This document shows, piece after piece, positions 1 through 47,561 of a stretch of DNA of 47,561 nucleotides. The translations under genes were made by a program, and so were the position numbers. This DNA is from a phage. The stretch is from the sequence record PZ324410.1; one strand, given 5' to 3'. How positions within the stretch are numbered: position 1 is the stretch's first letter; each line of letters starts with the position of its first letter. Under the pieces are notes generated by a model, which did no database searches, had not been told where the DNA came from, and saw only the letters and a list, made by a program, of their open reading frames with translations.

Positions 1-1425
1 ATGGCTCGTAAACGCCTTTCCGCACTGGCAATCGAAAAGCTTGAACAGGCTGTTGGAAACTCAACTGCAAAACCAGAGTCCGCTGTTTTCGGCCTTGTCG
101 ATAAGATATTGTCTGACGGTACACCAAATGTGGTTAAGTGCCTTAAAATGACAGCCACTGGAGTATCTGAAACTGATGAAGAACCAACAATATTAATTCC
201 TGAGCGGATGGAGCTTATCCTGTACCCACGGCGCTTTAAGGTGTTTTATGGTGGTAGGGGCAGCTCCAAGAGCCGAACGTGTATATCCTACCTTATCGAA
301 AAGGCAAGGTTCCGCAATAGTCGCGTTGGTTGTTTCCGTGAGATACAGAACTCAATCAAAGAATCAAGCTATGCCGAACTGGTTGATGAGATAAACAGAA
401 AAGGCCACGCTCAGGAATATCGTTGCGTTGATGGTGAGATAACCCACCACACAACGAAATCAAAGTTTGTTTTCCGTGGTCTGTGGAGAAATATAACCGC
501 CATCAAGGGTATGGCTGGACTTACAGATGTATTCTGTGAAGAATCTGAAAATATCAGCCAGATTTCATGGGATACGTTAATCCCAACGGTGCGAGCCTCT
601 GGTTCTGAAATTATTATTGTTTTTAACCCCAACAAAGAGACTGACCCGACGTGGACTAATTTTGTTGAGCCTTACATCGACAAGATGGTAGATGGCATAT
701 ATCAGGATGATGACATCGTTGTTGTTAATGTTAACTACGTCCACAACCCGTGGTTCACGGAAGAGCTTAAACAGCACATGAACCAGATGAAGGCTGTGGA
801 TTATGATCGCTATCTGTGGGTGTATGAAGGGTTATTCAACAAGCGTTCCGAAGAGGCCGTGCTTGGCGGGAAATGGCAAACGCTGGACTTCGAGCCATCT
901 CCCGAATGGGGAGGGCCTTACTACGGCATTGACTTTGGTTTTTCTCAGGATGCAACAGCAGCAACTGAATCATATGTAGAAGATTTGGGTGATGGACGCA
1001 GAAACCTGTATATCTATCGTGACTTTGCAAAGGTTGGCCTTGAGATAACTGACACGCCGGAAGCGATGAGATCAGCATTCCCAAATTCAGAGAAGTACAG
1101 ATGGTATGGGGATTGCGCTCGCCCTGAAACAATAAGCCACATACGCCGATCTGGATTCGATATTCATCCTTGTGCAAAATGGCCGGGGAGCATTGAGGAC
1201 GGTATTACGTGGCTTCGTGGGTGTGACAGGATTTACGTACACTCAAGATGTAAACACGTCATTGAAGAGATGACAATGTACAGCTACAAGGTGGATAAAT
1301 TAACAGGGAACATACTCCCTGACATAGTTGATAAGTACAATCACGCGATTGATAGCCTACGCTATGGCCTTGGAGACCACATCGTCCAGCGTGGTAGTGG
1401 AATGCTAATCCGGCGCAGGCGATAA
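1..1425 (+). CDS. terL: terminase large subunit
   Basis: 474-aa ORF starting at window position 1; terminase-like ATPase/nuclease translation read by eye; followed by portal gene; upstream partial ORF at window end would terminate at TAATG junction. Confidence 0.8.
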   Translation: MARKRLSALAIEKLEQAVGNSTAKPESAVFGLVDKILSDGTPNVVKCLKMTATGVSETDEEPTILIPERMELILYPRRFKVFYGGRGSSKSRTCISYLIEKARFRNSRVGCFREIQNSIKESSYAELVDEINRKGHAQEYRCVDGEITHHTTKSKFVFRGLWRNITAIKGMAGLTDVFCEESENISQISWDTLIPTVRASGSEIIIVFNPNKETDPTWTNFVEPYIDKMVDGIYQDDDIVVVNVNYVHNPWFTEELKQHMNQMKAVDYDRYLWVYEGLFNKRSEEAVLGGKWQTLDFEPSPEWGGPYYGIDFGFSQDATAATESYVEDLGDGRRNLYIYRDFAKVGLEITDTPEAMRSAFPNSEKYRWYGDCARPETISHIRRSGFDIHPCAKWPGSIEDGITWLRGCDRIYVHSRCKHVIEEMTMYSYKVDKLTGNILPDIVDKYNHAIDSLRYGLGDHIVQRGSGMLIRRRR

Positions 1426-1430
1426 AAATA

Positions 1431-1450
1431 AAGCCCTCATTCGAGGGCTT
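1431..1450. terminator. stem-loop between terL end and convergent minus-strand genes
   Basis: inverted repeat aagccctc/gagggctt with 4-nt loop; T-rich on minus-strand side. Confidence 0.5.
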
Positions 1451-1454
1451 ATGC

Positions 1455-1637
1455 TTATTCCGCTATTCCATAATCCGCAAGATTAACCCTTCCTTTGTAG
1501 TGTTTTGCGGTTTCTTTCATCTTCTCTACATCTATACCAACAATCACCTCGTGTGAGTGATTTCCATGGTGGCTTTTAAAGTGCTCTATTGCCTCTTCTC
1601 TTACTTTTTTGTTAACTCTTGGTCTTGTATGGCTCAT
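1455..1637 (-). CDS. hypothetical small protein
   Basis: 60-aa ORF; ATG overlaps stop of upstream minus ORF (ATGA coupling). Confidence 0.45.
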   Translation of the reverse strand: MSHTRPRVNKKVREEAIEHFKSHHGNHSHEVIVGIDVEKMKETAKHYKGRVNLADYGIAE

Positions 1638-1810
1638 GCTGGACACTCCGCTTCTTCCATAACTCCATTTCTGACATACATATCTATGTCGTCTTTTGTC
1701 ATTCTCGTTTCATCGGTGTTGTCTTTGCCACGACAAACAAAAACCAGACCATTTGCTGGCGCAAACAGGTATGTGCTGCCAGTTATTTTTGATTTGTATG
1801 CTTCAAACAT
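1634..1810 (-). CDS. hypothetical small protein
   Basis: 58-aa ORF translated by hand; GAGGTGATGAG RBS before ATG; below the ORF-track length cutoff. Confidence 0.4.
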   Translation of the reverse strand: MFEAYKSKITGSTYLFAPANGLVFVCRGKDNTDETRMTKDDIDMYVRNGVMEEAECPA

Positions 1811-1845
1811 CTCATCACCTCACATAAGAATTTCCGGTTTAGTTA

Positions 1846-1874
1846 AATCTACATCACCACCATTTCTACGTCAA
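1846..1874 (-). promoter_or_regulatory. sigma70-like promoter, TTGACG-N17-TAGATT on minus strand
   Basis: hexamers with 17-nt spacer read on reverse complement; lies upstream of minus small-gene pair; built from two copies of the atctac repeat. Confidence 0.4.
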
Positions 1875-1972
1875 TATTTATTATTAATGTTGATAAACCT
1901 GCATCACCACACTTGACCAATCTACACCGAGCGCATAGTATAATCTACATCAGGCTTATCGGAGATATCACT

Positions 1973-2179
1973 ATGCGTAGCTATGCAGGATTTACACAGG
2001 AGGAAAAAGAGCAGGTTTATTCACTGGCACGGGCTGGTGTGCCTGATGAGGTGATTTGCCGTCGATATGACATCGACGAGGATTTCCTGCTGCGCGTTCT
2101 GGATGATGTTTTCGTTAACCTGCAAGAGAAACGCGGTTACAAGGGTATCTGCTGCAAGAATGATTTTTTGAGAGGGTGA
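1973..2179 (+). CDS. hypothetical protein
   Basis: ORF-track ORF 1913..2179 trimmed to first ATG (MRSYAGF...); first gene of a coupled string of small ORFs. Confidence 0.5.
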   Translation: MRSYAGFTQEEKEQVYSLARAGVPDEVICRRYDIDEDFLLRVLDDVFVNLQEKRGYKGICCKNDFLRG

Positions 2180-2180
2180 T

Positions 2181-2345
2181 ATGATGATTATTGAAAAAAC
2201 AAATGAATGCCACAGTCTGTATATAAATACAGAACTAGTAATAAATTTAAGGCAATGCGACGACTGGGTTCAGCTTGACAAACACCAAGCCGTGCAGCTA
2301 ATCGAAGTTCTGCAACGCTGGGTTAATGGTGAGGAGATTGAGTGA
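2181..2345 (+). CDS. hypothetical small protein
   Basis: 54-aa ORF verified codon by codon; starts 2 nt after previous stop and its TGA overlaps next ATG. Confidence 0.4.
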   Translation: MMIIEKTNECHSLYINTELVINLRQCDDWVQLDKHQAVQLIEVLQRWVNGEEIE

Positions 2346-2551
2346 TGAGCGTTTATTTTTACTGTGGACACATAGAACGACAAGGCAGTACGGCTAGTGT
2401 TGGAAGTTTCTGTGGATTATCTATTGGCACTGATGCTGTTAGCGCATATGAGGATGCCATGAGAGCACAGGTGACAGAAATTCAGTCAATCACTGAAAGT
2501 GGTGCTTTTAATCTTTCTGTTATTTTTGATAGGTTCGAAAAGGTGGAGTGA
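2345..2551 (+). CDS. hypothetical protein
   Basis: 68-aa ORF; ATGA overlap with upstream ORF. Confidence 0.45.
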   Translation: MSVYFYCGHIERQGSTASVGSFCGLSIGTDAVSAYEDAMRAQVTEIQSITESGAFNLSVIFDRFEKVE

Positions 2552-2725
2552 TGGCACTATTCTGGTCGTTCTGGATTCCGTTTAACTTTATGTTCTAGTG
2601 GGCTATGGCTGCCAAGGTGAATAAACCAAGCAGGATACATTTCATGATTGCTTCATTTTTCGCTGTGGTGACTGGTGTTGTTCCATGCTTGTTGTATCAA
2701 TATTTCAAATAGAGGTGTGGCGGCT

Positions 2726-2965
2726 ATGATTTTTTTTCTTATCGTTATGGTGTTCATTGCTTATATGCTTGTCAGGAACAACGCGGTTGCTGACGCAAGC
2801 ATTGGGTTTATAAAGTTCTTCTATGAAGAAGACCCTGATGGATACGCAGCCGGAAAGCGATTTCATGAGGAACTACCAAGCTACGATGAGATGCTGTGGA
2901 AGTTCTGGGTGTGGCCTCTGTCAAAATTCTATCCGGCATACAGAAATAGAAATCGCAACAAGTGA
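2726..2965 (+). CDS. small membrane protein
   Basis: hydrophobic N-terminus IFFLIVMVFIAYML; AGAGGTG RBS 6 nt upstream of ATG. Confidence 0.5.
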   Translation: MIFFLIVMVFIAYMLVRNNAVADASIGFIKFFYEEDPDGYAAGKRFHEELPSYDEMLWKFWVWPLSKFYPAYRNRNRNK

Positions 2966-2975
2966 CCATGCTATA

Positions 2976-3001
2976 ATCCCTCCATCGTGAGGGATTTTTT
3001 A
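2976..3001 (+). terminator. rho-independent terminator
   Basis: atccctc...gagggat hairpin followed by TTTTTT. Confidence 0.55.
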
Positions 3002-3011
3002 TTGGTGACAT

Positions 3012-4424
3012 ATGTCAAAAATCGACGCTTTAAACGCCTACATACGCGATCGCGTGGCGAACAATAACCGGGCGCTTCAGCAACAACGGCTTTGTGCTGG
3101 TGGGAAGAATCTGGACCAGAAACGTGAGTTCATGTGGAAGGAGTTGGGCTACCCGCAGGAAATCACCGCCGAGATGTTCCGCTATGCCTACGAGCGACAT
3201 CCAGCTGCAGCCGCTGGCATTAACCGCATTATTAATAAATGCTGGCAGAAATACCCTGAAGTGGTAGAAGATGGCGAGGATGACAAGAGTTCAACGCCGT
3301 GGGAGCTGTCCATCAACGACATGATGAAGCGCGCCTATCCGTTCATCAAGGAGGCTGACAAGCGCAATGCTATTAACCGCTATTCCGCTGTTATCCTGCA
3401 AATCCGTGACGGCAAGCAGTGGAGCGAGCCTGTTGACATCACCAAAACCCGCCGCATTAAAGATAAATCCATTGTTCGCTTTATTCCAGTGTGGGAAGAG
3501 CAGCTCCGTGTCAGTGCGTGGAATAACGACGAAACCAGCGAAGACTACGGAATGCCTGAGATGTACGAATATCAGGAAAGCGCCGTAGAGGATTTCGACA
3601 GCGACGGCAAGCCTGAGCGTTCCGTGCAGATTCACCCTGACCGTATCATCATTCTGGCTGAGGGTAGTTTTGATGGTAGCATGTTCAGTGGCATCCCGAT
3701 GTTGCGTGCTGGTTACAATAGCCTTATCGACATGGCTAAGGTTTCCGGTAGTTCAGCAGAAGGCTTCCTGAAGAATGCCAGCCGTCAACTGGCGGTAAAC
3801 TACACGAAGGATAACGTAACGCCAGCAAGTCTTGCGCAGTCGATGGGTGTCGATATTGAAGAACTTACCGACATTATGAATGAGAACATTGAGGCGTTAA
3901 ACTCAGGCATCGACGCCGCTATGTTCACAATGGGTGCGGATGCAAAAGTTCTCGCTGTGACTCCAGCTGACCCGAAGCCAACATGGGAGGTAGCCGCCAA
4001 CCAGTTCGCCGCATCAATGGCGCTTCCGTTCACCGTCATATTTGGGCAGCAGACCGGGCGCCTTGCAAGCGACGAAGACAAGATGCAGGAGGCGATGACC
4101 GCCAAGCAACGTCGAGAAACGTGGGTTGACTATGTTATTTCAATGTTCGTTGAGCGCATGATTCAGTTCGGCATTGTCGATAAAGCCCCGGAAAATGGCT
4201 ACAAGGTTAAGTGGGATGACCTGCTTGCTCCTTCAGAACTAGATAAAGCTGAATTGCTGGCTAAACTCGCCACTGCGAACAAATCGTTCTTTGATGCTGG
4301 TCAATCTGCGTTGCTGAGCGTCGATGAAGCGCGCGGCATGGTTGGTATGGACCCGATTGAACTCGACGAAACCTACCGCGAAGACACGCCGCCGGAAGAC
4401 GAAAATGAAGATACTCCGGTTTAA
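3012..4424 (+). CDS. portal protein
   Basis: 470-aa ORF with acidic C-terminus downstream of terL; position and size typical of siphovirus portal. Confidence 0.75.
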
Positions 4425-5358
4425 TGCAAGGCTACCCCAACCGCGCATATCGCAGAGTCTGACCGACCCGTTAGGTGCTGCAACCCGACTGTCGAAGATG
4501 GATAAGGTGATAACGCGCAAATACAAACAACTCAGGACTAGTGCGCTTGAGTTGTTTCGCACCATTCCGCATACTCAGACTAACGCAGAATCAAGTGGCC
4601 TGTATTTCTACGATTTCAGTAGTGCGCGTGCTGCTACGTTCATGGATGAGCTACAAGCGCTGATTGACGAGATTCTGCTGGAAGGTGACGACTTCGGTCA
4701 CGGCAGGATGTGGGCTAATGTGTTCATTGGTGATGCATATCAGGCCGGAACGCAGAAGGCCAACTCAGAACTATCAAGTCTGTCTCCGGTTTACGCCGAA
4801 CAGAGGCCGATTGCCGCGATACTCTACAGTGAGCCATATCTGAATCGGCTGCGGCTTGCGTATACGGCTGGTTACTCGGACTGGCGTGGGTTGAGCGATT
4901 ATTCCCGTCAACAACTGGCATCTGTCATTATGGAAGGCATTGCCCGGGGTGCTAATCCTCGCGATGTTGAGGCTGACATCATTAAGCGTGTCGATGTGTC
5001 TCACAGCTACGCGAAACAGATAGCGCAGACTGAAATCACCGGAACGCTGCGACAGGCTAACAGGCGGGAAGTCATTGAGGCGCGCGAGGAATTGGGAATT
5101 GAAACGGTGATGCTGTGGCAATCGGCATTATTACCTGGTCGAACGAGATTTACTCACGCGGCACGGCACGGGCGGTTTTACACGCCAGAGGAGATTGATA
5201 CGTTCTATAGTGAAGTTGCTAATCGCAGGAATTGTCATTGCTCTCAGAGTCCAGCATTGCTAATGGACGGTAAGCCTGTAATTTTGGAATCAAGCCAAGA
5301 GCGTCTAGATAGGCAAAGGGAATCATGGGAAAAGGTAAACAAGAAGAAAGCTAAATGA
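4405..5358 (+). CDS. head morphogenesis protein (Mu F / SPP1 gp7-like minor head protein)
   Basis: ORF 4324..5358; start set to ATG at 4405 overlapping portal end; start uncertain (alternative ATG 4498). Confidence 0.6.
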
Positions 5359-5364
5359 TATAAT
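5356..5364 (+). promoter_or_regulatory. extended -10 promoter element TGaTATAAT
   Basis: exact TGnTATAAT upstream of HNH gene, followed by hairpin gcccgg...ccgggc. Confidence 0.35.
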
Positions 5365-5455
5365 TTACTTGCAGCAAAGGGTAGCTCCCTGCCCGGATTG
5401 GTCTCCGGGCTGCTGCATACAACCAACAGACCATCCTTATGACCGAGGAGTAAAA

Positions 5456-6007
5456 ATGAAATCAATAAATCGCAATAAAATGCCTTCATTGGCTCGCCTT
5501 TCACACCTATTCATCATTTCCGCCGATGGAACAATCAAGCGCAGAATGGCTGCTGGCAATAGGGCGGCAGGAAGTAACGCAGAAAGGAATTTATGTGGTA
5601 GTGACTATACATGCATAACTGTTGATGGTGTTAGGTATCTCACCCATAGGGTTATTTGGTATTTTTTTACTGGTGAGGAACCTGATTACCTTGATCACAT
5701 AAATAGAAACAAAAAGGACAACAGGCTATGCAACTTGAGACCAGTGTCCGCCACGGGAAACAGAAGCAACACTGATTTGATGAACAGCAATACAACTGGA
5801 TATATTGGCGTTTATTGGTATCACTACAAAGGAACTCCTAGGTGGAGAGCTGCTTGCAACGATAAACATCTTGGATATTACCGTTCGCTTGTATCAGCAG
5901 TAAAGGCATACAATCGTTATGTGATAAGTGTTTATGGGGATGAAGCATTAGCAAAGGTTGAGCATAATAAGAGGATGATCAAAGAGTCTTTTGGCATTGA
6001 ACTGTAG
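5456..6007 (+). CDS. HNH homing endonuclease (HNH + AP2-like domain)
   Basis: motifs HRVIW...LDHINRNKKDNRLCNLRPVS...GYIGVYWYHYKG; GAGGAG RBS before ATG 5456; paralogous to three other ORFs in the window. Confidence 0.7.
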   Translation: MKSINRNKMPSLARLSHLFIISADGTIKRRMAAGNRAAGSNAERNLCGSDYTCITVDGVRYLTHRVIWYFFTGEEPDYLDHINRNKKDNRLCNLRPVSATGNRSNTDLMNSNTTGYIGVYWYHYKGTPRWRAACNDKHLGYYRSLVSAVKAYNRYVISVYGDEALAKVEHNKRMIKESFGIEL

Positions 6008-6013
6008 CCAACA

Positions 6014-6042
6014 AAAAGCCCTCTAAGTGAGGGCTTTGATTT
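6014..6042. terminator. stem-loop terminator between convergent genes
   Basis: aaagccctc taagt gagggcttt hairpin with A/T runs on both sides. Confidence 0.55.
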
Positions 6043-6113
6043 ATCTTATCAGCATGCACAGAACAAATATTATTATCGCATAGCACAATATCTCTACGAC
6101 GCTGAATATTGTT

Positions 6114-6728
6114 TTAATCCTCCAGCTTCACGCCTGGAATTTTACCAATCTCAATCGCCTCAATGATTCTTTCAGCCAACCCAATGTATCCTTCTGCGCC
6201 TTTTGGGTTGCCATAATAATAAAAAATAGTCTCTACCATATCGTTAACCATGGCATCGCGCTTCTTGTCTGCTTCTGAGCGGAGTGGGCGGAATTCACAT
6301 AGCTTATCACTGAAGTAAACTGCATGCCGATCATAATTCCATCCGAATGCAAATCCATCGTGATTAGCAATGATGTCAACAGGAATAAAATAACCAACCG
6401 CATCTTGCATCTCACACTCACACCCAACCGGAGGCAGGCCTTCGCCATTCCATGTGGGTTTCTGCGATGCTGCGAGTGCGGATTCGTATTGGTCGCGGGT
6501 TACGATTGATTCTGCATTGTCACATGATAACCAATCGTCATCATCAAATAGAAAGTATCCAGATAAGCCTCTTCCGCTTATGTGTCCCCATCCAAATCCG
6601 TTGTATTTTGGGTCATCGTACTTCCAGCAACATAAATAACCGTCACTATTTTGCGTTACAGACACCCAGTTTTCACGCCATCCACCACGCTTGGGTAATT
6701 CACGCACTAACAAGTCGATAAGTTTCAT
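6114..6728 (-). CDS. hypothetical protein (204 aa, Trp/Gly/Cys-rich)
   Basis: long ORF with stop/start coupling to neighbours; no family recognised. Confidence 0.55.
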   Translation of the reverse strand: MKLIDLLVRELPKRGGWRENWVSVTQNSDGYLCCWKYDDPKYNGFGWGHISGRGLSGYFLFDDDDWLSCDNAESIVTRDQYESALAASQKPTWNGEGLPPVGCECEMQDAVGYFIPVDIIANHDGFAFGWNYDRHAVYFSDKLCEFRPLRSEADKKRDAMVNDMVETIFYYYGNPKGAEGYIGLAERIIEAIEIGKIPGVKLED

Positions 6729-6740
6729 TGGTTTTCTCCA

Positions 6741-6956
6741 TTAATAATTTGGCTTTACGTCTTTCATCGTTAGCGGCTTCCATCCGCTTGCTATCGCAAT
6801 TTCAATGCAATCCTCAAGCGTTTTGGCTTTTATTGGTTCGCCAACTTCACTATCATCAAATTTTCTCTGTATTTGATAGCCATCTACGACGTAAAGAATC
6901 TCCACAGAGCCATGCAGTGTATGCATCGACTCAAGCCATTGCAGGTGGTAGCTCAT
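6741..6956 (-). CDS. hypothetical protein
   Basis: 71-aa ORF in co-directional minus cluster. Confidence 0.45.
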   Translation of the reverse strand: MSYHLQWLESMHTLHGSVEILYVVDGYQIQRKFDDSEVGEPIKAKTLEDCIEIAIASGWKPLTMKDVKPNY

Positions 6957-7309
6957 TTTGCTTCTCCCAACGCCTTATTAACCGCCGCACGCGCATTATC
7001 AAGAGCGCGACGCTTGCTTGATGTTGTCCATACTTTGCCGGATTGGTCGTCGTAGATTTCCAGTAACTGCTGGAGTGCTGACAGCAGGTCTGGTGATGCA
7101 GCCATTAAATTAAAATCATGCTCTACACTACCGTCAAGCTCCCAGTGCATTCCGTTGTATTTAGCGCCCTTACTTGAGAAAATGATATTCCTGTCATCAT
7201 CCTCGTGACAACCAGGAGTGTCGTCACTGCGGCAAACTGGATAAATTGCTGCGCAGCCTCCGCGAATGTCTGCAACCCACGGGCCTTTCGTGCCTTTAAA
7301 CTCTTTCAT
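6953..7309 (-). CDS. hypothetical protein
   Basis: ORF 6953..7321 trimmed to ATG at 7309 (MKEFKGTKGPW...). Confidence 0.5.
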   Translation of the reverse strand: MKEFKGTKGPWVADIRGGCAAIYPVCRSDDTPGCHEDDDRNIIFSSKGAKYNGMHWELDGSVEHDFNLMAASPDLLSALQQLLEIYDDQSGKVWTTSSKRRALDNARAAVNKALGEAK

Positions 7310-7317
7310 TACCAACC

Positions 7318-7458
7318 TCACTTAACATACTCAACAATTTCACACTCACGCATCTGCACCAGACCAAATGGCGCGACCAGCTTTCCGCATTTCATAACTT
7401 TGATCTGAGACAAATCGAATGCGGCGGTTTGTCCGGTGGTGAATTTTATGATTGCCAT
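7318..7458 (-). CDS. hypothetical small protein
   Basis: 46-aa ORF hand-translated (MAIIKFTTGQ...); below ORF-track cutoff. Confidence 0.3.
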   Translation of the reverse strand: MAIIKFTTGQTAAFDLSQIKVMKCGKLVAPFGLVQMRECEIVEYVK

Positions 7459-7519
7459 TATTCTGCGCTCCATATTGACCACCCATCTTTTTGCCAGTCA
7501 TGGCCCTTGTACCAATCGG

Positions 7520-7645
7520 TCATGTTGTAGCCCATTTCACAACCATGACGCCATTATGCATTTCAAAAAACTCATCACTGGTAAATCCCTGCGCCTTAAC
7601 TCTTTTCCCAGACTTCATTGCCTCGACAGCTTCTTCGTAAGTCAT
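7520..7645 (-). CDS. hypothetical small protein
   Basis: 41-aa ORF (MTYEEAVEAMKSG...); GAGGG RBS; first gene downstream of minus promoter. Confidence 0.35.
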   Translation of the reverse strand: MTYEEAVEAMKSGKRVKAQGFTSDEFFEMHNGVMVVKWATT

Positions 7646-7676
7646 ACCAAAACCCTCACTCGTTATTGATGTAGAT

Positions 7677-7705
7677 ACTATGCGCGACAATCCAATCTAC
7701 GTCAA
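7677..7705 (-). promoter_or_regulatory. sigma70-like promoter TTGACG-N17-CATAGT on minus strand
   Basis: read on reverse complement; -35 inside atctacgtcaa repeat. Confidence 0.4.
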
Positions 7706-7713
7706 TAGCTATG

Positions 7714-7722
7714 TGATAAAAT
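7714..7722 (+). promoter_or_regulatory. extended -10-like element TGaTAAAAT upstream of lysis cassette
   Basis: TGnTAnnnT-type element about 25 nt before endolysin ATG. Confidence 0.3.
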
Positions 7723-7745
7723 AATCTACATCAGGAGGTGAATTC

Positions 7746-8180
7746 ATGAAACTATCGCAACGCGGCATCGATTTAATTAAACAATTCGAGGGTTGCAGCT
7801 CGAAGGCGTATCCAGACCCCGCAACCGGAGGTGCGCCGTGGACTATCGGCTATGGCACAACCAAAGGCGTTAAGCCAGGAATGACCATCACCGCTGAGCA
7901 GGCTGAAAAGATGCTGCGCGATGATGTGGCTAAGTTTGAATCTGGCGTTTCTGCATTACTAAAAGTTCCGACCACGCAGGGGCAATTCGACGCAATGGTC
8001 TCGCTGGCATACAACATTGGCCTTGGTAATTTTGGCAAGTCAACACTGCTACGCAAGCATAACGAGAAATGCTATAGCTGCGCCGCTGGTCAATTCCCCG
8101 TATGGAATCGCGCTGCTGGCAAGGTTATGAATGGCCTGACCCGGAGGCGTAACGCAGAGCGCGACGTTTACATGTCATGA
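7746..8180 (+). CDS. endolysin, GH24 (T4-type) lysozyme
   Basis: FEGCSSKAYPD...WTIGYGTT catalytic Glu/Asp/Thr pattern; no N-terminal SAR/TMD. Confidence 0.8.
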   Translation: MKLSQRGIDLIKQFEGCSSKAYPDPATGGAPWTIGYGTTKGVKPGMTITAEQAEKMLRDDVAKFESGVSALLKVPTTQGQFDAMVSLAYNIGLGNFGKSTLLRKHNEKCYSCAAGQFPVWNRAAGKVMNGLTRRRNAERDVYMS

Positions 8181-8416
8181 AACGCCTCAGCAACTGGCTG
8201 CTCGGCGGGTGGATTTCGGTCTGCTCGCTGCTGCAAATCTGGCCTGAGTCGATGCTTTACGTGTGGGGTATGATGCCGGATGACCTGAAATCGGCGCTGC
8301 CTCCATTCGCTGTAAAGACTATCAGCTACTCCATTCTGCTACTCTCCATGCTCGGCAAGATGCATGCGATGAACAAGGCGAATAAGAGGTTGCGCGATGA
8401 TAAACCTGATTCGTGA
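8177..8416 (+). CDS. holin-like small membrane protein
   Basis: 79 aa, two hydrophobic segments and charged C-terminus; overlaps endolysin stop and spanin start. Confidence 0.5.
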   Translation: MKRLSNWLLGGWISVCSLLQIWPESMLYVWGMMPDDLKSALPPFAVKTISYSILLLSMLGKMHAMNKANKRLRDDKPDS

Positions 8417-8888
8417 TTACTGGCGACCACTGGCAATTATTATAATTGTTGCGTTCTGCGCGCTATGGGTGCGTAGTGAAATCATTGACTACGGCGACCA
8501 GCGATATGATGCCGGATACGCCAAAGCCATTGCCGAACAAAAAGAGGCAGATAAACGAGAGGAGCAACGCCGTGACGCAGAGAAACAAAAGATTCAGGCC
8601 GATGCGCAGCAAAGGATTGATGTTGCGCGCCGCGATGCTGCTGATGCTGCCGCTCGTGCTGATGGGGTGCGCAGAGAAACGGACAGGATACGCCAGCTCG
8701 CAGAGCAATATACCGGAACTCAGTCCGCTAGCGTATCAACCAGAAAGGTCATCGGTATGCTTGCCGAACTGTACGAAGCGAGCGAACGAGATTACCTTGC
8801 AGCGTCAACAGAAGCTGACAGGTATTACAACGCTGGATTGAGTTGTCAGCTTCAGTACAATTCATTGCGCAATAAAAAAGCCCCATAA
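8397..8888 (+). CDS. i-spanin (Rz-like)
   Basis: N-terminal TMD LAIIIIVAFCALWV followed by charged coiled-coil region; follows endolysin. Confidence 0.7.
   Translation: MINLIRDYWRPLAIIIIVAFCALWVRSEIIDYGDQRYDAGYAKAIAEQKEADKREEQRRDAEKQKIQADAQQRIDVARRDAADAAARADGVRRETDRIRQLAEQYTGTQSASVSTRKVIGMLAELYEASERDYLAASTEADRYYNAGLSCQLQYNSLRNKKAP
8602..8841 (+). CDS. o-spanin (Rz1-like lipoprotein), embedded in +1 frame of i-spanin
   Basis: signal peptide with lipobox LVLMGC; entirely inside 8397..8888 in another frame; start chosen at Met 22 residues before Cys. Confidence 0.6.
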   Translation: MRSKGLMLRAAMLLMLPLVLMGCAEKRTGYASSQSNIPELSPLAYQPERSSVCLPNCTKRANEITLQRQQKLTGITTLD

Positions 8889-8902
8889 AGGGGCTTTGTT
8901 TT
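8876..8902. terminator. rho-independent terminator
   Basis: aaaagcccc ataa aggggcttt hairpin then TTTT. Confidence 0.6.
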
Positions 8903-9050
8903 AAAGGTCATCAAGCCTGTCGACAATCTTGCTTCCGGCGCTCTCAAGGTCTTTATCATCAAAGCCATCAGCCCACGCCTGCTTGATACACTCCATTACC
9001 TGATTAAGCTCACCCTCAGTGAACTCAACAACATACTTTTTCTCTTCCAT
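8901..9050 (-). CDS. hypothetical small acidic protein
   Basis: ORF 8901..9146 trimmed to Met with GAGAGAGAA RBS. Confidence 0.4.
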   Translation of the reverse strand: MEEKKYVVEFTEGELNQVMECIKQAWADGFDDKDLESAGSKIVDRLDDL

Positions 9051-9294
9051 TTCTCTCTCGCTCATACAGTGGTTTAATTTCATACCCAAACATCTGCGCA
9101 TTCTCATACTCAACACTGCCAGCAAATACCAGGTAACGCTTGCCACGATTGTCGGTGACGATGTAGGCTACTGGCTCGCGCGCAAATCGTTTGTGTACTG
9201 GCGACTCTGATGGTGTAGCAATCTCGCCAATAATAAATGTATTTATTGAATCAATCACGCCGCCAGTTTTAAATGTCACTTTGCGCCTCCACAA
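9025..9294 (-). CDS. hypothetical protein
   Basis: 89-aa ORF in minus cluster. Confidence 0.45.
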   Translation of the reverse strand: MWRRKVTFKTGGVIDSINTFIIGEIATPSESPVHKRFAREPVAYIVTDNRGKRYLVFAGSVEYENAQMFGYEIKPLYERERNGREKVCC

Positions 9295-9544
9295 TCCGCA
9301 CCAGTGAACACTCCAGCTTCGGTGCTACATAATTACCCGCGAGGAAATACGTGCTGCCAGTGCTGATAATCACAGGCTTTCCGGCATGCAGCGAAAGGTT
9401 CTGCACGATAAACTCTGCGGTAGCGGTGCTGATTTCTAACACTGCATCGCCGTCACGATTGAGTGATACCAGCTTTGCGGATGGGTCGGTTACATTTGTG
9501 TAATCGGAGTTGCGTTGTGCGATTGTAATGTCGGTGAATGCCAT
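9269..9544 (-). CDS. hypothetical protein
   Basis: 91-aa ORF; stop overlaps neighbour. Confidence 0.5.
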   Translation of the reverse strand: MAFTDITIAQRNSDYTNVTDPSAKLVSLNRDGDAVLEISTATAEFIVQNLSLHAGKPVIISTGSTYFLAGNYVAPKLECSLVRIVEAQSDI

Positions 9545-9759
9545 TAAAATTTCTCCATTCCGCCTTTACTGACGATTTTATTTACCTTGGTGATAAGTTC
9601 GATTGCTTGCTGAATTTCAGCTGGGGAAAACACCCCAGCAGAATATTCAACTTTAACGCCATCTCCAGCCATCTCGATTGAGATATGCTTTGTCGACATT
9701 TTGCACGCGAATCCGTTGCACTCAAAATGACCAGACAAATGTAATTTGCAATCTGCCAT
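9544..9759 (-). CDS. hypothetical protein
   Basis: 71-aa ORF; ATGA-type coupling with flanking genes. Confidence 0.5.
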   Translation of the reverse strand: MADCKLHLSGHFECNGFACKMSTKHISIEMAGDGVKVEYSAGVFSPAEIQQAIELITKVNKIVSKGGMEKF

Positions 9760-10301
9760 TATTTGATCTCTCCATTCAATTCATCTGCGATAAGTTTTGA
9801 GTAACCAGCGATATCCTTCCAGTTATCATCGTATGCCGGGTCGCCATTCAGGATGCGACCGATTTTGTGCTGAATCATGTCCAGCGCTTCGCGTTGGCTA
9901 TCAGTTAATCGTGACCATCCATCAGTATTGTGCATCACTCCTTTTAGTGAGCGCATGATTTTAGCGCCATCAGCGAATTTACCGTAACGATTGCCACGCT
10001 CATTGACCAGTGATTCGATATCAACTTTCGTCGGGTCGTATTTGACCACCTCGACATCTGCGGCGGTAACTGGTTCGCGTTGGGCGATAATCTCATAACG
10101 ATAACCTTCATTAAATGCAACGCCGTCACGGTTTTCGTCGCCAATATCGCAAACATGGATCCGTCTACCAACGACGCCGACAAATGAATGCTTGCTAGTC
10201 CATTCCCCTTTAATTCTCCTTGTTACCCAATCCGGCGCGCCTTCAAAATCCCTCTCACTGCCTTTCAGGTATTTCCATGCTTTCTTGCATTCACTCATCA
10301 C
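9759..10301 (-). CDS. hypothetical protein (180 aa)
   Basis: long ORF in coupled minus operon; family not recognised by eye. Confidence 0.55.
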   Translation of the reverse strand: MMSECKKAWKYLKGSERDFEGAPDWVTRRIKGEWTSKHSFVGVVGRRIHVCDIGDENRDGVAFNEGYRYEIIAQREPVTAADVEVVKYDPTKVDIESLVNERGNRYGKFADGAKIMRSLKGVMHNTDGWSRLTDSQREALDMIQHKIGRILNGDPAYDDNWKDIAGYSKLIADELNGEIK

Positions 10302-10498
10302 TCACCTCTTAATGTCACTTTATTGTTTTCGTCAACGTTAAAATTAGCCCTGATGTACTCATACATCTCTTCTTTGCTCATATCAGCAAGCTCGACATAG
10401 CATCGCGCAAAGTAACGCACATCACGCAGACTAAGAGGCTGTCTTTTCTTCACGATTGCTGTCACTACTTCACTCTTCTCTCGGCGCGGTCTTGGCAT
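10298..10498 (-). CDS. hypothetical protein
   Basis: 66-aa basic N-terminus; first gene of minus operon next to repeat-bearing intergenic region. Confidence 0.5.
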   Translation of the reverse strand: MPRPRREKSEVVTAIVKKRQPLSLRDVRYFARCYVELADMSKEEMYEYIRANFNVDENNKVTLRGE

Positions 10499-10595
10499 TT
10501 CTTACTCTCCTTTAGAAAACATCTTGACTTAATCTACGTCAATCGTCAATACTTGTTGATGTAGATTGTATCACAAAGAAAAGAGGTGATGTGGA

Positions 10596-10793
10596 ATGAC
10601 TCTTGAAGAGATGATTAATGAACGTCATGAGCAGGTTGAATCGCTCATTAAAAATAAATGCGATGGCGAGACTATGGAAACTGTGAAATGGATTGTCAAA
10701 TGGTCCATGAAACAAGCTCACTCGCAAGGTAAGGTAGATTATGCTCACGAAGATTTACCGGAGATTTTACGTAATCATCCCGGTCCATTTTGA
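10596..10793 (+). CDS. hypothetical protein
   Basis: AAGAGGTGATG RBS region before ATG; first plus-strand gene after divergent region. Confidence 0.5.
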   Translation: MTLEEMINERHEQVESLIKNKCDGETMETVKWIVKWSMKQAHSQGKVDYAHEDLPEILRNHPGPF

Positions 10794-10873
10794 AGAAGAT
10801 GGCTATGTGTGCGTTAAGCATGAAATCATCAAATATTACGGCAGAAATTACATTAAATTGATGGAGAGAAAAA

Positions 10874-11068
10874 ATGACAACTAACGAATGCTACGAACAA
10901 TCAATTATCGCACGACTAAACGAAGTAGACCGCACCCGCGACTGGCTTGAGTGTGAATTACGCGAAGTGCGCAACAGGATTCAGTGCAGTAATAGTCAGA
11001 AGAAAGACATTATCGACTGGTCTGGTGACAGGCCGAAGTTTAACAATATTGGGGAGTGGGTAGAATGA
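10874..11068 (+). CDS. hypothetical protein
   Basis: 64-aa ORF; GGAGAGAAAAA upstream of ATG. Confidence 0.5.
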   Translation: MTTNECYEQSIIARLNEVDRTRDWLECELREVRNRIQCSNSQKKDIIDWSGDRPKFNNIGEWVE

Positions 11069-11283
11069 GAAAGCAAAGCACTATAGCTGATTTGGTACTT
11101 GCTGATTTTAGAGAGCAGAGCGCAAGAAATAAACGGCACAAAAACCAGAATGACAACAGAACTTCCATGCAGTGGCTGAAAGATAACTTTGGCAAGAAAT
11201 CGCACAAATACAGAAGGGATAGAGTTTTGCTGATGCTCATTAATTTAAACATGAAGGCAACTATTGCGAGGTTGATGAAGTGA
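11065..11283 (+). CDS. hypothetical basic protein
   Basis: ORF 11056..11283 trimmed to ATG 11065 overlapping previous stop. Confidence 0.45.
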   Translation: MRKQSTIADLVLADFREQSARNKRHKNQNDNRTSMQWLKDNFGKKSHKYRRDRVLLMLINLNMKATIARLMK

Positions 11284-11522
11284 CAGCGCCACATATGCCG
11301 ATGATGAATGGCGAAGGGGTTTTAGAGTGCCCATTATGCCAAGCAACAATAGCTCATGCAGATACCATTGATGGCGAGTGGATTGTTGAATGCTATGAGT
11401 GTGGATGCAGAACTGGTGCTTACATGACCGATAAAGGAGCCATCGAGTCATGGAACACCCGCAACGGACACCTCTACACACCAGAAGACTTCAAACAGGC
11501 AGGTCAGGAGCGAGATTTATGA
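11280..11522 (+). CDS. Lar-family restriction alleviation protein
   Basis: two Cys pairs CPLC...CYECGC and C-terminal AIESWNTR motif typical of Lar family; start may be GTG 11280 or ATG 11295. Confidence 0.55.
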   Translation: MTAPHMPMMNGEGVLECPLCQATIAHADTIDGEWIVECYECGCRTGAYMTDKGAIESWNTRNGHLYTPEDFKQAGQERDL

Positions 11523-11821
11523 CTGGTCGCGAAATTGTTATTAATTACTTCAAGAATCACAAATCAGGAACCCTCCAGCAGATATGCGATTCGCATAGGT
11601 CGCCATTTGCGGTATATGCCAAAGTAAGTTGCGCGCTTCATGATATGCGAGTGCGCGAGGAAGTGAAACTTAGCGGTAAGGTTTACGAGATAGAAGAATC
11701 TATCGGCGTCGACAACATCAAGGTTAAACCATTAACTATCCGCTGTCATAGCTACGTGCCAAAGCAGCATTTCGGCGGCAATAATTACCTGACACAGCTG
11801 CTTCGTGCGGTGCGTGGATGA
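11519..11821 (+). CDS. hypothetical protein
   Basis: ORF trimmed to ATG overlapping previous stop (ATGA). Confidence 0.45.
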   Translation: MTGREIVINYFKNHKSGTLQQICDSHRSPFAVYAKVSCALHDMRVREEVKLSGKVYEIEESIGVDNIKVKPLTIRCHSYVPKQHFGGNNYLTQLLRAVRG

Positions 11822-12210
11822 GGTGGTTAGTGAAACACAAATCAGGCCGCGTTTTATTCGTCACCAGTGATAAGTTTATCGCGGAAAATCGCAGAAAGAT
11901 GGGCTGGATAGTGGAGAAAGTTAAGATGACGAGCAGAGAGCAGTTTGAAAAGTGGGTTAGCGAAAAGCTGTTCCCTGGTATTCATTTTGCATTCCTTGAT
12001 AATGGCGAATATGTGAATACCATCATTCAGCAGCGATGGGAAGCATGGCAGGAATCACGCGCAGCTATTGACATTGAGCAGCCAGAATTTATTGATTCTC
12101 GATCGGTTCTGGATAAAGGTTACATGGTTGATTACTCAAATGGATTTGGTGATGCGATGGATGCATTTGTACAAGCAATCGAACAAGCAGGATTAAAGGT
12201 GAAGAAATGA
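11818..12210 (+). CDS. hypothetical protein
   Basis: 130-aa ORF, coupled string. Confidence 0.5.
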   Translation: MRWLVKHKSGRVLFVTSDKFIAENRRKMGWIVEKVKMTSREQFEKWVSEKLFPGIHFAFLDNGEYVNTIIQQRWEAWQESRAAIDIEQPEFIDSRSVLDKGYMVDYSNGFGDAMDAFVQAIEQAGLKVKK

Positions 12211-12533
12211 TTATTCCACTGAATGAAATTATGACGGCAGATATCAATGAACTGGATGATATGGATATGCAGCTCGCATATGAAATTGAGTGCATTGAAC
12301 GTCAATTGCAGCATCCTGACAAGGACGCTAAAACATGGCGAGAGAGGGCAATGAAGGCGCGTAACCATATGAAACGTACTCGTGCACTGGTTCGTACTCG
12401 ACTGGATAAACTGTACTACGGTGAAGACCGCCTTCTGCATGGCGTTATCCTTGCTGAGGTGCGTAAAACAATGTCAGTTGGTCGATTCATGGAACTGGTC
12501 CATAAGGCTAAACGCAATGCGGGGTTGGTGTGA
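12207..12533 (+). CDS. hypothetical protein
   Basis: 108-aa ORF, basic C-terminal half. Confidence 0.5.
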   Translation: MIIPLNEIMTADINELDDMDMQLAYEIECIERQLQHPDKDAKTWRERAMKARNHMKRTRALVRTRLDKLYYGEDRLLHGVILAEVRKTMSVGRFMELVHKAKRNAGLV

Positions 12534-12715
12534 TGCGCAAGTATCAGTGCTACAGGTGCGGGGAGTCAAAGGATTGGTACAGATTTAATCCTGGTCAAAA
12601 ATATTGGATTAGAAAGTGTATTCGCTGCGAGCAATCGCCAGTGGGGTCAATGCCGGTTAGACAGGATTCATCTCACGTGTTTCATAGTCGCAAGATAATG
12701 AGGGTATGCAAATGA
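12533..12715 (+). CDS. small zinc-ribbon-like protein
   Basis: CYRCGE...CIRCEQ Cys pairs; GTGATG overlap with previous stop. Confidence 0.45.
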   Translation: MRKYQCYRCGESKDWYRFNPGQKYWIRKCIRCEQSPVGSMPVRQDSSHVFHSRKIMRVCK

Positions 12716-12858
12716 TTCCATTACTATGGATTACCGGAGCATACGCATTCTGTCGAGTGCTTAATGCCGATTCGCTTACTCACGTTGCTGCATATGGATT
12801 GCTTTTCTGCATGACTGGCGCGTTGCTTGCCTTCGCAGATGACGTTTTATCAGACTAA
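12712..12858 (+). CDS. small membrane peptide
   Basis: 48-aa hand-called ORF, hydrophobic; ATGA overlap. Confidence 0.3.
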   Translation: MIPLLWITGAYAFCRVLNADSLTHVAAYGLLFCMTGALLAFADDVLSD

Positions 12859-12912
12859 TCTATTACATACATTTAACGCATGGCTGCTACCATCAAATCT
12901 GGAGGTGCAGCC

Positions 12913-13035
12913 ATGTTCATAACTCAAATCATATTCTTCCTTTCACTTTCTGCCATCTATCCTTCCATTCTGTATCCTCTCGCCACGCTGTCGTGGTGCT
13001 TTATTGCTCTGTGGTATAATTCCGACACGAGCTAA
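12913..13035 (+). CDS. small membrane peptide
   Basis: 40-aa hand-called ORF with strong GGAGGTG RBS. Confidence 0.3.
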   Translation: MFITQIIFFLSLSAIYPSILYPLATLSWCFIALWYNSDTS

Positions 13036-13050
13036 CCGTGGAGCTATGCA

Positions 13051-14804
<1,754 letters not shown>

Positions 14805-14806
14805 TA

Positions 14807-15877
14807 ATGGAAAAGATTATTTTTACCAAAGACCTGGTAGCCAACTCCGCAGTGGTGGCTGACCAGTGGAAACATCTGACCATCGACCGCAAGGTGTTCT
14901 GCAATGCAGAAGCTGAACTGGCGAAAACATACGGTGTTAACGCCACCGCACTGGTAACGAAAGATTACTGGCGCGACGTGGATAACGTCACCACCCGCGT
15001 TTTCCGTAACGAAGCTGGTCAGGACATGATGGCTGACCTGATGGGTATCGCGGCAAACATCAATATCGGTAAGACTGTGGCAGTCAGCCGCATCGCTTCC
15101 GATGCCGGTAAGGTGGTCCGCACCCTGTCTGGTCAGGAGCCGGAAGATTTGGACAAAACTCGCTATGATTACACTGGCGATGTGATTCCAATCTTCAAGA
15201 CTGGCTACAGCCGTGAATGGCGTGAACTGCTGGGTATGCAGTCTGAAGGTTTTGACCCACTGCTGGACGATCAGGCTAACGTCACCTTTAACCTGCGTTC
15301 CGACATGGCGCAGTATCTGCTGACTGGCGACCAGACCCTGAACGTGAACGGCGTTTACACTGGCTACGGTATCACCAACCACCCGAACACTGTTCAGGTT
15401 AACCTGAGCACTTCCCCCGGCCTGAACATTGACCTGCAAACCGCAACGCCAGACGAAATCGTGAAATTCTTCAATCAGGATTTCCAGGCTATTCTGGATG
15501 CGCAGAACGTATTTGAGCAGGTGACTCTGTGGGTTTCCCCGGCAGTGCGTCGCAGCTTCATGCGCCCGTATTCTGATGCGGCTGGCTTCAAAGGTGGTAC
15601 TGTTGAGCAGTACATCACGCAGTTCGGCAATGGTCGCATCGGCAAGATTGGCACCAACTTCCTGCTGACAGGCAACCATTTCGTTGGCTATGTTCGCAAC
15701 GACATGTACATCCGTCCGCGTGTTGCTCAGCCTGTTTCCACCTATGCGGCTGCCCGCGCCAACCCGCACGATAACTTTAACTTCCTCGTGTGGTCAGCTT
15801 TTGGCCTGCAAATCCGTAAGGATTTCACTGGTAAGTCCAAAGTGTTCAACGGCTACGGTACGCAAACTCCGCTGTAA
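14807..15877 (+). CDS. major capsid protein
   Basis: 356-aa ORF in lambda E-like position; strong terminator follows. Confidence 0.75.
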   Translation: MEKIIFTKDLVANSAVVADQWKHLTIDRKVFCNAEAELAKTYGVNATALVTKDYWRDVDNVTTRVFRNEAGQDMMADLMGIAANINIGKTVAVSRIASDAGKVVRTLSGQEPEDLDKTRYDYTGDVIPIFKTGYSREWRELLGMQSEGFDPLLDDQANVTFNLRSDMAQYLLTGDQTLNVNGVYTGYGITNHPNTVQVNLSTSPGLNIDLQTATPDEIVKFFNQDFQAILDAQNVFEQVTLWVSPAVRRSFMRPYSDAAGFKGGTVEQYITQFGNGRIGKIGTNFLLTGNHFVGYVRNDMYIRPRVAQPVSTYAAARANPHDNFNFLVWSAFGLQIRKDFTGKSKVFNGYGTQTPL

Positions 15878-15883
15878 TAAAAA

Positions 15884-15905
15884 AGAGGGGCTTCGGCCCC
15901 TTTGT
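15884..15905 (+). terminator. rho-independent terminator
   Basis: ggggc ttcg gcccc hairpin followed by TTTG. Confidence 0.6.
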
Positions 15906-15921
15906 GAATTTGAGGTGAATA

Positions 15922-16119
15922 ATGGCTAAGTACGAAGTGATCGCACGCGGAATCTTTGTTAAAGAGAAAGGCAAGATTCGTGAATTGCAGCTCGGCGAGG
16001 TGATTACCGAACCAGCTGAGCATCTGCTACCAAAGCTGCGCGTCATGCCAGAGCTGGAAAGGTCTTTCGAAGTCGCAACACCACAAGAAAGGACGACAAA
16101 GAAAAAGAAAGCAGAGTAA
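15922..16119 (+). CDS. hypothetical protein
   Basis: 65-aa ORF between two terminators. Confidence 0.45.
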   Translation: MAKYEVIARGIFVKEKGKIRELQLGEVITEPAEHLLPKLRVMPELERSFEVATPQERTTKKKKAE

Positions 16120-16123
16120 ACAA

Positions 16124-16147
16124 AACCCGCATAATGCGGGTTTTTTA
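16124..16147. terminator. bidirectional rho-independent terminator
   Basis: aacccgc ataa tgcgggtt hairpin flanked by A-run and T-run. Confidence 0.65.
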
Positions 16148-16150
16148 TTG

Positions 16151-16690
16151 CTACAGACGCATCGGCATAACAACAATCTTCGCAGTCTCGCCAGATGGCG
16201 CACTAAGGCAGCAAACTGCTGCATTTGTATTTCCATTCAGTTCAAATTTGACACCACAGAATTTAGGATTAAACAGCTTCGCCACTTTCTCAATATCAAC
16301 AAGGTAGCCAGTATTGAATCCTATTTCCTCTGCTGCTTTCGTTTCCTTTGGTATCACGCGGTCAATATCGGGGAATCGACCATCAATCTCTTCGCAGATA
16401 CCAGCGCCAACCATCGCGCCAGCTTCATCATGATACGTTGCAATTTTCGACCCGGTATCAATGATGGCGTGCTCATAGCGCTTTGTTGGTGACTTGCCAA
16501 TCTTGATAATCACATTTTCCGTCAGCTTATTATCATGGACTCCGCCAATGAATGCACGATGGCCGTCAGTTGACGCAATGCGACCATCAGTCATAAAGCA
16601 GATGCCGTTCAGGTAGTATCGCACATCATTACGAGCCTGAAATATCAATGCTGACTCAAGTAATAGTTTGCTGATTTTTAGTTTCATCAC
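16151..16690 (-). CDS. truncated DNA polymerase III beta sliding-clamp homolog
   Basis: translation contains DVRYYLNG, TDGHR, DGRFPDxxRVxPK, EIGFN and C-terminal VVMPMRL, matching landmarks of the C-terminal two thirds of bacterial DnaN; about half normal length. Confidence 0.6.
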   Translation of the reverse strand: MMKLKISKLLLESALIFQARNDVRYYLNGICFMTDGRIASTDGHRAFIGGVHDNKLTENVIIKIGKSPTKRYEHAIIDTGSKIATYHDEAGAMVGAGICEEIDGRFPDIDRVIPKETKAAEEIGFNTGYLVDIEKVAKLFNPKFCGVKFELNGNTNAAVCCLSAPSGETAKIVVMPMRL

Positions 16691-16860
16691 TTCACCTTAA
16701 TCATGTGTTGTTTTGCAACCTTTAGGCATTCCTCAAAAATGCCACCCTTCTTAGTGCTCTGGTTTCGCTTGTAATACTGGATTGCCGCATCAATTGCCAT
16801 CTGGTCAATGTCAGGCAGCTTGTCACGAAGTTGTTTTTCGATGAATTGCTCAGCGTTCAT
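16687..16860 (-). CDS. hypothetical small protein
   Basis: ORF trimmed to ATG 16860 overlapping upstream stop. Confidence 0.4.
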   Translation of the reverse strand: MNAEQFIEKQLRDKLPDIDQMAIDAAIQYYKRNQSTKKGGIFEECLKVAKQHMIKVK

Positions 16861-17222
16861 AGGACCAACCACTTAGCTGGAATGATGTATCGAACTTCCG
16901 ATTCTGTTAAACCTAAGTCCATGCATATACTATCCACACTTTTCTGTGCAGGGTAATTTCGAGAGAAGTAGTTCCCCATCCACTCTCTAAGGCCTGTAAA
17001 GCATGGTATGTCATCGAAATCTGAGATGTCAGATGCAGCATTGAATGCCTTACTACATATCAAGCATTGTTTATAGGAAAACGCATCTCTTTCCGATGAT
17101 ACTCCTGATGAATACTTATATTTATCTCCTTTGTGTATTTCTCTTCCACACTCGCAGCATTTATGGCTCTTGATAGCTTTTCTTTCTATTTGTCTGAAAG
17201 CAAGTGGCTGTTCACCCATCAC
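16857..17222 (-). CDS. zinc-ribbon protein
   Basis: CCECG and CLIC Cys pairs in 121-aa ORF. Confidence 0.5.
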   Translation of the reverse strand: MMGEQPLAFRQIERKAIKSHKCCECGREIHKGDKYKYSSGVSSERDAFSYKQCLICSKAFNAASDISDFDDIPCFTGLREWMGNYFSRNYPAQKSVDSICMDLGLTESEVRYIIPAKWLVL

Positions 17223-18028
17223 ATCTTCTCCAGAATTGCCATGACCTCGTGAATATCAGCAACAGGAATCTGGATAAATTCCTCATCCTCTGCCACCACA
17301 TGACCAGCAGGGAGAATCACATGGTCAGCTGGCTTCAATAACTCAATCAGGCGGTCTACTGGCTTAATCTTTTTCGACTTCAGCACCTTTGCTGTGACTT
17401 TGTCCTTGCCTTGCGCCCTCGCTTCTTCTACCGCCTCGTCGATAACTTTTACTGCATCATCTCCATGTTCGCGCGTTACCGCTACGGCATTTGCATAGCT
17501 GATTTGTCCTGCACTGATGCGCGCTTTTACTTCCGCTGGAACATCACCCAGCGACAGATGCATTTGCACGTCAGATACTGAGCGGCCTACCTTTTTGGCA
17601 ATTTCTTCATTCGTCCAGCCAAAACCCTTCAGTCGCGTGTAAGCCTTTGCGCGTTCAAACGGGTCGAGTTGCTTGCCCTGACTGGATGACACCATGAAGG
17701 CGATTTTGTCAGCCTCGTCGCCAGTGAAATCCTTGCACTCAATGCGAACGATTGGTGCTCCGCGCTCAATGGCACGCAATGCGCCGAGATAGCGGTGCTG
17801 ACCATCAAGAATGCGGATTCCCTTCTCATCTGGAATAACTGTTAATGCTGGCAGTGGCTGTCCTGATTCCCAGCACTGCGCGAAATATTCAACGTGTTGC
17901 TCATCTGCTTCACGGATGTTATATCCAGGCTCCAGATAGATTTGCTCCACTGGCACGAGATAGGTTTTGTTCACAGCGATTCCGTTGCGCGTTTCTTTGT
18001 CTGAATAGATTTTGCTTAGTGTTTTCAT
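17219..18028 (-). CDS. ParB-like nuclease domain protein
   Basis: LDGQHRY-type ParB N-terminal motif plus predicted HTH segment (EEIAKKVGRSVSDV). Confidence 0.6.
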   Translation of the reverse strand: MKTLSKIYSDKETRNGIAVNKTYLVPVEQIYLEPGYNIREADEQHVEYFAQCWESGQPLPALTVIPDEKGIRILDGQHRYLGALRAIERGAPIVRIECKDFTGDEADKIAFMVSSSQGKQLDPFERAKAYTRLKGFGWTNEEIAKKVGRSVSDVQMHLSLGDVPAEVKARISAGQISYANAVAVTREHGDDAVKVIDEAVEEARAQGKDKVTAKVLKSKKIKPVDRLIELLKPADHVILPAGHVVAEDEEFIQIPVADIHEVMAILEKM

Positions 18029-18225
18029 TTAACTCTCGCCTCCATCATTCTTTCTGCGATAAGGTAAGCATGTTCAGCCTTCTCGCCATAACCCATATTT
18101 GGTGATGTAATTAATAGAGATTGCATTGCTTTTGCGGCAAAGTAATCACGTAGCGTTGCATCAGAAGCCATTTCTTGTCGCTTAACGTCATAATCAATAA
18201 ATTCATCTTTCATATCATTCACCAC
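18025..18225 (-). CDS. hypothetical protein
   Basis: 66-aa ORF, coupled. Confidence 0.45.
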   Translation of the reverse strand: MVNDMKDEFIDYDVKRQEMASDATLRDYFAAKAMQSLLITSPNMGYGEKAEHAYLIAERMMEARVK

Positions 18226-18406
18226 TTTCTTCTAACAATTGCTCGTAATATGCGACGTACTCATTGGCAAGATAGTACAGGCGCTCAGCAGACTTGCGTT
18301 CTGAATTACTTAAGTCATCAATAGACTCAATGTTGCCAATTGCATCAACACAATCATTGAAGTCTTGCTCCGTGTTACGAAATCGACAGTAGGACATGTT
18401 TGCCAT
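18215..18406 (-). CDS. hypothetical protein
   Basis: 63-aa acidic ORF. Confidence 0.45.
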   Translation of the reverse strand: MANMSYCRFRNTEQDFNDCVDAIGNIESIDDLSNSERKSAERLYYLANEYVAYYEQLLEESGE

Positions 18407-18408
18407 GA

Positions 18409-19032
18409 TTATTCCTCATCACCAGAATTAGCAATATCGTAAAACTGACCGTAGGTTATCTGCTTAAAGTTATCAGGTATCGTTACCTGTCCGTGACCTT
18501 CATCTTTTGTATTTGGCACGGCAAAAATCAGGCAATCATCCTTTTGCGGGTGTTTGCCGCCATAAGTAGACAGCATTGCAAAACCAAATCCGCGACCTGA
18601 TTGCTCGCCAATGCCTGTGCGTGCGATGCCGTAATGATTAACAATGTAGTCTTTCCATTCTGGCAATAACTTTAATTTCTCGTTTGCCTCGCGAATCACT
18701 GCGTCCAGCTTTTTGTTGTATTCTCGCCCGTCTTTTGTGTTACCCTTACCGCGAGCCACAATTACACGCTGACCTTCCCAAAAGTCTTCTCGCTTTATTG
18801 TCACTTGGCACGGAAATTCAAACTGCTTACTCCACACAAAACTCTCAAGCAAGCCACCACCAACAGCACCCCAACTGCGCGTTGTGGTAAATGCGATAGC
18901 ACCAACCTTTTTCATGGCATCGCCGAGAATTTCATTGCGGCGCTTTTGGATGTCGTCATATGCGTTAATAACTTTCTTAACATCAGCACCTTCAACCATG
19001 TAATAATCATAATGTTTTGCGTTACTGCTCAT
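18409..19032 (-). CDS. hypothetical protein (207 aa)
   Basis: ORF 18409..19050 trimmed to Met with GAGGTG RBS; first gene after promoter 19074..19102. Confidence 0.55.
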   Translation of the reverse strand: MSSNAKHYDYYMVEGADVKKVINAYDDIQKRRNEILGDAMKKVGAIAFTTTRSWGAVGGGLLESFVWSKQFEFPCQVTIKREDFWEGQRVIVARGKGNTKDGREYNKKLDAVIREANEKLKLLPEWKDYIVNHYGIARTGIGEQSGRGFGFAMLSTYGGKHPQKDDCLIFAVPNTKDEGHGQVTIPDNFKQITYGQFYDIANSGDEE

Positions 19033-19073
19033 CTTCATCACCTCTAACATTTATTGTTGTTTCTACGTCACTA

Positions 19074-19102
19074 ACTATAAACACCTCATCAATCTACGTC
19101 AA
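19074..19102 (-). promoter_or_regulatory. sigma70-like promoter TTGACG-N17-TATAGT on minus strand
   Basis: hexamers with 17-nt spacer on reverse complement; -35 lies in atctacgtcaa repeat. Confidence 0.45.
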
Positions 19103-19149
19103 CTGGAATATGCTAAAATTATGCTAATCAAACAACAGGAGATTTAAAC

Positions 19150-19269
19150 ATGGGTTCAACAAACGGTCCGTCTCGTTCACGCGCTACTGGCAACACCAAA
19201 ACTGGCGGCAAAACTGGCGCAGTGAAGCCAAACGGCTCCACCCGTTCACCATCGCGCGGTAAGAAATAA
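19150..19269 (+). CDS. small basic Ser/Thr/Gly-rich protein
   Basis: 39-aa hand-called ORF; AGGAG RBS; TAATG coupling to next gene. Confidence 0.35.
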   Translation: MGSTNGPSRSRATGNTKTGGKTGAVKPNGSTRSPSRGKK

Positions 19270-19709
19270 TGTTCGGCGCAGATGTTGCCATCATGATCAT
19301 GTATGTGCTGGGATTCGCCTGCACTGGCATGATTGCGTTTCTGGTGTTCATTCCGGCAATGGTGATGTCTGTGTATCTTGGATGGGTGCTTGTTGATTCA
19401 TTTCCCGCCGAATATCTGTATTACCTTGCGCAGTCTATGATCTGGTTGTTTCCGGCTATTGCGCTGCGCAAAAGCACAAAGATGGCGCTCTGCGTGCTAA
19501 CGATGAGCCTTTACGAATGGCTGGTTGCGATAGAGTCATTCGTATGGGAATTTGTCACGCCTGTAGAAACGCCGCTTCATGCGCAGTACGCATTTATTAT
19601 TATCGGCATCCATCTGTTCATCCTTTCCATCACTTTTAAATGGGGCGGCGAAATTGGACATTATTCTTGGCGTGGTCGCCATCGTTTTTTCGCTGATTCA
19701 AATCTATAA
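19269..19709 (+). CDS. membrane protein
   Basis: 146 aa with several hydrophobic segments. Confidence 0.45.
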   Translation: MFGADVAIMIMYVLGFACTGMIAFLVFIPAMVMSVYLGWVLVDSFPAEYLYYLAQSMIWLFPAIALRKSTKMALCVLTMSLYEWLVAIESFVWEFVTPVETPLHAQYAFIIIGIHLFILSITFKWGGEIGHYSWRGRHRFFADSNL

Positions 19710-19741
19710 GTGCTGGAAACATATCATCAGCGAGACACGCA

Positions 19742-20026
19742 ATGAACGGAGCACTAAGACAAGTCGCAGAGCAGATTATAAGCGGGACGACAGGACAGGT
19801 GATTGATAAGGCTGGATATGCTTCTATTGGAACCGGCATCGGCCTGAAAGTTGCAGAGCAAACACCTGTCACGCAATCTTATTTTGAGGCTATGATTCCA
19901 CACGGCCTGACAGAGTGGGCGGCAGTAGCGTCAATCCTCGGCGCTCTGTCTCTGGTAATAAAGAACCTGTTTGAAATGTGGTGGAAGGTACGGGAGTCGA
20001 AAAAAAATGGCAGCACCAACACCTGA
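19742..20026 (+). CDS. hypothetical protein with C-terminal hydrophobic segment
   Basis: 94-aa ORF; overlaps start of neck gene. Confidence 0.35.
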   Translation: MNGALRQVAEQIISGTTGQVIDKAGYASIGTGIGLKVAEQTPVTQSYFEAMIPHGLTEWAAVASILGALSLVIKNLFEMWWKVRESKKNGSTNT

Positions 20027-20399
20027 AGAATTAGTAAGCCAGATGGCATCCCGTGGAATGACTATCACCACAACGGATGCGTCAGGTATTCTGTGCCTTG
20101 TGGCATCAATCAGCGAATGCCTTGAGCTGAACTATCCCAATGATGAATGCCGACAAAATGCGATCATGCTGTGGGCCTCCATCCTGATTAGCGCGAATAC
20201 TGCAGGGCGCTACGTTACCAGTCAAAGTGCACCATCTGGTGCATCACAATCATTCGCGTATGGCAGTAAGCCGTGGGTGGCGCTGTACAATCAGATGAAA
20301 CTACTGGATACGGCAGGATGCACTGGCGATTTGGTTGAAGACCCTGACGGAAGCGGTAAACCGTGGTTTGCGGTTGTGCGCGGGAGTAAGTGCAAATGA
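20007..20399 (+). CDS. putative head-tail connector/adaptor protein
   Basis: ORF trimmed to ATG 20007; first of four coupled neck-sized genes between capsid and tail modules. Confidence 0.45.
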   Translation: MAAPTPEELVSQMASRGMTITTTDASGILCLVASISECLELNYPNDECRQNAIMLWASILISANTAGRYVTSQSAPSGASQSFAYGSKPWVALYNQMKLLDTAGCTGDLVEDPDGSGKPWFAVVRGSKCK

Positions 20400-20737
20400 C
20401 TTCGCTTGCTAACTGGAGCTACACGCAACCATGCACCATCTGGCACAAAAGCGGCACTGACAAGTACGGAAAGCCAACTTTTGATGCACCAGTAAGCATC
20501 ATGTGCGATTATGGCTTTAATGATGATGTATCGACAGATGCGAAAGGCAATGAGATTGTGCAGAAAAATACCTTCTGGACAGAATACACTGGCGCTAAGG
20601 TGGGTGATTACATCATGATTGGCACGGTGACAGAAGTTGACCCACTGGCAGCTGGTGCAAACCAGATTCTGAATGTGATTAATTATGGCTCAACTTTCAA
20701 CAGGGCAGAGCCGCCAGACTTTGCATTGGTGACATAA
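20396..20737 (+). CDS. putative head-tail joining protein
   Basis: ATGA overlap with previous gene; position in neck module. Confidence 0.45.
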   Translation: MTSLANWSYTQPCTIWHKSGTDKYGKPTFDAPVSIMCDYGFNDDVSTDAKGNEIVQKNTFWTEYTGAKVGDYIMIGTVTEVDPLAAGANQILNVINYGSTFNRAEPPDFALVT

Positions 20738-21135
20738 TGCCAGCGAAATTAAGAGGCGTCAGGCAGGCTGTGGAGAGAACTTCGCAAATTGTGGATGAGA
20801 TAATCGCCACGAAAGCTGTGCGTGCGATCAAGTCGGCGACATATATCATCCGCACCGAATCAGCCACGCTAACGCCAATTGATACATCGACTCTGATTAA
20901 CAGTCAGTTTGATACTGTGGAAGTTAGCGGAACGCGAATCACTGGCAAGGTTGGTTATTCTGCAAAATATGCCCTGTACGTCCACAATGCCAGCGGCAAA
21001 CTTACAGGGAAACCGCGCAGCAATGGTAATGGCACATATTGGAGTCCTGGTGGTGAACCACAATTCCTGACCAAAGCAGCGCAGCGCACAAAAGACCTTG
21101 TTGATGGCGTGATTAAGAAGGAGATGACACTCTAA
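20737..21135 (+). CDS. putative neck/tail component (HK97 gp10-like position)
   Basis: 132-aa ORF, coupled. Confidence 0.4.
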   Translation: MPAKLRGVRQAVERTSQIVDEIIATKAVRAIKSATYIIRTESATLTPIDTSTLINSQFDTVEVSGTRITGKVGYSAKYALYVHNASGKLTGKPRSNGNGTYWSPGGEPQFLTKAAQRTKDLVDGVIKKEMTL

Positions 21136-21509
21136 TGAATATGCTTGAACTGGTTGATGCATATCTTCAGGATGCAGGATTGTATGATGGCTGGACTTCT
21201 CAGTTGCAGTTCTGGAATGATACCGGAGATGGCAACGAGCAATTTATTGTCCTGCAATCCAATGGCGGCACACAGGTGATGGATGGCCTCGGCGGTGACT
21301 TCTATTTCTCATTGTATATTGTCGGCAAACATGGACAGTATAACGTGTCGGATGTTGATGCGAAGGCGCTGGAGATTATCGAATACATCAAAACCCATCC
21401 GATTGATTCATGCGTTAACTACATCCAGTTGCAGGCTCCTCTCGGACGACCAATGTTGACGGAAGAGAAGCGCCCTGTGCATGAGTTGCTTTTGCGGGTT
21501 GTGAAATAA
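21135..21509 (+). CDS. putative tail completion/terminator protein
   Basis: 124-aa ORF ending at strong terminator. Confidence 0.4.
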   Translation: MNMLELVDAYLQDAGLYDGWTSQLQFWNDTGDGNEQFIVLQSNGGTQVMDGLGGDFYFSLYIVGKHGQYNVSDVDAKALEIIEYIKTHPIDSCVNYIQLQAPLGRPMLTEEKRPVHELLLRVVK

Positions 21510-21513
21510 ATAA

Positions 21514-21536
21514 AGCCGCATAAAGCGGCTTTTAAT
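21514..21536 (+). terminator. rho-independent terminator
   Basis: agccgc ataa agcggct hairpin then TTTTAATTT. Confidence 0.6.
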
Positions 21537-21537
21537 T

Positions 21538-21614
21538 TGGTGGACACGGACGGATTTGAACCTTCAATCAGCCGATTATGAGTCGGTTGCTTTAACCAAT
21601 TAAGCTACGCGTCC
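21538..21614 (-). tRNA. tRNA with CAU anticodon (Met or Ile2), CCA encoded
   Basis: hand-folded on minus strand: 7-bp acceptor stem GGACGCG/CGTGTCC, D-arm GCTT-AATTGGTTA-AAGC, anticodon loop CUCAUAA, T-loop GGTTCAAATCC; one mismatch each in anticodon and T stems. Confidence 0.6.
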
Positions 21615-22021
21615 ATAAGTGCTGGTTTAAGCATTGCCAGCGTGCTTTCTTAACACCCAGCCCCGTAACCCATACATACCCCTACATATGATTGCGATAA
21701 TGCTGGATGTTAAGTGTTGTGGTGTCCGGTGCTATCCCGGACTGCATTCGTCGCCATGGTGAGCCTTTACCTCACCATCTAGCTCATTCACCTCAACGGA
21801 AAGAGCACTGGAACTTGGGCTGGGTATTACCGCATGTCTTTCAACTTCGAACCAAGGCTGACATTACCCAATGCTCTTACCTGTTGTGTGCCGGTTACGC
21901 GTCCGGCGTCTCTCGACCGCTAATTGTAATTGAAGGATTGGCTGTAATTAAATGAAATCAGGGAACCAATCGCTGTTAATTCCAAATCTACACCACAAAA
22001 TAATCACTGTCAACTATGATG
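21615..22021. other. about 400-bp non-coding region with several perfect hairpins
   Basis: gtccgg-N7-ccggac (21723..21741), atggtgag-N7-ctcaccat (21755..21777), gccgg-ttacgcgt-ccggc; only a weak plus ORF, none on minus. Confidence 0.35.
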
Positions 22022-22687
22022 TTAAATCAAGCCTTCGTCAGTTAGCTTGCCGATAATCCACATCTCTCCTTCAGCATAAAACATAGCTTGTGAGTGCCCT
22101 GTTTCTGTCTCGCGCATAATGCCGTATCCTTTGTCGATGAACCATTGCTGGAAGACTCGTCCACGCTTAACAGAGCGATTGTACACATCGAATTGCTCAA
22201 GCTGTCTGTTTAGCCATACTGCTGACTGTCCAAACTTCTGTGCAACCTGTGTTGCATTGTAAAGATTGTTTCGCTCAACGATGCGATCATAGACATCTGC
22301 TTTTGGTGCCATCTCCTTGTTTTCAAGCGCAAGCTTCTCTTTCTCTTTCTCTGAGGCAAGTAATGCCTCCAGTGCTTCAATATAGTTTTGCGGAAGATTT
22401 GGCTTGCTAACCTGCGATTCCAGTTCTTGCCATCGTCTAATGATGGCAGCGCGCATTTTGATGCTATATCCTGACACCAGAATTAATGTTTCCTCCTTAT
22501 CCAAAAGAAGCATTTGATACGTGCGCCCTCTGCTGTCTTTGTAATCTCCTAACTTTTCAGGAGATTGAATTTCAGCTAACATTTTTCGTATGTCAGCCAA
22601 AACATTGTCATGCCGTTTCCCTGTCAACTCCGAAATCTCACGGCTTGACATGGTTTGCACTTTACCAACATTCATTAATGCGTTCAT
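22022..22687 (-). CDS. Rha/ORF6N-type phage regulatory protein with KilA-C-like C-terminal domain (antirepressor-like)
   Basis: N-terminal SSREISELTGKRHDNVLADIRKM motif; coiled-coil linker; C-terminal KilAC-like segment. Confidence 0.55.
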   Translation of the reverse strand: MNALMNVGKVQTMSSREISELTGKRHDNVLADIRKMLAEIQSPEKLGDYKDSRGRTYQMLLLDKEETLILVSGYSIKMRAAIIRRWQELESQVSKPNLPQNYIEALEALLASEKEKEKLALENKEMAPKADVYDRIVERNNLYNATQVAQKFGQSAVWLNRQLEQFDVYNRSVKRGRVFQQWFIDKGYGIMRETETGHSQAMFYAEGEMWIIGKLTDEGLI

Positions 22688-22826
22688 GATTTCCTCCTTT
22701 GTTTAACTCCATTATCTACATCAACACAAACTCATCAAATCAATCTGCTTATCGTGACAAGCAAGGTTGCTTATACTGCTGTGATATAATCACCACGTTA
22801 GCAGCTAACACAATTCGGAGATCGAA

Positions 22827-23543
22827 ATGGCTATTTGTGCAAATGATAAAGGCGTTCTGGTCGGTCGCATGACCCGACTGTTCCTTGCTGAGGGGTGCGG
22901 TGACGCAGTTCCGGAAGCAGGAGACTGGAAGTATTTAGGCTCAACCACCAGTAAAGGCGTTGACTACTCTCCGCAGACCACCACGTCGGAAGCGGATACC
23001 GCTGGCGGCTTTGTTTCCACTCTCGTTACCAGCTCTGATATGACCATCAGTGCAGAGGTGGAAATCCGCAAGAATGACCCGAGCGATGAGTTTGGCTTCC
23101 ATCGTCTGGTTGAGATTTACGCCACCGAACTGAAAGCGCGTCGCCAGCCTTCCTTGTGGGTGCGTCAGGTGACTGGTGCAACTATCGTTACCGCGTACTG
23201 CAACATCACCAGTATCAGCTATGAAGGTGGCACGAACGACATCGTAACCGGAAGCCTTGAGTTTAAGGTTTACGATTCTGCCAGTGTTACCGTAGAAAGC
23301 CTTGAACCTCTGGCGTTCACTACCGACCTGCAATCAACTGGTACTGCTGGCAGCCCGTTAACTGTTGCTGTTGAAGGTGGCGTCTCTCCTTACACCTACG
23401 TGTGGCGTAAAGATGGCGCGGTAGTTAGTGGTGAATCTGGCGCATCTCTGGCAAGCCCTACCGCTGGCGTGTACACCGTAACGGTGACTGATTCGTCTAC
23501 TGACCCAGAGATTATTATCAGCACGGCTTGCACCGTATCCTGA
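22827..23543 (+). CDS. major tail protein with C-terminal Ig-like domain
   Basis: 238 aa preceding chaperone and tape measure; C-terminal Thr/Ser/Val-rich beta-rich region consistent with Ig-like fold. Confidence 0.65.
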   Translation: MAICANDKGVLVGRMTRLFLAEGCGDAVPEAGDWKYLGSTTSKGVDYSPQTTTSEADTAGGFVSTLVTSSDMTISAEVEIRKNDPSDEFGFHRLVEIYATELKARRQPSLWVRQVTGATIVTAYCNITSISYEGGTNDIVTGSLEFKVYDSASVTVESLEPLAFTTDLQSTGTAGSPLTVAVEGGVSPYTYVWRKDGAVVSGESGASLASPTAGVYTVTVTDSSTDPEIIISTACTVS

Positions 23544-23551
23544 TAAAGAAA

Positions 23552-23577
23552 AAGCCCCGAAAGGGGCTTTGTTTTAT
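23552..23577. terminator. bidirectional rho-independent terminator
   Basis: aaagcccc gaaa ggggcttt hairpin then TTTT. Confidence 0.6.
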
Positions 23578-23777
23578 TCTTGTGGTGGTTTTGGGAGTGG
23601 CATCCAGTGGGAAAACACTCCCATGCTGAGTTCCCCGTAGTCTGCCTGGAAATCGCACCAAGTCTCACCGTCCCACTCGTACACATTGTTCTGGACAGCA
23701 CAACCAATACTACTGACCACCAAAACTGGTTGGCCAGGATCAGGCATCCGCTCACTGCACTTAATCCACTGGCTCAT
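23574..23777 (-). CDS. DUF551-like protein
   Basis: C-terminal HWMPLPKPP motif characteristic of DUF551 phage proteins. Confidence 0.55.
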   Translation of the reverse strand: MSQWIKCSERMPDPGQPVLVVSSIGCAVQNNVYEWDGETWCDFQADYGELSMGVFSHWMPLPKPPQE

Positions 23778-23917
23778 ATCACCTTATCCTCATCAAAAAT
23801 CACACCAATCACACGAAGCAAGTCTTTCGCCATGCGCTCGGCTTCTTCGTAATCGTAACCTGCATCGACATACAAATCAGTGTAGAAAATCAGGTCTGCT
23901 TTTGTTTGTTCGTTCAC
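23774..23917 (-). CDS. hypothetical small protein
   Basis: hand-called 46-aa ORF with GTG start and GGTGAGGTGA RBS; TGA overlaps downstream ATG. Confidence 0.25.
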   Translation of the reverse strand: MNEQTKADLIFYTDLYVDAGYDYEEAERMAKDLLRVIGVIFDEDKVI

Positions 23918-23930
23918 AGTCTTTATCACC

Positions 23931-24203
23931 TCACCAGCACAATGCTATGAGCATAAAAACACAGAGTGCGTAAGGAACAATTGTGTTATTAGTTAGCGGT
24001 TGCTCGCCAAAGCATAGAATCCACCCCCCGACGCCAACCCCATCAATGGTCAAGCTATCAGGATGTGCTAGCTTTGGTAATTCCCCATCGAATCTGTATC
24101 CACATCCATATGCGTCAATCACAACGCCATTTCTGCTATCTACTACACACCCATCATTAAAGTGACCACAAATTTTCCAATTAATTTCTGTATCTGTCAT
24201 CAT
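23931..24203 (-). CDS. hypothetical protein
   Basis: 90-aa ORF downstream of repeat-bearing promoter region. Confidence 0.4.
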   Translation of the reverse strand: MMTDTEINWKICGHFNDGCVVDSRNGVVIDAYGCGYRFDGELPKLAHPDSLTIDGVGVGGWILCFGEQPLTNNTIVPYALCVFMLIALCW

Positions 24204-24274
24204 AAACGCCTCAATCTACATCAGCATAATGTTAATCTACACCACGGCGGCGCAACCTGTCAAATGATTGTGAG

Positions 24275-24757
24275 TTACTTTTTGCCGTGGTTTTCATGAA
24301 AGTTATAATAAATTTCTGCATTTTTTCTAGCTCTCCCTGCATCATTGATATCACTAAAAAAACCCAATGAAATCTCTTTCTTGTTAACTGATATTCTCGC
24401 CCTCCACTTCCCCATTCTTTTGGACCAGCTAACGCCAACAATACCACTTGTGTTATCTATCCTTTTTGAAAGATTTACACTGTTTTCTTGCCTGCTTACA
24501 ATCCTCAGGTTTTCAATTCTGTTATCCAGCCTGTCATGGTTAATGTGATCAATCTCCATACCGTCAGGTATTGGGCCGTTATGCATTTCCCATATAACTC
24601 TATGCACAAGCTGCGTTTTGCCAAACAAGCTAACCTGCAAATAACCATCTGGTCGAACAGTTCCTGCATTATGACCAGCCATGGCATTTGAAGACCTCCT
24701 TGCTTTCCATTTCAAGGCACCACAATCATATTCAAAAATATCATCCAAAATATTCAT
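24275..24757 (-). CDS. HNH homing endonuclease (HNH + AP2-like)
   Basis: LVHRVIWEMHNGPIPDGMEIDHINHDRLDNRIENLR and GIVGVSW motifs; paralog of 46263..46766. Confidence 0.7.
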   Translation of the reverse strand: MNILDDIFEYDCGALKWKARRSSNAMAGHNAGTVRPDGYLQVSLFGKTQLVHRVIWEMHNGPIPDGMEIDHINHDRLDNRIENLRIVSRQENSVNLSKRIDNTSGIVGVSWSKRMGKWRARISVNKKEISLGFFSDINDAGRARKNAEIYYNFHENHGKK

Positions 24758-24834
24758 CTTAAAACCACCAATCAAGACAATTAAGATACAAATCTACATC
24801 ATATCTACACCATCATCAATTGGTTTTCTCTCTA

Positions 24835-24843
24835 ATGATATAA
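24835..24843 (+). promoter_or_regulatory. extended -10 promoter TGaTATAAT
   Basis: exact TGnTATAAT about 28 nt upstream of tail chaperone ATG, preceded by two atctac repeats. Confidence 0.4.
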
Positions 24844-24870
24844 TGACTCATTGCAAGATAGAGGCTTGTT

Positions 24871-25575
24871 ATGAACAGAACACCATTGACAGATATTGGA
24901 GAAATGAGGATATCGCTTGCTGATACCTCATTTTTCTTTAAACCTTCATTTGGAGCAATGAACTCCATCGGCACACCAAAAGAAATCGTCGAGGTGTACG
25001 CTAAGCTCAATGGCATTGATTATGTTGCGCCATTGCAGCACGTCGAATACCTGCCATTTGGTGCGCAGATGCAGGTTATGAAGACTATCAGCAAGCCTGC
25101 GTATGGTCGCCATGTACTGAGTGCGGCCTACATCGTCATGCAGTCATGCTGTGAGGATGATGCTTCAGTGCTGATTGGTGGATGGAAGCCAACTCCGCGC
25201 GGCGTGCGATACGTACCGGGAATCATGCCAGTGAACGACATTATTATTATTGCTCGTAACCTGATGCAGCACGGCATCATCGGCAAGTCTCCACTCAAAG
25301 TTCCTGAACGTCTGGAAGAGCATGGCAAGAAAACTACAAACGAGTTTCATGCGTCTCAATACATCATATCAGCACGCACGCATTTCGACATGACGCGCGA
25401 TGAGGCCGAAAACCTGTCCATGACAGAGTTTCAGATGATGATTAAGAATAAATATCCAGAGCCGAAAGGATTAACGAAAGAAGAGCGCGCGGCAGAGTAC
25501 GATCAGGCTAAGGCAGACCGTGAGCGCATGAAGGCACTGGCTGAACGCAAAGCGAAAAAAGCGAGGAATACATAA
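24871..25575 (+). CDS. putative tail assembly chaperone
   Basis: ORF between major tail and tape measure genes; basic C-terminal tail; no convincing frameshift product found. Confidence 0.45.
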   Translation: MNRTPLTDIGEMRISLADTSFFFKPSFGAMNSIGTPKEIVEVYAKLNGIDYVAPLQHVEYLPFGAQMQVMKTISKPAYGRHVLSAAYIVMQSCCEDDASVLIGGWKPTPRGVRYVPGIMPVNDIIIIARNLMQHGIIGKSPLKVPERLEEHGKKTTNEFHASQYIISARTHFDMTRDEAENLSMTEFQMMIKNKYPEPKGLTKEERAAEYDQAKADRERMKALAERKAKKARNT

Positions 25576-27950
25576 TGGCTGAAGAAGTCGGCGGAATTGT
25601 CTACGAAGTCGGGATGGATGTTAAAGGCCTGAAAGCTGGCGCGACAACAGCCAATAAGACTTTAGATGACCTTGAATCATCAACCAACAAAACCACAAGC
25701 GCGCTTGGCAAGCTGGATAAAAACGCCAGAAATGCTGGCAGCGGAATGAAGAATGCTGGCGGCGCAGCTTCAGGGCTTAAAACCAGTATGTCTATGTTAG
25801 CTGGTGCCATCTCAGTGTCATTGATTATCGAATGGGGAAAAAGATTCCTTGAGGTTGCCGATAACATGACTCAGCTTCAGGCAAGGATTGCTCGCCTGTC
25901 AACTGACGCGAAAACCGCGAACGAAACATTCAGTTCACTGGCAAATATCGCCTCAACCACTGGCGCAAGCCTCAGTGAAACCACGAAGCTTTGGGAGACA
26001 TTAACATCATCACTGAAAGAGGCTGGCGCGACGAATGCGCAAGTTCTTAACCTTACCGATACCCTGCAAAAAATAGGTCGAATTGGCGGGTCATCAACCG
26101 AAGAAATGGCGAACGCCCTGCGCCAGTTCGGCCAGTCAATAGCATCTGGCACAATCCGCGCGGAAGAGTTCAACTCCATCCTTGAGCAGATGCCTGAACT
26201 TGCACGCCAGATAGCCGCTGGCCTTGGTATTTCAATGGGTGAACTTCGCGCTAGAATGCTTGACGGAAAACTGACGGCAGAAGATGCATTGAACGCCATT
26301 CAGGACAGAACAAGCGTCGTCAACGCTGAGTTTGAAAAACTTCCTCGCACAATGGATCAGGCCGTTGGTTCTCTGGAAGTTTCATTCTCCAAACTTGTGG
26401 TTGCTGTTAACGATGCTACTGGCGCGTCAAAAACAGCAGTGGAGATTATCGACCAGCTGGCAAAATACATTGATTTCCTCGGCGACAAATCAACCAGCAC
26501 GAGTGATAAAATTCTGTCTCTCGCCACTGTTATTTCCAAGTTAAATCCCGGCGCGTGGGCGCAAATGGGAGTTGATGCGCTTTTTGGTGATGACGACATT
26601 GAGAAGCAGAAGAAATATAACGATCAGGTCGAGCGATTCGTTAAGGCATCGGCGGAAGGTTACGAACAGACAAAAAAACAGGCTGAAGCAACAAAACACC
26701 TGAAGATTGCGCAGGCACCAACCAAAGACAAAAAAGGCAAAGGAAAGGGCAAAAGCGCCGAAGAGCGACAAGCTGAATCAGTGGCTGAAAAGCTGGAGAA
26801 ATTACGCCAGCAAACCATGCTCAATGCCACATCTACCAGCGAACTCTCCCGCGAGCAAGCCATCCTCAATGCGCAACAATCGCTTGGCAAAGCCGCCACA
26901 CAGGAGCAGATAAAACTGGCTGGCGAGTATGCTGCGAAGATTTGGGACCAGAAGAATGCGCTGAAGGAACAGGCGGAAGCGGAGAAGGAAAGGCAGCGCG
27001 TAGAAAAATCATATCAGGGATTACGTGCCATTGCGTCACCAACGACTGGCATTGACAGTGAATACCAGCAACGCATGGCTGACCTTGATGCCTACGCCGC
27101 AGCATATCCGCAGAAAATCACGGAGATTGAGCAGACTCGCGCAGCAATTGAAGCACAATACCGCCAACAGCGAATGGATGCGATGTGGGCTGAATGGCAG
27201 CAACAAAGCCTCGGAGCGCAACTGTTCGGTACGGCGCTTGATTCGGCAATGAGCACGGCATCAAACAGCATAACCGGATTGCTGACAGGCACAATGAGTG
27301 TGCAGGATGCGATGCGCAGTCTAGGCTCTACGGTCCTTAACTCTCTGGTAAATAGTTTCGTCGAAATGGGCGTGCAGTGGGTTAAATCTGCGGTTATGGG
27401 GCAGGCGGCACAGGTTGCGGCAACGGCAACAACAACGGCTGCGCAAACGGCAGGACTGGCAACCACAACAGCAGCATCCACTGCGGCGGCAGCAACCACT
27501 ACGGCGGCATGGACTCCTGCGGCAATCGTAGCATCAATCGGCTCATTCGGTGGGGCGGCTGCAATTGGGGTTGGTGCCGTTCTCGGCGCACTGGCGATGG
27601 GCGTAGCTGGCAAGCGTAAGAATGGCGGCCCTGTTAGCGCAGGAAGCATGTACGAAGTAGGCGAGAATGGCTTGCCTGAGATATTCCAGGCGTCCAACGG
27701 TCGCCAGTACATGATTCCAGGCAACGATGGCTCAGTTATCAGCAACAAAGACCTGACAGGAGGCAGCAGTGGCGTTGTGGTTTATAATAACGTCATCAAT
27801 AACAGCTCTGCTCAGGTTAGCAGCAGAGCCAGAGATAACGGTGATGGCAGCGTGACAATTGAGACTATCGTTAGTGACATCGAAAACAACGGCCCCATAG
27901 GGCAAAGCATTAGCCGCAACTACTCAGCAAACCGGAGAGCAACCGAATAA
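25575..27950 (+). CDS. tail tape measure protein
   Basis: 791 aa, long helical/coiled-coil regions and Ala/Thr/Gly-rich segment with hydrophobic stretch. Confidence 0.8.
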   Translation: MAEEVGGIVYEVGMDVKGLKAGATTANKTLDDLESSTNKTTSALGKLDKNARNAGSGMKNAGGAASGLKTSMSMLAGAISVSLIIEWGKRFLEVADNMTQLQARIARLSTDAKTANETFSSLANIASTTGASLSETTKLWETLTSSLKEAGATNAQVLNLTDTLQKIGRIGGSSTEEMANALRQFGQSIASGTIRAEEFNSILEQMPELARQIAAGLGISMGELRARMLDGKLTAEDALNAIQDRTSVVNAEFEKLPRTMDQAVGSLEVSFSKLVVAVNDATGASKTAVEIIDQLAKYIDFLGDKSTSTSDKILSLATVISKLNPGAWAQMGVDALFGDDDIEKQKKYNDQVERFVKASAEGYEQTKKQAEATKHLKIAQAPTKDKKGKGKGKSAEERQAESVAEKLEKLRQQTMLNATSTSELSREQAILNAQQSLGKAATQEQIKLAGEYAAKIWDQKNALKEQAEAEKERQRVEKSYQGLRAIASPTTGIDSEYQQRMADLDAYAAAYPQKITEIEQTRAAIEAQYRQQRMDAMWAEWQQQSLGAQLFGTALDSAMSTASNSITGLLTGTMSVQDAMRSLGSTVLNSLVNSFVEMGVQWVKSAVMGQAAQVAATATTTAAQTAGLATTTAASTAAAATTTAAWTPAAIVASIGSFGGAAAIGVGAVLGALAMGVAGKRKNGGPVSAGSMYEVGENGLPEIFQASNGRQYMIPGNDGSVISNKDLTGGSSGVVVYNNVINNSSAQVSSRARDNGDGSVTIETIVSDIENNGPIGQSISRNYSANRRATE

Positions 27951-28422
27951 TGGCTATCATCAAATACCCTGACTGGCTGCCACTCGCACAGCGCGCCAGC
28001 AAAAACCTTACTTTTCAAACCCCTTTCAGGAAGGATACCCCAGCCGTTGGGGCGCCGATATTTCAAAAATTAACGACTGACGTCGCAGTCACATGGAGCA
28101 TTACGTGGGTCTTTACACTGGAACAAGAGCGGGCTTTTATGCAGTGGTTAAGGAGTTCAAAATACCTCAACCACTGCAACAACTGGTTCACCATGATGAT
28201 TGACCTCGGCGGTAGTGGATTGCAGGAGCAGACGCTGCACTTTACCGATTACCCGGTGCAGACAAGCATTGATGGCGGCGTGGTTACGTGGACTGGCAAT
28301 GTCATCGCTAAAAAGCTCAATAACACGATGGATGAGTTTGATGATGTTCTGGTTGAGCTTGATTACAGATGGTATAGCTTCCTTGATGAAACTGTAAGCA
28401 GAGAACTGCCAGAACACAGCAA

Positions 28423-28426
<4 letters not shown>
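27950..28426 (+). CDS. minor tail protein (lambda M-like position)
   Basis: 158-aa ORF immediately after tape measure. Confidence 0.55.
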
Positions 28427-32548
<4,122 letters not shown>

Positions 32549-32587
32549 TACAATATACATCAAATTCACAAAGGAGCATTTATTATA

Positions 32588-34480
32588 ATGGCTACCACAC
32601 CAACCAATTTACCAATCCCGTCAGAAGACCCGCGCGATCTAAAATTTAACGCTGGTAAGTTTGATGAAGTCATGACGTCTGATGCGCATTACTACGTGGA
32701 CAGATTTGGCGTAAAACGCTGGACGATTGCAGGGTTTCAATTTACCGCAGAAGAGGCTATCCGTAACTATGGATACATCACAATGGATAGCTTCGAAGAT
32801 GGCGCGACGTTGACACTACCAAACCAAGTCCTGCGCTATGAAGCAACCGGAGAATATTACCGCTGGGACGGTGCATTTCCTAAAACTGTCGCTGCTGGTT
32901 CAACCCCAGCAACAACTGGCGGCGTTGGTTTAGGTGCATGGGTTAGCGTTGGTGATGCTTCTCTGCGGTCAAATTTAGCAGCATCTAATGGATATACTTT
33001 AGTTGGTGGCCTTGCTGAGCATTATAGCCTCCCTGTTAAGTTCGTTGTTGTTGATAACGCACCTTACAATGGCGATTTAAAAGCAGCACTAACAGCAGCA
33101 ACACCTGGTAGTGTTTTCTGGTTGGGCAAGAAAACGCATAACATTACTGGGCTATATGGTGTCAATAAAAATACCGTTGAGAATATTACTATCGTTGGGG
33201 CCGGAATGCCGCAACTATCATCTGATAAACGATATCTTATAGATGGGACTGGCACCATTATTCAAGGCACAATTAAAAATCAGGCAAGAGGCTTCAAGAT
33301 ATTTAATTGTGGTATAGACGTTGGTGATTATGTTTCTCAAAACGTTTATCCGACAGTTACTTATGAAGATGGCCTGCAGCATTACGGTGTTGGTGCAAAT
33401 GCAAACATTGAAATACATAACGTGAAAATTCTTAACACCGTGACAGACCCATCAAAACCAGGTACTCACAGCATTCTGCTTGAGCAATTATCCGGTGTAA
33501 CTTTGGGTTACGTTGAGTGCATTGGAGGATTTCACGGCCTGGCAATAAAATGCCAAAATCTGCAAGGTGGTCGTGCTCACTGCTATGGTCAGTACGGTGA
33601 TGCATTCATCATTAAATCAGATTCTGGTGGTGCATGTGCTGACATTCACATGGAAAGAATCACAGTTGGCCTTTATGACAACACCGGCTGGCCTGATGTC
33701 ACTATGGGCGGAATTTATGACGCTCATGATAACGTTACAATCGACAAAATTGGCATTGGTGAGTTAATTGTGCAAAACGCGTCATGGGGATTTATACCAT
33801 CTTATGCCAATACCGGTTTCATAACAAACGTCAGCATTGGTAGATACTCTGCATTCAATGTCTATGGGAACTATTATTCATTAACCATTGATAATAAATG
33901 TGTTGGTTGGACTATTGGTGAGCACAGAATTAGCAATGCATCTGGCGGCATTCGTGTTCACCCGGACTCTGCTGAGATAAATATAGGAACAGGATCGTCA
34001 AAAGGAAACACAAAAAGTGGTTATGCGCTAGGTGGTAACAGCCTCAGTCATGGGGTTCTGTTTGCTAACGAAAACGGTGAAGCGGGTGTGGAATATCTCG
34101 GTGGGTTAGGTTTTGATGCATCGCTTGTCCGTGGTTACGTGAACGGAACCGTTCTTGTATCAGGAATGCCGAGTGTGAAAGATGGTACACCCGTTAATGG
34201 ATGGGCTGATACTGGTGCATTTGATATGACTTTAACTGGTAAAACAGTGCGTATAACAGGTTCGTTAACCAGAGGTACAGCCGCTGTTGCATATAATACT
34301 ATCTCCGCATGTAGACCTTTAAAAAGAGTACCAGTACCAGCATGGGGTGTTAATGCATCAAGTACAATGGTTCCAGTAGAATGTTATATTGAAACCAACG
34401 GGCAGCTAAACATTTCAGGTTTTGCATCGATCCCAACAGGCGGGACAATTTATTTTAGCGGTGAATATTTAACTAAGTAA
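32588..34480 (+). CDS. tail fibre protein with conserved N-terminal anchor and AT-richer C-terminal region
   Basis: 630 aa; N-terminus MATTPTNLPIPSEDPRDLKFNAGKFDE typical of enterobacterial phage fibres; C-terminal two thirds of lower GC. Confidence 0.65.
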   Translation: MATTPTNLPIPSEDPRDLKFNAGKFDEVMTSDAHYYVDRFGVKRWTIAGFQFTAEEAIRNYGYITMDSFEDGATLTLPNQVLRYEATGEYYRWDGAFPKTVAAGSTPATTGGVGLGAWVSVGDASLRSNLAASNGYTLVGGLAEHYSLPVKFVVVDNAPYNGDLKAALTAATPGSVFWLGKKTHNITGLYGVNKNTVENITIVGAGMPQLSSDKRYLIDGTGTIIQGTIKNQARGFKIFNCGIDVGDYVSQNVYPTVTYEDGLQHYGVGANANIEIHNVKILNTVTDPSKPGTHSILLEQLSGVTLGYVECIGGFHGLAIKCQNLQGGRAHCYGQYGDAFIIKSDSGGACADIHMERITVGLYDNTGWPDVTMGGIYDAHDNVTIDKIGIGELIVQNASWGFIPSYANTGFITNVSIGRYSAFNVYGNYYSLTIDNKCVGWTIGEHRISNASGGIRVHPDSAEINIGTGSSKGNTKSGYALGGNSLSHGVLFANENGEAGVEYLGGLGFDASLVRGYVNGTVLVSGMPSVKDGTPVNGWADTGAFDMTLTGKTVRITGSLTRGTAAVAYNTISACRPLKRVPVPAWGVNASSTMVPVECYIETNGQLNISGFASIPTGGTIYFSGEYLTK

Positions 34481-34484
34481 CAAA

Positions 34485-34510
34485 AACCCCGCTTCGGCGG
34501 GGTTAGTTTT
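34485..34510. terminator. bidirectional rho-independent terminator
   Basis: aaccccgc ttcg gcggggtt hairpin then TTTTT. Confidence 0.65.
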
Positions 34511-34542
34511 TAGAAGTGGCTGATTGTAATCGGTGATGATGG

Positions 34543-34968
34543 CTAATTTTGTTTTGGATAATTCTTCGATCTCCAGTCGTTAAAAGCCATCATTGCTGCT
34601 TCCCATCCTAGCGCTACACACACTGTGCATCCGGCATTTAAAGATGCGGAAAGGTAATCAATCTGGCCTTCCTCCCAATCGCTAAGAGTGTGGTCTTTCC
34701 TCTTCATCTCAATAACAAGAGATGGATTTCCAGGGATTATTATATCTGACGCACCTTTATTTAAAGCGCCTTTCTTTTTTAGGTTGCTGACCTCATGTGC
34801 TTTTCTCTTTCCTTCGTTTGGAATGTGAAGCACCAGCCGACCAAAACTATCAGGATACATTTTCCTCAATTGATTTATAAAAGTTACAAGCTCAGCGTCT
34901 TCAACATGACACTTCTTGTCTCTGTATGTTTTATCTCCATATACCTTTAGCCATTCAGGAAAAATCAT
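34543..34968 (-). CDS. VRR-NUC domain nuclease
   Basis: PD-(D/E)xK-like core DIIIPG...VIEMKRK in 141-aa ORF trimmed to ATG 34968. Confidence 0.5.
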   Translation of the reverse strand: MIFPEWLKVYGDKTYRDKKCHVEDAELVTFINQLRKMYPDSFGRLVLHIPNEGKRKAHEVSNLKKKGALNKGASDIIIPGNPSLVIEMKRKDHTLSDWEEGQIDYLSASLNAGCTVCVALGWEAAMMAFNDWRSKNYPKQN

Positions 34969-36830
34969 AATACCCCCCAATACATGCCTTTAACGTTGAA
35001 ATATTTACTACCCTTATCTCTTCTGAACATAATCACTGATGGCGAGACAGCCTCATCTCTTTTAGATATTGCATCATCAATTGACATGTTATGTTCACCA
35101 AAGCACTTCTCACAAAATTCTTCCCACTCCTTCTTCATCCATTCCTTCTCAGAGTTTGGATTGTAGAACTTGCTAACAAAAAATGGTTTCTGTTCAATAG
35201 CAAATTTTACGTGCACCAAATCTTCACCGCTTGAAACGTAATGCTTCATGATGTTCATCATGGTTACACTTGATTGCTTGGTTGCATAAGGAGAAGAATC
35301 AAGCCTGTCAGCTTCTTCCTTTAGTTTTTGGTTGGGGTCAATAATTTCAGCTCCGCATGATGTGCAATTTCTTGCTGCTATATCATTTTCAAACCCACAA
35401 TCTGGACACTCCTTTACCGACCATTTATAAGTACACCTATGCATTTCCCTTAGTGGTCCATGCATAACGTAGTTTTTACACCGCCTACCAAAATGAGCAG
35501 GCATGGGCTTGCTTCCAATCTTTTCACCTGACTTATCAAAAATATCAATCATTACTCTGTCACCCGCCAAATCCAGCCAGTAACCTTCCTTGTCAACTTC
35601 AAGATTTTCAGGATTTGGGCGCACACCAAATTCATTAATAAAGCCACAAAGAGGGCATTTGACATCCATTGGCACGGATGGTTTTTTCCTTGTTGCTTTT
35701 ATTTCTGGAGTGAACAAGTCCCCGGTCTCAGAAAAGTGACGTTGAATATTGCCTGCGTAATCGCTGACAAGAAAGTCTTCCTTGCCTTCATAAAGACGCG
35801 TCCCCCTGCCAATTATTTGCTGGTATAGTCTTGGTGATTCTGTGGCTCTCATTACTGCTATGTGATCACAATGAGGAACATCCACCCCTACAGTAAGGAT
35901 ATTCTGATTGACGATGTATTTAACTTTTTGCGCCTTGAAGTCTGATATTGCCTTATTGCGTTCAGCTGTCGGCATATCACCAAAAACATAACTATAAGAA
36001 CCGGGAGGCAGTGACTCCATTATCTCCATAGCGTGTTTCTTTGTGCTGGCAAAAATCATCGTTCCGAGACGATTAACGGAGCGACGGATAATATCTTCAA
36101 CAATACGTGATGTCTTCCTTCCCTTGCCAACCATCGCCTTTTCAACTGAAGATGTTGTGTACCGACCCAACTTATCCTTTTCAAGACAAGACGTATCATA
36201 CTCGTCAAAAACAGGCTCTGTAACTGGCGGCGTAAGGTATCCGTTTTCAATGAGGAATTTCGCCTCAAGCTCATAAACGACTTTGTCGTAATATGGGTCT
36301 ATGGCTGTTTCTTCATCTGTAGGACCGTCGAGGTAATGCTCTTTGTAGATGTATCCAGTTCCAAGGCGATAAGGCGTAGCGGTCATTCCAATAACACGCA
36401 GTTTTGGATTGCGACGCTTCATTTCATTAATAATAAATTTAATGGTTGGTGTTATTCCATCGCACTCATCAATAATGACAGCACCATACTTATCACCAAA
36501 CATCTCTATTGAGTTCTTGATTGTAACTGGTGAACCAAACACCACCGGATGACGCAGGTTTTTTGGGCCAGCCTTTGCACTGAACATGCTGGCTGGTTCT
36601 CCGGTGAGAAGATATTTAGCGCGATTTTGTGTGACGAGTTCCGCCGTGGGAGCAATGCACAAAACTCGCTTTTTGCTCATGCCATAAATACGAGATGCAA
36701 GTTCTGCTACAACCATAGATTTTCCTGCACCTGTAGGTAGGATGATAACGCATGATGAGATTGTGCTGCGAATGTGTGCCATAGCTGAATCAACAGCTTC
36801 CTGTTGGTATGGCCTTAGTGTGTATTTCAT
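34965..36830 (-). CDS. SF2 DEAD/DEAH-box DNA helicase with C-terminal zinc fingers
   Basis: Walker A PTGAGKS, DECD box, MTATP motif, QIIGRGTR motif VI; Cys pairs near C-terminus. Confidence 0.8.
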   Translation of the reverse strand: MKYTLRPYQQEAVDSAMAHIRSTISSCVIILPTGAGKSMVVAELASRIYGMSKKRVLCIAPTAELVTQNRAKYLLTGEPASMFSAKAGPKNLRHPVVFGSPVTIKNSIEMFGDKYGAVIIDECDGITPTIKFIINEMKRRNPKLRVIGMTATPYRLGTGYIYKEHYLDGPTDEETAIDPYYDKVVYELEAKFLIENGYLTPPVTEPVFDEYDTSCLEKDKLGRYTTSSVEKAMVGKGRKTSRIVEDIIRRSVNRLGTMIFASTKKHAMEIMESLPPGSYSYVFGDMPTAERNKAISDFKAQKVKYIVNQNILTVGVDVPHCDHIAVMRATESPRLYQQIIGRGTRLYEGKEDFLVSDYAGNIQRHFSETGDLFTPEIKATRKKPSVPMDVKCPLCGFINEFGVRPNPENLEVDKEGYWLDLAGDRVMIDIFDKSGEKIGSKPMPAHFGRRCKNYVMHGPLREMHRCTYKWSVKECPDCGFENDIAARNCTSCGAEIIDPNQKLKEEADRLDSSPYATKQSSVTMMNIMKHYVSSGEDLVHVKFAIEQKPFFVSKFYNPNSEKEWMKKEWEEFCEKCFGEHNMSIDDAISKRDEAVSPSVIMFRRDKGSKYFNVKGMYWGVL

Positions 36831-37204
36831 AAGTCAAACTCCTTGCACCACTCGACAACATGCTCGCACTGCTTAACATCAAACATTCCTATGTGACACT
36901 TCTCTTTTCTTATTCCCATCGAACTAGCTAATGCAGAATAAGCAGAGCCTCTTGACATTTTTCCTGATTTCCATAAGGGATCAAATGCAGCATGGGCTTT
37001 GCTTTTTGCCTTTCTTAATTCTTCATTTGCCACACGCCCAAGAGGTCTTTTCCCATCACCATTTTTGTGGCAACCAACATAAGCACCACAAGAATCACAT
37101 AGATAAAAATTAAGAGACGAAAGGTCTGGTCTGTGTGGGTAAATTTCACTCCCTTTAGCTAGTCTTGTCGCAATATTGCAGTAATCACAGATAACTTCGT
37201 ACAT
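36827..37204 (-). CDS. zinc-finger protein
   Basis: CDYC and CDSC Cys pairs; ORF trimmed to ATG 37204 with GGGGG RBS. Confidence 0.5.
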   Translation of the reverse strand: MYEVICDYCNIATRLAKGSEIYPHRPDLSSLNFYLCDSCGAYVGCHKNGDGKRPLGRVANEELRKAKSKAHAAFDPLWKSGKMSRGSAYSALASSMGIRKEKCHIGMFDVKQCEHVVEWCKEFDL

Positions 37205-37261
37205 ATAAACCCCCAATTAAAAGCCCCTTAGCGGGGCTTTATTTAAATAAACATCAAGTCA

Positions 37262-37783
37262 TTAAAACGGCACGTCAGAGTCAAAGTCCATCGGAGGCTC
37301 GTTAGATGGCGCTGATTGCTTAGGAGCAGGCGCTGATTTTGTTTGTTGACGACTGAAAACACCAGCCACATAGTTACCAGTTTTTTGCTTATCCTCAGAT
37401 TCCCAAACGCGCAGAAGAAGGATCATCGGGCGATTAGCAAGCGCACTAGCAATAGCAAAATCAGTCGGCTCTTTCCCTGACGCCATCAGCTTGCCACCAG
37501 CGTTTGCGTCAATTGCTGCAAGCATAGTGATAGCATTGTCGCGCTGCTTTTCTTTTGAGCTAAATACTTTCAGCTTCTGGAAGATGATGCGATTTTTATA
37601 CTCACCATCAAGGATTCTCCACTTAAGATTGAAGAATCGCTCACCTTCCCACTGATCGTCTTTACACTCTTCAACGGCAGCAAGAACACGGCTGCCATCA
37701 GGAATTACTTCGAAACCACCACCCAGCTCAAATTCAGATTTAGATTCAACAGCTTTACCGTCAGAAAGATTCCAGAAACCCAT
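37262..37783 (-). CDS. putative ssDNA-binding protein with SSB-like acidic C-terminal tip
   Basis: C-terminus MDFDSDVPF resembles bacterial SSB tip DFDDDIPF; sits beside Gp157 and AAA_24 genes. Confidence 0.5.
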   Translation of the reverse strand: MGFWNLSDGKAVESKSEFELGGGFEVIPDGSRVLAAVEECKDDQWEGERFFNLKWRILDGEYKNRIIFQKLKVFSSKEKQRDNAITMLAAIDANAGGKLMASGKEPTDFAIASALANRPMILLLRVWESEDKQKTGNYVAGVFSRQQTKSAPAPKQSAPSNEPPMDFDSDVPF

Positions 37784-37800
37784 TTTTGTGTCCTCTCGAT

Positions 37801-38280
37801 TTATTTGATGATCAGTTTTGGCTTGCCATCTGTAATGGCACAACCCTTAATCTCAATCCCGGCTTTTATCGCATTTTTAATTGCTGCGTTATCTGCCGAC
37901 ACTTTCACAACGCGGTACTGCTCAGGAAGCTGTTCAACAGGGACAAACACATCAAGAACTGGTGATGGTTTTCCAAGCGTGATACTGAACAACTTACCTT
38001 TGATGTTTGTCTTTCCTGACGCCATCATGTTTTGACGAAGATAATCTTTAAGGTTATCAATCTTCGCAACTAAAACACGCTTACGCTCAGAAAGACGGTC
38101 AATCTCTGATTTAAGTCCAGCTTCATCAGCTTCAAGCTCACGAATGTAAGCAGCAACCATTTCAGCCTTTCCTTCAAACTCCTCTTCAATAAGATTGATG
38201 GTATCTTCAATCTGCTCCCGTGGAATATCCTCCATCGCCAGTAGTTCATTAAGCTGTTTGGTTATCTCGTAGAGATGCAT
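37801..38280 (-). CDS. Sipho_Gp157 family protein
   Basis: N-terminal MHLYEITKQLNEL and coiled-coil typical of Gp157; start uncertain. Confidence 0.55.
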   Translation of the reverse strand: MHLYEITKQLNELLAMEDIPREQIEDTINLIEEEFEGKAEMVAAYIRELEADEAGLKSEIDRLSERKRVLVAKIDNLKDYLRQNMMASGKTNIKGKLFSITLGKPSPVLDVFVPVEQLPEQYRVVKVSADNAAIKNAIKAGIEIKGCAITDGKPKLIIK

Positions 38281-39091
38281 AATATTTAATCTCACTCAAA
38301 AGTGGGTTCTCACCTTTTTCAAAAGGAATTTCAGGTTCAAGGTTGTATCTGTTTTTAGCATTAACATACCCAATACGACCATCACCAGAGGTGATAAGAA
38401 CTCGCTGACCAGTCTGAACAACCTTTCCAAACTTGGTGACTTGCCCTTTCTTATCAGTCTCAGTTCCTTTCACAAACTCTTCATTTCTGATGTAAATAAC
38501 AGCATCACTAAGATTCACATAACCAGAAACTGAAGCATCATGCATGTCAAGTGTGTAAACGGTGTATTCATCAGCATCAGGTCGATTCTTCATCTTTTTA
38601 ACACCTGCGTGTGCAAGATAAATAATGCTCATCCCTTTTTCTTTGCGAAGATACTTGCATGCATTTATTATTTCAGCGTGCATTTCAGAAACAACAATAT
38701 ATCCTTTGTTGTAACCACCAGCCGCAGAACCTACGTTGTCAACACCGTAATTTTCACAAACCTCATGCTCAAACATTGAATGCAGGCTTGTGATTGAGTC
38801 AATTACAAGCGTTTTGTAATTATGTTCCTCAGTAATTAATGCGCGTAGCTGTGACAGCAAATCATCCTTTGTGCTTGTTTTGCGTTTAGCGTCAGCGCGA
38901 TTCAGAACAGGAAATGAATCAGGTTTCTTTTCATCATCCCAGTCATCAAAAACACCAGTGATCTCTTCAGCCTGAATAAACACTGGGTTTGGGAATAGCG
39001 CCGCAAGAGTTGTCTTGCCTACACCTGGAGTACCAACCAATGTTATGATTGGTGCTGCTGGTTTTGGTTTTTGAATCATTGATAAGCTCAT
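38249..39091 (-). CDS. AAA_24 family ATPase (Sak4-like)
   Basis: Walker A GTPGVGKTT and Walker B-like VIDSITSL; GAGAGGACA RBS. Confidence 0.7.
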   Translation of the reverse strand: MSLSMIQKPKPAAPIITLVGTPGVGKTTLAALFPNPVFIQAEEITGVFDDWDDEKKPDSFPVLNRADAKRKTSTKDDLLSQLRALITEEHNYKTLVIDSITSLHSMFEHEVCENYGVDNVGSAAGGYNKGYIVVSEMHAEIINACKYLRKEKGMSIIYLAHAGVKKMKNRPDADEYTVYTLDMHDASVSGYVNLSDAVIYIRNEEFVKGTETDKKGQVTKFGKVVQTGQRVLITSGDGRIGYVNAKNRYNLEPEIPFEKGENPLLSEIKYYASLRDNQTA

Positions 39092-39225
39092 AGTGTCCTC
39101 TCGATTTAACTCAGCATATCGCTGGTGTGACTTAAAGATACGTCAACATGATGGTAAACGCAATAGCTTGACGCAAATTTTTTTTGAGTTCATTATTGCT
39201 GCATACAGATAGCAGAGGTAAACAC

Positions 39226-39468
39226 ATGAAAAGCATCGCAGAACAGATAAGAGAAATGGAACAGACGAAGTTGTCGGAGCTGATTGATTATGTTGGAGGG
39301 CAATCACAACTGGCAAGATTTCTTGGTGTGTCAAAACAGGCTGTCAATCAGTGGGTGTCAAGAGGAAGAATTAGTGCTACAGCAGCAATTGATGCCGAGG
39401 CGCTTACTGGTGGAGTTTTCAGAAAGGAAGATTTAAGGCCAGCTGTTACAAAATGGATTGTTAAATAA
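39226..39468 (+). CDS. Cro/YdaS-like HTH DNA-binding protein
   Basis: helix-turn-helix QSQLARFLGVSKQAVNQW; divergent from recombination operon; ORF trimmed to ATG 39226. Confidence 0.6.
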   Translation: MKSIAEQIREMEQTKLSELIDYVGGQSQLARFLGVSKQAVNQWVSRGRISATAAIDAEALTGGVFRKEDLRPAVTKWIVK

Positions 39469-39470
39469 TA

Positions 39471-39497
39471 AAGCCCGCGTTTGCGGGCTTTTTTTAA
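39471..39497. terminator. bidirectional rho-independent terminator
   Basis: aagcccgc gttt gcgggctt hairpin then TTTTTTT. Confidence 0.7.
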
Positions 39498-39889
39498 ACT
39501 CCTTTTGAGCTTAAGCTATCTTTATCACGCCTTCCGCTATACTCTTTGCTTACATCCTCGTACAAAACACCAAACGCCTTACAGAAATTAAATAGTGCGT
39601 CACCCGCAAACACTTCGCTTGGATGCCAGTTTCCGGATTTTCTTGCAACATCCCTGTACGATGCTGTCACTATACCTACATTGTTTTCATATTGTATTCG
39701 ACAAAACAGTACGTCATCATCAATGCAGATACCCATATTGCAGCGGAATACGGGCATTTTCCAGTAGTAAACCTCCATCAGGTGTTTCCCTGTCATCATG
39801 GATATTGCGTTATCATGTGCGCGCTCAGGATTTTCTGACTCAAAATAGTCATACAAACCCCTCATCACCAGATACTTGTAATTGATCAT
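39494..39889 (-). CDS. hypothetical protein
   Basis: 131-aa ORF, overlap-coupled to primase gene. Confidence 0.5.
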   Translation of the reverse strand: MINYKYLVMRGLYDYFESENPERAHDNAISMMTGKHLMEVYYWKMPVFRCNMGICIDDDVLFCRIQYENNVGIVTASYRDVARKSGNWHPSEVFAGDALFNFCKAFGVLYEDVSKEYSGRRDKDSLSSKGV

Positions 39890-42219
39890 ATCTCAACCTC
39901 ATCATTTGTTAATTTATAAATTATTACGTTGTGAGATGTTCTTTTTGCATTTTCATCAATGCAAATAATACCATCTGATAACAACTTCTCTACGCACCTC
40001 TCGACATCAGCACGTTTATACCCACCTTCTTTTGCCACCCCTCTAACCATTGCTGTTTTGGTCATTCCACGCTTCACATATTCTTTAACCATGGAGAAAA
40101 TACCTTCAATTCTTTCTTCCATAGCTTTAGACTTCGCTCCGGCGATACTGTCAGCACGCATCATCAGATCGCTTGTTGATTTAATTGTTAATGCTACCGC
40201 ATATCTCAAGTGCTCCATGGTTATGACACCAGTATCGCACGCAAGAATGCCAGCAATCTTTGCCACTTTTACAGCGCATCTGTTTATCAATGGATGATAA
40301 CCAGTACCGTTTTCTACATGCTTTCTTGCAACGGTTTTAATCCATGAGAAGAACTCCTTAGCGAGCTGAGAAACTTCAGGAGTAGCTTTTATAATCCGTC
40401 TTTCTTTTTGACTGATTATTGAGTCTGTCCAGTTTTTGTGCCCAGCGGTTCCGCCATTTATTATTGTTTTTATGGTCAGTTGCATATCCATTGGCAGATC
40501 GCAGTAGTTGACGTTTTCGTTTTCGTCAGCAATCTCCTGCAACTCCTGCATAATCATTGCGCGCCCCATAAGACCTGACTTAATGTTTTCTTCAGTAATA
40601 AGGCGCTTAAACTGATCATCAGTAGACACGCCAAAGATTGAAAAAAATGGATTCCTTATAGCTCCATCAATTCTGTTTATCACATCATCAAACTGACACT
40701 TAATGTCAACAGGGTCTGCCTGTATCTCATTTTCCTCAATAGCCATCAACAGCATAGCCTTTCTCTTTTCGAAAGACTTAATGAAATCCTCAGTAACCCG
40801 CTGGTCACAATAAAGAACTTCTGACGTGTAAGCCTCCATGATCGCACCAGCGGTTGCCATGTTGTACTCGCTTACTTTCTGACCAACAACACTACCAAGT
40901 TTTATCCCAATCTCATCCATGATGATATTAAACATCTGGTTAGCACAAAGACCTTCATATATCGCACGCTCTGAACGTATCTTACCGGCGACAGTCTTAC
41001 TCAATCCTGAGCAATCAATTATCTTTTGTAGCGCAGCAAGAACATCACCCTTACCTGAACCTGAACCAGCGATACCAACAGCAAAAAGGTTTGGCAAAGC
41101 CTTCCTGTTTGTAAGGTAAATATCAGATGACGCTCCGCAAATCATGGATGCGGCATGCAATGCGGCAAGTGCTGCAATGTTCTCTCGCTTCTCTGCACAG
41201 TTCTTATTAATCCACGCCGTAAGGCGACCAACAAATCCAGGCGGATAACGGACATCAACACTTTTGTACTCTACAGGGCATTCACCAACACCCATTGCCA
41301 TCTCTCGCTCGAAAGACTCAAGTTTCTCAATTTCCTCTGGAGTAGCCTCAAAAGTTACTTGCCTTACCCACCCTCCCTCTTGCGCGAGATAAACCAGCGT
41401 TGCTTCGGTTATCTTTTCGCTAACACCGTCCTTTCCAAAGGAATGCCATTTTGCGTCCATCTCTTCAGCTCTGTACTTGCTGAACTGCGATGACCACCTA
41501 TCCCAAAGCTCAAAACCATTGCCTTCTGTAGCTTCGTGGATAGCCATACCTACATGAAGCCATGGGTCATACTCATCACCATCTTTGATGTATTTGAGCA
41601 TATCCTCCATTTCGGAAATGCTGTAATTTTTACTATCAAGCGTGAAAACCTCGTCTTCCGTTCTCTCAGGACGCAACAAAAGCTCAATAAGTTCAGATGG
41701 ACATTCAGTTATCTCTGAAGGGGATCCATGCTCGGCCTCATAAAAGTTTCCAGTTTTATGAAAAGAACCACATCCAACAACAAAACCAGAGGATTTAAAG
41801 TCAATACCCTTAAACCTTCTGTCATGAGAGCGCAGCTTTATTCCTTCAGGAAGTTTGTAATAGATGTGGCGACCACCACCACCAGTCTTAACCGTAAAAC
41901 CAGCTTCGTCAGCAAGCTCTACGTCTAAGGCATCACAAAGCGATTCATATCCATCATTACCTCCGTTGCGTGGATCAATATCAACGACCAGATAACCATT
42001 CACAAGGACACCGAATGACTGCAGTTGACCATATTCAGCCATATTTTCAATCTGGTCATCAGCCCATATAACTCCAAGCTGCCAGTTACTCATAACCGGA
42101 TGCTTACCGGCAGCATTGCAATCTGGATCACCGCATGTGCAATTGCGGTCGATATCCATTGCATGGATTCCAATAATAGGGAAGCCACATTTGCGGTAAT
42201 CTTCATAACCAATCATCAT
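39886..42219 (-). CDS. DNA primase/helicase (Prim-Pol N-terminal domain plus P-loop NTPase)
   Basis: N-terminal Prim-Pol-like region with acidic DIDPRNGG motif; Walker A GIAGSGSGKG in central region. Confidence 0.7.
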   Translation of the reverse strand: MMIGYEDYRKCGFPIIGIHAMDIDRNCTCGDPDCNAAGKHPVMSNWQLGVIWADDQIENMAEYGQLQSFGVLVNGYLVVDIDPRNGGNDGYESLCDALDVELADEAGFTVKTGGGGRHIYYKLPEGIKLRSHDRRFKGIDFKSSGFVVGCGSFHKTGNFYEAEHGSPSEITECPSELIELLLRPERTEDEVFTLDSKNYSISEMEDMLKYIKDGDEYDPWLHVGMAIHEATEGNGFELWDRWSSQFSKYRAEEMDAKWHSFGKDGVSEKITEATLVYLAQEGGWVRQVTFEATPEEIEKLESFEREMAMGVGECPVEYKSVDVRYPPGFVGRLTAWINKNCAEKRENIAALAALHAASMICGASSDIYLTNRKALPNLFAVGIAGSGSGKGDVLAALQKIIDCSGLSKTVAGKIRSERAIYEGLCANQMFNIIMDEIGIKLGSVVGQKVSEYNMATAGAIMEAYTSEVLYCDQRVTEDFIKSFEKRKAMLLMAIEENEIQADPVDIKCQFDDVINRIDGAIRNPFFSIFGVSTDDQFKRLITEENIKSGLMGRAMIMQELQEIADENENVNYCDLPMDMQLTIKTIINGGTAGHKNWTDSIISQKERRIIKATPEVSQLAKEFFSWIKTVARKHVENGTGYHPLINRCAVKVAKIAGILACDTGVITMEHLRYAVALTIKSTSDLMMRADSIAGAKSKAMEERIEGIFSMVKEYVKRGMTKTAMVRGVAKEGGYKRADVERCVEKLLSDGIICIDENAKRTSHNVIIYKLTNDEVEI

Positions 42220-42653
42220 TTAACCCTCACCACATAAGCGGTATTACGTGCAACCATCTTGACACTGAATTTTTTTTGCAGCTTCTTACCAACCACGGAA
42301 AGCGCACTTCTCAACTGCTCAATACTCCTTATCAACGCAAAATCATCAAACACAAAATGCTTTCCCTTACCCAAACCAAGTCGGTAGACGAAGTTGCGAG
42401 CCTCTCCCTCCATTGTCGGTTTTTGCTCCCACACAGACGCGGCCCGTTTTTTTACCCTTTGCTCCTTGCATTTTATTTCACACGGGAGATGCGGCTTCCG
42501 CCACGCCATATACCTCTCAGCCTCCTCTATTGTTTTGAAAAACTTTGCATAGGTAAAATCATGCAGAAAACCACATCTACCGCTGGCATATACCTTTTTA
42601 CCATCAGCCCCAATTGCCTCAATGTAGTACCTTTTCATATCCCAACACCTCAC
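42216..42653 (-). CDS. hypothetical protein
   Basis: 145-aa basic ORF, coupled. Confidence 0.5.
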   Translation of the reverse strand: MRCWDMKRYYIEAIGADGKKVYASGRCGFLHDFTYAKFFKTIEEAERYMAWRKPHLPCEIKCKEQRVKKRAASVWEQKPTMEGEARNFVYRLGLGKGKHFVFDDFALIRSIEQLRSALSVVGKKLQKKFSVKMVARNTAYVVRVK

Positions 42654-42877
42654 TTAATCCGCTTAACCCACAAACCACCCTCCTTAGCTCGTGTTTTAAA
42701 CATCCATCCGTTCCGCACTGCAACCTTATGAAGGTTCACTCTGAATCCCCTTAATCCTTCATTAGCGGTAAACTCATCAAAGTTAAACTCCTTACGATCA
42801 CCAACCAACATATCACGCACGAAATCCCAGACCTCACCAATCGCACTGCCAAATCGGTATTCTTTACTCATCGTCAT
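42650..42877 (-). CDS. hypothetical protein
   Basis: 75-aa ORF, first gene after repeat-rich region. Confidence 0.5.
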   Translation of the reverse strand: MTMSKEYRFGSAIGEVWDFVRDMLVGDRKEFNFDEFTANEGLRGFRVNLHKVAVRNGWMFKTRAKEGGLWVKRIK

Positions 42878-43039
42878 TTATCCCCTTTTTGTTTGGTAAA
42901 AAAAGAATAAAGGTAAAAAGTAAGTTAGTCAAACACATTCACACGGGAATGATTTTTGCTCCGTGTGGGTGGTTGACAGCACACCACAACAGGAGTATAA
43001 CGCTTTCCAGAGGGGCGATTTTTCTTTTATTTTCAATAA

Positions 43040-43275
43040 CTTCGCTTCCAATGGTTAAGATTAGCTCGGGAAGCGGAAATACAGAAAAATCAATGGTTTA
43101 AGTTGTCGCTTCCCAACTTCCCGCTCCCAAGTAAGATTTTCGAAAAAAATTGAGAGTTTTAAAATTCAAAAATTATTTTTCTGGGAAGCGGGAGGCGACA
43201 CAAAAAACACTCAGAAGCGACTGAAAACAAAGAAAAAAATGCTTCCAGGAAATTCAAGGAAGCGCGGGAAGCCAA
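43040..43275. repeat. cluster of GGAAGCG / CGCTTCC iteron-like repeats
   Basis: copies at 43043, 43069, 43109, 43185, 43258 plus variants gcgggaa/gaagcga, both orientations, interleaved with A-tracts. Confidence 0.7.
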
Positions 43276-43304
43276 AAAAAAACTAAAAACCACTAAAAAA
43301 TAAC

Positions 43305-43440
43305 CAGCTAAATTGCTGGTTTTCGTGTTTCTGTAGCTTAAGGTATTAATATCTATAATAAATATAAAGAAGATCTCAATATACTTTATATAGTTAATAA
43401 ACAAAGTTTACTATTAGTAATGTATGTAACTATATATGTT
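43305..43440. other. hairpin plus about 110-bp strongly AT-rich tract (possible DNA unwinding element)
   Basis: ccagc taaatt gctgg hairpin then region dominated by ta/at repeats (tatataaat, tatatag). Confidence 0.4.
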
Positions 43441-43487
43441 AGCTAGCGTACACTAACATTTGGTCGTGTTTTTTCTTTCTCTGTATA

Positions 43488-43516
43488 TTGACGTAGAATC
43501 ACAACTGATATAGATT
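43488..43516 (+). promoter_or_regulatory. sigma70-like promoter TTGACG-N17-TAGATT
   Basis: hexamers with 17-nt spacer about 30 nt upstream of first plus-strand gene. Confidence 0.5.
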
Positions 43517-43546
43517 GAAATCATCGAAACAAGCGAGGGTGAAGAG

Positions 43547-43693
43547 ATGAAAATCAAAGACCGTGAAGAATTTGAAGATGCGCAGGCTATGGCACGCATT
43601 GCAGTTGAGCGCACAAACAACAGCATTCCTGCCGAAGTATTCTGGAACGCTGAAATGCAGGCCTTAATCTCTGCGTATGGGTTAAGCAAATGA
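43547..43693 (+). CDS. hypothetical small protein
   Basis: 48-aa hand-called ORF; GAGGGTGAAGAG RBS. Confidence 0.4.
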   Translation: MKIKDREEFEDAQAMARIAVERTNNSIPAEVFWNAEMQALISAYGLSK

Positions 43694-43785
43694 CAGGCGC
43701 AACACTCGAACTTATCGCCAGCCTGGTTATCGTGGCGTTCATCATCATCGCAGTGGCAGTTTCTAAATCAGGGTATAGGGAGTAA
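43690..43785 (+). CDS. small membrane peptide
   Basis: 31-aa hydrophobic ORF; ATGA overlap. Confidence 0.25.
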   Translation: MTGATLELIASLVIVAFIIIAVAVSKSGYRE

Positions 43786-43873
43786 CAAAATGAGCAACTG
43801 GCATAACGAACACATCATGCAGTGGTATCGCCGTCGCATTAAGGCAATCATTAACTCTTATGAGGTTTAACAA

Positions 43874-44074
43874 ATGGCAAAGACTATCTATCTTCGCGAA
43901 AAACTGGAACAGGAGCTTGGACACGTTGGCGCGCAGAACTTTATGAGCAGGCAGGTGGAGCGAGCAGTGAAGTCTGCACGATGCTCGAAGGTGTGCCGTG
44001 TATGGCACAAAGATGGTGATAAACGCGTGCTGGACGAGGTAATTATATCTGGACAGGCAAACCATCAGCTTTGA
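43874..44074 (+). CDS. hypothetical protein
   Basis: 66-aa ORF from ORF track. Confidence 0.45.
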   Translation: MAKTIYLREKLEQELGHVGAQNFMSRQVERAVKSARCSKVCRVWHKDGDKRVLDEVIISGQANHQL

Positions 44075-44122
44075 TGTGTTTTATTGAACTGCAAACGATT
44101 CAGCTATGTACATGGTGATGAT

Positions 44123-44326
44123 ATGAGTGAGTTGGTTATCAAGAGTTGCCCGTTTTGTGGTGGCGAGCCAAAGGTTAAACCATGGCGTTCATATGACCAT
44201 GAGAAACCATACTTCCTGATTCGATGCTCATGCGGGGCTAGAATGACAAACTTCAGGGAGTCTGCAGAGCAGGCAATTGCCGACTGGAATCGCAGGGTTA
44301 ATGTTGATTTATATGGCAAAAGTTAA
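44123..44326 (+). CDS. Lar-family restriction alleviation protein
   Basis: KSCPFCGG...CSCGAR...AEQAIADWNRR, the canonical Lar family pattern; ORF trimmed to ATG 44123. Confidence 0.7.
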   Translation: MSELVIKSCPFCGGEPKVKPWRSYDHEKPYFLIRCSCGARMTNFRESAEQAIADWNRRVNVDLYGKS

Positions 44327-44546
44327 AACATACGAGTTCTGGTTTGTGCGGAACGCAATGTATGCGTGCAAGACAATCAAGCGAGCGCGCTGGTGGAATA
44401 AGTGGTTAATCCTGTCTGGCTGCATTGTGCTGGCAAAGTGCAAATTCAAAGCGATTGACATCACAGATGAGGATGCGCTCAAAATCGCAAAGATTGAGTT
44501 TGAAGAAGATGGTTATTACGAAGAAATTATGGGGGTTAGGGTATGA
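44301..44546 (+). CDS. hypothetical protein
   Basis: ORF 44277..44546 trimmed to first ATG; start uncertain. Confidence 0.4.
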   Translation: MLIYMAKVKTYEFWFVRNAMYACKTIKRARWWNKWLILSGCIVLAKCKFKAIDITDEDALKIAKIEFEEDGYYEEIMGVRV

Positions 44547-45025
44547 GTGAAGTTAAGCGTTATGACCTTGTTGGCGATATGGATGGAAATTGCAACCTTA
44601 ACGAAGCCAGAATGGAACTGTCGGATGATGGTGTTTACGTAAAGCACAATGACTACGCGGCACTCGAAGCCAAATGCACGGCGCTGGCGGCGGAGAATTC
44701 TGGGCTGAAGTCTGGTGCAATCAAGGCCATAGAGGATATTCAATGCTTCTACGATTCGGAAGCCTGGCACGTATCCGAAGATGGGGAAAGCGAGACGGCC
44801 GTTGTTGCACTGGATGATGCAAAAGGTAGTGTTGAGCACTTCGTGCTGAATGTCAAAACCCCGGCTACCTACGCTTCCCTGGCTGAAATTGAACGCAAGG
44901 CAATCCGCAAGTTCATTAACAGCATTGAGCACATCCTGCGTGACAAGTTGTCACCGTATGACACCGAAGAGGTGCTTGAGGCCATGCGTATTTTTCTGGA
45001 AGAACAGGGAGGTGAGCAAAAATGA
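44543..45025 (+). CDS. hypothetical acidic protein
   Basis: 160 aa, about 20 percent Asp/Glu; GGGGGTTAGGG RBS. Confidence 0.5.
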   Translation: MSEVKRYDLVGDMDGNCNLNEARMELSDDGVYVKHNDYAALEAKCTALAAENSGLKSGAIKAIEDIQCFYDSEAWHVSEDGESETAVVALDDAKGSVEHFVLNVKTPATYASLAEIERKAIRKFINSIEHILRDKLSPYDTEEVLEAMRIFLEEQGGEQK

Positions 45026-45318
45026 CAATCACAAAACAACAGGTAGAAGAACAACGCGGAACAGTAAAGGCAAAAACATATTCAGTTCCAAGAATTGCAA
45101 TTCCTCATCCTCCTGATGGTGATGGATATTATGTCAATGTTGTTGAGCTTACTGACTACATGGCATGCCTCAACAGAATTACAGAAATGAGCATTGAGAA
45201 TTATCATATGAAAAATCGAATTGCAGAACTGGAGTCCGCATTGAATCGCCATTATGAGCTCCCTGACGTTTATGATATGGCGATAAAGCAATTCGAAAGC
45301 CTGGCTAAAAGTGAATAG
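45022..45318 (+). CDS. hypothetical protein
   Basis: 98-aa ORF; GGGAGGTGAGC RBS. Confidence 0.5.
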   Translation: MTITKQQVEEQRGTVKAKTYSVPRIAIPHPPDGDGYYVNVVELTDYMACLNRITEMSIENYHMKNRIAELESALNRHYELPDVYDMAIKQFESLAKSE

Positions 45319-45381
45319 CTACCAGTTCATGTTAATTATCAGTGCGCTCTGTGTGGCGCACGCTTTGTGGGAGGAATACAT

Positions 45382-45489
45382 ATGACCAGACACCAACGAC
45401 GCCGCTACACCACTGGCGCTAAAATCTTTCTTGCCGTGTATGTGCTGGCACTGGTGGCAGCTATTGCTGGAGTGGTGCATTATGTTTAA
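45382..45489 (+). CDS. small membrane peptide
   Basis: 35-aa hand-called ORF; GGGAGGAATACAT RBS. Confidence 0.3.
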   Translation: MTRHQRRRYTTGAKIFLAVYVLALVAAIAGVVHYV

Positions 45490-45802
45490 TCAATTATCTG
45501 AGTTTTATAAGGCATATTCCGACTGGATTGATGCTGGAGCACCAGAAAGTGAACCATTCAGTAGAATGGTTGGTCTTTGTGGGTGTGTGTGTTTATATCT
45601 CAGGAGCAAAGACTGCAACTCCCATGTAAGGGAATCGGTGCTCTTGTTAATGCGAAAACAATTCATTAAGGCCGGTCTTGATCTCGATTACCCATTTAAC
45701 AACCAAGATAACTCATACTATGTGGAATCCATCGATGGATTGATTCACACCAACAAGTCTCGCATAGCATGGGTTAAAAAGGAGTGGCAACATTATGTTT
45801 AA
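45482..45802 (+). CDS. hypothetical protein
   Basis: ORF 45431..45802 trimmed to ATG 45482. Confidence 0.45.
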   Translation: MFNQLSEFYKAYSDWIDAGAPESEPFSRMVGLCGCVCLYLRSKDCNSHVRESVLLLMRKQFIKAGLDLDYPFNNQDNSYYVESIDGLIHTNKSRIAWVKKEWQHYV

Positions 45803-45974
45803 CGACATTAGCGACGCAATGCAAAACATGTGGGAACGCTACTGGGACAGCATGAAGACATGCCACTACATGATGGTGCAGATAGGTAATTACATTGAGG
45901 TTGTTCCTGACAATGGTGTTCACGATATTAAGTGCATGTGCTCTACGAGGGCTTTTGCAAATGCAAACAACTAA
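45795..45974 (+). CDS. hypothetical small Cys-containing protein
   Basis: 59-aa hand-called ORF overlapping neighbours. Confidence 0.3.
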   Translation: MFNDISDAMQNMWERYWDSMKTCHYMMVQIGNYIEVVPDNGVHDIKCMCSTRAFANANN

Positions 45975-46162
45975 ACAGAAAGTTTGGGAGGCAGCAAAAA
46001 ACGAGGGGGTGGATAGGTTTATATCAATGATTGCGAAGCACTTCCCCGGCGCAATAGATGTTGTCCATATTAAATCACCACACCGCGACGTATGGTGCAA
46101 AGCAAAATAAACTATTTACATGATACCGTATAAAGGGTATCATAATTCAACGAGGTGCAAAA

Positions 46163-46297
46163 ATGATTTGTCAAACATGTGGTAAGGAACTTCTTCCTGG
46201 ATGCCGTAAGGATAAGAAGTATTGCTCTCCTTATTGCAAGTTAAAAGCCACGAGGAGGAGAAATGCTGACAGAAAACAGAGAGTTCAAGTGGGATGA
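46163..46297 (+). CDS. small zinc-ribbon-like protein
   Basis: 44-aa hand-called ORF with CQTCG and CSPYC; overlaps HNH start by 35 nt. Confidence 0.25.
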   Translation: MICQTCGKELLPGCRKDKKYCSPYCKLKATRRRNADRKQRVQVG

Positions 46298-46766
46298 TGT
46301 ATTTGATTATAGCGATGGGGTGCTGTCGTGGAAAATTAAGCCTTGCAAGAACATGAAAAAATCATCTCCAGCTGGAACAATGAGAAACGATGGTTACTTG
46401 CAAGTAAGATTCATGAACAAGATACATTTGATTCATAGGATTGTATGGGAAATGTTTAACGGCGAGATACCTGATGGTATGCAGATAGACCACATCAACC
46501 ACGACAGGAGTGACAACAGAATTCAAAACTTAAGGATGGTTACTAAAATATCAAACGGTAGAAATTTGACCAAGAAAACAAATAACACTAGTGGTGTTAC
46601 TGGCGTCTCATGGTACAAAAGCCGGGGGAAGTGGAGGGTGCAAATAATGGTTGACAGAAAAAGTATACACATTGGGTATTTTAGTGATTTTGAATCAGCT
46701 GTTGCCGCAAGGATTTCTGCTAATGAAAGGTATGGGTTCCACAAAAATCACGGAGTGAATTGTTGA
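46263..46766 (+). CDS. HNH homing endonuclease (HNH + AP2-like)
   Basis: LIHRIVWEMFNGEIPDGMQIDHINHDRSDNRIQNLR and GVTGVSWYK motifs; AGGAGGAG RBS. Confidence 0.7.
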   Translation: MLTENREFKWDDVFDYSDGVLSWKIKPCKNMKKSSPAGTMRNDGYLQVRFMNKIHLIHRIVWEMFNGEIPDGMQIDHINHDRSDNRIQNLRMVTKISNGRNLTKKTNNTSGVTGVSWYKSRGKWRVQIMVDRKSIHIGYFSDFESAVAARISANERYGFHKNHGVNC

Positions 46767-46908
46767 ATTAATCCCCTGATGCGCTTGAAATCGTTCATGT
46801 GCAGACGAGAACAGAAAACGCATGGTGCTATGCTGGCAAGCGTGATAACGATGGTGTACAATAAACGTATAACCACCTTGCTTTCACTCACATCATCACC
46901 CAACACTT

Positions 46909-46936
46909 AACCCGCCTTGTGCGGGTTCTTTTTTTG
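46909..46936 (+). terminator. rho-independent terminator
   Basis: aacccgc cttgt gcgggtt hairpin then TTTTTTT. Confidence 0.65.
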
Positions 46937-46939
46937 CCA

Positions 46940-46969
46940 TTAACGCCATGGTGTAGAATCTGTTACAAT
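46940..46969 (+). promoter_or_regulatory. sigma70-like promoter TTAACG-N18-TACAAT upstream of terS
   Basis: hexamers read directly; contains gtagaatc variant of the recurring motif. Confidence 0.35.
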
Positions 46970-47006
46970 ATCGAATAACGAAAAAAAAGCGGAATATTGA
47001 TAGGTT

Positions 47007-47432
47007 TTGTCTATGGCTAAAAAGCTATTCAGTAAAGAAAATCAACCACAAAACAAACGCGGGAAAGACAAGCGCAAGTTGCTCGTTGAAGCCCTTGAGA
47101 GAAAGGGGTTTAGTGAGGAAAAACTCTATGACACCATCGTTGAGATGGCGATGATTGAACGTGACACGGCGATGATGAAGGAACTTATCGTTCGATTCAG
47201 CCCGCTACCTAAACCAGTTGCCCCGGTGTTTGAGGTGGACTTCCCTGATGACGGAACTCCGGTACAGAAGATTGATGCCGTTATTCGTGGCATAGCTGCT
47301 GGTGTTATACCTGTGGACATTGGAAAGACATTTGCCGAGGTTATCAGGACAGGACTGGATATTGCCGAAGTTACCGAACTCGCCGCACGCCTTGAGCGAC
47401 TGGAGAAATTACTGGAGCAGCAGAATGCGTGA
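47007..47432 (+). CDS. terS: terminase small subunit (putative)
   Basis: 141 aa, basic N-terminus, coiled-coil C-terminus, directly upstream of terL across the circular junction. Confidence 0.5.
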   Translation: MSMAKKLFSKENQPQNKRGKDKRKLLVEALERKGFSEEKLYDTIVEMAMIERDTAMMKELIVRFSPLPKPVAPVFEVDFPDDGTPVQKIDAVIRGIAAGVIPVDIGKTFAEVIRTGLDIAEVTELAARLERLEKLLEQQNA

Positions 47433-47561
47433 TTTCATTTACTTTGTCTGCGGGTGCTTATGGATGCCAGCCTATGCAAATGCCGACACATTAATTAAAC
47501 AGGCTGCCTGCTGGCTTGTGGTTTTGGTTCTTGCTATTTATTCAGTATTCAGGGGTCGTTA
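47425..47561 (+). CDS. small hydrophobic protein, 3' end runs off the window
   Basis: ORF MRDFIYFVCGCLWMP... continues to last base; final ta plus window base 1 (a) would form TAA overlapping terL ATG. Confidence 0.35.
   Translation, partial: MRDFIYFVCGCLWMPAYANADTLIKQAACWLVVLVLAIYSVFRGR

Follow-up and report, generated by a model that had tools for sequence, protein, structure and literature searches.

Genome Context and Organization of the Locus

Four copies of an 11-nt motif lie between positions 1846 and 1952 of the window (i.e., the whole stretch of DNA analyzed here, 47,561 bases), which is a complete phage genome, and a gene for a 68-aa protein follows them on the + strand (1973..2179). 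The two leftmost copies, a pair 17 bp apart, form a predicted leftward promoter in which AATCTACATCA (1846..1856, +) reads on the - strand as the -10 hexamer TAGATT and TTTCTACGTCA (1863..1873, +) as the -35 hexamer TTGACG. The other two belong to the predicted rightward promoter of the 68-aa gene, where AATCTACACCG (1919..1929, +) occupies the spacer of TTGACC(1913-1918)-17-TAGTAT(1936-1941) and a second AATCTACATCA (1942..1952, +) overlaps the -10 (TATAAT, 1939-1944) and the expected start site.

Escherichia phage ECO95 1-6-1 is 100% identical to the window across the 8 kb tested, and the wider relatives are Skatevirus-like small siphoviruses. These include Bas77-79, IME207 (Shuimuvirus), Skate, seszw, Vi II-E1, CF-SP1 (Swiduovirus), and SB28 (Macdonaldcampvirus), together with the Roufvirus group (Klebsiella phages) and pYD38-A. 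Such phages are common biocontrol candidates against Salmonella, E. coli, and Klebsiella, and are now represented in the BASEL collection. Gene positions in the window were taken from the annotation of the relatives and from tblastn. The structural and lysis genes occupy the + strand and are interrupted by short - strand blocks of small genes, so that the map contains many divergent intergenic regions. Among known RNA families the sole match was a tRNA-Met (21538-21614, -), followed by a terminator (21532->21512). Neither PLSDB nor complete E. coli genomes yielded prophage or plasmid forms of the phage; this result is in keeping with a lytic lifestyle, and the phage appears to be strictly lytic.

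An Asymmetric Motif Confined to Non-coding DNA

A first-pass annotation of this genome had noted a recurring ATCTAC(A/G)(T/C)CA motif, and its recurrence is borne out by the counts: ATCTACRYCA has 14 exact matches where 0.35 are expected, a number reached in 0 of 100 shuffles. The bare hexamer ATCTAC is weakly enriched (24 vs. 15), so the signal resides in the 10-11-mer. A logo built from 18 sites gives an asymmetric 11-mer, W-A-T-C-T-A-C-R-Y-C-A, in which palindromic symmetry is absent and beyond which the flanks carry no conservation; read on the complementary strand, it is TGAYGTAGAT(T). The slightly broader WWTCTACRYCR has 19 matches (0.54 expected in Markov simulations), and all 19 fall within the non-coding 7.1% of the genome (binomial P = 1.5e-22). 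Allowing one mismatch gives 32 matches against 9.9 expected and adds a degenerate partner at 43506. The copies split 15:4 in favor of the + strand (five on the - strand when the degenerate 43506 is included), and relative to transcription both orientations occur.

With one exception, the 18 positions listed in the first-pass annotation are accurate to 0-2 nt; the copy given as 7735 lies at 7724. The list also missed a - strand copy at 46949, upstream of the small terminase gene. Its statement that the motif stands at nearly every intergenic promoter region went too far. No copy lies between 24812 and 43489, a stretch that spans the tail operon and the whole replication module; intra-operon gaps, like this 19-kb tail/replication region, have none, and neither do the late promoters at 2969, 5356, and 13012. 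The replication module and these three late promoters function without the motif.

Motif Copies Within -35-Dependent Promoters

The motif can supply either promoter hexamer. With a preceding T, its ACG variant reads as a -35 TTGACG, and the 3' end of the TGAYGTAGATT reading is a -10 TAGATT. That copies would serve as these hexamers with 17-nt spacing had been proposed from the letters alone, and a consensus scan finds exactly this arrangement, TTGACG-17-TAGATT, at 1874->1846 and, as a mirror image, at 43488->43516; each hexamer of these two promoters comes from one of two copies 17 bp apart. At the second site, ATTCTACGTCA on the - strand (43489..43499) provides the -35 TTGACG (43488-43493) and the degenerate partner ATCTATATCA (43506..43516, -) the -10 TAGATT (43511-43516) of a rightward promoter for the right-end small-gene operon.

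Elsewhere in the consensus scan one copy contributes one hexamer. As a -35, AATCTACGTCA (7694..7704, +) begins the leftward TTGACG-17-CATAGT at 7705->7677, with TATCTACATCA on the - strand (7667..7677) directly after the CATAGT, and a further AATCTACGTCA (19091..19101, +) begins the leftward TTGACG-17-TATAGT at 19102->19074, with TTTCTACGTCA (19060..19070, +) just downstream of the TATAGT. As a -10, AATCTACACCA (21985..21995, +) completes a leftward TTGACA-17-TAGATT (22013->21985) aimed at the tRNA-Met, and another AATCTACACCA (24234..24244, +) completes a leftward TTGACA-18-TAGATT (24263->24234). The copy AATCTACATCA at 24791..24801 (+) is likewise the -10 of a leftward TTGATG-17-TAGATT that belongs to an inserted HNH endonuclease gene (24275-24775, -).

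The remaining copies sit in the spacer or around the start site. Placement in the spacer just after the -35, which recurs in Yersinia phage P400, is seen at 1919 and at 10531, where AATCTACGTCA (10531..10541, +) lies within the rightward TTGACT(10524)-18-AATACT(10553); an inverted copy, read on the + strand as TGATGTAGATT (10557..10567, -), stands just after that -10. The missed copy, ATTCTACACCA on the - strand (46949..46959), occupies the spacer of a TTAACG-18-TGtTACAAT promoter upstream of the small terminase gene and is conserved in Skate, CF-SP1, and S13b. Copies that follow or overlap a -10 near the expected start site are those at 1942, 7667, 7723, 10557, and 19060; the one at 7723 (AATCTACATCA, 7723..7733, +), just after the -10 of the lysis promoter, is present in the window genome only and missing from five relatives. 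In addition, TATCTACATCA (22713..22723, +) lies in the promoter (TTGATG-16-GATAAT) of an inserted Rha/KilAC gene (22022-22687, -). All copies are thus within about -35 to +10 of a plausible promoter except two: TATCTACACCA (24802..24812, +), 11 bp from the 24791 copy and about 30 bp upstream of the -10 of the tail operon, and AATCTACATCA at 24213..24223 (+), which is downstream of the 24263->24234 promoter and adjoins the ribosome-binding site of the gene at 23931-24203 (-).

Overall, seven to eight motif-bearing sites have at least 9 of 12 hexamer matches with 16-18-nt spacing, each facing a gene or tRNA, and their -35/-10 geometry is kept in relatives; these promoters are consensus matches only, in a genome whose whole-genome promoter scan is not enriched over shuffles. 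When nine genomes are pooled, 67 of 135 copies donate a hexamer (TTGACG as the -35 or TAGATT as the -10) that has its partner 16-18 nt away, several of them in perfect TTGACA-17-TAGATT promoters, and the non-donor copies are found at -8 to +5 or in the part of the spacer that adjoins the -35. From these positions, the motif would belong to -35-dependent promoters, which are presumably early.

Conservation and Concerted Change Across Phages

The motif is a property of a phage clade rather than of a single genome. Bas78, IME207, Skate, seszw, CF-SP1, SB28, Klebsiella phage S13b, and pYD38-A each carry 12-17 copies where about 0.9 are expected, and these eight relatives also preserve how the copies are paired and spaced; they represent five named genera plus two unclassified phages, and their distant members share 61-70% portal identity with the window. 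Orthologous copies keep their pair spacings of 17, 23, 25, 28, and 31 bp. Five orthologous promoter regions were aligned from 6-8 genomes: identity within the motif columns is 92%, and 73% of them are invariant, as against 79 and 37% elsewhere (P = 6e-13, a value calculated over columns that are not independent of one another), and the most variable parts are the stretches between copies, i.e., the promoter spacers. The promoter hexamers and conserved leaders account for some of this conservation. Invariance nevertheless extends to bases not read by sigma-70, namely the TAGAT after TTGACG and the TGAYG before TAGATT, and the R/Y positions are free in non-donor copies and fixed as ACG where the copy is a -35. 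Retention of non-hexamer bases across genera while the spacers drift argues for a reader other than sigma-70.

Beyond these relatives the word changes. Phage T1 has three loose 8-mer matches only. Yersinia phage P400 (portal 53% identical) has four canonical matches, which is chance level, all of them in genes and none intergenic, and carries ATCTACC[CT] at nine intergenic places instead. In L054, a metagenomic relative of 24 kb, five copies of ATCTACTA are spread over four promoter regions, one short contig (L052) has the inverted pair CCGGTAGAT/AACTACCGG, and another short contig has ATCTACAACC together with TTCTACTACG. A leader that recurs in P400, TCATCGAAAC, occurs once in the window. In P400 and L054 the ATCTAC core stays and the 3' flank is altered at all sites together, and a constant core combined with genome-wide flank change points to a co-evolving trans-acting reader. 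Among IMG/VR sequences, the paired-motif promoter was found almost only on 38-49-kb contigs (and one of 21 kb), which added no new genomic context.

Gene insertion tells a related story within the window. The Rha/KilAC gene is inserted exactly between a leftward -35 and a rightward extended -10, where it splits what was ancestrally the promoter region of the major tail gene, and it carries a motif-bearing promoter of its own; the HNH-AP2 endonuclease gene splits the tail-operon promoter region, with a motif pair on either side. New cassettes thus arrive with the motif already in place.

These data bear on one alternative, that there is no separate reader and the motif is the lineage's own sigma-70 promoter flavor, a portable cassette that has been duplicated and kept for promoter strength. 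It accounts for the half of the copies that donate a hexamer, for the reappearance of TAGATT as a -10 even in distant lineages, and for copies that travel with inserted genes. However, copies of either orientation also stand in spacers and at start sites, positions at which sigma-70 does not contact specific bases; the remaining spacer drifts, but the five bases outside each hexamer do not vary; and a single 10-mer cannot be explained as a -35 context and a -10 context at once. The concerted flank change in P400 and L054 also seems hard to attribute to promoter strength alone. On balance we regard this explanation as unlikely.

The regulator reading fares better. The first-pass annotation had suggested a common regulator site superimposed on early promoters, and the non-hexamer bases kept across genera favor that suggestion; the overlap with promoter hexamers is less general than it implied, about half of the copies not being hexamer donors, and the motif marks the -35-dependent class and not every promoter. 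A common regulator probably remains the best reading of these sequence patterns.

A Second Promoter Class With an Extended -10

Of ten matches to the extended -10 word TGnTAWAAT, nine are on the + strand. Late gene blocks are immediately preceded by seven of the ten and by TGtTACAAT, the latter in front of the small terminase gene; the seven introduce the portal gene (2969), an ORF at 5369 (5356), the lysis genes (7714), scaffold and capsid (13012), the head-tail genes (19111), the major tail gene (22782), and the tail operon (24836). None of the late-block extended -10 promoters has a -35, and both the + strand bias and the positions recur in all relatives. Judged by this arrangement, transcription of the structural and lysis genes would start from a predicted class of their own, TGnTAWAAT without a -35.

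Motif copies do occur near some of these promoters. The copy at 7694..7704 (+) is 9 nt upstream of the extended -10 of the lysis genes (TGaTAAAAT, 7714-7722) and that at 19091..19101 (+) is 9 nt upstream of TGcTAAAAT (19111-19119), and the copy at 24802 precedes the extended -10 of the tail operon (24836-24844). Yet the portal, 5356, and scaffold promoters have no ATCTAC copy in their vicinity, and at the others the distance from motif to -10 ranges from 5 to 32 bp: it is 12 bp at two late promoters and 5, 6, or 22-32 bp at the rest. Variable distance and motif-free late promoters suggest that the motif shares divergent regions with the late promoters and is not part of them.

The same distances weigh on a second alternative, in which the motif is an activator box of the T4 MotA/AsiA kind and a phage factor bound to it replaces the -35 contact at the rightward lysis and structural promoters. 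The missing -35 elements are in its favor, as is the geometry at the lysis and head-tail promoters, where exactly 12 bp separate the end of the motif from the -10 hexamer downstream, with the motif centered near -30, a spacing conserved across genera. Elsewhere the motif center is at about -22, -40, -44, or -50, three of the late promoters have no motif at all, and the motif may point either way relative to transcription; what stays constant is its overlap with the hexamers of the leftward promoter. A fixed-distance activator model was rejected on these varying distances, and activation through the motif in any form seems to us a doubtful proposition.

Candidate Readers

If a phage protein reads the motif, two small non-structural proteins are candidates. 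The first is the 68-aa protein (1973..2179, +; phrog_13301), with a putative resolvase-type HTH, encoded by the first gene behind the promoter with two motif copies described above. The second is a 66-aa protein (10298..10498, -; phrog_14963), with a winged-helix-like model, encoded by the first gene of the leftward operon that leaves the 10499-10595 promoter region. Both are conserved in 7 of 7 motif-bearing relatives compared, and P400 and L054 encode divergent homologues of them. In every lineage examined, P400, L050, L051, L052, and L054 among them, each is encoded by the gene that comes first after a motif-bearing promoter. Both genes are also retained in a viable seszw mutant with 20% genome loss, a reduced genome in which 0 of 13 motif copies are lost. 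Shared ancestry alone could account for the co-occurrence of the two proteins with the motif.

The 68-aa family has no direct Pfam match, and its profile search leads to tandem HTH_7/HTH_23/CENP-B_N proteins (E = 1.3e-10 to 1e-5). Its AF2 model (pLDDT 84) has an N-terminal three-helix unit whose nearest PDB neighbors are HTH domains (CENP-B, NarL, ArdK, Tn3 resolvase, IstA), all at E > 0.4 and not significant. The model of the 66-aa protein (pLDDT 78) resembles winged-helix domains (FOXN1, Rok, histone H1), again not significantly; for both candidates the Foldseek matches (E > 0.2) are not significant alone, and PDB sequence searches with the two families returned nothing significant. The reader may be either of these two candidates, between which we make no choice, or perhaps another protein or a host factor.

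Two further candidates, the Rha/KilAC protein and an 80-aa Cro/YdaS-like protein (39226-39468), were rejected, neither being conserved among motif-bearing phages.

A Probable Dispersed Operator in a Lytic Phage

Taken together, the placement, conservation, and concerted variation described above make it fairly probable, in our judgment, that WATCTACRYCA is a dispersed operator, the likely site of a small phage-encoded DNA-binding protein, located in the core of the predicted -35-dependent sigma-70 promoters from which most blocks of small, presumably early genes would be read. Copies overlap the -35, the -10, the spacer, or the start, so an occupied site would exclude RNA polymerase. In the mechanism that we propose, an early phage protein would bind the 11-mer as a monomer or as loose pairs and would occlude the -35, -10, or start site of early-type promoters, its own included; sites so occupied would keep RNA polymerase off, and the outcome would be a coordinated early shut-off together with autoregulation. 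The extended -10 late promoters are often back to back with a motif-bearing leftward promoter, and at such pairs silencing of the leftward promoter may free the rightward late promoter. What purpose a genome-wide repressor would serve is not obvious, given that the phage is apparently strictly lytic.

Three other explanations were also weighed. In the first, the copies are bound by a conserved Enterobacteriaceae host protein (a nucleoid or transcription factor) that the phage exploits. Such a protein would suit a motif common to phages of E. coli, Salmonella, and Klebsiella, but the flank switches between related phages (RYCA, CC, TA), the motif is confined to one phage clade, and we know of no E. 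coli factor with this consensus; we consider a host reader of this type very unlikely. The second gives the motif a non-transcriptional role, as strand-specific nick sites (T5, tf), as recombination linkers through which modules are exchanged, or as relics of an operator system that has lost its repressor. The 15:4 bias toward the + strand and the gene cassettes inserted beside copies speak for it, and there is a precedent for relics in mycobacteriophage D29, where stoperators reportedly persist without a repressor (PMC5712189). Against it, the strand bias tracks the direction of the leftward promoters, the right-end operon being arranged as their mirror image, and purifying selection across five genera together with concerted flank change is not what relics would display, so that this possibility, too, is quite improbable. 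Finally, the notion that the copies are parS/OB-like sites of a ParB/KorB-like protein (17219-18028, -) acting as a KorB-type global regulator is hardly credible: the protein carries HTH_ParB and KorB domains, is 99-100% conserved in close relatives and 80-86% in distant ones (and missing from P400), and its gene is retained in reduced seszw mutants, but Salmonella phage SB28, with a 44-residue remnant only, keeps 15 motif copies at the usual places, for which the protein was rejected as reader, and the motif is asymmetric, unlike the palindromic 13-16-bp parS and OB sites.

The dispersed operator may be part of something more general. One could imagine a "promoter code" shared by a large family of virulent enterobacterial siphoviruses, in which an ATCTAC-core word co-evolves with one or two tiny DNA-binding proteins, a speculation to which we attach rather low probability. 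If it held, the specificity variants (RYCA, CC, TA) would behave like immunity groups, a cassette that carries the ATCTAC-core word would join the phage's timing program, and a phage that is resident in the cell or co-infects it could switch off a rival with the same code at its early promoters—a repressor-based exclusion without lysogeny.

Literature searches with the motif strings returned unrelated primers only, and the papers on Skatevirus, Shuimuvirus, BASEL, and seszw say nothing of promoters or transcription; we found no prior description of the motif or of transcription in the Skatevirus-like clade. The map presented here, which comprises some 20 operator-like sites, two classes of promoter, and two candidate regulators shorter than 70 residues, is open to direct testing; if confirmed, it would also provide phage engineering with compact, portable promoters that are regulated as a set.

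Comparison With Known Systems

Two well-known phage switches resemble parts of this arrangement. In T4 middle promoters, a MotA box at -30 replaces the -35 for AsiA-remodeled sigma-70. Two late promoters here resemble this, with the motif about 12 bp before the -10; this distance is not kept at the other late promoters, however, three of which lack the box, and no MotA or AsiA homologue was found among 20 small proteins scanned. With phi29 p4 (A2b/A2c-A3) and lambda Cro/CI (PR-PRM), one bound protein silences an early promoter and favors the opposing one, which is the outcome suggested above for back-to-back pairs; those switches operate at one locus, whereas the back-to-back arrangement here is found at six or more.

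The closest analogues are the asymmetric operators/stoperators of cluster A mycobacteriophages, the C1 operators of P1, and the global repressor sites of plasmids such as R388 and RK2. Among plasmids, R388 ArdK/StbA/KorA, RK2 KorA/KorB, and pSM19035 omega are small repressors that act on short direct or inverted repeats in most promoters of the replicon, and they are autoregulated and encoded first in their operons. ArdK, on a direct-repeat element, is among the structural neighbors of the 68-aa protein. The difference is that plasmids are compared with a virulent phage, and the KorB-like route was tested and found wanting in SB28. The C1 operators of P1 are an asymmetric 17-bp word spread over many transcription units, often overlapping the -35 or -10 and sometimes paired. 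P1 is temperate, though, and its C1 has 283 aa; the sites here are 11 bp and bear no sequence relation to those of P1.

The site of mycobacteriophage L5 also contains a -35-like hexamer, TTGACA, on one strand. The sites of the cluster A repressor (L5 gp71, TipsytheTRex) are short and asymmetric, are present in >20 copies genome-wide at promoters and in short intergenic gaps, and are read as operators/stoperators by a repressor monomer (PMC9283540). The likeness is that of a short, asymmetric, dispersed site at promoters, and as with the operators of L5 and P1, the word found here is asymmetric, has many copies, and is restricted to regulatory DNA; it lacks the co-orientation and the intra-operon placement that characterize stoperators. 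Specifically, L5 sites are co-oriented with transcription and block elongation inside operons, whereas the present sites are at promoters only, in both orientations, and also make up -10 hexamers. Furthermore, L5 is temperate and its 183-residue two-domain repressor has been identified, whereas here the phage is lytic and the readers are candidates. What sets the present system apart from all of these is the combination of a lytic phage, promoter-only sites in both orientations that play a -35 or a -10 role, and a reader that is probably tiny. If confirmed, it would place in a strictly lytic coliphage a genome-wide asymmetric operator of a kind hitherto known from temperate phages and plasmids.

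Promoter architecture beyond the proposed operator word

Besides the promoters that carry the proposed operator word ATCTACRYCA, the window holds a second putative promoter class, recognized by consensus match as an extended -10 element (TGnTAWAAT or TGtTACAAT) without a -35 hexamer. These sites are strongly biased toward the plus strand (9 of 10 in the window) and include 2969-2977 (portal), 5356-5364 (the ORF at 5369), 7714-7722 (lysis), 13012-13020 (scaffold/capsid), 19111-19119 (head-tail), 22782-22790 (major tail), 24836-24844 (tail) and 46961-46969 (terminase), each named for the gene or gene block immediately downstream. All relatives carry such sites with identical strand bias and positions.

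At the putative portal promoter, the -10 element TGcTATAAT (within 2969-2996) overlaps the 5' arm of a terminator hairpin at 2975-2996. This hairpin would halt transcripts arriving from upstream, and RNA initiated at the portal promoter itself would lack the complete hairpin.

Other recurrent sequences accompany the promoter regions. With at most one mismatch, CATTTATTATT occurs 12 times against 1.8 expected (e.g., at 1875, 9229, 19048, 19591, 30863, 38662 and 40455); the copies at 1875 and 19048 flank motif sites, where they resemble a leader or an A/T-rich upstream element, and other copies are intragenic. Promoter regions of Yersinia phage P400, a distant relative, carry the variant word ATCTACC[CT] (4708, 6664, 6698, 13368, 13621, 23926, 39807, 39857 and 43924), and several of its TAGATT sites are followed by a recurrent leader, TCATCGAAAC, which also follows the window promoter at 43511-43530.

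Insertions and variable modules

Two cassettes are inserted within ancestral promoter regions, each with its own motif-bearing promoter: a Rha/KilAC "antirepressor" (region 22022-22826) and an HNH-AP2 homing endonuclease (region 24204-24870). Salmonella phage SB28 encodes an antirepressor related to the window's at the corresponding position. The minus-strand tRNA-Met gene (21538-21614, within region 21512-22013) has a putative leftward promoter of its own ~370 nt upstream, which would leave a leader of that length, and is followed by a terminator at 21532->21512. In relatives this locus holds a single tRNA gene or a pair (Ile, Met, Arg).

The replication module (34543-42877; SSB, helicase, Gam, Sak4, primase-polymerase and an 80-aa Cro/YdaS-like HTH protein at 39226-39468) contains no copies of ATCTACRYCA. 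It is of the Klebsiella S13b/Yersinia P400 type rather than that of Skate and Bas78, with the primase segment inverted relative to S13b. In relatives a single ~2.5-kb gene encodes the large tail protein; in the window its coding sequence is divided between two overlapping ORFs (29935-31383 and 31244-32548), which points to a frameshift or, alternatively, to a sequencing error in the assembly.

Conservation in relatives and in a reduced genome

Among non-structural proteins, the ParB/KorB-like protein (17219-18028, minus strand) is the most conserved, at 99-100% identity in Bas78, IME207 and Skate and 80-86% in distant genera. All reduced mutants of phage seszw retain it, and SB28 carries a natural deletion of its gene along with RusA. 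Many small genes, among them the Lar-like, RusA and DUF7540 genes, have been lost from the published genome-reduced seszw mutant 300L.2 (36.7 kb). It retains every one of the 13 motif copies and the genes for the two candidate regulators.

Follow-up and report, generated by a model that had tools for sequence, protein, structure and literature searches.

We propose that the long stretch separating the two halves of the head-gene module in this phage is probably the standard layout of a whole clade, the Skatevirus-like and Roufvirus-like siphophages, made up of a conserved regulatory frame, the lysis genes and exchangeable cargo. The window analyzed here, PZ324410.1 at its full length of 47,561 nt, is the whole genome of a Skatevirus-type siphophage and matches Escherichia phage ECO95 1-6-1 at 100% identity. 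Among annotated phages it is closest to Bas77 to Bas79, which have been grouped in the Skatevirus cluster with Roufvirus as the outgroup (PMC11990801). An ES18-type head module would, in this lineage, have been split between MuF and the scaffold gene by four transcription units, arranged as terminator T1, cluster A (leftward), divergent promoter region D1, the lysis genes (rightward), terminator T2, cluster B (leftward), divergent promoter region D2 and cluster C (rightward), the last of which would continue into the scaffold, decoration and capsid genes (genes within clusters are numbered here from left to right). The frame would comprise D1, D2, T2, the lysis genes, B6, C3, Lar, C8 and a DUF6378-domain protein, with the remainder as exchangeable cargo.

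Layout of the split head module

The left-hand head genes, identified from ORFs and PHROG/Pfam matches, are terL (1-1425), the portal gene (3012-4424) and a MuF-like head-morphogenesis gene (4324-5358, plus strand; phrog_758, E 1e-112) that served as the left anchor. On the right, a plus-strand scaffold/protease-like head gene of the ES18 gp7 type (13051-14337; 428 aa; phrog_760, E 1e-147; weak Pfam match to DUF2213) served as the right anchor and is followed by the decoration gene (14337-14804) and the MCP gene (14807-15877). The split between them thus spans 7.7 kb, from the MuF end at 5358 to the scaffold-like start at 13051, and holds, in order, an HNH gene, cluster A, the endolysin, holin and spanin genes, cluster B and plus-strand small genes including Lar. 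The first-pass annotation had described a head module split by antisense clusters, a lysis cassette and plus-strand genes, and its coordinates and gene content were borne out by the ORFs and the PHROG and Pfam searches, but it left unmentioned the free-standing HNH homing-endonuclease gene at 5453-6007 (plus strand; phrog_99, E 4.5e-43), and its eighteen or so small plus-strand genes come down to about 11.

All 64 related loci that contain both anchors, from Skatevirus-like and Roufvirus-like phages, are collinear, although many of them derive from one metagenome rather than from independent sampling. Their common order is portal, MuF, cluster A (minus), endolysin, holin, spanin, cluster B (minus), cluster C, scaffold, decoration and MCP, with a MuF-to-scaffold gap of 4664-8173 bp (median 7069), and the annotations of Bas77, HC6, BUCT610 and Skate match the arrangement in this phage. 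The description of the module as "interrupted", which suggests a local event, does not fit a four-unit layout found in 64 of 64 loci, and a gene order that is universal in whole-genome synteny is the first of the two findings that the first-pass annotation had itself set against its reading.

The content of the three slots, A, B and C, turns over extensively within this layout. Across 65 genomes they hold 116 families, 87 of which occur in fewer than 10% of loci, and slot A has no universal family; B6, C3, Lar, C8 and the DUF6378 family are nearly universal in the group. Slot A is naturally absent from phage Vi II-E1, where tblastn detects just one cluster B gene of the present phage, B6. The cargo of the relatives includes secreted or membrane mini-proteins, winged-helix proteins and HNH genes, and six relatives have a full-length Tad2-like gene (PF11195, E 2.6e-24) in slot B. 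We infer that cargo is swapped by homologous recombination between conserved frame elements, which would be aided by RecE/RecT-like genes, annotated in Bas77 and seszw, and by homing endonucleases landing in the slots. HNH homologues do occupy varied positions across slots A, B and C in the relatives; the gene at 5453-6007, which has a promoter-like site at 5336-5364, is missing from the corresponding position in Bas77 and HC6.

Regulatory signals and gene content of the four units

Most of the antisense ORFs of clusters A and B match PHROG families, homologous clusters number 2772 for the 204-aa protein A1 and 1472 for the 180-aa protein B5, the sign of the GC skew is reversed across both clusters, and consecutive genes in them overlap by 1 to 13 nt at their start and stop codons, which together show that these ORFs are real genes. 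The overlaps also fit translational coupling, in keeping with the earlier suggestion that these genes are coupled into operons; the promoters of their own that were claimed with it are putative, predicted from consensus-type matches and intergenic conservation. Judged from the sequence, the view of A and B as distinct units, translationally coupled and bounded by conserved promoter regions and terminators, is supported.

The regulatory boundaries share a 10-bp motif, ATCTACRTCA, that is present in 11 copies in this genome against 0.17 expected and marks promoter regions throughout, including those that directly precede the major tail protein gene (22827) and the tail gene block from 24871; it recurs at matching junctions in Bas77 and HC6, and its offset from the B6 start is constant in 67 of 67 loci. 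The early-type label that the first-pass annotation gave to genes of this region is not supported. Copies that overlap core promoters may be operators or a conserved promoter element and would link the control of these units to that of the remaining genome. D1 (7646-7745) has three copies (7667-7676, minus; 7695-7704 and 7724-7733, plus), a predicted minus-strand promoter for cluster A (TTGACG, 17 nt, CATAGT) and a predicted lysis promoter with an extended -10 element (TGaTAAAAT), and its core, TCAATCTACGTCAA...TGATAnAAT, is at least 90% conserved over 46 distinct sequences drawn from 58 genomes (this phage and 57 related loci). D2 (10499-10595), for which aligned related loci gave a 90% consensus, has copies at 10532 (plus) and 10557 (minus), a predicted promoter for cluster C (TTGACT, 18 nt, AATACT) and a predicted minus-strand promoter for cluster B with an extended -10 element (TGaTACAAT). 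The convergent junctions carry putative bidirectional terminators, T1 at 6015-6037 (hairpin AAAGCCCTC-TAAGT-GAGGGCTTT; similar sequence in 30 loci) and T2 at 8877-8897 (hairpin AAAGCCCC-TTTAT-GGGGCTTT; 67 loci, median identity 94%), and Skate has terminators annotated at both corresponding junctions.

Cluster A (6114-7645, minus) has five genes. The 204-aa A1 (6114-6728) is predicted to form one or more SH3/Tudor-like beta-barrels followed by a C-terminal helical hairpin; A2 (6741-6956, 71 aa) is a rare cargo gene found by tblastn in 3 of 78 loci; A3 (6953-7321, 122 aa; phrog_1273) has a homologue that many Roufvirus-like loci place downstream of the MCP gene; and A4 (7318-7458, 46 aa; phrog_21280, E 3e-21) is a small conserved protein. 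The first gene of the cluster, A5 (7520-7645, 41 aa), has no homologue among 78 related loci by tblastn, and its likeness to the Tad2-like/DUF2829 domain is limited to the N-terminal part, with 31 of 73 PF11195 profile positions covered (E 1e-3, 19.9 bits against a cut-off of 25) and positions 3-38 of 64 matched in phrog_3474.

The lysis unit consists of a lysozyme-family endolysin (7746-8180, plus; phrog_7, E 9e-59), a holin (8177-8416, plus; phrog_13249, E 2.5e-44) and an Rz-like i-spanin (8397-8888, plus; phrog_312, E 5.5e-39). Nested in the last in another frame is a candidate Rz1-like o-spanin (about 8602-8841, start uncertain, lipobox LVLMGC; ORF translated as 8446-8841), and Skate has an O-spanin annotated at the matching place.

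The six genes of cluster B (8901-10498, minus) begin with B6 (10298-10498, 66 aa; phrog_14963), which is present in 72 of 78 loci and strongly conserved, with 30 invariant columns out of 66. B5 (9759-10301, 180 aa) is predicted to combine a variable, small beta-strand N-terminal domain with a conserved three-helix C-terminal DUF6378-like domain. Beyond it lie B4 (9544-9759, 71 aa; 18 loci), for which PHROG and Pfam searches gave no family match, B3 (9269-9544, 91 aa; phrog_16624, E 2e-39), B2 (9025-9279, 84 aa; phrog_34266; 29 loci; GTG start at 9279 after GGAGG) and the rare cargo gene B1 (8901-9065, about 49-54 aa, its start at 9050 or 9065 chosen by eye; 6 of 78 loci).

Cluster C (10596-13035, plus) has 11 small genes. 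It opens with C1 (10596-10793), C2 (10741-10884), the nearly universal C3 (10874-11068) and the DUF7301 gene C4 (11056-11283), which are followed by C5, a Lar-like zinc-ribbon protein (11280-11522; PF14354, E 5.3e-9, 36.6 bits against a cut-off of 28.6) present in 72 of 78 loci. C6 (11519-11821, about 100 aa) is unique to this phage, with no tblastn homologue among 78 related loci, and its position is occupied in 61 relatives by a MarR-like double winged-helix protein. The remaining genes are C7 (11818-12210, 130 aa), the nearly universal C8 (12207-12533, 108 aa), the rare NinD gene C9 (12530-12715), C10 (12706-12858) and C11 (12880-13035).

Dispensability and possible functions of the cargo

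Deletion mutants of phage seszw, of whose 81 genes 53 are reported to be removable (PMC9825161), show which homologues can be lost, as read at 40-96% identity in another phage on one Salmonella host. Nine genes of the present phage have homologues lost in viable mutants. Both 300L.2 (36,655 bp) and 290S (35,993 bp) lack those of A1, A2 (seszw gene 71), A3 (gene 72), B5, C3, C4, Lar (gene 6) and C7, and that of B3 (gene 81) is lost in 300L.2 and kept in 290S. Both retain the homologues of A4 (gene 73), B6 (gene 2), C8 and C10, and a C1-like gene, gene 3, is also kept. From these comparisons the view that the content of clusters A and B is accessory and mostly dispensable is supported, with A4, B6, C8 and C10, of which B6 and C8 are nearly universal, appearing to behave more like core than cargo. 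The boundary between frame and cargo is blurred, as seszw can do without C3, Lar and the DUF6378 protein although almost every genome of the group has them. Not all the deletions are without effect, since a seszw mutant lacking 20% of the genome had its burst size reduced from 140 to 37 (PMC9825161).

Two other accounts of the region fare poorly. A recent insertion of the 7 kb, or its moron-type acquisition, in this phage alone would agree with a GC content below that of the adjoining portal/MuF and capsid stretches, with the opposite skew, with the HNH gene at the left edge and with a nearest annotated relative that aligns to no more than about 25% of the region, at ~78% identity. Yet the four-unit layout, homologous anchors and conserved intergenic regions recur in 64 of 64 loci from two genera, and turnover affects individual genes rather than the whole block; we regard such an acquisition as highly improbable, and a phage-specific insertion of 7 kb is refuted by the collinear layout. 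It is also unlikely, if less so, that the group as a whole depends on the clusters for essential early functions in host takeover or regulation. This would explain the universal layout, the presence of B6, C3, Lar, C8 and the DUF6378 family in nearly all genomes, the 30 of 66 invariant positions of B6, and the retention of the A4, B6, C8 and C10 homologues in the two smallest seszw mutants, but it is at odds with the deletion of nine homologues, including those of both large proteins, C3 and Lar, in viable mutants, with Vi II-E1, and with the absence of any universal family in slot A.

The first-pass annotation had put the antisense clusters forward as candidate host-takeover or anti-defence loci. 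Variable, dispensable content agrees with this, and the Tad2-like gene in slot B of relatives makes an anti-defence reading plausible, but structure predictions for 6114..6728 and 9759..10301 gave no specific matches for A1 or B5 and assigned a function, anti-defence included, to neither. The stronger version, in which A and B are dedicated anti-defence islands whose 204-aa and 180-aa proteins and their neighbours inhibit specific bacterial immune systems and are expressed from early promoters of their own, is in our view possible but doubtful. In its favor are the strong variability inside fixed slots, the dispensability of the seszw homologues on a laboratory host, Lar in the neighboring unit, the Tad2-like gene of the six relatives, the resemblance of A5 to the Tad2-like N-terminus and the small binding-type barrels predicted for A1. 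Against it, none of the cluster A and B proteins here reaches the curated threshold for known anti-defence families, the Tad2-like match here is partial and falls short of the cut-off, the DUF6378 protein, nearly universal and highly conserved, is unlike fast-turnover inhibitors, and the cargo of the relatives is largely secreted/membrane or DNA-binding in appearance. Phages of this group are reported to be markedly sensitive to restriction-modification (RM) systems and Old (PMC11990801). Under the clade-wide layout that we favor, cargo would confer host-dependent benefits, for example counter-defence, superinfection exclusion or host modulation.

Comparison with known phage systems

The Skatevirus relatives (Skate MH321493, seszw and Bas77-79) have exactly the same order and orientation of genes between portal and MCP, an MCP at least 95% identical, a lysis cassette flanked by two leftward clusters, and Lar within the rightward cluster. 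The present phage differs from them in A5, C6 and the HNH gene, which have no counterparts at these positions, in A2, B1, C1 and NinD, which are rare, in the replacement of the usual MarR-like gene after Lar, and in its single 144-aa endolysin, where Skate, seszw and Bas77 have two lysis enzymes. Its A5 shares an N-terminal motif with Tad2 (Thoeris anti-defence 2, PF11195/DUF2829), of which a full-length domain-family member lies in slot B of six relatives, but it is 41 aa long and its match falls below the Pfam cut-off.

In the ES18-type phages (Salmonella vB_SosS_Oslo/ES18 and Sinorhizobium phiLM21) the terL, portal, MuF, gp7-like scaffold/protease-like, decoration and MCP genes are homologous at 28-44% identity. 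Their head genes are contiguous and on one strand, and the scaffold-like homologues come straight after MuF or portal, with the Oslo MuF (32% identical to that of this phage) directly abutting the scaffold-like gene, whereas here 1.6 kb separates terL from portal and 7.7 kb separates MuF from scaffold. Lambdoid nin/ea regions, morons and the hyperplastic regions of T4 combine coupled tiny genes with mosaic turnover and laboratory dispensability, and NinD and Lar homologues are found in this phage as well. In contrast to those lambdoid and T4 accessory regions, the slots described here are set within the head-gene block of a phage that the literature on the group describes as lytic, two of them are antisense to the structural genes, and the promoters and terminators at their boundaries are strongly conserved.

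Layout of the split head genes

The window, a complete siphophage genome of about 47.5 kb, has its head genes in two groups, the end of the MuF-like gene and the start of the scaffold gene being 7692 bp apart. The left group consists of terL (1-1425), the portal gene (3012-4424) and a MuF-like head-morphogenesis gene (4324-5358), and the right group of a 428-aa scaffold/protease-like gene (13051-14337), the decoration gene (14337-14804) and the MCP gene (14807-15877). Between them are the leftward cluster A (6114-7645; A1, 204 aa; A2, 71 aa; A3, 122 aa; A4, 46 aa; A5, 41 aa), a lysis cassette of endolysin (7746-8180), holin (8177-8416) and i-spanin (8397-8888) genes, the leftward cluster B (8901-10498), among whose six genes are B5 (180 aa) and B6 (66 aa), and the rightward cluster C (10596-13035), which includes DUF7301, Lar and NinD genes. 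ORF lists together with PHROG and Pfam searches bear out the first-pass annotation in its description of split head genes with a lysis cassette and two antisense clusters, while its eighteen or so plus-strand genes come down to about 11 in cluster C. Its gene list also omitted a free-standing HNH homing endonuclease gene (5453-6007, plus strand; phrog_99, E 4.5e-43), which has a promoter-like site of its own at 5336-5364 and sits between MuF and the T1 hairpin that adjoins cluster A. Within each cluster neighbouring genes overlap by 1-13 nt, and both leftward clusters coincide with a sign change in GC skew. An embedded ORF in another frame of the i-spanin gene (about 8602-8841, plus strand, the start being approximate) has the lipobox LVLMGC, consistent with an Rz1-type o-spanin. 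A search of Rfam gave no RNA family in the region, its sole match in the whole window being a tRNA-Met (CAT) among the head-tail genes (21538-21614, minus strand, 63 bits).

By the sequence closeness of its structural genes the phage belongs to the Skatevirus/Roufvirus type. For the MCP, identity is 95-99% with 156 records (HC6, seszw and VSt472 among them) and 79% with its counterparts in Roufvirus-like Klebsiella phages, and the nearest annotated relatives (HC6, 6947, Bas77-79, Akira, LPST10, IME207, Skate and Sf11) share 88-91% nucleotide identity over some 50-60% of the first 20 kb. A Jersey-like Guernseyvirinae identity was assumed at first and then dropped, as the BASEL paper places the relatives in a Skatevirus cluster (PMC11990801). 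The unannotated Escherichia phage ECO95 1-6-1 (OR845258) is 100% identical over its matched parts, and positions 4980-14156 are also 100% identical to the 9,177-bp GenBank record of Salmonella phage S.Kent 1-2-1; the match between these two records would reflect either one phage recovered from two host genera or a link in sample handling.

The term "interrupted" suggested a local event, and a whole-genome synteny check does not support this. We took from IMG/VR 72 loci in which a homologue of the 428-aa protein occurs, and mapped the window's proteins on 78 loci in all. In every one of the 64 loci with MuF, endolysin and scaffold genes, order and strands are identical and collinear with the window: portal, MuF, a leftward cluster, endolysin-holin-spanin, a second leftward cluster, rightward small genes with Lar, and then the scaffold-like, decoration and MCP genes. 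The distance from MuF to the scaffold gene in these loci is 4664-8173 bp (median 7069), and the arrangement is the same in the annotated phages Bas77, HC6, Skate (the type phage) and seszw, and in BUCT610, a Roufvirus-like Klebsiella phage with a 79% identical MCP. In some relatives a further gene, coding for about 300-340 aa, lies between portal and MuF (L080:39821-40843, which is seszw gene 67; CPT_Skate_009 in Skate); it is deleted in reduced seszw mutants and absent from the window, in which the ORFs of portal and MuF share about 100 nt. Further minus-strand clusters cut the structural genes at 16151-19050, 22022-22687 and 23396-24775; they lie downstream of the MCP gene, of the head-tail genes and of the major tail protein gene. 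The cutting pattern is genome-wide. The counterparts of these clusters in relatives carry RusA-like, methylase, ParB-like, anti-restriction and superinfection-immunity annotations.

Cargo turnover and dispensability of homologues

While the layout is fixed, its content is not. Clustering the ORFs of the three cluster positions (slots A, B and C) in 65 genomes gave 116 families, 87 of which occur in fewer than 10% of the genomes. None of the 46 families of slot A is universal, compared with two of 30 in slot B (B6 and a DUF6378-domain protein) and about four of 40 in slot C, and in HC6 and 6947 only about 25% of the region can be aligned. The region thus has the high turnover between close relatives that is expected of an accessory locus. 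By tblastn on the 78 loci, B6 (72), C3 (72), Lar (72) and C8 (73) are nearly universal, and A1 (50), B5 (50) and C7 (46) are common, whereas A2 (3), B1 (6), C1 (2), NinD (6), A5 (0) and C6 (0) are rare or unique to the window. Cargo also changes place. In many Roufvirus-like loci the A3 homologue lies in another leftward cluster, downstream of the MCP gene (the position of 16151-19050 in the window), and homologues of the HNH gene are found in varied positions in all three slots of relatives, which suggests that homing drives the exchange of flanking cargo. Some cargo was found in relatives only, including mini-proteins of signal-peptide or membrane type and a MarR-like double winged-helix protein that directly follows Lar in 61 loci. 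In the window the latter is replaced by the unrelated C6 (11519-11821, plus strand, about 100 aa), for which no homologue was found in the 78 related loci; by eye C6 resembles a single winged helix, without profile support.

Evidence on dispensability comes from seszw, a Skatevirus phage of 45,881 bp and 81 genes that was reduced by means of CRISPR libraries (Yuan et al., PMC9825161). In that study 53 genes were reported to be removable, gene blocks 3-10 and 69-71 were lost spontaneously, and the smallest stated mutant, at 36,655 bp, was viable with a burst size that fell from 140 to 37 (PMC9825161). The window was compared with the deposited mutant genomes seszw_10L (81 genes, the full set), 300L.2 and 290S, from which we inferred dispensability. 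Both 300L.2 and 290S have lost the homologues of A1 (40% identity), A2, A3, B5 (51%), C3, C4, Lar and C7, together with several seszw-specific genes, and 300L.2 alone has lost that of B3. Judged by these homologues, growth on a laboratory host would not need most of the region. In these isolates a small conserved subset was kept throughout, namely the homologues of A4, B6, C8 and C10, a C1-like gene (gene 3) and the lysis genes.

The two largest proteins of the leftward clusters represent very abundant uncharacterized families. A1 has 2772 homologous clusters and B5 has 1472, in both cases unnamed and mostly on contigs of 46-48 kb. The A1 model (pLDDT 82.8) predicts beta-strand regions and a C-terminal helical hairpin, and that of B5 (pLDDT 74, pTM 0.39) a small variable beta domain and a three-helix C-terminal domain, within which nearly all of its 42 invariant residues fall. 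B5 scores just under the cut-off for DUF6378 (PF19905; 24.8 versus 27.1 bits), most of its 120 best homologues have a precomputed PF19905 assignment, and it matches phrog_17775 (E 3e-56). A1, B5, B6 and C8 had no significant match among solved structures by sequence or profile search (best E about 0.05, or local chance matches), and NCBIfam gave no matches for ten cluster proteins including A1 and B5.

Putative terminators, divergent regions and the ATCTACRTCA motif

The slots are set in a frame of conserved intergenic elements. Hairpins flanked by A and T runs lie at the two convergent junctions, T1 at 6015-6037 (AAAGCCCTC-TAAGT-GAGGGCTTT) and T2 at 8877-8897 (AAAGCCCC-TTTAT-GGGGCTTT); that of T2 is present in 67 loci with about 94% identity, and terminators are annotated at both junctions in Skate. 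The two divergent regions, D1 between cluster A and the lysis genes (7646-7745) and D2 between clusters B and C (10499-10595), are conserved in alignments of 46 and 52 unique sequences, respectively, from both genera despite their differing adjacent genes, and in D2 the conservation extends over the entire 95-bp region. Common to both is the 10-bp motif ATCTACRTCA, which has 11 copies in the window where 0.17 are expected (1847, 1943, 7667 on the minus strand, 7695, 7724, 10532, 10557 on the minus strand, 19092, 22714, 24214 and 24792), with one-mismatch copies near 19031-19070, 24235, 24803 and 43489-43515. Most copies are in short gaps between gene blocks, that is, after terL, in D1 (three) and D2 (two), and at 19092, 22714, 24214 and 24792; the copy at 22714 precedes the gene of the major tail protein, and that at 24792 the block of tail genes. 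Bas77 and HC6 have the motif at the same junctions, and its offset to the B6 start codon is fixed in 67 of 67 loci.

The motif often directly follows a -10-like hexamer, and its reverse complement provides a TTGACG -35 box. The cluster A promoter would be TTGACG and CATAGT with a 17-nt spacer (minus strand) and the cluster C promoter TTGACT and AATACT with an 18-nt spacer, and extended -10 elements probably serve the lysis genes (TGaTAAAAT) and cluster B (TGaTACAAT, minus strand). The -10 elements of the cluster B and C promoters flank a single start region near 10560, and hence the two promoters may compete, with mutually exclusive binding of polymerase. Relative to these putative promoters ATCTACRTCA falls on the -35, the spacer or +1, and it is not always oriented in the same way to transcription, as would be expected of an operator rather than of a pure promoter element. 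The copies may form the operator set of a putative regulator, candidates for which are the ParB-like protein at 17219-18028, the winged-helix proteins of slot C and B6. The label "early" for the clusters was dropped, since the motif also immediately precedes the gene for the major tail protein (22827) and the block of tail genes that begins at 24871. We found no transcriptome study of this phage group in the literature, and no transcriptome or defence-panel data on the window's accessory genes.

These data describe a conserved regulatory frame with high cargo turnover in which the homologues of most tested genes are dispensable. We propose that cargo moves by homologous recombination between frame elements, probably helped by the RecE/RecT-like genes annotated in relatives and by slot-targeting homing endonucleases, that it would confer host-dependent benefits, and that the ATCTACRTCA sites may bind the accessory units into a single genome-wide control scheme. 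A more far-reaching reading, which we consider unlikely, takes the frame as a phage-wide regulatory circuit of ATCTACRTCA operators, competing D2 promoters and tiny regulators, with A1 and DUF6378 proteins as effectors. The motif, with copies on the core promoters of seven or more units, would then be the operator of a putative DNA-binding protein; expression of the accessory operon to the left could exclude that of the operon running right into the head genes, and vice versa; the universal tiny proteins kept in reduced genomes (B6, C8 and A4) would be regulators; and the A1 (2772 clusters) and DUF6378 (1472 clusters) families would supply new effectors that target the host or counter its defences. 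As a guide to engineering, the conserved frame of promoters and terminators points to natural, tolerated sites for cargo in a lytic phage of 47 kb, one relative of which has already been made 20% smaller.

Possible anti-defence content and comparison with known systems

Membership of C5 (11280-11522) in the Lar family is well supported, as it matches PF14354 with 36.6 bits (cut-off 28.6; E 5.3e-9) and phrog_599 (E 1.5e-11), and its translation (ECPLCQ...ECYECGC) has the two CxxC pairs of a four-cysteine zinc ribbon. Related Skatevirus phages are reported to be highly susceptible to restriction-modification (RM) systems as well as to Old (PMC11990801), so activity of this Lar protein against type I restriction should not be assumed. 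For Tad2 (Thoeris anti-defence 2), the window has only a 41-aa N-terminal look-alike, A5 (7520-7645), which covers positions 1-31 of 73 in PF11195 and scores below the cut-off (19.9 versus 25 bits), whereas slot B of six related loci encodes a full-length Tad2-like/DUF2829 protein (PF11195, 86 bits, E 2.6e-24), such as the 84-aa protein of cluster B at L045:6133-6387 (minus strand; profile positions 2-73). For Lar, and for the Tad2-like genes carried by relatives, an anti-defence role is plausible; for clusters A and B of this phage it is hypothetical. The reported sensitivity of the group to RM and Old argues against broad protection.

The first-pass annotation had proposed the clusters as host-takeover or anti-defence loci. 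Its observation of the arrangement stands, and its interpretation does so in part: turnover and the dispensability of homologues speak for it, and the sensitivity of the group speaks against broad protection. Slots rich in small genes of fast turnover, with Lar in the window and Tad2-like proteins in relatives, make a reasonable starting point in the search for factors of counter-defence or exclusion.

The split head genes show the usual arrangement of a known phage group, filled in the window with a cargo set of its own. In annotation, a split head module that encloses a lysis cassette should be taken as the signature of the Skatevirus/Roufvirus type, neither as an insertion nor as a misassembly, a picture that would not surprise a specialist in phage genomics. 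As regards morons, the predicted consensus-type promoter sites and the two putative terminator hairpins, which are conserved in relatives, may or may not serve the units as promoters and terminators of their own. The units differ from morons in that they are not cleanly absent from some relatives, since units B and C and the lysis genes are present in 64 of 64 loci and an empty slot is seen just for slot A, in a few loci such as Vi II-E1. In the ES18-like phage Oslo and in Sinorhizobium phage phiLM21, whose terL, portal, MuF, scaffold-like and MCP proteins are 28-44% identical to those of the window, the homologous head genes are contiguous and on one strand, whereas in the window they are split. 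As the split is universal in the 64 loci and the head genes are contiguous in these distant phages, it is a derived trait that has been fixed throughout the clade.

Follow-up and report, generated by a model that had tools for sequence, protein, structure and literature searches.

A DUF7940 membrane protein as the predicted class II holin of an endolysin-first lysis cassette in an E1/Skate-like phage

Described relatives of the cassette

The lysis genes analyzed here have their closest described counterparts in the E1/Skate-like siphophages, whose genomes are 45-48 kb in length and which include Skatevirus, Segzyvirus, HC6, LPST49, swi2 and seszw. In Skate (gp15-gp19) and its relatives E1, seszw, LPSTLL, swi2 and HC6, the cassette has the same genome position and gene order as in the DNA under study, which is the 47,561-nucleotide phage sequence record PZ324410.1 and is called the window throughout. 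A search with 1.4 kb of the window (7600..9000) revealed 100% identity to Escherichia phage ECO95 1-6-1 (OR845258), an E1/Skate-like siphophage whose record was deposited without annotation. The small membrane protein of the cassette, termed ORF79 for its length of 79 amino acids, is 71-80% identical to its homologs in Skate, E1, seszw, LPSTLL, swi2 and HC6. The Skate homolog was named a class II holin in the Skate genome paper (PMC6606912), and the 71%-identical protein is annotated as a holin in the Skate record. For swi2, two membrane helices were predicted in the homolog by TMHMM, and a version carrying an N-terminal trigger-factor fusion, which was induced at 16 C and recovered in soluble form, had no lytic effect in what is the only published assay of a homolog (PMC8185280). 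However, the fusion design probably prevents membrane insertion, so this assay says little about holin function. Endolysin-first cassettes with permuted holin positions, as found here, have also been described for phiCbK-like Caulobacter phages (PMC3556154), although the proteins are unrelated to those of the window and the phiCbK endolysin is signal-anchored. Both the arrangement of the cassette and the assignment of its holin are already in the public record, and nothing about either is new.

Other described systems share some of these features. Class II holins such as S68 of phage 21 resemble ORF79 in being small and in having two hydrophobic helices, a basic tail and cytoplasmic termini (the last being a prediction for ORF79), whereas the sequence of ORF79 shows no detectable link to a Pfam holin family. 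As a pinholin, S68 is paired with a signal-anchored endolysin. The endolysin of the window is soluble and, unlike in the case of phage 21 S68, would therefore require large holes. LysA of phage P2 is encoded between the endolysin K and the spanins LysB/LysC and has four membrane helices, and P2 carries a separate holin, Y, upstream of its endolysin. The ORF79 gene likewise lies between endolysin and spanins, but its product has two helices, and the window cassette has neither an upstream holin nor a second gene for a non-spanin membrane protein. By these features ORF79 does not fit the type of a LysA-like antiholin, a multi-helix protein that works alongside a holin encoded separately in its cassette. 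More distant 'holins' that belong, like ORF79, to the family DUF7940 are gp39 of BcepNazgul, gp08 of Acinetobacter phage D0 and gp58 of Xanthomonas phage Suba, which share 30-37% identity with ORF79 over the helices and the loop motif and also adjoin an endolysin. Unlike ORF79, these three are encoded upstream of the endolysin and are preceded by a coiled-coil protein with one membrane helix, and BcepNazgul gp39 has a third, N-terminal membrane helix where ORF79 has two helices in all.

Organization of the lysis region

Four lysis genes occupy positions 7746..8888 on the plus strand of the window, with minus-strand genes on either side that match PHROG families. The order is a soluble GH24 endolysin, then ORF79, then Rz with an embedded Rz1, and finally a terminator. 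The endolysin, ORF79 and Rz genes overlap: the ATG of ORF79 overlaps the endolysin stop codon as ATGA, and the final 20 nt of ORF79 overlap the start of Rz, which has its own AAGAGG. We read the region as an ordinary and self-contained operon for late lysis, comprising endolysin, predicted holin and Rz/Rz1, in a phage of a known group.

The intergenic gap 5′ of the endolysin is 55 nt long. A putative control region on the plus strand (7712..7738), as read from the sequence, consists of the extended -10-like element TGTGATAAAAT at 7712..7722 and the Shine-Dalgarno sequence AGGAGG at 7733..7738, the latter ending 7 nt ahead of the endolysin ATG. HC6, LPST49 and Skate share this conserved block, and we infer that the TGTGATAAAAT element could act as a promoter; a consensus promoter scanner made no call at 7712..7738, where a -35 match is absent. 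A 10-nt inverted repeat that flanks the promoter region was considered as a regulatory element and was rejected, as it is not conserved in relatives. At the distal end of the operon, a G+C-rich hairpin, AAAGCCCC-loop-GGGGCTTT, with flanking A and T runs (8877..8897) was called as an intrinsic terminator by a scanner on the minus strand, and a terminator is annotated at the corresponding place in Skate. Because A/T runs are present on both sides, the hairpin is probably a bidirectional terminator that closes both the cassette and the convergent leftward genes.

The endolysin (7746..8180, plus strand, 144 amino acids) is of the T4/P22 type and matches the Pfam family Phage_lysozyme (PF00959) over its full length (E 2.9e-47, residues 12-138), as well as phrog_7 'endolysin' (E 9e-59). 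The protein starts straight with its catalytic domain, in a manner distinct from the pinholin/signal-anchor-release arrangement of the phage 21 type. No hydrophobic segment was found at the N-terminus, where Kyte-Doolittle values are below 0 across the first 50 residues, and a TopPred-style scan of the protein gave zero membrane segments. Judging from the endolysin sequence, ORF79 does not belong to a system in which a pinholin is paired with a signal-anchored endolysin. A soluble endolysin needs a prior membrane lesion to act, and since this enzyme lacks a signal-anchor, it too would need such a lesion to reach the cell wall.

The spanin genes complete the cassette. The Rz-type i-spanin (8397..8888, plus strand, 163 amino acids) matches PF10721 (DUF2514, E 9e-15) and phrog_312 'Rz-like spanin' (E 5.5e-39). 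Its membrane helix lies near the N-terminus, at residues 9-31, with a Kyte-Doolittle peak of 2.26, and the TopPred-style scan gives one membrane segment in Rz. The periplasmic domain is charged and of the coiled-coil type. The +1 frame of Rz contains the embedded gene for an outer-membrane lipoprotein, the Rz1-type o-spanin (8572..8841, plus strand), which has the lipobox LVLMGC and a match to phrog_11621 'Rz-like spanin' (E 1.2e-23). Its start is a GTG after GAGGAG, with an alternative ATG at 8602, and is homologous to the start that the Center for Phage Technology (CPT) annotated for Rz1 of Skate. The pair therefore has the makeup of an embedded two-component spanin, namely an i-spanin with an N-terminal helix and a lipobox lipoprotein in another frame.

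An earlier note on this DNA had described much of the cassette in the same way. Its GH24 endolysin without signal-anchor and its embedded Rz/Rz1 pair are borne out by the family matches, the N-terminal helix and the lipobox given above, and the positions that it reported for the sole small membrane protein of the cassette, between the endolysin and Rz/Rz1 and overlapping both, are confirmed. It had also stated that nothing holin-like precedes the endolysin, and indeed no plus-strand gene is located upstream, the neighbors being minus-strand genes with PHROG matches. One plus-strand open reading frame at 7436..7669 was rejected as an upstream holin, being antisense to two PHROG-supported genes and matching no family.

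ORF79 and the DUF7940 family

ORF79 (8177..8416, plus strand) matches the Pfam family PF25612 (DUF7940) with 33.5 bits, against a gathering threshold of 27, and phrog_13249 'holin' with an E value of 2.5e-44; a weaker match is to phrog_1356 'holin' (E 1.6e-6). We consider ORF79 a real gene because a tblastn search gave homologs in 219 phage records, with full-length ones in 207, and because two independent family models match its product. When 1.8 billion representatives were searched exhaustively with a profile, only 35 clusters were returned, and the family is therefore small. All 41 relatives that we aligned match PF25612, with a best E value of 6e-21. Against the characterized Pfam holin families (Phage_holin_*), ORF79 yielded zero matches at E values up to 1, and the 41 relatives yielded a single sub-threshold hit (E 0.026). 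NCBIfam holds no model for the family, a profile search of the PDB gave no relative of ORF79, and a Foldseek comparison of its AlphaFold2 model with viral structures gave nothing at E <=0.001, as expected of a helical hairpin. Full-text searches of the literature turned up no paper that names DUF7940. By these comparisons ORF79 is a member of DUF7940 / PHROG 13249 and of no experimentally characterized holin family.

Two helices are predicted in the product of 8177..8416 by three approaches, which upholds its description as a membrane protein in the earlier note. Helix A spans approximately residues 6-22 (up to 32 in the model) and helix B approximately residues 44-60, with the acidic loop PDDLKSALPP between them. 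The Kyte-Doolittle profile has two segments with peaks of 1.2 and 1.5, a modest hydrophobicity that counts against a holin. In a TopPred-style scan with the GES scale, the two peaks (1.33 and 1.16) exceed the 'certain' cut-off. TMHMM results have been published for homologs (PMC6606912, PMC8185280). The AlphaFold2 model, built from a 41-sequence alignment, is a helical hairpin (residues 3-32 and 43-74) that turns at PDDLKSALPP and has a mean pLDDT of 80. A simple sum on the Hessa scale gave positive values in most members of the family, and we set it aside as evidence. The C-terminal tail of ORF79 (residues 61-79, KMHAMNKANKRLRDDKPDS) contains 6 basic and 3 acidic residues. A dual-start motif is absent from ORF79, in which the next methionine past M1 is residue 26.

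These features recur across the family. Among the 41 aligned members, the hydrophobic segments fall in the same columns, with mean hydropathies of 1.45 and 1.70, and mean net charges are +1.4 for the N-terminal flank, -1.8 for the loop and +2.9 for the C-terminal flank, defined as the first 15 residues past helix B. This charge pattern fits a location of both termini in the cytoplasm, which is the predicted class II topology. Several DUF7940 relatives, for example BcepNazgul gp39, have an extra N-terminal membrane helix that is compatible with the same orientation. The loop motif is the best conserved part of the family, and P23, W30, P34, K38 and P42 are invariant or nearly so.

The genomic setting of ORF79 also points to a role in lysis. 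Its homologs are present in approximately 200 phage genomes and are located between the endolysin and Rz/Rz1 in every related record inspected, and in all of the related cassettes inspected the protein is the sole membrane protein other than the spanins. The enzyme of the cassette can vary: GH24 is intact in the window, HC6 and LPST49, whereas in Skate, seszw and LPSTLL the GH24 gene is cut to a 92-aa remnant and a lambda-R-type transglycosylase is found in its place, with ORF79 and Rz/Rz1 kept. Because the enzyme is swapped while ORF79 and the spanins are kept, ORF79 travels with the cassette and not with a particular enzyme.

A similar trend is evident in more distant phages. Close and distant DUF7940 members together adjoin endolysins in 12 independent contexts inspected. 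They lie downstream of a GH24 enzyme (the window and L008), of a lambda-R-type transglycosylase (Skate, seszw and LPSTLL) or of a PF11860 muramidase (L009/L010), and upstream, where a holin gene is usually found, of a transglycosylase in BcepNazgul, an M15-like peptidase in Suba, a PF11860 muramidase in L011 and GH24 in L016. In Acinetobacter phage D0, DUF7940 is upstream of an enzyme that was read by eye from the sequence as chitinase/GH19-like. Linkage to five unrelated endolysin types, in either order, is behavior typical of a holin gene. A second membrane protein is nearly always present in the distant DUF7940 cassettes. Directly upstream of DUF7940 in D0, Suba, L016, L011, L018 and BcepNazgul is a coiled-coil protein with one membrane helix, and those of D0, Suba and L016 are homologous to one another; L019 has multi-helix proteins upstream. 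In L010, a phrog_1350 'holin' is upstream of the muramidase, and DUF7940 is at the position that LysA has in phage P2. Searches of the window by tblastn with the partner proteins (Nazgul40, Suba57, D0_09, L011_99, L010_117 and DUF1378) revealed no homolog. An assignment of the partners to XhlA or LydA was considered and not made, as the hints were sub-threshold only. It is thus possible that DUF7940 in distant phages works as one half of a pair.

Retention in seszw offers a further view of the gene. In the deposited records, no sequenced seszw genome lacks the homolog of ORF79 (gene 77), even among mutants that have been reduced from 45.9 to 36.5 kb, and at >=99% identity it is found in 71 seszw records, with 70 for the large terminase. 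This retention is consistent with an essential role of ORF79, but other small membrane genes are likewise retained in seszw mutants, and the pattern does not discriminate between candidates.

The predicted holin and its alternatives

Holins are normally assigned from membrane helices and cassette position (PMC3556154). ORF79 has the properties listed in that work, since it is small, has at least one membrane helix and a basic, charged C-terminal domain, and is clustered with an endolysin. We regard it as probable that ORF79 is a canonical holin of class II topology that releases the soluble endolysin, and it is close to certain that the protein is a lysis-cassette membrane protein of some kind. 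The earlier note had left two alternatives, a holin between the endolysin and Rz/Rz1 or one of several small membrane proteins encoded elsewhere. The former is the better supported, on account of the helices, the basic tail, the linkage of DUF7940 to endolysins and the Skate annotation. The same note had called this placement non-canonical, a description that we would drop, as an endolysin-first order with the holin downstream is the rule in approximately 200 genomes of this group and had been described before (PMC3556154).

If ORF79 is the holin, lysis could proceed as follows. A single transcript would begin just upstream of 7746 and its genes would be translated in series, with the ATGA junction coupling ORF79 to the endolysin and the 20-nt overlap coupling Rz to ORF79. 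The overlaps are evident in the DNA, and the coupling is proposed. Because the endolysin has no export signal, the folded enzyme would build up in the cytoplasm. ORF79 would insert in the inner membrane as a helical hairpin, with the MKR N-terminus and the basic C-terminal tail in the cytoplasm and the acidic loop (P-D/E ... W ... P-D-D-L-K ... P-P) in the periplasm. After accumulating, it would trigger and open holes big enough for the endolysin, and would not act as a pinholin. The endolysin would then degrade the cell wall, and the Rz/Rz1 complex would disrupt the outer membrane; this spanin step of lysis is established in general.

The strongest alternative is a 94-aa membrane protein whose gene (19742..20026) opens the head-tail adaptor operon; it was absent from the candidates of the earlier note. 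If this protein, or less plausibly another one outside the cassette, were the true holin, then ORF79 would be an accessory regulator, either an antiholin or a holin partner. Such a division of labor would accord with the second membrane protein of nearly all distant DUF7940 cassettes and with the P2 LysA-like arrangement of L010. The gene for the 94-aa protein belongs to the core of the group, with 205 phage records compared with 207 for ORF79, and is never lost in approximately 70 seszw genomes. The protein combines a single strong membrane helix with a basic tail at the C-terminus, and its glycine-rich segment, GQxIDKAGYxSIGTG, is invariant. The 'holin' label is attached to its homologs in one UniRef entry and, among phage records, in at least that of Klebsiella phage ZCKp20p. 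Nevertheless, we consider this explanation unlikely. Members of the 94-aa family are never seen adjoining an endolysin and have no relatives outside the E1/Skate-like group, and the protein matches no Pfam or NCBIfam model and no holin-labelled PHROG, falling instead in phrog_13738, which is labelled 'membrane protein' only. When its family was compared by hhalign with DUF7940 and with the partner family, probabilities were below 1%. Moreover, identity between the window and Skate is 94% for the 94-aa protein, a level similar to that of the neighboring structural genes, compared with 53-71% for the more diverged lysis genes (71% for ORF79), and the CPT annotators called the 94-aa homolog a 'membrane protein' and the ORF79 homolog a holin. 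A more specific version of this alternative holds that DUF7940 is a lysis-timing partner and not the hole-former, and that it works with a second membrane protein that varies between lineages. In E1/Skate-like phages this would be the protein of 19742..20026, approximately 11 kb away, as the second component of a split two-locus holin system. The conserved loop motif of DUF7940, P-D/E-x6-W-x3-P-x-D-L-K-x3-P, would be periplasmic in such a partner, and we judge a split system of this type to be quite improbable. At stake in the choice is whether DUF7940, a widespread family that owes its 'holin' label to position and membrane helices alone, would become a verified holin family, or whether the hole-former lies elsewhere in approximately 200 phages.

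Other locations for the holin are even harder to reconcile with the comparative data. Of those named in the earlier note, 2726..2965 has no homolog in Skate or seszw, and its product therefore cannot be the holin of the group. The product of 19269..19709 has four membrane helices, but most viable genome-reduced mutants of seszw, the smallest among them, lack its homolog, gene 20 (PMC9825161), which makes this protein dispensable; at >=99% identity, gene 20 is found in 22 records compared with approximately 70 for the large terminase. The two remaining candidates, 12712..12858 (48 amino acids) and 12913..13035 (40 amino acids), are upstream of the head genes. Both have hydrophobic segments in the TopPred-style scan, both are conserved in Skate and seszw (52-65% identity), and all seszw genomes have kept the region that holds them (70 records, >=99% identity). 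However, the charged C-terminal tail typical of holins is missing, as one product ends in the acidic DDVLSD and the other is almost devoid of charged residues. The longer product matches phrog_18423, which has no known function, the 40-aa product matches no family, and both genes are within an early or middle block far from the lysis genes. It is very unlikely that either is the holin. We give equally little credence to the view that no dedicated holin is needed and that ORF79 has some other role. That the endolysin reaches the cell wall by itself was concluded by the authors of the swi2 study, in which both 'lysins' cut the host titer by approximately 1 log whether expressed inside or added outside, and the fused 'holin' was inactive (PMC8185280). 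However, these effects are small and were read after 16 h from 48-kDa trigger-factor fusions, the window endolysin has neither a signal nor a signal-anchor sequence, and the ORF79 family stays linked to endolysins of five types.

With ORF79 as the predicted holin, the holin gene follows the endolysin gene, a departure from the usual order that is a permutation specific to the lineage. We know of no functional consequence of this order. The value of the assignment is small beyond a correct annotation of the cassette, and for the record of ECO95 1-6-1 the four genes can be labelled by homology as endolysin, predicted holin, i-spanin and o-spanin.

Endolysin exchange within the lysis cassette

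The relatives Skate, seszw and LPSTLL carry, in a region homologous to window 7746..8180 (2276-3008 in locus L001; 1772-2504 in locus L004), a GH24 endolysin gene of which only a 92-aa remnant is left, comprising the first 10 and the last ~75 residues; behind this remnant a gene for a lambda-R-type transglycosylase has been inserted. The GH24 gene is intact in HC6 and LPST49, as it is in the window. In the three phages with the remnant, the endolysin has clearly been swapped in place, leaving the holin and spanin genes untouched.

The G+C content of the lysis cassette (7746..8888) is 52%, compared with 45.5% in the whole window, a compositional excess consistent with a mosaic module subject to horizontal exchange. 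In LPSTLL and seszw, an inserted HNH endonuclease gene also lies just 3′ of Rz (3802-4302 in L001; 44745-45245 in locus L014), and none is found at this position in the window.

The region upstream of the endolysin

Across four phages, conservation of the intergenic region at 7660..7745 is 88%. Within it lie an extended -10-like element, TGTGATA(A/G)AAT, that would serve the lysis operon, and, pointing leftward, a promoter-like sequence, TTGACG-17-CATAGT; these motifs suggest divergent promoters placed back to back. A perfect 10-nt inverted repeat (7667..7676, TGATGTAGAT; 7724..7733, ATCTACATCA; spacing 47 nt) brackets this divergent promoter region 5′ of the endolysin. In HC6, LPST49 and Skate this right arm is not preserved, and the repeat is therefore probably incidental.

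Membrane proteins outside the cassette

The main alternative candidate to the DUF7940 protein as holin is a 94-aa protein encoded at 19742..20026, which has one strong membrane helix, a basic tail and an invariant GQxIDKAGYxSIGTG segment. It is a core gene product of the phage group (205 records), and none of about 70 genome-reduced seszw mutants has lost its gene. The label 'holin' is given to a homolog by at least one phage record and by one UniRef entry. In one such mutant of seszw, seszw180S, the version of the 94-aa protein encoded by gene 21 (P0153) has unrelated sequence in place of the first 28 residues, with the membrane helix and tail intact, which suggests that the N-terminal part is dispensable.

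The neighboring four-membrane-helix protein (19269..19709), a 'lipoprotein' in annotations of relatives, has a seszw homolog that is missing from most viable genome-reduced mutants (22 records at ≥99% identity versus about 70 for the large terminase), and the gene is therefore not needed for growth in the laboratory. It may serve in superinfection exclusion or be a gene of the moron type.

Second membrane proteins in distant cassettes

In distant phages whose DUF7940 gene lies 5′ of the endolysin, DUF7940 is preceded by a gene whose product, of 99-146 aa, combines a coiled-coil region with a single membrane helix (L005 1923-2363; L006 1576-1956; L007 1607-1981; L011 2700-2999; L016 255-659; L018 275-601). 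Three of these partners are homologous to one another (phrog_26164), and their architecture resembles that of XhlA-type holin partners, with sequence matches that are sub-threshold only. A metagenomic cassette (L010 2044-2397 and L009/L010 2402-4070) encodes a phrog_1350 'holin', a PF11860 muramidase, DUF7940, Rz (PF03245) and DUF1378; its endolysin is flanked by two holin-like genes, a layout that matches that of phage P2.

Follow-up and report, generated by a model that had tools for sequence, protein, structure and literature searches.

Two members of the Lar restriction-alleviation family are encoded in the phage genome analyzed here, and one of them, copy 1, has conserved ends surrounding a hypervariable core that recombines among related phages. 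This pattern is the sole new element of our analysis. Both genes are additions to a known family, real but ordinary save for the variable middle of copy 1. Taken jointly, we hold with high confidence that both products belong to the Lar zinc-ribbon family, with zinc binding predicted, together with their fold, their distribution, the dispensability of copy-1 orthologues, and the variability and recombination of copy 1. Our best explanation as a whole, including a presumed role in restriction-modification, is held far more tentatively and falls a little short of an even chance.

The window (the whole 47,561-nucleotide stretch of DNA that was analyzed) is a complete, circularly permuted siphovirus genome that is Skatevirus-like. 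Escherichia phage ECO95 1-6-1 (47,511 bp) is near-identical to it, as are the contigs of Salmonella phage S.Kent 1-2-1, and both of these are unannotated. Skatevirus-like relatives sharing 80-90% nucleotide identity include Skate, Seszw_1, KFS-SE2, KFSST1, VSt472, Bas77-81, and Citrobacter phage K1M. In the closest annotated relative, KFSST1, both genes are labelled 'Lar-like restriction alleviation protein' and both appear in the published gene table. These orthologues (CDS0036 and CDS0072) occupy matching genome positions and are 90% identical for copy 2 and 57% identical for copy 1. Hence, the two-copy arrangement was already present in public annotation and is not new. Copy-1 orthologues in Skate, Seszw_1, Bas77, K1M, and VSt472 bear the same label, and finding two copies changes little given how regularly genes of this phage group are annotated as Lar-like. 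The window also contains a single tRNA-Met (CAT anticodon; 21538-21614, minus strand) detected by both ARAGORN and Rfam, which was the sole match when the whole window was scanned at Rfam gathering thresholds. KFSST1 has a tRNA-Met and a tRNA-Arg at the corresponding place.

Translation recovered both open reading frames, and every motif quoted for them in an earlier note on this DNA was present exactly as described. Copy 1 (11280..11522, plus strand) encodes 80 amino acids from a GTG start to a stop codon at 11520-11522 with no internal stop, and its motifs are CPLC (residues 17-20), CYECGC (38-43), and AIESWNTR (54-61). Copy 2 (44123..44326, plus strand) encodes 67 amino acids from an ATG start, with the motifs CPFCGG (9-14), CSCGAR (35-40), and AIADWNRR (51-58); its translation, Pfam, and TIGR03655 all identify it as a consensus-type Lar protein. 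Plausible ribosome-binding sites precede both genes, namely GAGG 7 nt before the GTG at 11280 and GGTGA 4 nt before the ATG at 44123. Orthologue translations have methionine at the position of the copy-1 GTG, followed by matching N-terminal sequence.

Profile searches placed both products within the family. Against Pfam PF14354 (Lar_restr_allev), which has a gathering cut-off of 28.6 bits, copy 1 scored 36.6 bits (E = 5.3e-9; residues 14-62, spanning profile positions 3-58 of 58), copy 2 scored 43.2 bits (E = 4.6e-11; residues 6-58), and RalR scored 53.5 bits. The product of 11280..11522 thereby passed the profile check that had been proposed for it. Both copies matched PHROG 599 ('Lar-like restriction alleviation protein') at an E-value of about 1e-11 (1.5e-11 for copy 1). 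Matches at these levels lie well outside what chance would produce. The curated cut-off of NCBIfam TIGR03655 (anti_R_Lar) is 39.6 bits and stricter than that of Pfam, with copy 2 above it (44.0 bits) and copy 1 below it (31.5 bits, E = 1.7e-7). Going by TIGR03655 alone, the family name would be given to copy 2 only. Copy 2 is canonical, as had been claimed, since it passes TIGR03655 and fits the family consensus M..LKPCPFCGGEA...AI..WNRR. The description of copy 1 as clearly diverged stood in part: it lies under the stricter cut-off and carries CPLC and WNTR, but these are ordinary variants inside the Lar family and pairwise comparison puts copy 1 nearer to RalR than copy 2.

Both copies have four paired cysteines and a W-N-x-R motif, comprising C17/C20, C38/C41 (plus C43), and W58-N59-T60-R61 in copy 1 and C9/C12, C35/C37, and W55-N56-R57-R58 in copy 2. 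These cysteine and WNxR columns are invariant or nearly so in family alignments. AF2 models built from alignments of 41 and 52 sequences reached a pLDDT of 83 for copy 1 and 83.5 for copy 2, and had a common topology of a Cys knuckle, a beta-hairpin, a second knuckle, and a helix containing WNxR. The copy-1 model has an additional C-terminal helix at lower confidence.

Scanning all 707 six-frame open reading frames of the window with the family HMM matched just these two copies (E = 3e-39 and 5e-14, with the next at 0.29) and no third Lar copy. We considered and rejected the 160-amino-acid open reading frame at 44543-45025 as a third copy. Its match to the 'Lar-like' PHROG 3592 is weak and its product does not have the zinc-ribbon Cys knuckles, such that the label appears to be a misleading spill-over. 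Related phages annotate this position as 'EaE protein', and part of the region (44666-45051) shares 92% nucleotide identity with an Stx2c-converting lambdoid phage, which implies recent mosaic exchange at this gene.

Among the known proteins closest to the two copies is the family's founding member, Lar/RalR of the E. coli K-12 Rac prophage (b1348, 64 amino acids), which belongs to the same Pfam family and is similar in length. All three have a common layout of a CPFC knuckle, a hairpin, a CxxC knuckle, RTG, and a helix with WNxR. However, RalR is merely 27-34% identical to the window copies and sits beside recET in a prophage, whereas the window copies are in a virulent siphovirus. Neither copy is a RalR equivalog by sequence: on the NCBIfam equivalog model NF007260 (cut-off 113 bits) the copies scored 27.4 and 16.4 bits, while RalR scored 166. 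The Rfam scan of the window, with the tRNA as its one match, showed no RalA-type antitoxin RNA. Unlike RalR, copy 1 has conserved N- and C-terminal extensions and a threonine in place of the essential K52. Lambda Ral, a phage protein of ~67 amino acids, is a functional analogue from a sequence family unrelated to the window copies, and a Pfam scan accepting E-values up to 10 returned only Lar and other zinc-ribbon families.

The residues of RalR bear on whether the window proteins could be non-specific DNases that damage host DNA, acting in host shut-off or as toxins. One report describes RalR as a DNase toxin, non-specific and dependent on Mg/Ca, rather than a modulator, the purified protein having cut both methylated and unmethylated DNA and its K52Q variant being inactive (PMC4041452). 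We compared RalR toxicity positions 14, 37, 39, 49, 51, and 52. In copy 1 they are filled by A, T, A, S, N, and T, respectively, such that only T37 and N51 are kept. In copy 2, positions 49, 51, and 52 (those that were read off) are D, N, and R, such that K52 is replaced by another basic residue within WNRR. The basic residue of copy 2 and the N51 equivalent kept in both copies agree with DNase activity, and the threonine of copy 1 departs from RalR at its essential lysine. Across the family, the K52 position is occupied by R (91), K (22), or T (21). We regard a DNase role as quite improbable.

The two copies were described in the earlier note as divergent and non-identical, and BLASTP bore this out with 31% identity over 61 residues (E = 5e-4). 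Copy 1 is 34% identical to RalR without gaps (E = 1e-9) and copy 2 is 27% identical to it (E = 5e-7), a ranking that flips on profile models, where copy 2 scores above copy 1. Each copy is thus nearer to RalR than to its partner, which argues against a recent duplication within the genome. Judged by their sequences, the copies are independently derived rather than recently duplicated.

Their distributions differ widely. A tblastn search located copy 1 in 202 phage records (phages of Salmonella, Klebsiella, Escherichia, Shigella, and Citrobacter), compared with just 12 for copy 2. Copy 1 was present in every carrier of copy 2 that was checked, and ~190 records have copy 1 without copy 2. Among 5.8 billion proteins there were three relatives of copy 2, and a search of 1.84 billion cluster representatives gave 550 matches at E ≤ 1e-3, three of them at 1e-10 or better. 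Comparison of the DNA shows copy 2 to be an indel or replacement of one gene, flanked by the DUF7540 gene (43874..44074, plus strand; 66 amino acids; Pfam PF24386, E = 1.4e-33) and the PHROG 10786 gene (44313..44546, plus strand; 77 amino acids; PHROG E = 1.2e-42), the first 14 nt of the latter coinciding with the end of copy 2. In Segz_1 and Bas80 these two genes are adjacent and copy 2 is missing. The PHROG 10786 neighbour is kept in Segz_1, Bas80, and KFSST1. As far as sequence comparison goes, copy 1 has long been a syntenic gene in the Skatevirus-like lineage, and copy 2 is a generic Lar gene sporadically gained or lost as a single-gene cassette.

Two or three tandem Lar domains per polypeptide are carried by 53 of the 150 best family representatives, which suggests that the Lar domain often works in pairs. 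By the same token, copy 1 and copy 2 might form a heterodimer equivalent to such tandem proteins. We consider this very improbable and rejected the idea of a matched pair: copy 2 co-occurs with at least four different copy-1 centre alleles and so gives no sign of being matched to one, most phages have copy 1 alone, and the genes are in different clusters with 33 kb between them (about 15 kb if a circular map is followed in the opposite direction).

The placement of the two genes in separate clusters was confirmed, each being inside its own tightly packed run of small open reading frames that extends from a divergent intergenic region to a terminator-like hairpin. Upstream of copy 1 is a DUF7301 gene (11056..11283, plus strand; 75 amino acids; Pfam PF23975, E = 7.8e-16; PHROG 1785), the stop codon of which overlaps the copy-1 start (GTGA). 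Downstream, an ATGA overlap translationally couples copy 1 to a gene at 11519..11821 (plus strand) for a 100-amino-acid product, to which nothing homologous turned up in PHROGs, Pfam, or 53 related loci. The same slot in 47 of 52 relatives is filled by proteins of ~160 amino acids falling into two clusters, with the gene annotated as winged-helix, MarR, or ArsR in some records. The product of 11519..11821 may therefore be a strongly diverged or replaced regulator. A further small gene at 12530-12715 encodes a 61-amino-acid CxxC...CxxC protein that matches lambda NinD (PF17466, E = 4.5e-20) and occurs in 5 of 53 related loci.

The order of the DUF7301, Lar, and ~160-amino-acid putative winged-helix genes is conserved with overlapping start and stop codons. 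This arrangement is compatible with copy 1 being a nucleic-acid- or polymerase-binding ribbon that acts with its putative winged-helix neighbour in regulation unrelated to restriction. Among zinc ribbons, the nearest in structure was that of Elf1 from RNA polymerase II complexes, and RalR weakly matches Elf1 in sequence. Yet the Elf1 likeness is one of fold only with marginal scores, and this eukaryotic/archaeal protein has no functional link to the window copies. We judge a regulatory role of this kind improbable.

Position in the genome makes early expression of both clusters plausible. We rejected promoter matches as evidence for early expression, as consensus matches were no commoner than in shuffled sequence. 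Upstream of the copy-1 cluster, the divergent intergenic region contains a promoter-like site at 10524..10553 (plus strand) that agrees with 9 of 12 consensus positions, and the region has 10 such sites versus 6.5 ± 2.6 in shuffles, which is no real excess. A consensus match at 43488..43516 (plus strand) lies upstream of the copy-2 cluster, where 11 promoter-like sites compare with 10.9 ± 3.4 in shuffles and are not enriched. The only terminator-like hairpin of the copy-1 region (12981..12998, plus strand; shuffles 2.5 ± 1.6) is found between the cluster and the head genes. In the copy-2 region, terminator-like sites were enriched (11 versus 3.9 ± 2.0 in shuffles), and the cluster is closed after the HNH gene by a hairpin at 46909..46927 (plus strand) having a 7-bp stem with 5 G-C pairs and a T-run. 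A 670-bp stretch free of genes (42877-43547) separates the divergent replication cluster from the copy-2 cluster. It contains a bidirectional terminator-like hairpin (43302-43321) and two promoter-like sites, and may be a control or origin region. The HNH endonuclease gene (46263-46766) and the strong hairpin that follows it are directly upstream of a 141-amino-acid open reading frame (47007-47432) and of the open reading frame at 1-1425, which matches the KFSST1 terminase large subunit by position. This HNH-terminase neighbourhood is also kept in KFSST1.

We quantified variability in copy 1 with 53 codon-aligned sequences (the window and IMG/VR loci) and Nei-Gojobori counts. The N-terminal segment P7-C20 (11298..11339, plus strand; PMMNxEGxLECPxC), which includes the first Cys knuckle, had a median pairwise amino acid identity of 86%. 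The C-terminal segment WNTRNGHLYTxxDFxQAxxER (11451..11519, plus strand) had a median of 76% and extends past the Pfam domain, the match to which stops at residue 62. Between them, the body Q21-S57 (11340..11450, plus strand) spans the beta-hairpin, the second Cys knuckle, and the first part of the helix, with a median identity of only 25%. Two cysteines are the only conserved positions among its 37 residues. The body is at about 2560-2670 in the related loci (L004-L056), over which adjacent conserved genes are 65-70% identical to the window, implying that the copy-1 body is unusually variable for the region.

The ends are conserved as protein rather than as DNA. Synonymous sites were heavily diverged in the N-terminal (pS 0.66, pN 0.09) and C-terminal (pS 0.50, pN 0.14) segments while non-synonymous sites were not, indicating purifying selection on the protein. 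A nucleotide-level signal behind the conservation of the N-terminus was ruled out by its saturated synonymous sites. For the C-terminal tail, overlap with the start of the downstream gene may add constraint, given its pS. When its longest candidate start is taken, the downstream gene of relatives runs into the copy-1 tail by 11-65 nt. Across unsaturated pairs, dN/dS was 0.36 in the body versus 0.05 and 0.18 in the termini. These counts do not support a claim of positive selection in the body, as most pairs were saturated and this ratio, although above that of the termini, was less than one. An elevated ratio below one does not separate diversifying selection from relaxed constraint.

The body sequences formed 21 allele clusters among the 53 sequences, three of which occur with both lineage-specific tail flavours. 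As the clearest case, loci L012 and L033 have bodies that agree at 95% of nucleotides and 100% of amino acids, but their tails are 80% and 72% identical, respectively. A shared body on differing tails shows that the body has been exchanged by recombination, and body alleles move between Salmonella/E. coli-type and Klebsiella-type phages. There was no co-variation between centre allele and downstream gene, the type of which tracks lineage and tail flavour. The body in the window belongs to an allele class that differs from those of KFSST1, Skate, and seszw. The closest copy-1 sequences, from ECO95 1-6-1 and S.Kent 1-2-1, are identical save for the GTG start, which tblastn reads as valine, and the next matches are ASO78B (81%) and IMG/VR locus L004 (82%).

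Published data offer several views of what Lar-family proteins do. In E. coli, EcoKI restriction becomes stronger once Lar is removed, and the protein is believed to promote de novo methylation (PMC3177214). Lambda Ral alleviates type IA restriction by faster de novo methylation, acting only on type IA systems, via HsdM's N-terminal domain (PMC12707154). Gains in survival and modification of unmodified DNA on type IA (EcoKI) hosts are known for Rac Lar alone (King & Murray 1995). In PhageMaP experiments, a Lar homologue of phage Bas63 was more important on strains without intact type I systems and with type IV (PMC11482910), from which it follows that the target of Lar may not be a type I enzyme. 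Skatevirus phages, including Bas77, are reported to be markedly sensitive to restriction-modification. Bas77 carries an annotated copy-1 orthologue and Bas80 is without copy 2. Because carriers of copy 1 are still sensitive, any protection it confers would be weak or limited to systems outside those tested.

Dispensability could be read directly from the deposited genomes of genome-reduced seszw mutants. Genes 4-7 are missing from the viable mutants seszw_290S and seszw_170S, and the copy-1 orthologue (seszw gene 6) is one of these. It follows that the copy-1 orthologue is dispensable on the laboratory host. Collectively, the published data argue against a strong or essential role for Lar-like genes in this phage group, and the published phenotypes somewhat weaken the suggestion in the earlier note that the two copies target different restriction systems. 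Neither that suggestion nor its alternative in the note, subfunctionalisation, found support in our analysis.

In our proposed explanation, both genes encode small single-domain Lar/RalR zinc ribbons made of two Cys knuckles, a beta-hairpin, and a helix with A-I-x-x-W-N-x-R. Both are non-essential accessory genes, and their expression probably precedes or is separate from that of the structural genes. If they act as Rac Lar does, they would most likely bind a complex of host proteins (in the classical case, the type IA restriction-modification enzyme), and binding would tip this enzyme to methylate rather than cut unmodified phage DNA. An effect exerted by tipping the enzyme toward methylation would be incomplete and would depend on the host. 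A constant function probably resides in the conserved N- and C-terminal extensions of copy 1, whereas its recombining zinc-ribbon body probably sets a variable host target or lets the protein evade one. Put generally, the mechanism we consider most likely, extrapolating from one characterized homologue, is that of a small host-protein-binding modulator of restriction-modification or another defence. Weighing against a type I role for copy 1 are its position below the TIGR03655 cut-off and the fact that relaxed constraint explains its variability as well as an arms race does.

A different account is that at least one of the proteins blocks a host defence that is not type I, such as type IV restriction or another immunity system, or that the proteins are themselves sensed by the host. 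Both possibilities would explain why the copy-1 body has diversified, and the Bas63 result, the 21 recombining allele classes between conserved termini, and the continued sensitivity of Skatevirus phages to restriction-modification all point in this direction. However, dN/dS in the body is below one, and a literature search returned no Lar-family protein directly tied to another defence system. We consider this account unlikely on balance.

The type I reading and its broader form as a modulator of host defence leave room for a more specific proposal about copy 1, which we advance only speculatively and believe to be rather unlikely. The copy-1 lineage may be a modular anti-defence protein with conserved terminal extensions that would supply a constant activity or serve in docking, and an exchangeable zinc-ribbon specificity cassette (at least 21 classes) directed at a polymorphic host target. 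If true, each allele would match or escape a variant of HsdM/HsdS or of an immune sensor, and copy 2 would be a second, independently acquired specificity. Caution is warranted, as the name 'restriction alleviation' stems from one prophage protein that has also been described as a DNase. The conserved ends and variable core of copy 1 provide a cheap experimental handle on whether the family has target specificity.

The mutants used to establish dispensability belong to a larger resource. Approximately 70 GenBank records named 'Salmonella phage seszw' are engineered genome-reduced mutants, and they constitute a ready dispensability map for Skatevirus genes. The loci we collected include L057 (MZ375352) and L058 (MZ375328), where the stretch of interest is at about 1080-1190, and genes 4-7, with the Lar orthologue among them, are absent in two of the mutants.

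Follow-up and report, generated by a model that had tools for sequence, protein, structure and literature searches.

The window, that is, the whole stretch of DNA analysed (47,561 nt), which is an essentially complete Skatevirus-type siphophage genome, carries on its minus strand a gene for a short homologue of the bacterial beta sliding clamp (DnaN), here called the mini beta-clamp. By alignment, the DnaN pieces that have been retained are exactly those forming both walls of the peptide-binding pocket, and the pieces that have been lost are those forming the ring-closing interface. We tentatively favour, at a confidence somewhat short of an even chance, the view that the product is a ring-less, dimeric docking module for host proteins with clamp-binding motifs, probably tethering them on the phage DNA. 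The gene and the two parts of its product are as follows:

16151..16690, minus strand: mini beta-clamp CDS, 179 aa when read from the GTG at 16690, with the stop codon at 16151-16153
16337..16690, minus strand: domain II equivalent, codons 1-118, corresponding to DnaN ~129-253
16154..16336, minus strand: C-terminal half of domain III, codons 119-179, corresponding to DnaN 313-366

The initial annotation had described the product as a half-length homologue of DnaN, and the searches agree with it. A phmmer search against PDB sequences returned beta clamps only, with E. coli beta at E = 2.5e-13, and placed residues 8-155 on DnaN 136-289 and residues 119-179 on DnaN 313-366. A profile-profile comparison (hhalign) of 98 family members with E. 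coli DnaN (P0A988) gave a probability of 99.5% and E = 1.1e-22, covering DnaN 137-366 with one large deletion at DnaN ~255-312. The curated models were matched only below their cut-offs, TIGR00663 with 37.2 bits against 137.65, and Pfam DNA_pol3_beta_2 and _3 with 18.5 and 16.1 bits, respectively, against 27; it is thus to be classed as a DnaN homologue rather than as a DnaN proper. All five motifs listed in the initial annotation were found, in the order in which they occur in DnaN. Codons 1-118 hold DVRYYLNG, TDGH and the IDGRFPDxxRVxP connector, which make up one side of the pocket, and codons 119-179 hold IGFNxxY and the C-terminal MPMRL, which make up the other.

Each clamp domain of DnaN consists of two beta-alpha-beta-beta-beta motifs in tandem, and the beta2 ring contains 12 such motifs in six domains. 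As the alignments read, the mini-clamp is domain II of DnaN plus the second motif of domain III, and thus has 1.5 domains in 179 aa compared with three domains in the ~366 aa of DnaN. The first motif of domain III (DnaN 254-289) can also be aligned with residues 119-155, with no gap after the inter-domain connector, and this gap-free alignment suggests that one pseudo-repeat was cleanly excised. The alignment is limited to domains II and III, so that a domain-I equivalent is indeed absent, as had been claimed, and the dimer-interface regions (domain I and the N-terminal half of domain III) are missing across the whole family. Because both halves of the head-to-tail interface are absent, the canonical six-domain beta2 ring is impossible, and the earlier statement that no normal head-to-tail dimer could form holds on both counts.

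Conservation within the family was measured on the 98-sequence alignment, whose columns are on average only 21% identical. Three columns, G43, P107 and P176 (G174, P242 and P363 of DnaN), are invariant, and the columns conserved at 90% or more, besides the initiator Met, are D150, R152, Y154, L155, T172, H175, Y323, M362 and R365 in DnaN numbering. In DnaN, the hydrophobic pocket is built from V247, L177, V360, P242 and M362, and clamp-binding peptides form hydrogen bonds to G174, M362 and P363 and contact R152, H175 and R246 (Patoli et al. 2013, PMC3716654). The mean frequency of the top residue was 0.72 at the 21 pocket positions vs 0.38 elsewhere (Mann-Whitney p = 2e-7), and pocket residues account for 11 of the 20 most conserved columns (hypergeometric p = 3e-7). 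The pocket residues are present between the II-like and III-like parts of the mini-clamp, and in the predicted model their geometry is like that of real clamps. Retention of the pocket, on which the initial annotation had not commented, is the strongest functional clue, from which we infer that the protein would bind peptides. The conservation may be partly structural because the same residues form the core of the domain II/III interface, a point that counts against the docking reading. It fits equally well a rather unlikely alternative, in which the protein would be a soluble decoy whose pocket works off the DNA and titrates selected host proteins away from the host clamp, making it a host-takeover or anti-defence accessory. 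Its possible targets would be Hda/RIDA, MutS/MutL, the translesion polymerases or some clamp-dependent factor harmful to the phage.

The AlphaFold2 model of the monomer, built with the 98-sequence alignment, is compact and of very high confidence (pLDDT 97.1, pTM 0.91) and has the clamp fold, and all the structural neighbours of this model are sliding clamps. It contains two long helices (8-17 and 127-140) compared with six in DnaN, and there is no helix at the place of the second, DNA-facing helix of DnaN domain II. The missing inner helix argues against a classical DNA-encircling surface in the predicted structure; it weighs against a tether on DNA and is in keeping with a decoy. Two copies of the protein were also modelled in one chain with 25-aa Gly/Ser linkers, an alignment concatenated likewise (23 sequences) and a Pol II peptide at the end. 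This linked run gave a pTM of 0.75; the pLDDT was 85-94 over most of the subunit blocks and ~30 in the linkers. Had the two copies been placed independently, a pTM of only ~0.43 would be expected by our own estimate; AlphaFold is therefore confident about how the copies lie with respect to one another, which suggests a homodimer. We infer from the model that the half-domains could complement each other to rebuild one clamp domain, giving a two-fold crescent equivalent to three domains with two pockets. The Pol II clamp-binding peptide TLMTGQLGLF, attached through a 25-aa linker, was left undocked (pLDDT 25-30) in this run, a weak test with no control peptide and with the pocket-forming C-terminus extended by the linker; the result speaks against docking on a tether and against a decoy alike.

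Beyond the dimer itself, two further constructions were weighed. One, which we consider quite unlikely, is that half-domain complementation yields an open dimeric crescent or even a D2 tetrameric ring that would bind DNA with no loader and, through its beta-type pockets, allow polymerase-less phages to bring host Pol III and other clamp clients straight to their own DNA; if true, neither bacteria nor phages would have shown a sliding-clamp architecture of this kind before. The other, which we regard as improbable, is a true sliding clamp of new construction, in which two dimers would form a D2 tetrameric ring encircling DNA and four pockets would recruit host polymerases. Such a ring is arithmetically possible, as four chains of three motifs equal the 12 motifs of beta2, yet each chain lacks one of its three inner helices, and the ring would therefore have 8 inner helices, not 12. 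Furthermore, a closed ring would need a loader, and the mini-clamp lacks the N-terminal half of domain III that the host loader contacts. The gene is also dispensable, as described below, and this speaks against a ring as well.

The initial annotation had also raised the idea that the protein caps or poisons the host clamp. Here the domain-II-like beta-edge would pair with a free edge of a host DnaN protomer to give mixed assemblies that can be neither closed nor loaded, thereby hijacking or shutting off host replication. The protein is a DnaN homologue with free sheet edges whose neighbouring domains are missing, and other phages do target the host clamp, for instance through Gp168 of phage Twort (complex with the beta clamp, PDB 7evp). 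Nevertheless, the protein lacks both elements of the native interface (domain I and the N-terminal half of domain III), the strongest conservation in the family lies on the pocket and not on the sheet edges, and AlphaFold prefers self-association. The phage cannot do without the host clamp and Pol III, and the gene is dispensable. The beta2 dimer is extremely stable, so that capture of a protomer within a short lytic cycle would be kinetically unfavourable. Taken with these points, we hold a poison or cap to be very improbable.

With regard to DNA, DnaN is acidic and the mini-clamp family slightly basic, with a median pI of 8.3 vs 5.25 for DnaN, and conserved K/R residues occupy positions 20, 135, 138 and 143, on or beside the two helices. 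The basic pI and these residues are hints that the mini-clamp may bind DNA. A decoy would require neither the basic shift nor the conserved helix lysines.

The protein belongs to a well-populated phage family. It matches phrog_3007 from end to end at E = 2.7e-61, with residues 2-179 on profile positions 1-186 of 190. A tblastn search found 292 phage records from Salmonella, Escherichia, Vibrio, Klebsiella, Acinetobacter, Proteus, Burkholderia and other hosts; hit counts in the phage collection are inflated by the presence of about 70 records that are laboratory genome-reduced clones of phage seszw. In an exhaustive HMMER scan of 1.84 billion cluster representatives, 189 clusters were obtained at E ≤ 1e-10, nearly all of them 165-215 aa in length, and the first full-length DnaN appeared only near E = 1e-11. 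The architecture is kept over at least 189 clusters at 50% identity, down to ~30% identity, with the C-terminus intact. By this distribution, the family is a large, old and selected phage family and not a decayed fragment.

The annotations in circulation tell a different story. The Bcep43 gp15 protein was matched by tblastn, and the Bcep43/Bcep781 annotation reads 'DNA Pol III b subunit fragment'; phrog_3007, for its part, is labelled 'RusA-like Holliday junction resolvase', and this label has been copied into many RefSeq and Pharokka-style annotations, such as NC_054645.1 (excerpt L002, 4004-4540). Both labels speak for reading the gene as a functionless remnant of a captured host dnaN or as a RusA-like resolvase, a reading to which we give hardly any credence. 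A remnant is at odds with the architecture conserved in at least 189 clusters, the invariant pocket residues and the intact C-terminus, and the GC content of the gene equals that of the phage (0.448 vs 0.455). A resolvase is unsupported: there is no RusA model among the Pfam matches at E ≤ 10, and the fold and all structural neighbours are those of sliding clamps. The conservation pattern effectively refutes this reading.

Short phage homologues of the polIII-beta subunit were already noticed in 2011 (Kazlauskas & Venclovas, NAR 39:8291, PMC3201878), and together with phrog_3007 they are of the same family and length class as the protein in the window. In the literature searched, no structural or functional study of these short homologues was found. 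What is new here is the 1.5-domain map, the pocket-centred conservation and the predicted homodimer, together with the link to published deletion mutants and the finding that the PHROG resolvase label is unsupported.

In the window, the mini-clamp gene closes a leftward operon of seven genes that lies within the head-gene region and in which stop and start codons overlap. Its elements, in the direction of transcription, are:

19074..19102, minus strand: sigma-70-like promoter, TTGACG-17-TATAGT, 10/12, a consensus match only, just 5' of the first gene of the operon
18409-19050, minus strand: operon gene, 213 aa, phrog_2260
18215-18406, minus strand: operon gene
18025-18225, minus strand: operon gene
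17219-18028, minus strand: operon gene for a ParB-HTH protein
16857-17222, minus strand: operon gene, 121 aa, Cys-rich (CCECG...CLIC)
16687-16872, minus strand: operon gene, 61 aa, directly upstream of the mini-clamp gene
16693..16698, minus strand: Shine-Dalgarno-like AAGGTG, 5 nt 5' of the ATG at 16687
16122..16144, no strand assigned: bidirectional terminator-like hairpin of the intrinsic type, 10-bp stem with 5 GC pairs

The true start of the mini-clamp is probably the ATG at 16687, which is the second codon of the 16151-16690 ORF and gives a product of 178 aa. This start is the likelier one because it has AAGGTG 5 nt ahead and overlaps the TGA (16687-16689) of the preceding 61-aa ORF; the start/stop overlap suggests that translation of the mini-clamp is coupled to that of the 61-aa ORF. 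The hairpin has a full T tail on the plus strand and a weaker one on the minus strand (GTTTACTC), and it separates the mini-clamp gene from the converging capsid-side ORF at 15922-16119 (plus strand) and ends the leftward operon. What lies between the ParB-like gene and the mini-clamp gene differs among relatives: the 121-aa Cys-rich ORF here, two small ORFs in LPST10, and a DNA methyltransferase or 'C-specific methylase' in Bas79 (excerpt L001, 17312-18109), HC6 and others. PADLOC returned no defence-system match for the mini-clamp or three operon neighbours.

The initial annotation had placed the gene in an antisense island far from the phage replication genes, and this is accurate for the window, where the leftward operon lies within the head-gene region and the replication genes lie elsewhere:

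34543-42653, minus strand: replication/recombination module with a SNF2-type helicase (621 aa), an SSB-like protein, a Mu Gam-like protein, a Sak4-like annealase and a 777-aa primase

Among the ORFs scanned in the replication region of the window there was none for a DNA polymerase, and the annotation of the close relative Bas79 lists none either. The phage, having no DNA polymerase, therefore relies on the host Pol III/clamp machinery. This dependence bears on the decoy, as a general decoy would also sequester the Pol III alpha and delta subunits that a polymerase-less phage needs.

The placement differs in other phage lineages. Neighbours were compared over 22 loci with <80% identity, found with a 12-sequence alignment. 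The gene is located inside replication modules in other lineages. In Enterobacter phage ST22, a helicase and a nuclease are followed by the mini-clamp gene, and in two temperate-like IMG/VR contigs (L059 and L067), whose mini-clamps are 46-56% identical, it opens a replication block of the lambdoid kind, being directly followed by an O-like initiator (phrog_345) and then by a DnaB-type helicase. In L067 this lambdoid replication block sits downstream of a CI/LexA-type S24 repressor. As these temperate-looking contigs carry the gene, the family is not restricted to virulent phages. Placement inside replication modules, which is frequent, speaks against a decoy. On the other hand, Bcep43 and Dhillonvirus again carry the gene as an insertion running opposite to the head genes, and an Acinetobacter myophage has it in the tail module. 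Such stand-alone insertion in structural modules, as also in the window, is more typical of host-takeover and anti-defence genes and so weighs against the docking reading; the moron-like placement in several lineages, with the gene under its own sigma-70-like promoter and terminator, fits a decoy.

The neighbours themselves are heterogeneous over the 22 loci, and a single conserved neighbour is ruled out. A ParB-HTH gene precedes the mini-clamp in 4/22 loci, a SNF2/ResIII helicase adjoins it in 4/22, and Nmad5 is a neighbour in 2/22. In Dhillonvirus, which has its own DNA polymerase, the mini-clamp is paired with an Nmad5 protein. The Nmad5 of Escherichia phage rolling (rolling_40; excerpt L005, 4183-4944; Pfam E = 7e-56) is a predicted DNA-base-modification factor, and a point mutation in the Nmad5 gene lets Dhillonviruses escape the Tmn defence system (PMC11846954). 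A general link to DNA modification, through Nmad5 in Dhillonvirus and ParB/methyltransferase in Skatevirus, was considered and rejected as it holds in only a minority of lineages. The company of ParB-like proteins, DNA methyltransferases, Nmad5 and, in LPST10, an annotated 'anti-restriction protein' nevertheless adds to the case for a decoy. The lack of a universal phage partner points to a host-encoded partner or to DNA. A scan of all ORFs of the window for QL[SD]LF-like motifs gave 10 matches, about the number expected by chance on a rough estimate, and no partner stood out, which is a point against docking as far as phage partners are concerned. The best-looking clamp-binding-like motif was QVSLF in an HNH endonuclease, probably also a chance match.

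Published deletion mutants give direct information on the need for the gene. The genome of Skatevirus seszw was reduced by iterative CRISPR deletion (Yuan et al. 2022, PMC9825161), and the product of its gene 16 is 91.6% identical to the mini-clamp of the window. At ≥99% identity, the seszw coat gene was found in 72 records of the phage collection, gene 16 in 47 and gene 17, the small gene upstream of it that corresponds to the 61-aa ORF of the window, in 15. In clones such as seszw_290L (36.5 kb; 'L' stands for large plaques), genes 16 and 17 have been cleanly removed and the ParB-like gene 18 has been kept. Because viable seszw clones lacking the gene exist, the mini-clamp gene is accessory, being non-essential for lytic growth on the laboratory host, and an essential replisome component is ruled out. 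The viability of the deletions, including a large-plaque clone, means that any replication role is auxiliary, and this restrains the docking reading; dispensability in the laboratory fits a decoy. The seszw clones (MZ375295-MZ375353 and OL9647xx) form a ready-made data set on gene dispensability, in which most have lost gene 17 and roughly a third the mini-clamp gene, whereas all those listed retain the ParB-like gene.

The docking module with a DNA tether is favoured because of the dependence on host Pol III, the frequent placement in replication modules, the basic character of the family and the apparent self-association. In this mechanism, the protein would, as modelled, self-associate into a homodimer with two pockets, and the pockets would dock host proteins with clamp-binding motifs, such as Pol III alpha/delta, Pol I, ligase, Hda, MutS/L and Pol II/IV/V. 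The dimer would most likely act as an open tether of the 'C-clamp' type on the phage DNA, with no need for a clamp loader, and the outcome would be a gain, though not an essential one, for phage replication or recombination dependent on the host polymerase.

The closest analogues in design are the herpesvirus processivity factors HSV UL42, HCMV UL44, KSHV PF-8 and EBV BMRF1, which have the clamp fold and work with neither a closed ring nor a loader. The clamp fold is common to both groups, and a sequence relationship is undetectable. Each herpesvirus chain comprises two full domains and binds the polymerase of its own virus, whereas the mini-clamp has 1.5 domains and a pocket of the bacterial type and is found in phages whether or not they encode a polymerase. 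For HCMV UL44, binding to DNA as a dimer through lysines has been proposed (PMC1950537), and it is used here as an analogy for the putative mini-clamp tether. Gp168 of the Staphylococcus phage Twort and MuC of phage Mu (PMC12867686) are also cases of phage manipulation of the clamp and its binding-motif network. These two exploit or block the host clamp from outside, as ligands with no sequence relationship to it, whereas the mini-clamp is a homologue of the clamp that keeps the receptor side, the pocket.

The beta-clamp pocket, an antibiotic target, is the hub at which the polymerases of bacteria come together with the clamp loader, ligase, mismatch repair and Hda. A compact, naturally evolved and apparently soluble pocket module of 178 aa, found in hundreds of phages of Escherichia, Salmonella, Klebsiella, Vibrio, Acinetobacter and Burkholderia, would show how phages rewire this hub. 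If it is a loader-free tether for Pol III, it would explain a replication edge of some polymerase-less phages, and if it is a decoy, it would represent a new class of host-takeover protein. It could also serve as a minimal scaffold in screening for pocket binders and could exemplify the evolution of the clamp fold through excision of one internal pseudo-repeat. In addition, the analysis corrects the unsupported resolvase label in RefSeq phage annotations.

Some further features of the phage were recorded. The 4 kb at 15000-19000 are 100% identical to Escherichia phage ECO95 1-6-1, and further relatives of the phage are LPST10, Akira, seszw and Bas77-80. There is no terminal direct repeat of 11-200 bp in the window. 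Position 1 of the window is the ATG of the large terminase gene (1-1425), and the sequence is 50 bp longer than the nearest GenBank record (47,511 bp). The HNH endonuclease mentioned above is a homing-endonuclease ORF (phrog_99, E = 6e-67), which lies between tail genes on the opposite strand:

24275-24775, minus strand: HNH homing-endonuclease ORF

Follow-up and report, generated by a model that had tools for sequence, protein, structure and literature searches.

Classic morons, in the concept of Hendrix and Juhala, are single prophage genes expressed in lysogens. The closest described counterparts of the individual gene products considered here are the DnaN clamp, proteins of the ParB/KorB type and EaC of phage P22. 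In DnaN, the ring is closed by a head-to-tail dimer interface, which we take to be formed by the I272/L273 strand of domain III against domain I, and a natural short form of the E. coli protein, beta* (dnaN*; Skaliter, Paz-Elizur and Livneh, 1996), reportedly comprises domains II–III. Part of the list of residues forming the clamp-binding-motif pocket of DnaN is confirmed in PMC3716654. Orphan ParB proteins on mobile elements, such as the one described below, have been noted for many phages, and phage ParB homologues can activate DNA-modifying enzymes, as seen for ParB-dependent phage thymine dioxygenases (PMC13229309). In P22, eaC is located in the early-left ‘ea’ region, where it adjoins xis (P22 table, PMC4837284).

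Here, we analysed a cassette of seven genes within a 47,561-nt stretch of phage DNA, referred to as the window. The window represents a nearly complete genome of a Guernseyvirinae (Jersey-like) Salmonella/E. coli siphophage and shows 100% identity to Escherichia phage ECO95 1-6-1 and ~91% identity to KFS-SE2, Akira and Bas79. No lysogeny genes were seen, and the phage is of the virulent type. It codes for a prim-pol/helicase, an SF2 helicase, Sak4 and SSB; a DNA polymerase gene was not found in the window, and replication is therefore presumably carried out by host Pol III. The seven co-directional minus-strand genes named in the preliminary description, here numbered g1 to g7 from left to right, are all present as open reading frames, tightly packed from 16151 to 19032, and the GC skew is negative over 16–19 kb, matching the expectation for leftward genes. 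In hundreds of relatives the cassette occupies the same genomic position. We consider it likely that this region represents an accessory operon of the moron-like kind, pieced together from genes that were exchanged independently of one another and lying, in antisense orientation, between the capsid operon and the neck operon of this virulent siphophage. As far as can be read from sequence, it combines its own promoter and terminator with variable content and dispensability. Its genes would carry out non-structural DNA-handling or host-interaction functions and would be gained and lost independently. We propose a fixed-order backbone of promoter, g4, g2, g1 and terminator, probably interrupted by swap-in slots, which in the window would be filled by the EaC homologue g7, by g6, by g5 and by the zinc-ribbon-type g3.

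The stop and start codons of neighbouring genes overlap (ATGA/TGATG, by direct reading of the sequence) at g5/g4, g4/g3, g3/g2 and g2/g1, an arrangement as in a translationally coupled operon. At the downstream end, a bidirectional intrinsic terminator spans 16122..16150, with the sequence AAAACCCGCATAATGCGGGTTTT at 16122–16144 (stem arms AAAACCCGC and GCGGGTTTT around an ATAAT loop) followed by a T-run. It was called on both strands, so that the bracketing bidirectional terminator described previously is retained with its position refined to 16122–16150, and it is predicted to terminate transcription of the rightward capsid operon as well as of the leftward cassette. Terminator-like matches are enriched in the region (11 found, 4.4 expected), and the stem is invariant in five relatives (Bas79, KFS-SE2, ZCEC08, sal3 and BS5); in two of these five, an additional insert at the site brings with it a second terminator. 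At the upstream end, the minus-strand promoter (19062..19102 including its repeats) consists of a -35 element TTGACG at 19102–19097, a 17-nt spacer and a -10 element TATAGT at 19079–19074. This near-consensus sigma-70 promoter is the top promoter match of the region, agreeing at 10/12 positions. However, promoter-like matches are not in excess over chance (7 found, 7.1 expected), and the scan alone therefore does not carry the call, which is based on the conservation of the element and on its position. The core is invariant in six relatives (7 phages), including a Klebsiella phage with a ParB just 80% identical, which substantiates the promoter that had been placed at 19074..19102. Taken together, the cassette is predicted from these signals to be a discrete promoter-to-terminator unit antisense to morphogenesis genes.

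Two direct TGACGTAGA repeats, 31 bp apart, accompany the cassette promoter; one copy (19101–19093) overlaps the -35 element, and the other (19070–19062) lies directly downstream of the -10 element. The corresponding motif, TGAYGTAGA, is the most over-represented 8-mer of the genome, with 14 copies, all of them intergenic, and both copies at the cassette promoter are invariant across relatives. It is common to other leftward patches and also heads the lysis cassette, and consequently cannot be read as an ‘early’ mark. Back-to-back with the cassette promoter, an extended -10 element TGCTAAAAT was read on the plus strand at 19111..19119, in a block conserved in the promoter alignment and upstream of a 39-aa ORF (19150–19269) and the membrane/neck genes. 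From its sequence and position, we infer that it may act as a rightward promoter element.

The gene content of the cassette was compared over 63 IMG/VR loci chosen for a g4 match and both flanking markers, in which g4 is thus present by selection. Its companions are g2 in 62/63 loci, g1 in 48/63, g6 in 13/63 and g7 in 9/63, with g3 and g5 found in 1/63 loci each; all seven genes together occur in none of the 63. The seven genes therefore do not travel together, a point that the preliminary description had proposed to check by gene-neighbourhood comparison. Wherever g1 is present, it lies downstream of g4 on the same strand (48/48). Recombination breakpoints were located inside the cassette, joining the capsid or g1 of one type with g4 of another, and some relatives have an unrelated ORF of 92 aa in place of g1. 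In annotated relatives the slots are either empty or occupied by a C5 methyltransferase, an HNH endonuclease or an ‘anti-restriction’ protein. Outside the family, each gene turns up in unrelated settings. Dhillonvirus EP23, Burkholderia Bcep781, Vibrio phages and a temperate Hafnia phage carry the clamp fragment on its own, and the ParB-like protein is found without its cassette partners in Jilinvirus, Shewanella 1/44, Bas82 and Morganella/Brenneria prophages. Homologues of g1 and of g4 in temperate phages each lie just upstream of O/P-type replication genes, a placement that fits a replication-associated, non-late role.

In the relative SB28, the promoter and a terminator are kept, and the cassette is reduced to a 40-aa ParB remnant and g2. 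Since nearly all cassette genes are lost in this phage, the block is not needed for morphogenesis. No virion-protein homology was detected for any cassette gene in Pfam, PHROGs, NCBIfam, PDB sequence and fold searches. The earlier claim that these are not morphogenesis genes is hence supported both by the absence of head, neck and tail homology and by SB28, which retains its capsid and neck genes. The accompanying claim of DNA handling stands for two genes only, the ParB/KorB-like HTH protein and the DnaN fragment; a host-takeover role of the cassette is a matter of inference.

The first gene of the cassette, g7 (18409–19032, 207 aa), had been listed as an unknown. By tblastn it is 71.4% identical to P22 eaC over the full length and of the same size, and its homologues carry the NCBI names Eac/DUF5420, which assigns it as an EaC/DUF5420 homologue; the PF17457 model reaches E = 0.1 only. 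Its AF2 model (pLDDT 86) has no fold match in the PDB, and its BFVD matches are uncharacterised phage proteins only, so that the modelled fold seems to be confined to phages. With 93 cluster representatives in 1.84 billion proteins and a presence in only about 18 Jersey-like records, g7 is, judged by homology, an accessory gene that temperate P22-like prophages also carry. Downstream of it, g6 (18215–18406, 63 aa) matches PHROG 8760 (E = 3.7e-26) and g5 (18025–18213/18225, 62–66 aa) matches PHROG 2201 (E = 3.9e-10). The 120-aa product of g3 (16857–17219) displays the CxxC...CxxC pattern behind its zinc-ribbon label, but no zinc-ribbon family was matched, and its only matches are PHROGs of unknown function. 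It is found in 6 phage records, and what relatives carry in its slot is either an enzyme, namely a C5 DNA methyltransferase or an HNH endonuclease, or small ORFs. Both EaC and the small ORFs would count as exchangeable accessory genes. A conserved small protein of 57 aa (61 aa from an upstream GTG) is encoded by g2 (16687–16860; PHROG 4439, E = 4.8e-22); its stop codon overlaps the start of g1, and even SB28, whose cassette is otherwise largely deleted, still has it.

The beta-clamp-like label of g1 (16151–16687/16690, 178–179 aa, PHROG 3007) is well founded, with a phmmer match to E. coli DnaN of E = 5e-14. The MAFFT alignment reveals a fusion of DnaN domain II (~136–250) to the C-terminal half of domain III (~316–366), and DnaN residues 1–135 and 251–315 are missing from g1 and from all distant family members. 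In profile searches, g1 stays far below the DnaN family cutoffs (TIGR00663 37 bits, E = 1.6e-9, cutoff 137.65), its Pfam matches are partial (PF02767 18.5 bits, PF02768 16.1 bits, cutoff 27) with no domain I, and the three tandem clamp domains (DNA_pol3_beta, _2, _3) are not detected in it above cutoffs. Both parts of the head-to-tail ring-closing interface are deleted in the alignment; with neither domain I nor the half of domain III that contains I272/L273, g1 would be unable to form the DnaN ring. The peptide pocket between domains II and III, as judged from the alignment, is retained: 19/22 pocket residues are identical to E. coli DnaN as compared to 27% elsewhere (Fisher p = 1e-7). The kept residues include R152, Y153, L155, T172, G174, H175, R176, P242, R246 and V247 as well as N320, Y323 and V360–L366, and pocket residues persist even in the 28–38% identical family members of EP23, Bcep781 and Vibrio K249. 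It should be noted that the pocket is the most conserved part of DnaN generally, and the alignment of g1 is therefore partly anchored on pocket residues. As a monomer, g1 was modelled poorly by AF2 (pLDDT 53), and a Foldseek search returned only beta clamps, at low TM.

The g1 family comprises at least 304 phage records from several unrelated lineages, ranging over Guernseyvirinae, Dhillonvirus, Naesvirus, Vibrio, Acinetobacter, Pseudomonas and temperate lambdoid phages. The label ‘RusA-like Holliday junction resolvase’ attached to PHROG 3007 is wrong. Neither the proteome of the phage nor the EP23 and Bcep781 polymerases yielded a clamp-binding motif. Since g1 is present in phages with their own polymerase (EP23, Bcep781) as well as in phages without one, and SB28 has neither polymerase nor g1, a simple ‘recruit host Pol III’ correlation does not emerge. 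The hydrophobic pocket retained by g1 would most likely bind host replication or repair proteins through their clamp-binding motifs (QL[SD]LF-type), and g1 could serve as a decoy or adaptor for these proteins. We tentatively propose, as a possibility somewhat short of an even chance, that the g1 family represents an undescribed class of phage host-interaction proteins, a non-encircling, ‘pocket-only’ clamp derivative capturing host clamp-binding motifs in order to titrate or deliver them. Candidate targets may include Pol III alpha/epsilon/delta, Hda, Pol II/IV/V, MutS/MutL and ligase, which g1 may either titrate off the host clamp or deliver to the phage replisome.

For g4 (17219–18028, 269 aa, PHROG 1033), an orphan ParB/KorB-like protein, the description as ParB-like with an HTH is upheld by a match to HTH_ParB (PF17762, 44 bits, cutoff 22.6, E = 2.6e-11), so that a ParB-type HTH DNA-binding domain is present. 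KorB (PF08535) is matched with 26 bits (cutoff 22.3, E = 8.8e-6), and PDB sequence matches are Spo0J, ParB, Noc and KorB. The Pfam ParBc domain was undetected in g4 and in every member of its family. When g4 is aligned by HMMER with T. thermophilus Spo0J and M. xanthus ParB, DGQHR stands in place of the GERRxR of box II, and ENLQR(ED) of box III is replaced by SSSQGK(Q), so that g4 appears to lack the canonical CTP-binding and hydrolysis motifs. In 86 phage records g4 displays at least 99% amino-acid identity, with 56–68 synonymous against 1–3 non-synonymous codon differences. By this measure g4 is under extreme purifying selection, which suggests a role more central than ‘accessory’. We envisage g4 as a sequence-specific DNA-binding protein that has probably lost the canonical CTP-switch motifs and would act on phage or host DNA, either in a regulatory role or as a partner that targets neighbouring enzymes.

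Several other readings of the cassette and of its two best-characterised genes have to be weighed. That the seven genes are inherited together and cooperate as one self-contained system for host takeover or DNA handling would agree with their shared promoter and terminator, with translational coupling and with the g4–g2–g1 order fixed in the family (48/48). It is very unlikely in view of the loci, among which none of 63 holds the full set, of the scattering of g1, g4 and g7, each alone in unrelated phages or prophages, and of the internal breakpoints and the exchange of g1 for the 92-aa ORF; scattering in unrelated contexts is also the outcome that the preliminary description had named as refuting its reading, and its ‘self-contained unit’ is accordingly given up. 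For g1, we regard it as unlikely that the protein is a true processivity clamp, in which four 1.5-domain subunits or another oligomer form a six-domain ring tethering a polymerase to phage DNA, the cassette then being a replication-accessory operon. Homology to DnaN is clear, 4 × 1.5 domains do equal the six domains of the ring (by arithmetic only), g1 lies directly upstream of replication genes in temperate phage yong1, and the poor monomer model is compatible with an obligate oligomer. However, both natural ring interfaces (domain I and residues 251–315) are deleted, g1 is absent from 15/63 relatives and from SB28, a clamp-loader gene is absent, and the phage replication proteins are without a clamp-binding motif.

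As to g4, a plasmid-type partition or nucleoid-occlusion protein, with the region as a ParB partition module, would account for the top PDB and NCBIfam similarities (Spo0J, ParB, Noc) and for the ‘partition protein’ of automated annotations. No ParA-type Walker ATPase is encoded in the window, where KGGxxK[ST] is absent and the sole plausible P-loop belongs to the Sak4-like protein, and no repeated palindromic or parS array was found there, the two perfect 16-bp palindromes being unrelated single copies (~0.7 expected by chance). A ParABS system, that is, a ParA partner with clustered parS sites, is thus not found; the CTPase boxes II and III are not conserved, ParBc is never scored in the family, and the phage is of virulent type with no lysogeny genes seen. 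We therefore reject g4 as a partition protein, and the partition module is extremely improbable. Alternatively, g4 might be the master regulator of a TGAYGTAGA regulon, like KorB on RK2, autoregulating the cassette through the two promoter repeats. The enrichment of the motif and its strictly intergenic location, the two invariant copies bracketing the cassette promoter, the HTH of KorB/ParB type in g4 and the extreme conservation of g4 are in favour of such a regulator. SB28, however, keeps 14 motif copies, including both at the cassette promoter, with g4 reduced to a 40-aa C-terminal remnant, and the motif is non-palindromic, unlike KorB, Noc and parS sites. In addition, TGAYGTAGA overlaps -35-like and -10-like hexamers and may therefore simply be promoter sequence, and we hold the regulon to be distinctly unlikely. 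Little probability is likewise given to g4 as a targeting or activating partner of a DNA-modifying enzyme in the adjacent slot, by which the cassette would become a DNA-modification and anti-restriction unit. This analogy draws on the activating phage ParB homologues mentioned above (PMC13229309), on a C5 DNA methyltransferase in the slot beside g4 in Bas79, ZCEC08, HC6 and others, on the ‘anti-restriction’ gene within the cassette of relatives and on a Brenneria prophage, in which the g4 homologue adjoins a PAPS-reductase-family gene. It is opposed by the window itself, where the slot holds the zinc-ribbon protein and no enzyme, by most relatives, which carry g4 without a methyltransferase, and by the published activator ParBs, which are without the DNA-binding domain that g4 has.

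The cassette as a whole, read as a moron-like patchwork, is an ordinary case of exchangeable accessory genes in self-transcribed units between essential operons, and this result corrects the notion of seven genes dedicated to one machine. The clamp fragment g1, whose family in distant phages has kept the partner-pocket parts of DnaN and discarded the ring-making parts, is the most interesting component of the cassette. The incorrect RusA-like label is carried by many RefSeq and pharokka annotations and propagates. If g1 binds clamp-binding motifs, it would constitute a new phage way to tap or jam the host replication/repair hub and a natural reagent for targeting the DnaN pocket, an antibiotic target. 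With a ratio of synonymous to non-synonymous differences of ~30–60 to 1, g4 is nearly frozen across >100 phages and may well belong to the ParB-fold regulators of mobile elements that have no part in partition, a class that is growing.

Compared to DnaN, g1 matches domain II and the end of domain III, keeps the partner-binding pocket and is encoded by phages. Domain I is absent from both g1 and beta*; g1 has just 1.5 domains, since residues 251–315 are also deleted, including the dimer-interface strand of domain III, and head-to-tail ring contacts are consequently gone. With chromosomal ParB/Spo0J, Noc and KorB of plasmid RK2, g4 shares the HTH_ParB and KorB domains, an N-terminal ParB/Srx-like segment, a similar length and a C-terminal domain; it differs from the ParB-CTPase family in boxes II and III and in its undetected ParBc, and no ParA, KorA-like partner or palindromic array accompanies it. 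Unlike P22 eaC, g7 belongs to a virulent siphophage, where it opens an antisense cassette amid structural genes. Like morons and accessory hot spots, the cassette is a unit of promoter, genes and terminator between two essential operons, variable among close relatives and losable without loss of flanking functions. In contrast to classic morons, it comprises several genes, resides in a virulent phage and possesses a strongly conserved backbone (g4, g2).

The region between the capsid and neck operons of this phage constitutes a conserved, separately bounded predicted transcription unit of non-structural genes, in which a fixed backbone of g4-g2-g1 is accompanied by exchangeable slots and which can be lost as a block. 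All seven minus-strand ORFs of the preliminary description were found, lying between the rightward capsid genes (13051–15877) and the rightward neck genes (about 20.0–21.5 kb); the tail genes are likewise rightward. After refinement of ORF starts against annotated relatives, they comprise g1 (16151–16687, 178 aa), g2 (16687–16860, 57 aa), g3 (16857–17219, 120 aa), g4 (17219–18028, 269 aa), g5 (18025–18213/18225, 62–66 aa), g6 (18215–18406, 63 aa) and g7 (18409–19032, 207 aa), with ATGA/TGATG overlaps at the g5/g4, g4/g3, g3/g2 and g2/g1 junctions. The previously proposed bidirectional terminator could be confirmed, being called on both strands at 16122–16144 and unchanged in five relatives, two of which carry an additional insert with a second terminator at this site. 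The proposed cassette promoter likewise stands: TTGACG-17-TATAGT (19102–19074, minus strand) is the top sigma-70 match of the region and conserved among relatives. Since the number of promoter-like matches in the region overall is not above chance, it is this conservation that supports the call. From the −35 through to the ribosome-binding site, the sequence is identical in seven phages, among them Klebsiella phage ZCKP2 with a ParB-like protein only 80% identical, and the flanking sequence diverges. Back-to-back with this promoter, a conserved extended −10 element is located on the plus strand (TGCTAAAAT, 19111–19119), downstream of which, within 19111–19269 (plus strand), lies a 39-aa ORF (MGSTNGPSRSRATGNTKTGGKTGAVKPNGSTRSPSRGKK). 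Its product is very basic and Gly/Ser/Thr-rich; annotated as 'hypothetical' in relatives, it is the first gene of the rightward membrane-protein and neck operon.

Co-occurrence of the genes was assessed on 79 IMG/VR loci retrieved via g4, in which all seven proteins were scored locally, with counts taken over the 63 loci having both a capsid gene and an adaptor gene. Among these, g2 was present in 62, g1 in 48, g6 in 13, g7 in 9 and g3 and g5 in a single locus each, and wherever g1 occurred it was situated downstream of g4 on the same strand (48/48). The site is constant within the family, while gene content varies and the capsid-to-adaptor distance ranges from 2.2 to 6.2 kb. The slots are occupied by a C5 methyltransferase (Bas79, ZCEC08), an HNH endonuclease (BS5), an 'anti-restriction' gene (KFS-SE2, sal3, BS5) or, elsewhere, other small ORFs, and recombinant loci exist, for example a Salmonella-type capsid and g1 with a Klebsiella-type g4. 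Salmonella phage SB28 (Macdonaldcampvirus), which shares the capsid and neck genes, is a natural example in which the cassette is deleted almost completely. Here (locus L017, 14409–14800) the same promoter and a terminator are intact, and what is left of the cassette is a 40-aa ORF with the last ~28 ParB-like residues, followed by a g2 homologue.

Outside the family, the genes were found apart. In EP23 and Bcep781, g1 is a lone antisense gene amid head genes, in the temperate phage yong1 it has cII on one side and the O/P replication genes on the other, and in Vibrio phage K249 it is set amid small early-type genes, with neither ParB nor EaC nearby in any of the four; the EP23 gene adjoining the mini-clamp, considered as a candidate, is not a ParB. 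Homologues of g4 in Jilinvirus, Shewanella phage 1/44 and Bas82 have other neighbours, and those in Morganella lambdoid prophages lie between a cII-like gene and O/P genes. A Brenneria prophage (locus L020, 6001–8218) encodes a 46% identical g4 homologue near an integrase and two genes from a PAPS-reductase-family gene, an arrangement resembling the IbrB/IbrA-type pairing of ParB-like protein and PAPS reductase in many phages. Since the genes thus occur alone in unrelated contexts and none of the 63 loci contains all seven, the earlier view of a self-contained unit is not supported. Its companion claim, that the genes are non-morphogenetic, holds, as none of the seven proteins matched a virion protein.

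The window represents an essentially complete genome of a virulent Guernseyvirinae (Jersey-like) siphophage. Over the 3.2-kb region, identity is 100% with Escherichia phage ECO95 1-6-1, which is unannotated, and ~91% with the Salmonella/Escherichia phages KFS-SE2, Akira, Bas77/79 and LPST10; DNA-level matches were found in 202 phage records. Replication functions are collected in a minus-strand block at 34543–42653 (prim-pol/PriCT-2/DUF3987 primase-helicase, SF2 helicase, Sak4-like annealase, SSB and DUF3268 zinc-finger protein). No DNA polymerase gene was found in the window, and the phage presumably relies on host Pol III for its replication; a gene named 'DNA polymerase I' in one paper on a related phage is probably the prim-pol. 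Rfam gave no family inside the island, its sole match being a tRNA-Met (CAT) at 21538–21614 (minus strand, 63 bits), also found by ARAGORN, directly past the neck genes. Relatives have differing tRNAs (Arg, Met, Ile) at this spot, which therefore constitutes a further variable locus. Small self-contained inserts are scattered throughout the genome: those in the structural and late regions, at 22022–22687, 24275–24775 and 28423–29037 (all minus strand) and 46263–46766 (plus strand), encode one Ant-like protein of the anti-repressor family and three HNH (HNH_3 + AP2) proteins of the homing-endonuclease type.

TGAYGTAGA, the most over-represented word of the genome, takes in the −35 of the cassette promoter; its 8-mer cores occur 12–17 times more often than expected. 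All 14 exact copies (at 1848, 1865, 1944, 7667, 7696, 7725, 10533, 10557, 19062, 19093, 22715, 24215, 24793 and 43489) are intergenic, usually 27–37 nt ahead of the start codon that opens a unit, or else overlapping with a −35. They precede every leftward patch of the structural half (~1.85–1.94, 7.7, 10.5, 19.1, 22.7, 24.2 and 24.8 kb, with the Ant-like gene at 22.7 kb and HNH genes at 24.2 and 24.8 kb) and are also found upstream of three rightward units. The two copies flanking the cassette promoter, 31 bp apart, are unchanged across relatives. SB28 contains 14 copies as well, the unrelated EP23 and Bcep781 one or two. That g4 binds this motif is an attractive idea, which was tested and rejected as the main model: SB28 lacks g4 and still retains its 14 copies, both of those at the cassette promoter included, so that g4 is not needed to maintain the motif. 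Nor does the motif define an early promoter class, since the lysozyme/spanin cassette is headed by it too. It may be part of the promoters themselves or else an operator bound by a different factor.

The backbone gene g1 matches PHROG 3007 (E = 3e-61), labelled 'RusA-like Holliday junction resolvase', while phmmer against the PDB returned the E. coli and Enterobacter beta clamps (E = 5e-14), and TIGR00663 was matched at 1.6e-9, far under the family cutoff. Judged by these matches, the RusA label is a misannotation, g1 being truly related to DnaN and without similarity to RusA. The wrong label spreads through many RefSeq and pharokka annotations, for example in two relatives (L001, 4152–4688; L002, 911–1447) and in EP23 (L005, 3507–4019). 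In the alignment, DnaN residues ~136–250 (domain II) are fused directly to ~316–366 (second half of domain III), domain I and residues 251–315 being absent, and this architecture is shared by the 28–54% identical homologues of Shigella phage EP23, Burkholderia phage Bcep781, Hafnia phage yong1 and Vibrio phage K249. The segments kept are precisely those building the peptide-binding pocket of the clamp, which includes R152, G174, H175, L177, P242, R246, V247, V360, M362 and P363 (PMC3716654). At 19 of 22 pocket positions g1 is identical to E. coli DnaN, compared with 27% elsewhere (Fisher p = 1e-7). This contrast between pocket and non-pocket positions also holds between the most distant phage members; the remaining residues of the 22-position list are those which we take to line the pocket. 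The AF2 monomer model, with a pLDDT of 53, is too poor to support structural conclusions; Foldseek with this low-confidence model returned only beta clamps, at low TM. Mini-clamps lie antisense within the head-gene region, alone or in a short cassette, in three unrelated lineages, Guernseyvirinae (window, 16151–16687), Dhillonvirus (EP23, L005) and Naesvirus (Bcep781, L006, 3498–4079).

We propose that g1 would be unable to close a DnaN-type ring and would have kept the peptide pocket under selection, most likely binding clamp-binding motifs; its role would be that of a decoy for host clamp partners or of an adaptor. Recruitment of host Pol III by g1 is attractive because the phage has no DNA polymerase of its own. 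That the mini-clamp makes up for this missing polymerase is, however, not supported: EP23 and Bcep781 have both polymerase and mini-clamp, and SB28 has neither. No credible QL[SD]LF or QLxLxL clamp-binding motif was found in the real genes of the window, nor a clamp-binding motif in the EP23 and Bcep781 polymerases; QLDPF and QMHLSL in g4 both lie within conserved ParB structural helices and were rejected.

For g4, HTH_ParB and KorB domains were detected, with structure matches to Spo0J, ParB, Noc and KorB. The CTPase motifs are not retained (GERR to GQHR, ENLQRED to SSSQGKQ), and no member of the g4 family scored with the Pfam ParBc domain. Neither a ParA-type ATPase nor a repeated palindrome was found in the window. 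The search for parS-like sites gave only two perfect 16-bp palindromes, unrelated to each other. One of these, GTTGACAGCTGTCAAC (14070–14085), falls within the 428-aa head gene; Bas79 and ZCEC08 have it unchanged, and ZCKP2 and SB28 lack it. It was not taken as parS, because its conservation is within chance expectation. g4 is most likely not a partition protein. It is under extreme purifying selection, with 56–68 synonymous versus 1–3 non-synonymous codon differences to relatives 91–93% identical in DNA, and the protein is at least 99% identical in 86 phage records. Its sequence suggests a sequence-specific DNA-binding protein that belongs to the orphan ParB-fold class and whose CTP switch is altered or lost; it could act as a regulator or as a targeting partner for neighbouring enzymes, a role with precedent for a ParB-type protein (PMC13229309).

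The 207-aa protein g7, an unknown in the preliminary description, is not an orphan, being 71% identical to P22 EaC (DUF5420), the product of an early-left 'ea' gene adjoining xis. Its AF2 model (pLDDT 86) has no fold neighbours in the PDB and matches only uncharacterised phage proteins in BFVD. An exhaustive profile search of 1.84 billion proteins yielded no more than 93 cluster representatives, the full-profile matches being about 190–210 aa long without an informative extra domain and the others shorter fragments. For g2, g3, g5 and g6, PHROG matches were restricted to families of unknown function, and none of the seven proteins matched a PADLOC defence-system model. EaC and the small ORFs would be accessory and subject to exchange with temperate phages.

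Many deposited genomes show the cassette. In the searchable literature we found mentions at genome-announcement level only, one example being 'DNA polymerase III sliding clamp' (PMC9825357), and neither functional work on these genes in Jersey-like phages nor a description of truncated phage clamps. The annotation of Bcep781 gp15 as 'DNA Pol III b subunit fragment' predates our analysis. The single element that could turn out to be new in kind is the pocket-only clamp family, provided that its inferred activity is borne out. The components of the cassette are from known families, namely a DnaN fragment, a ParB/KorB-like HTH protein and DUF5420, and the cassette as a whole fits the pattern of morons and accessory hot-spots.
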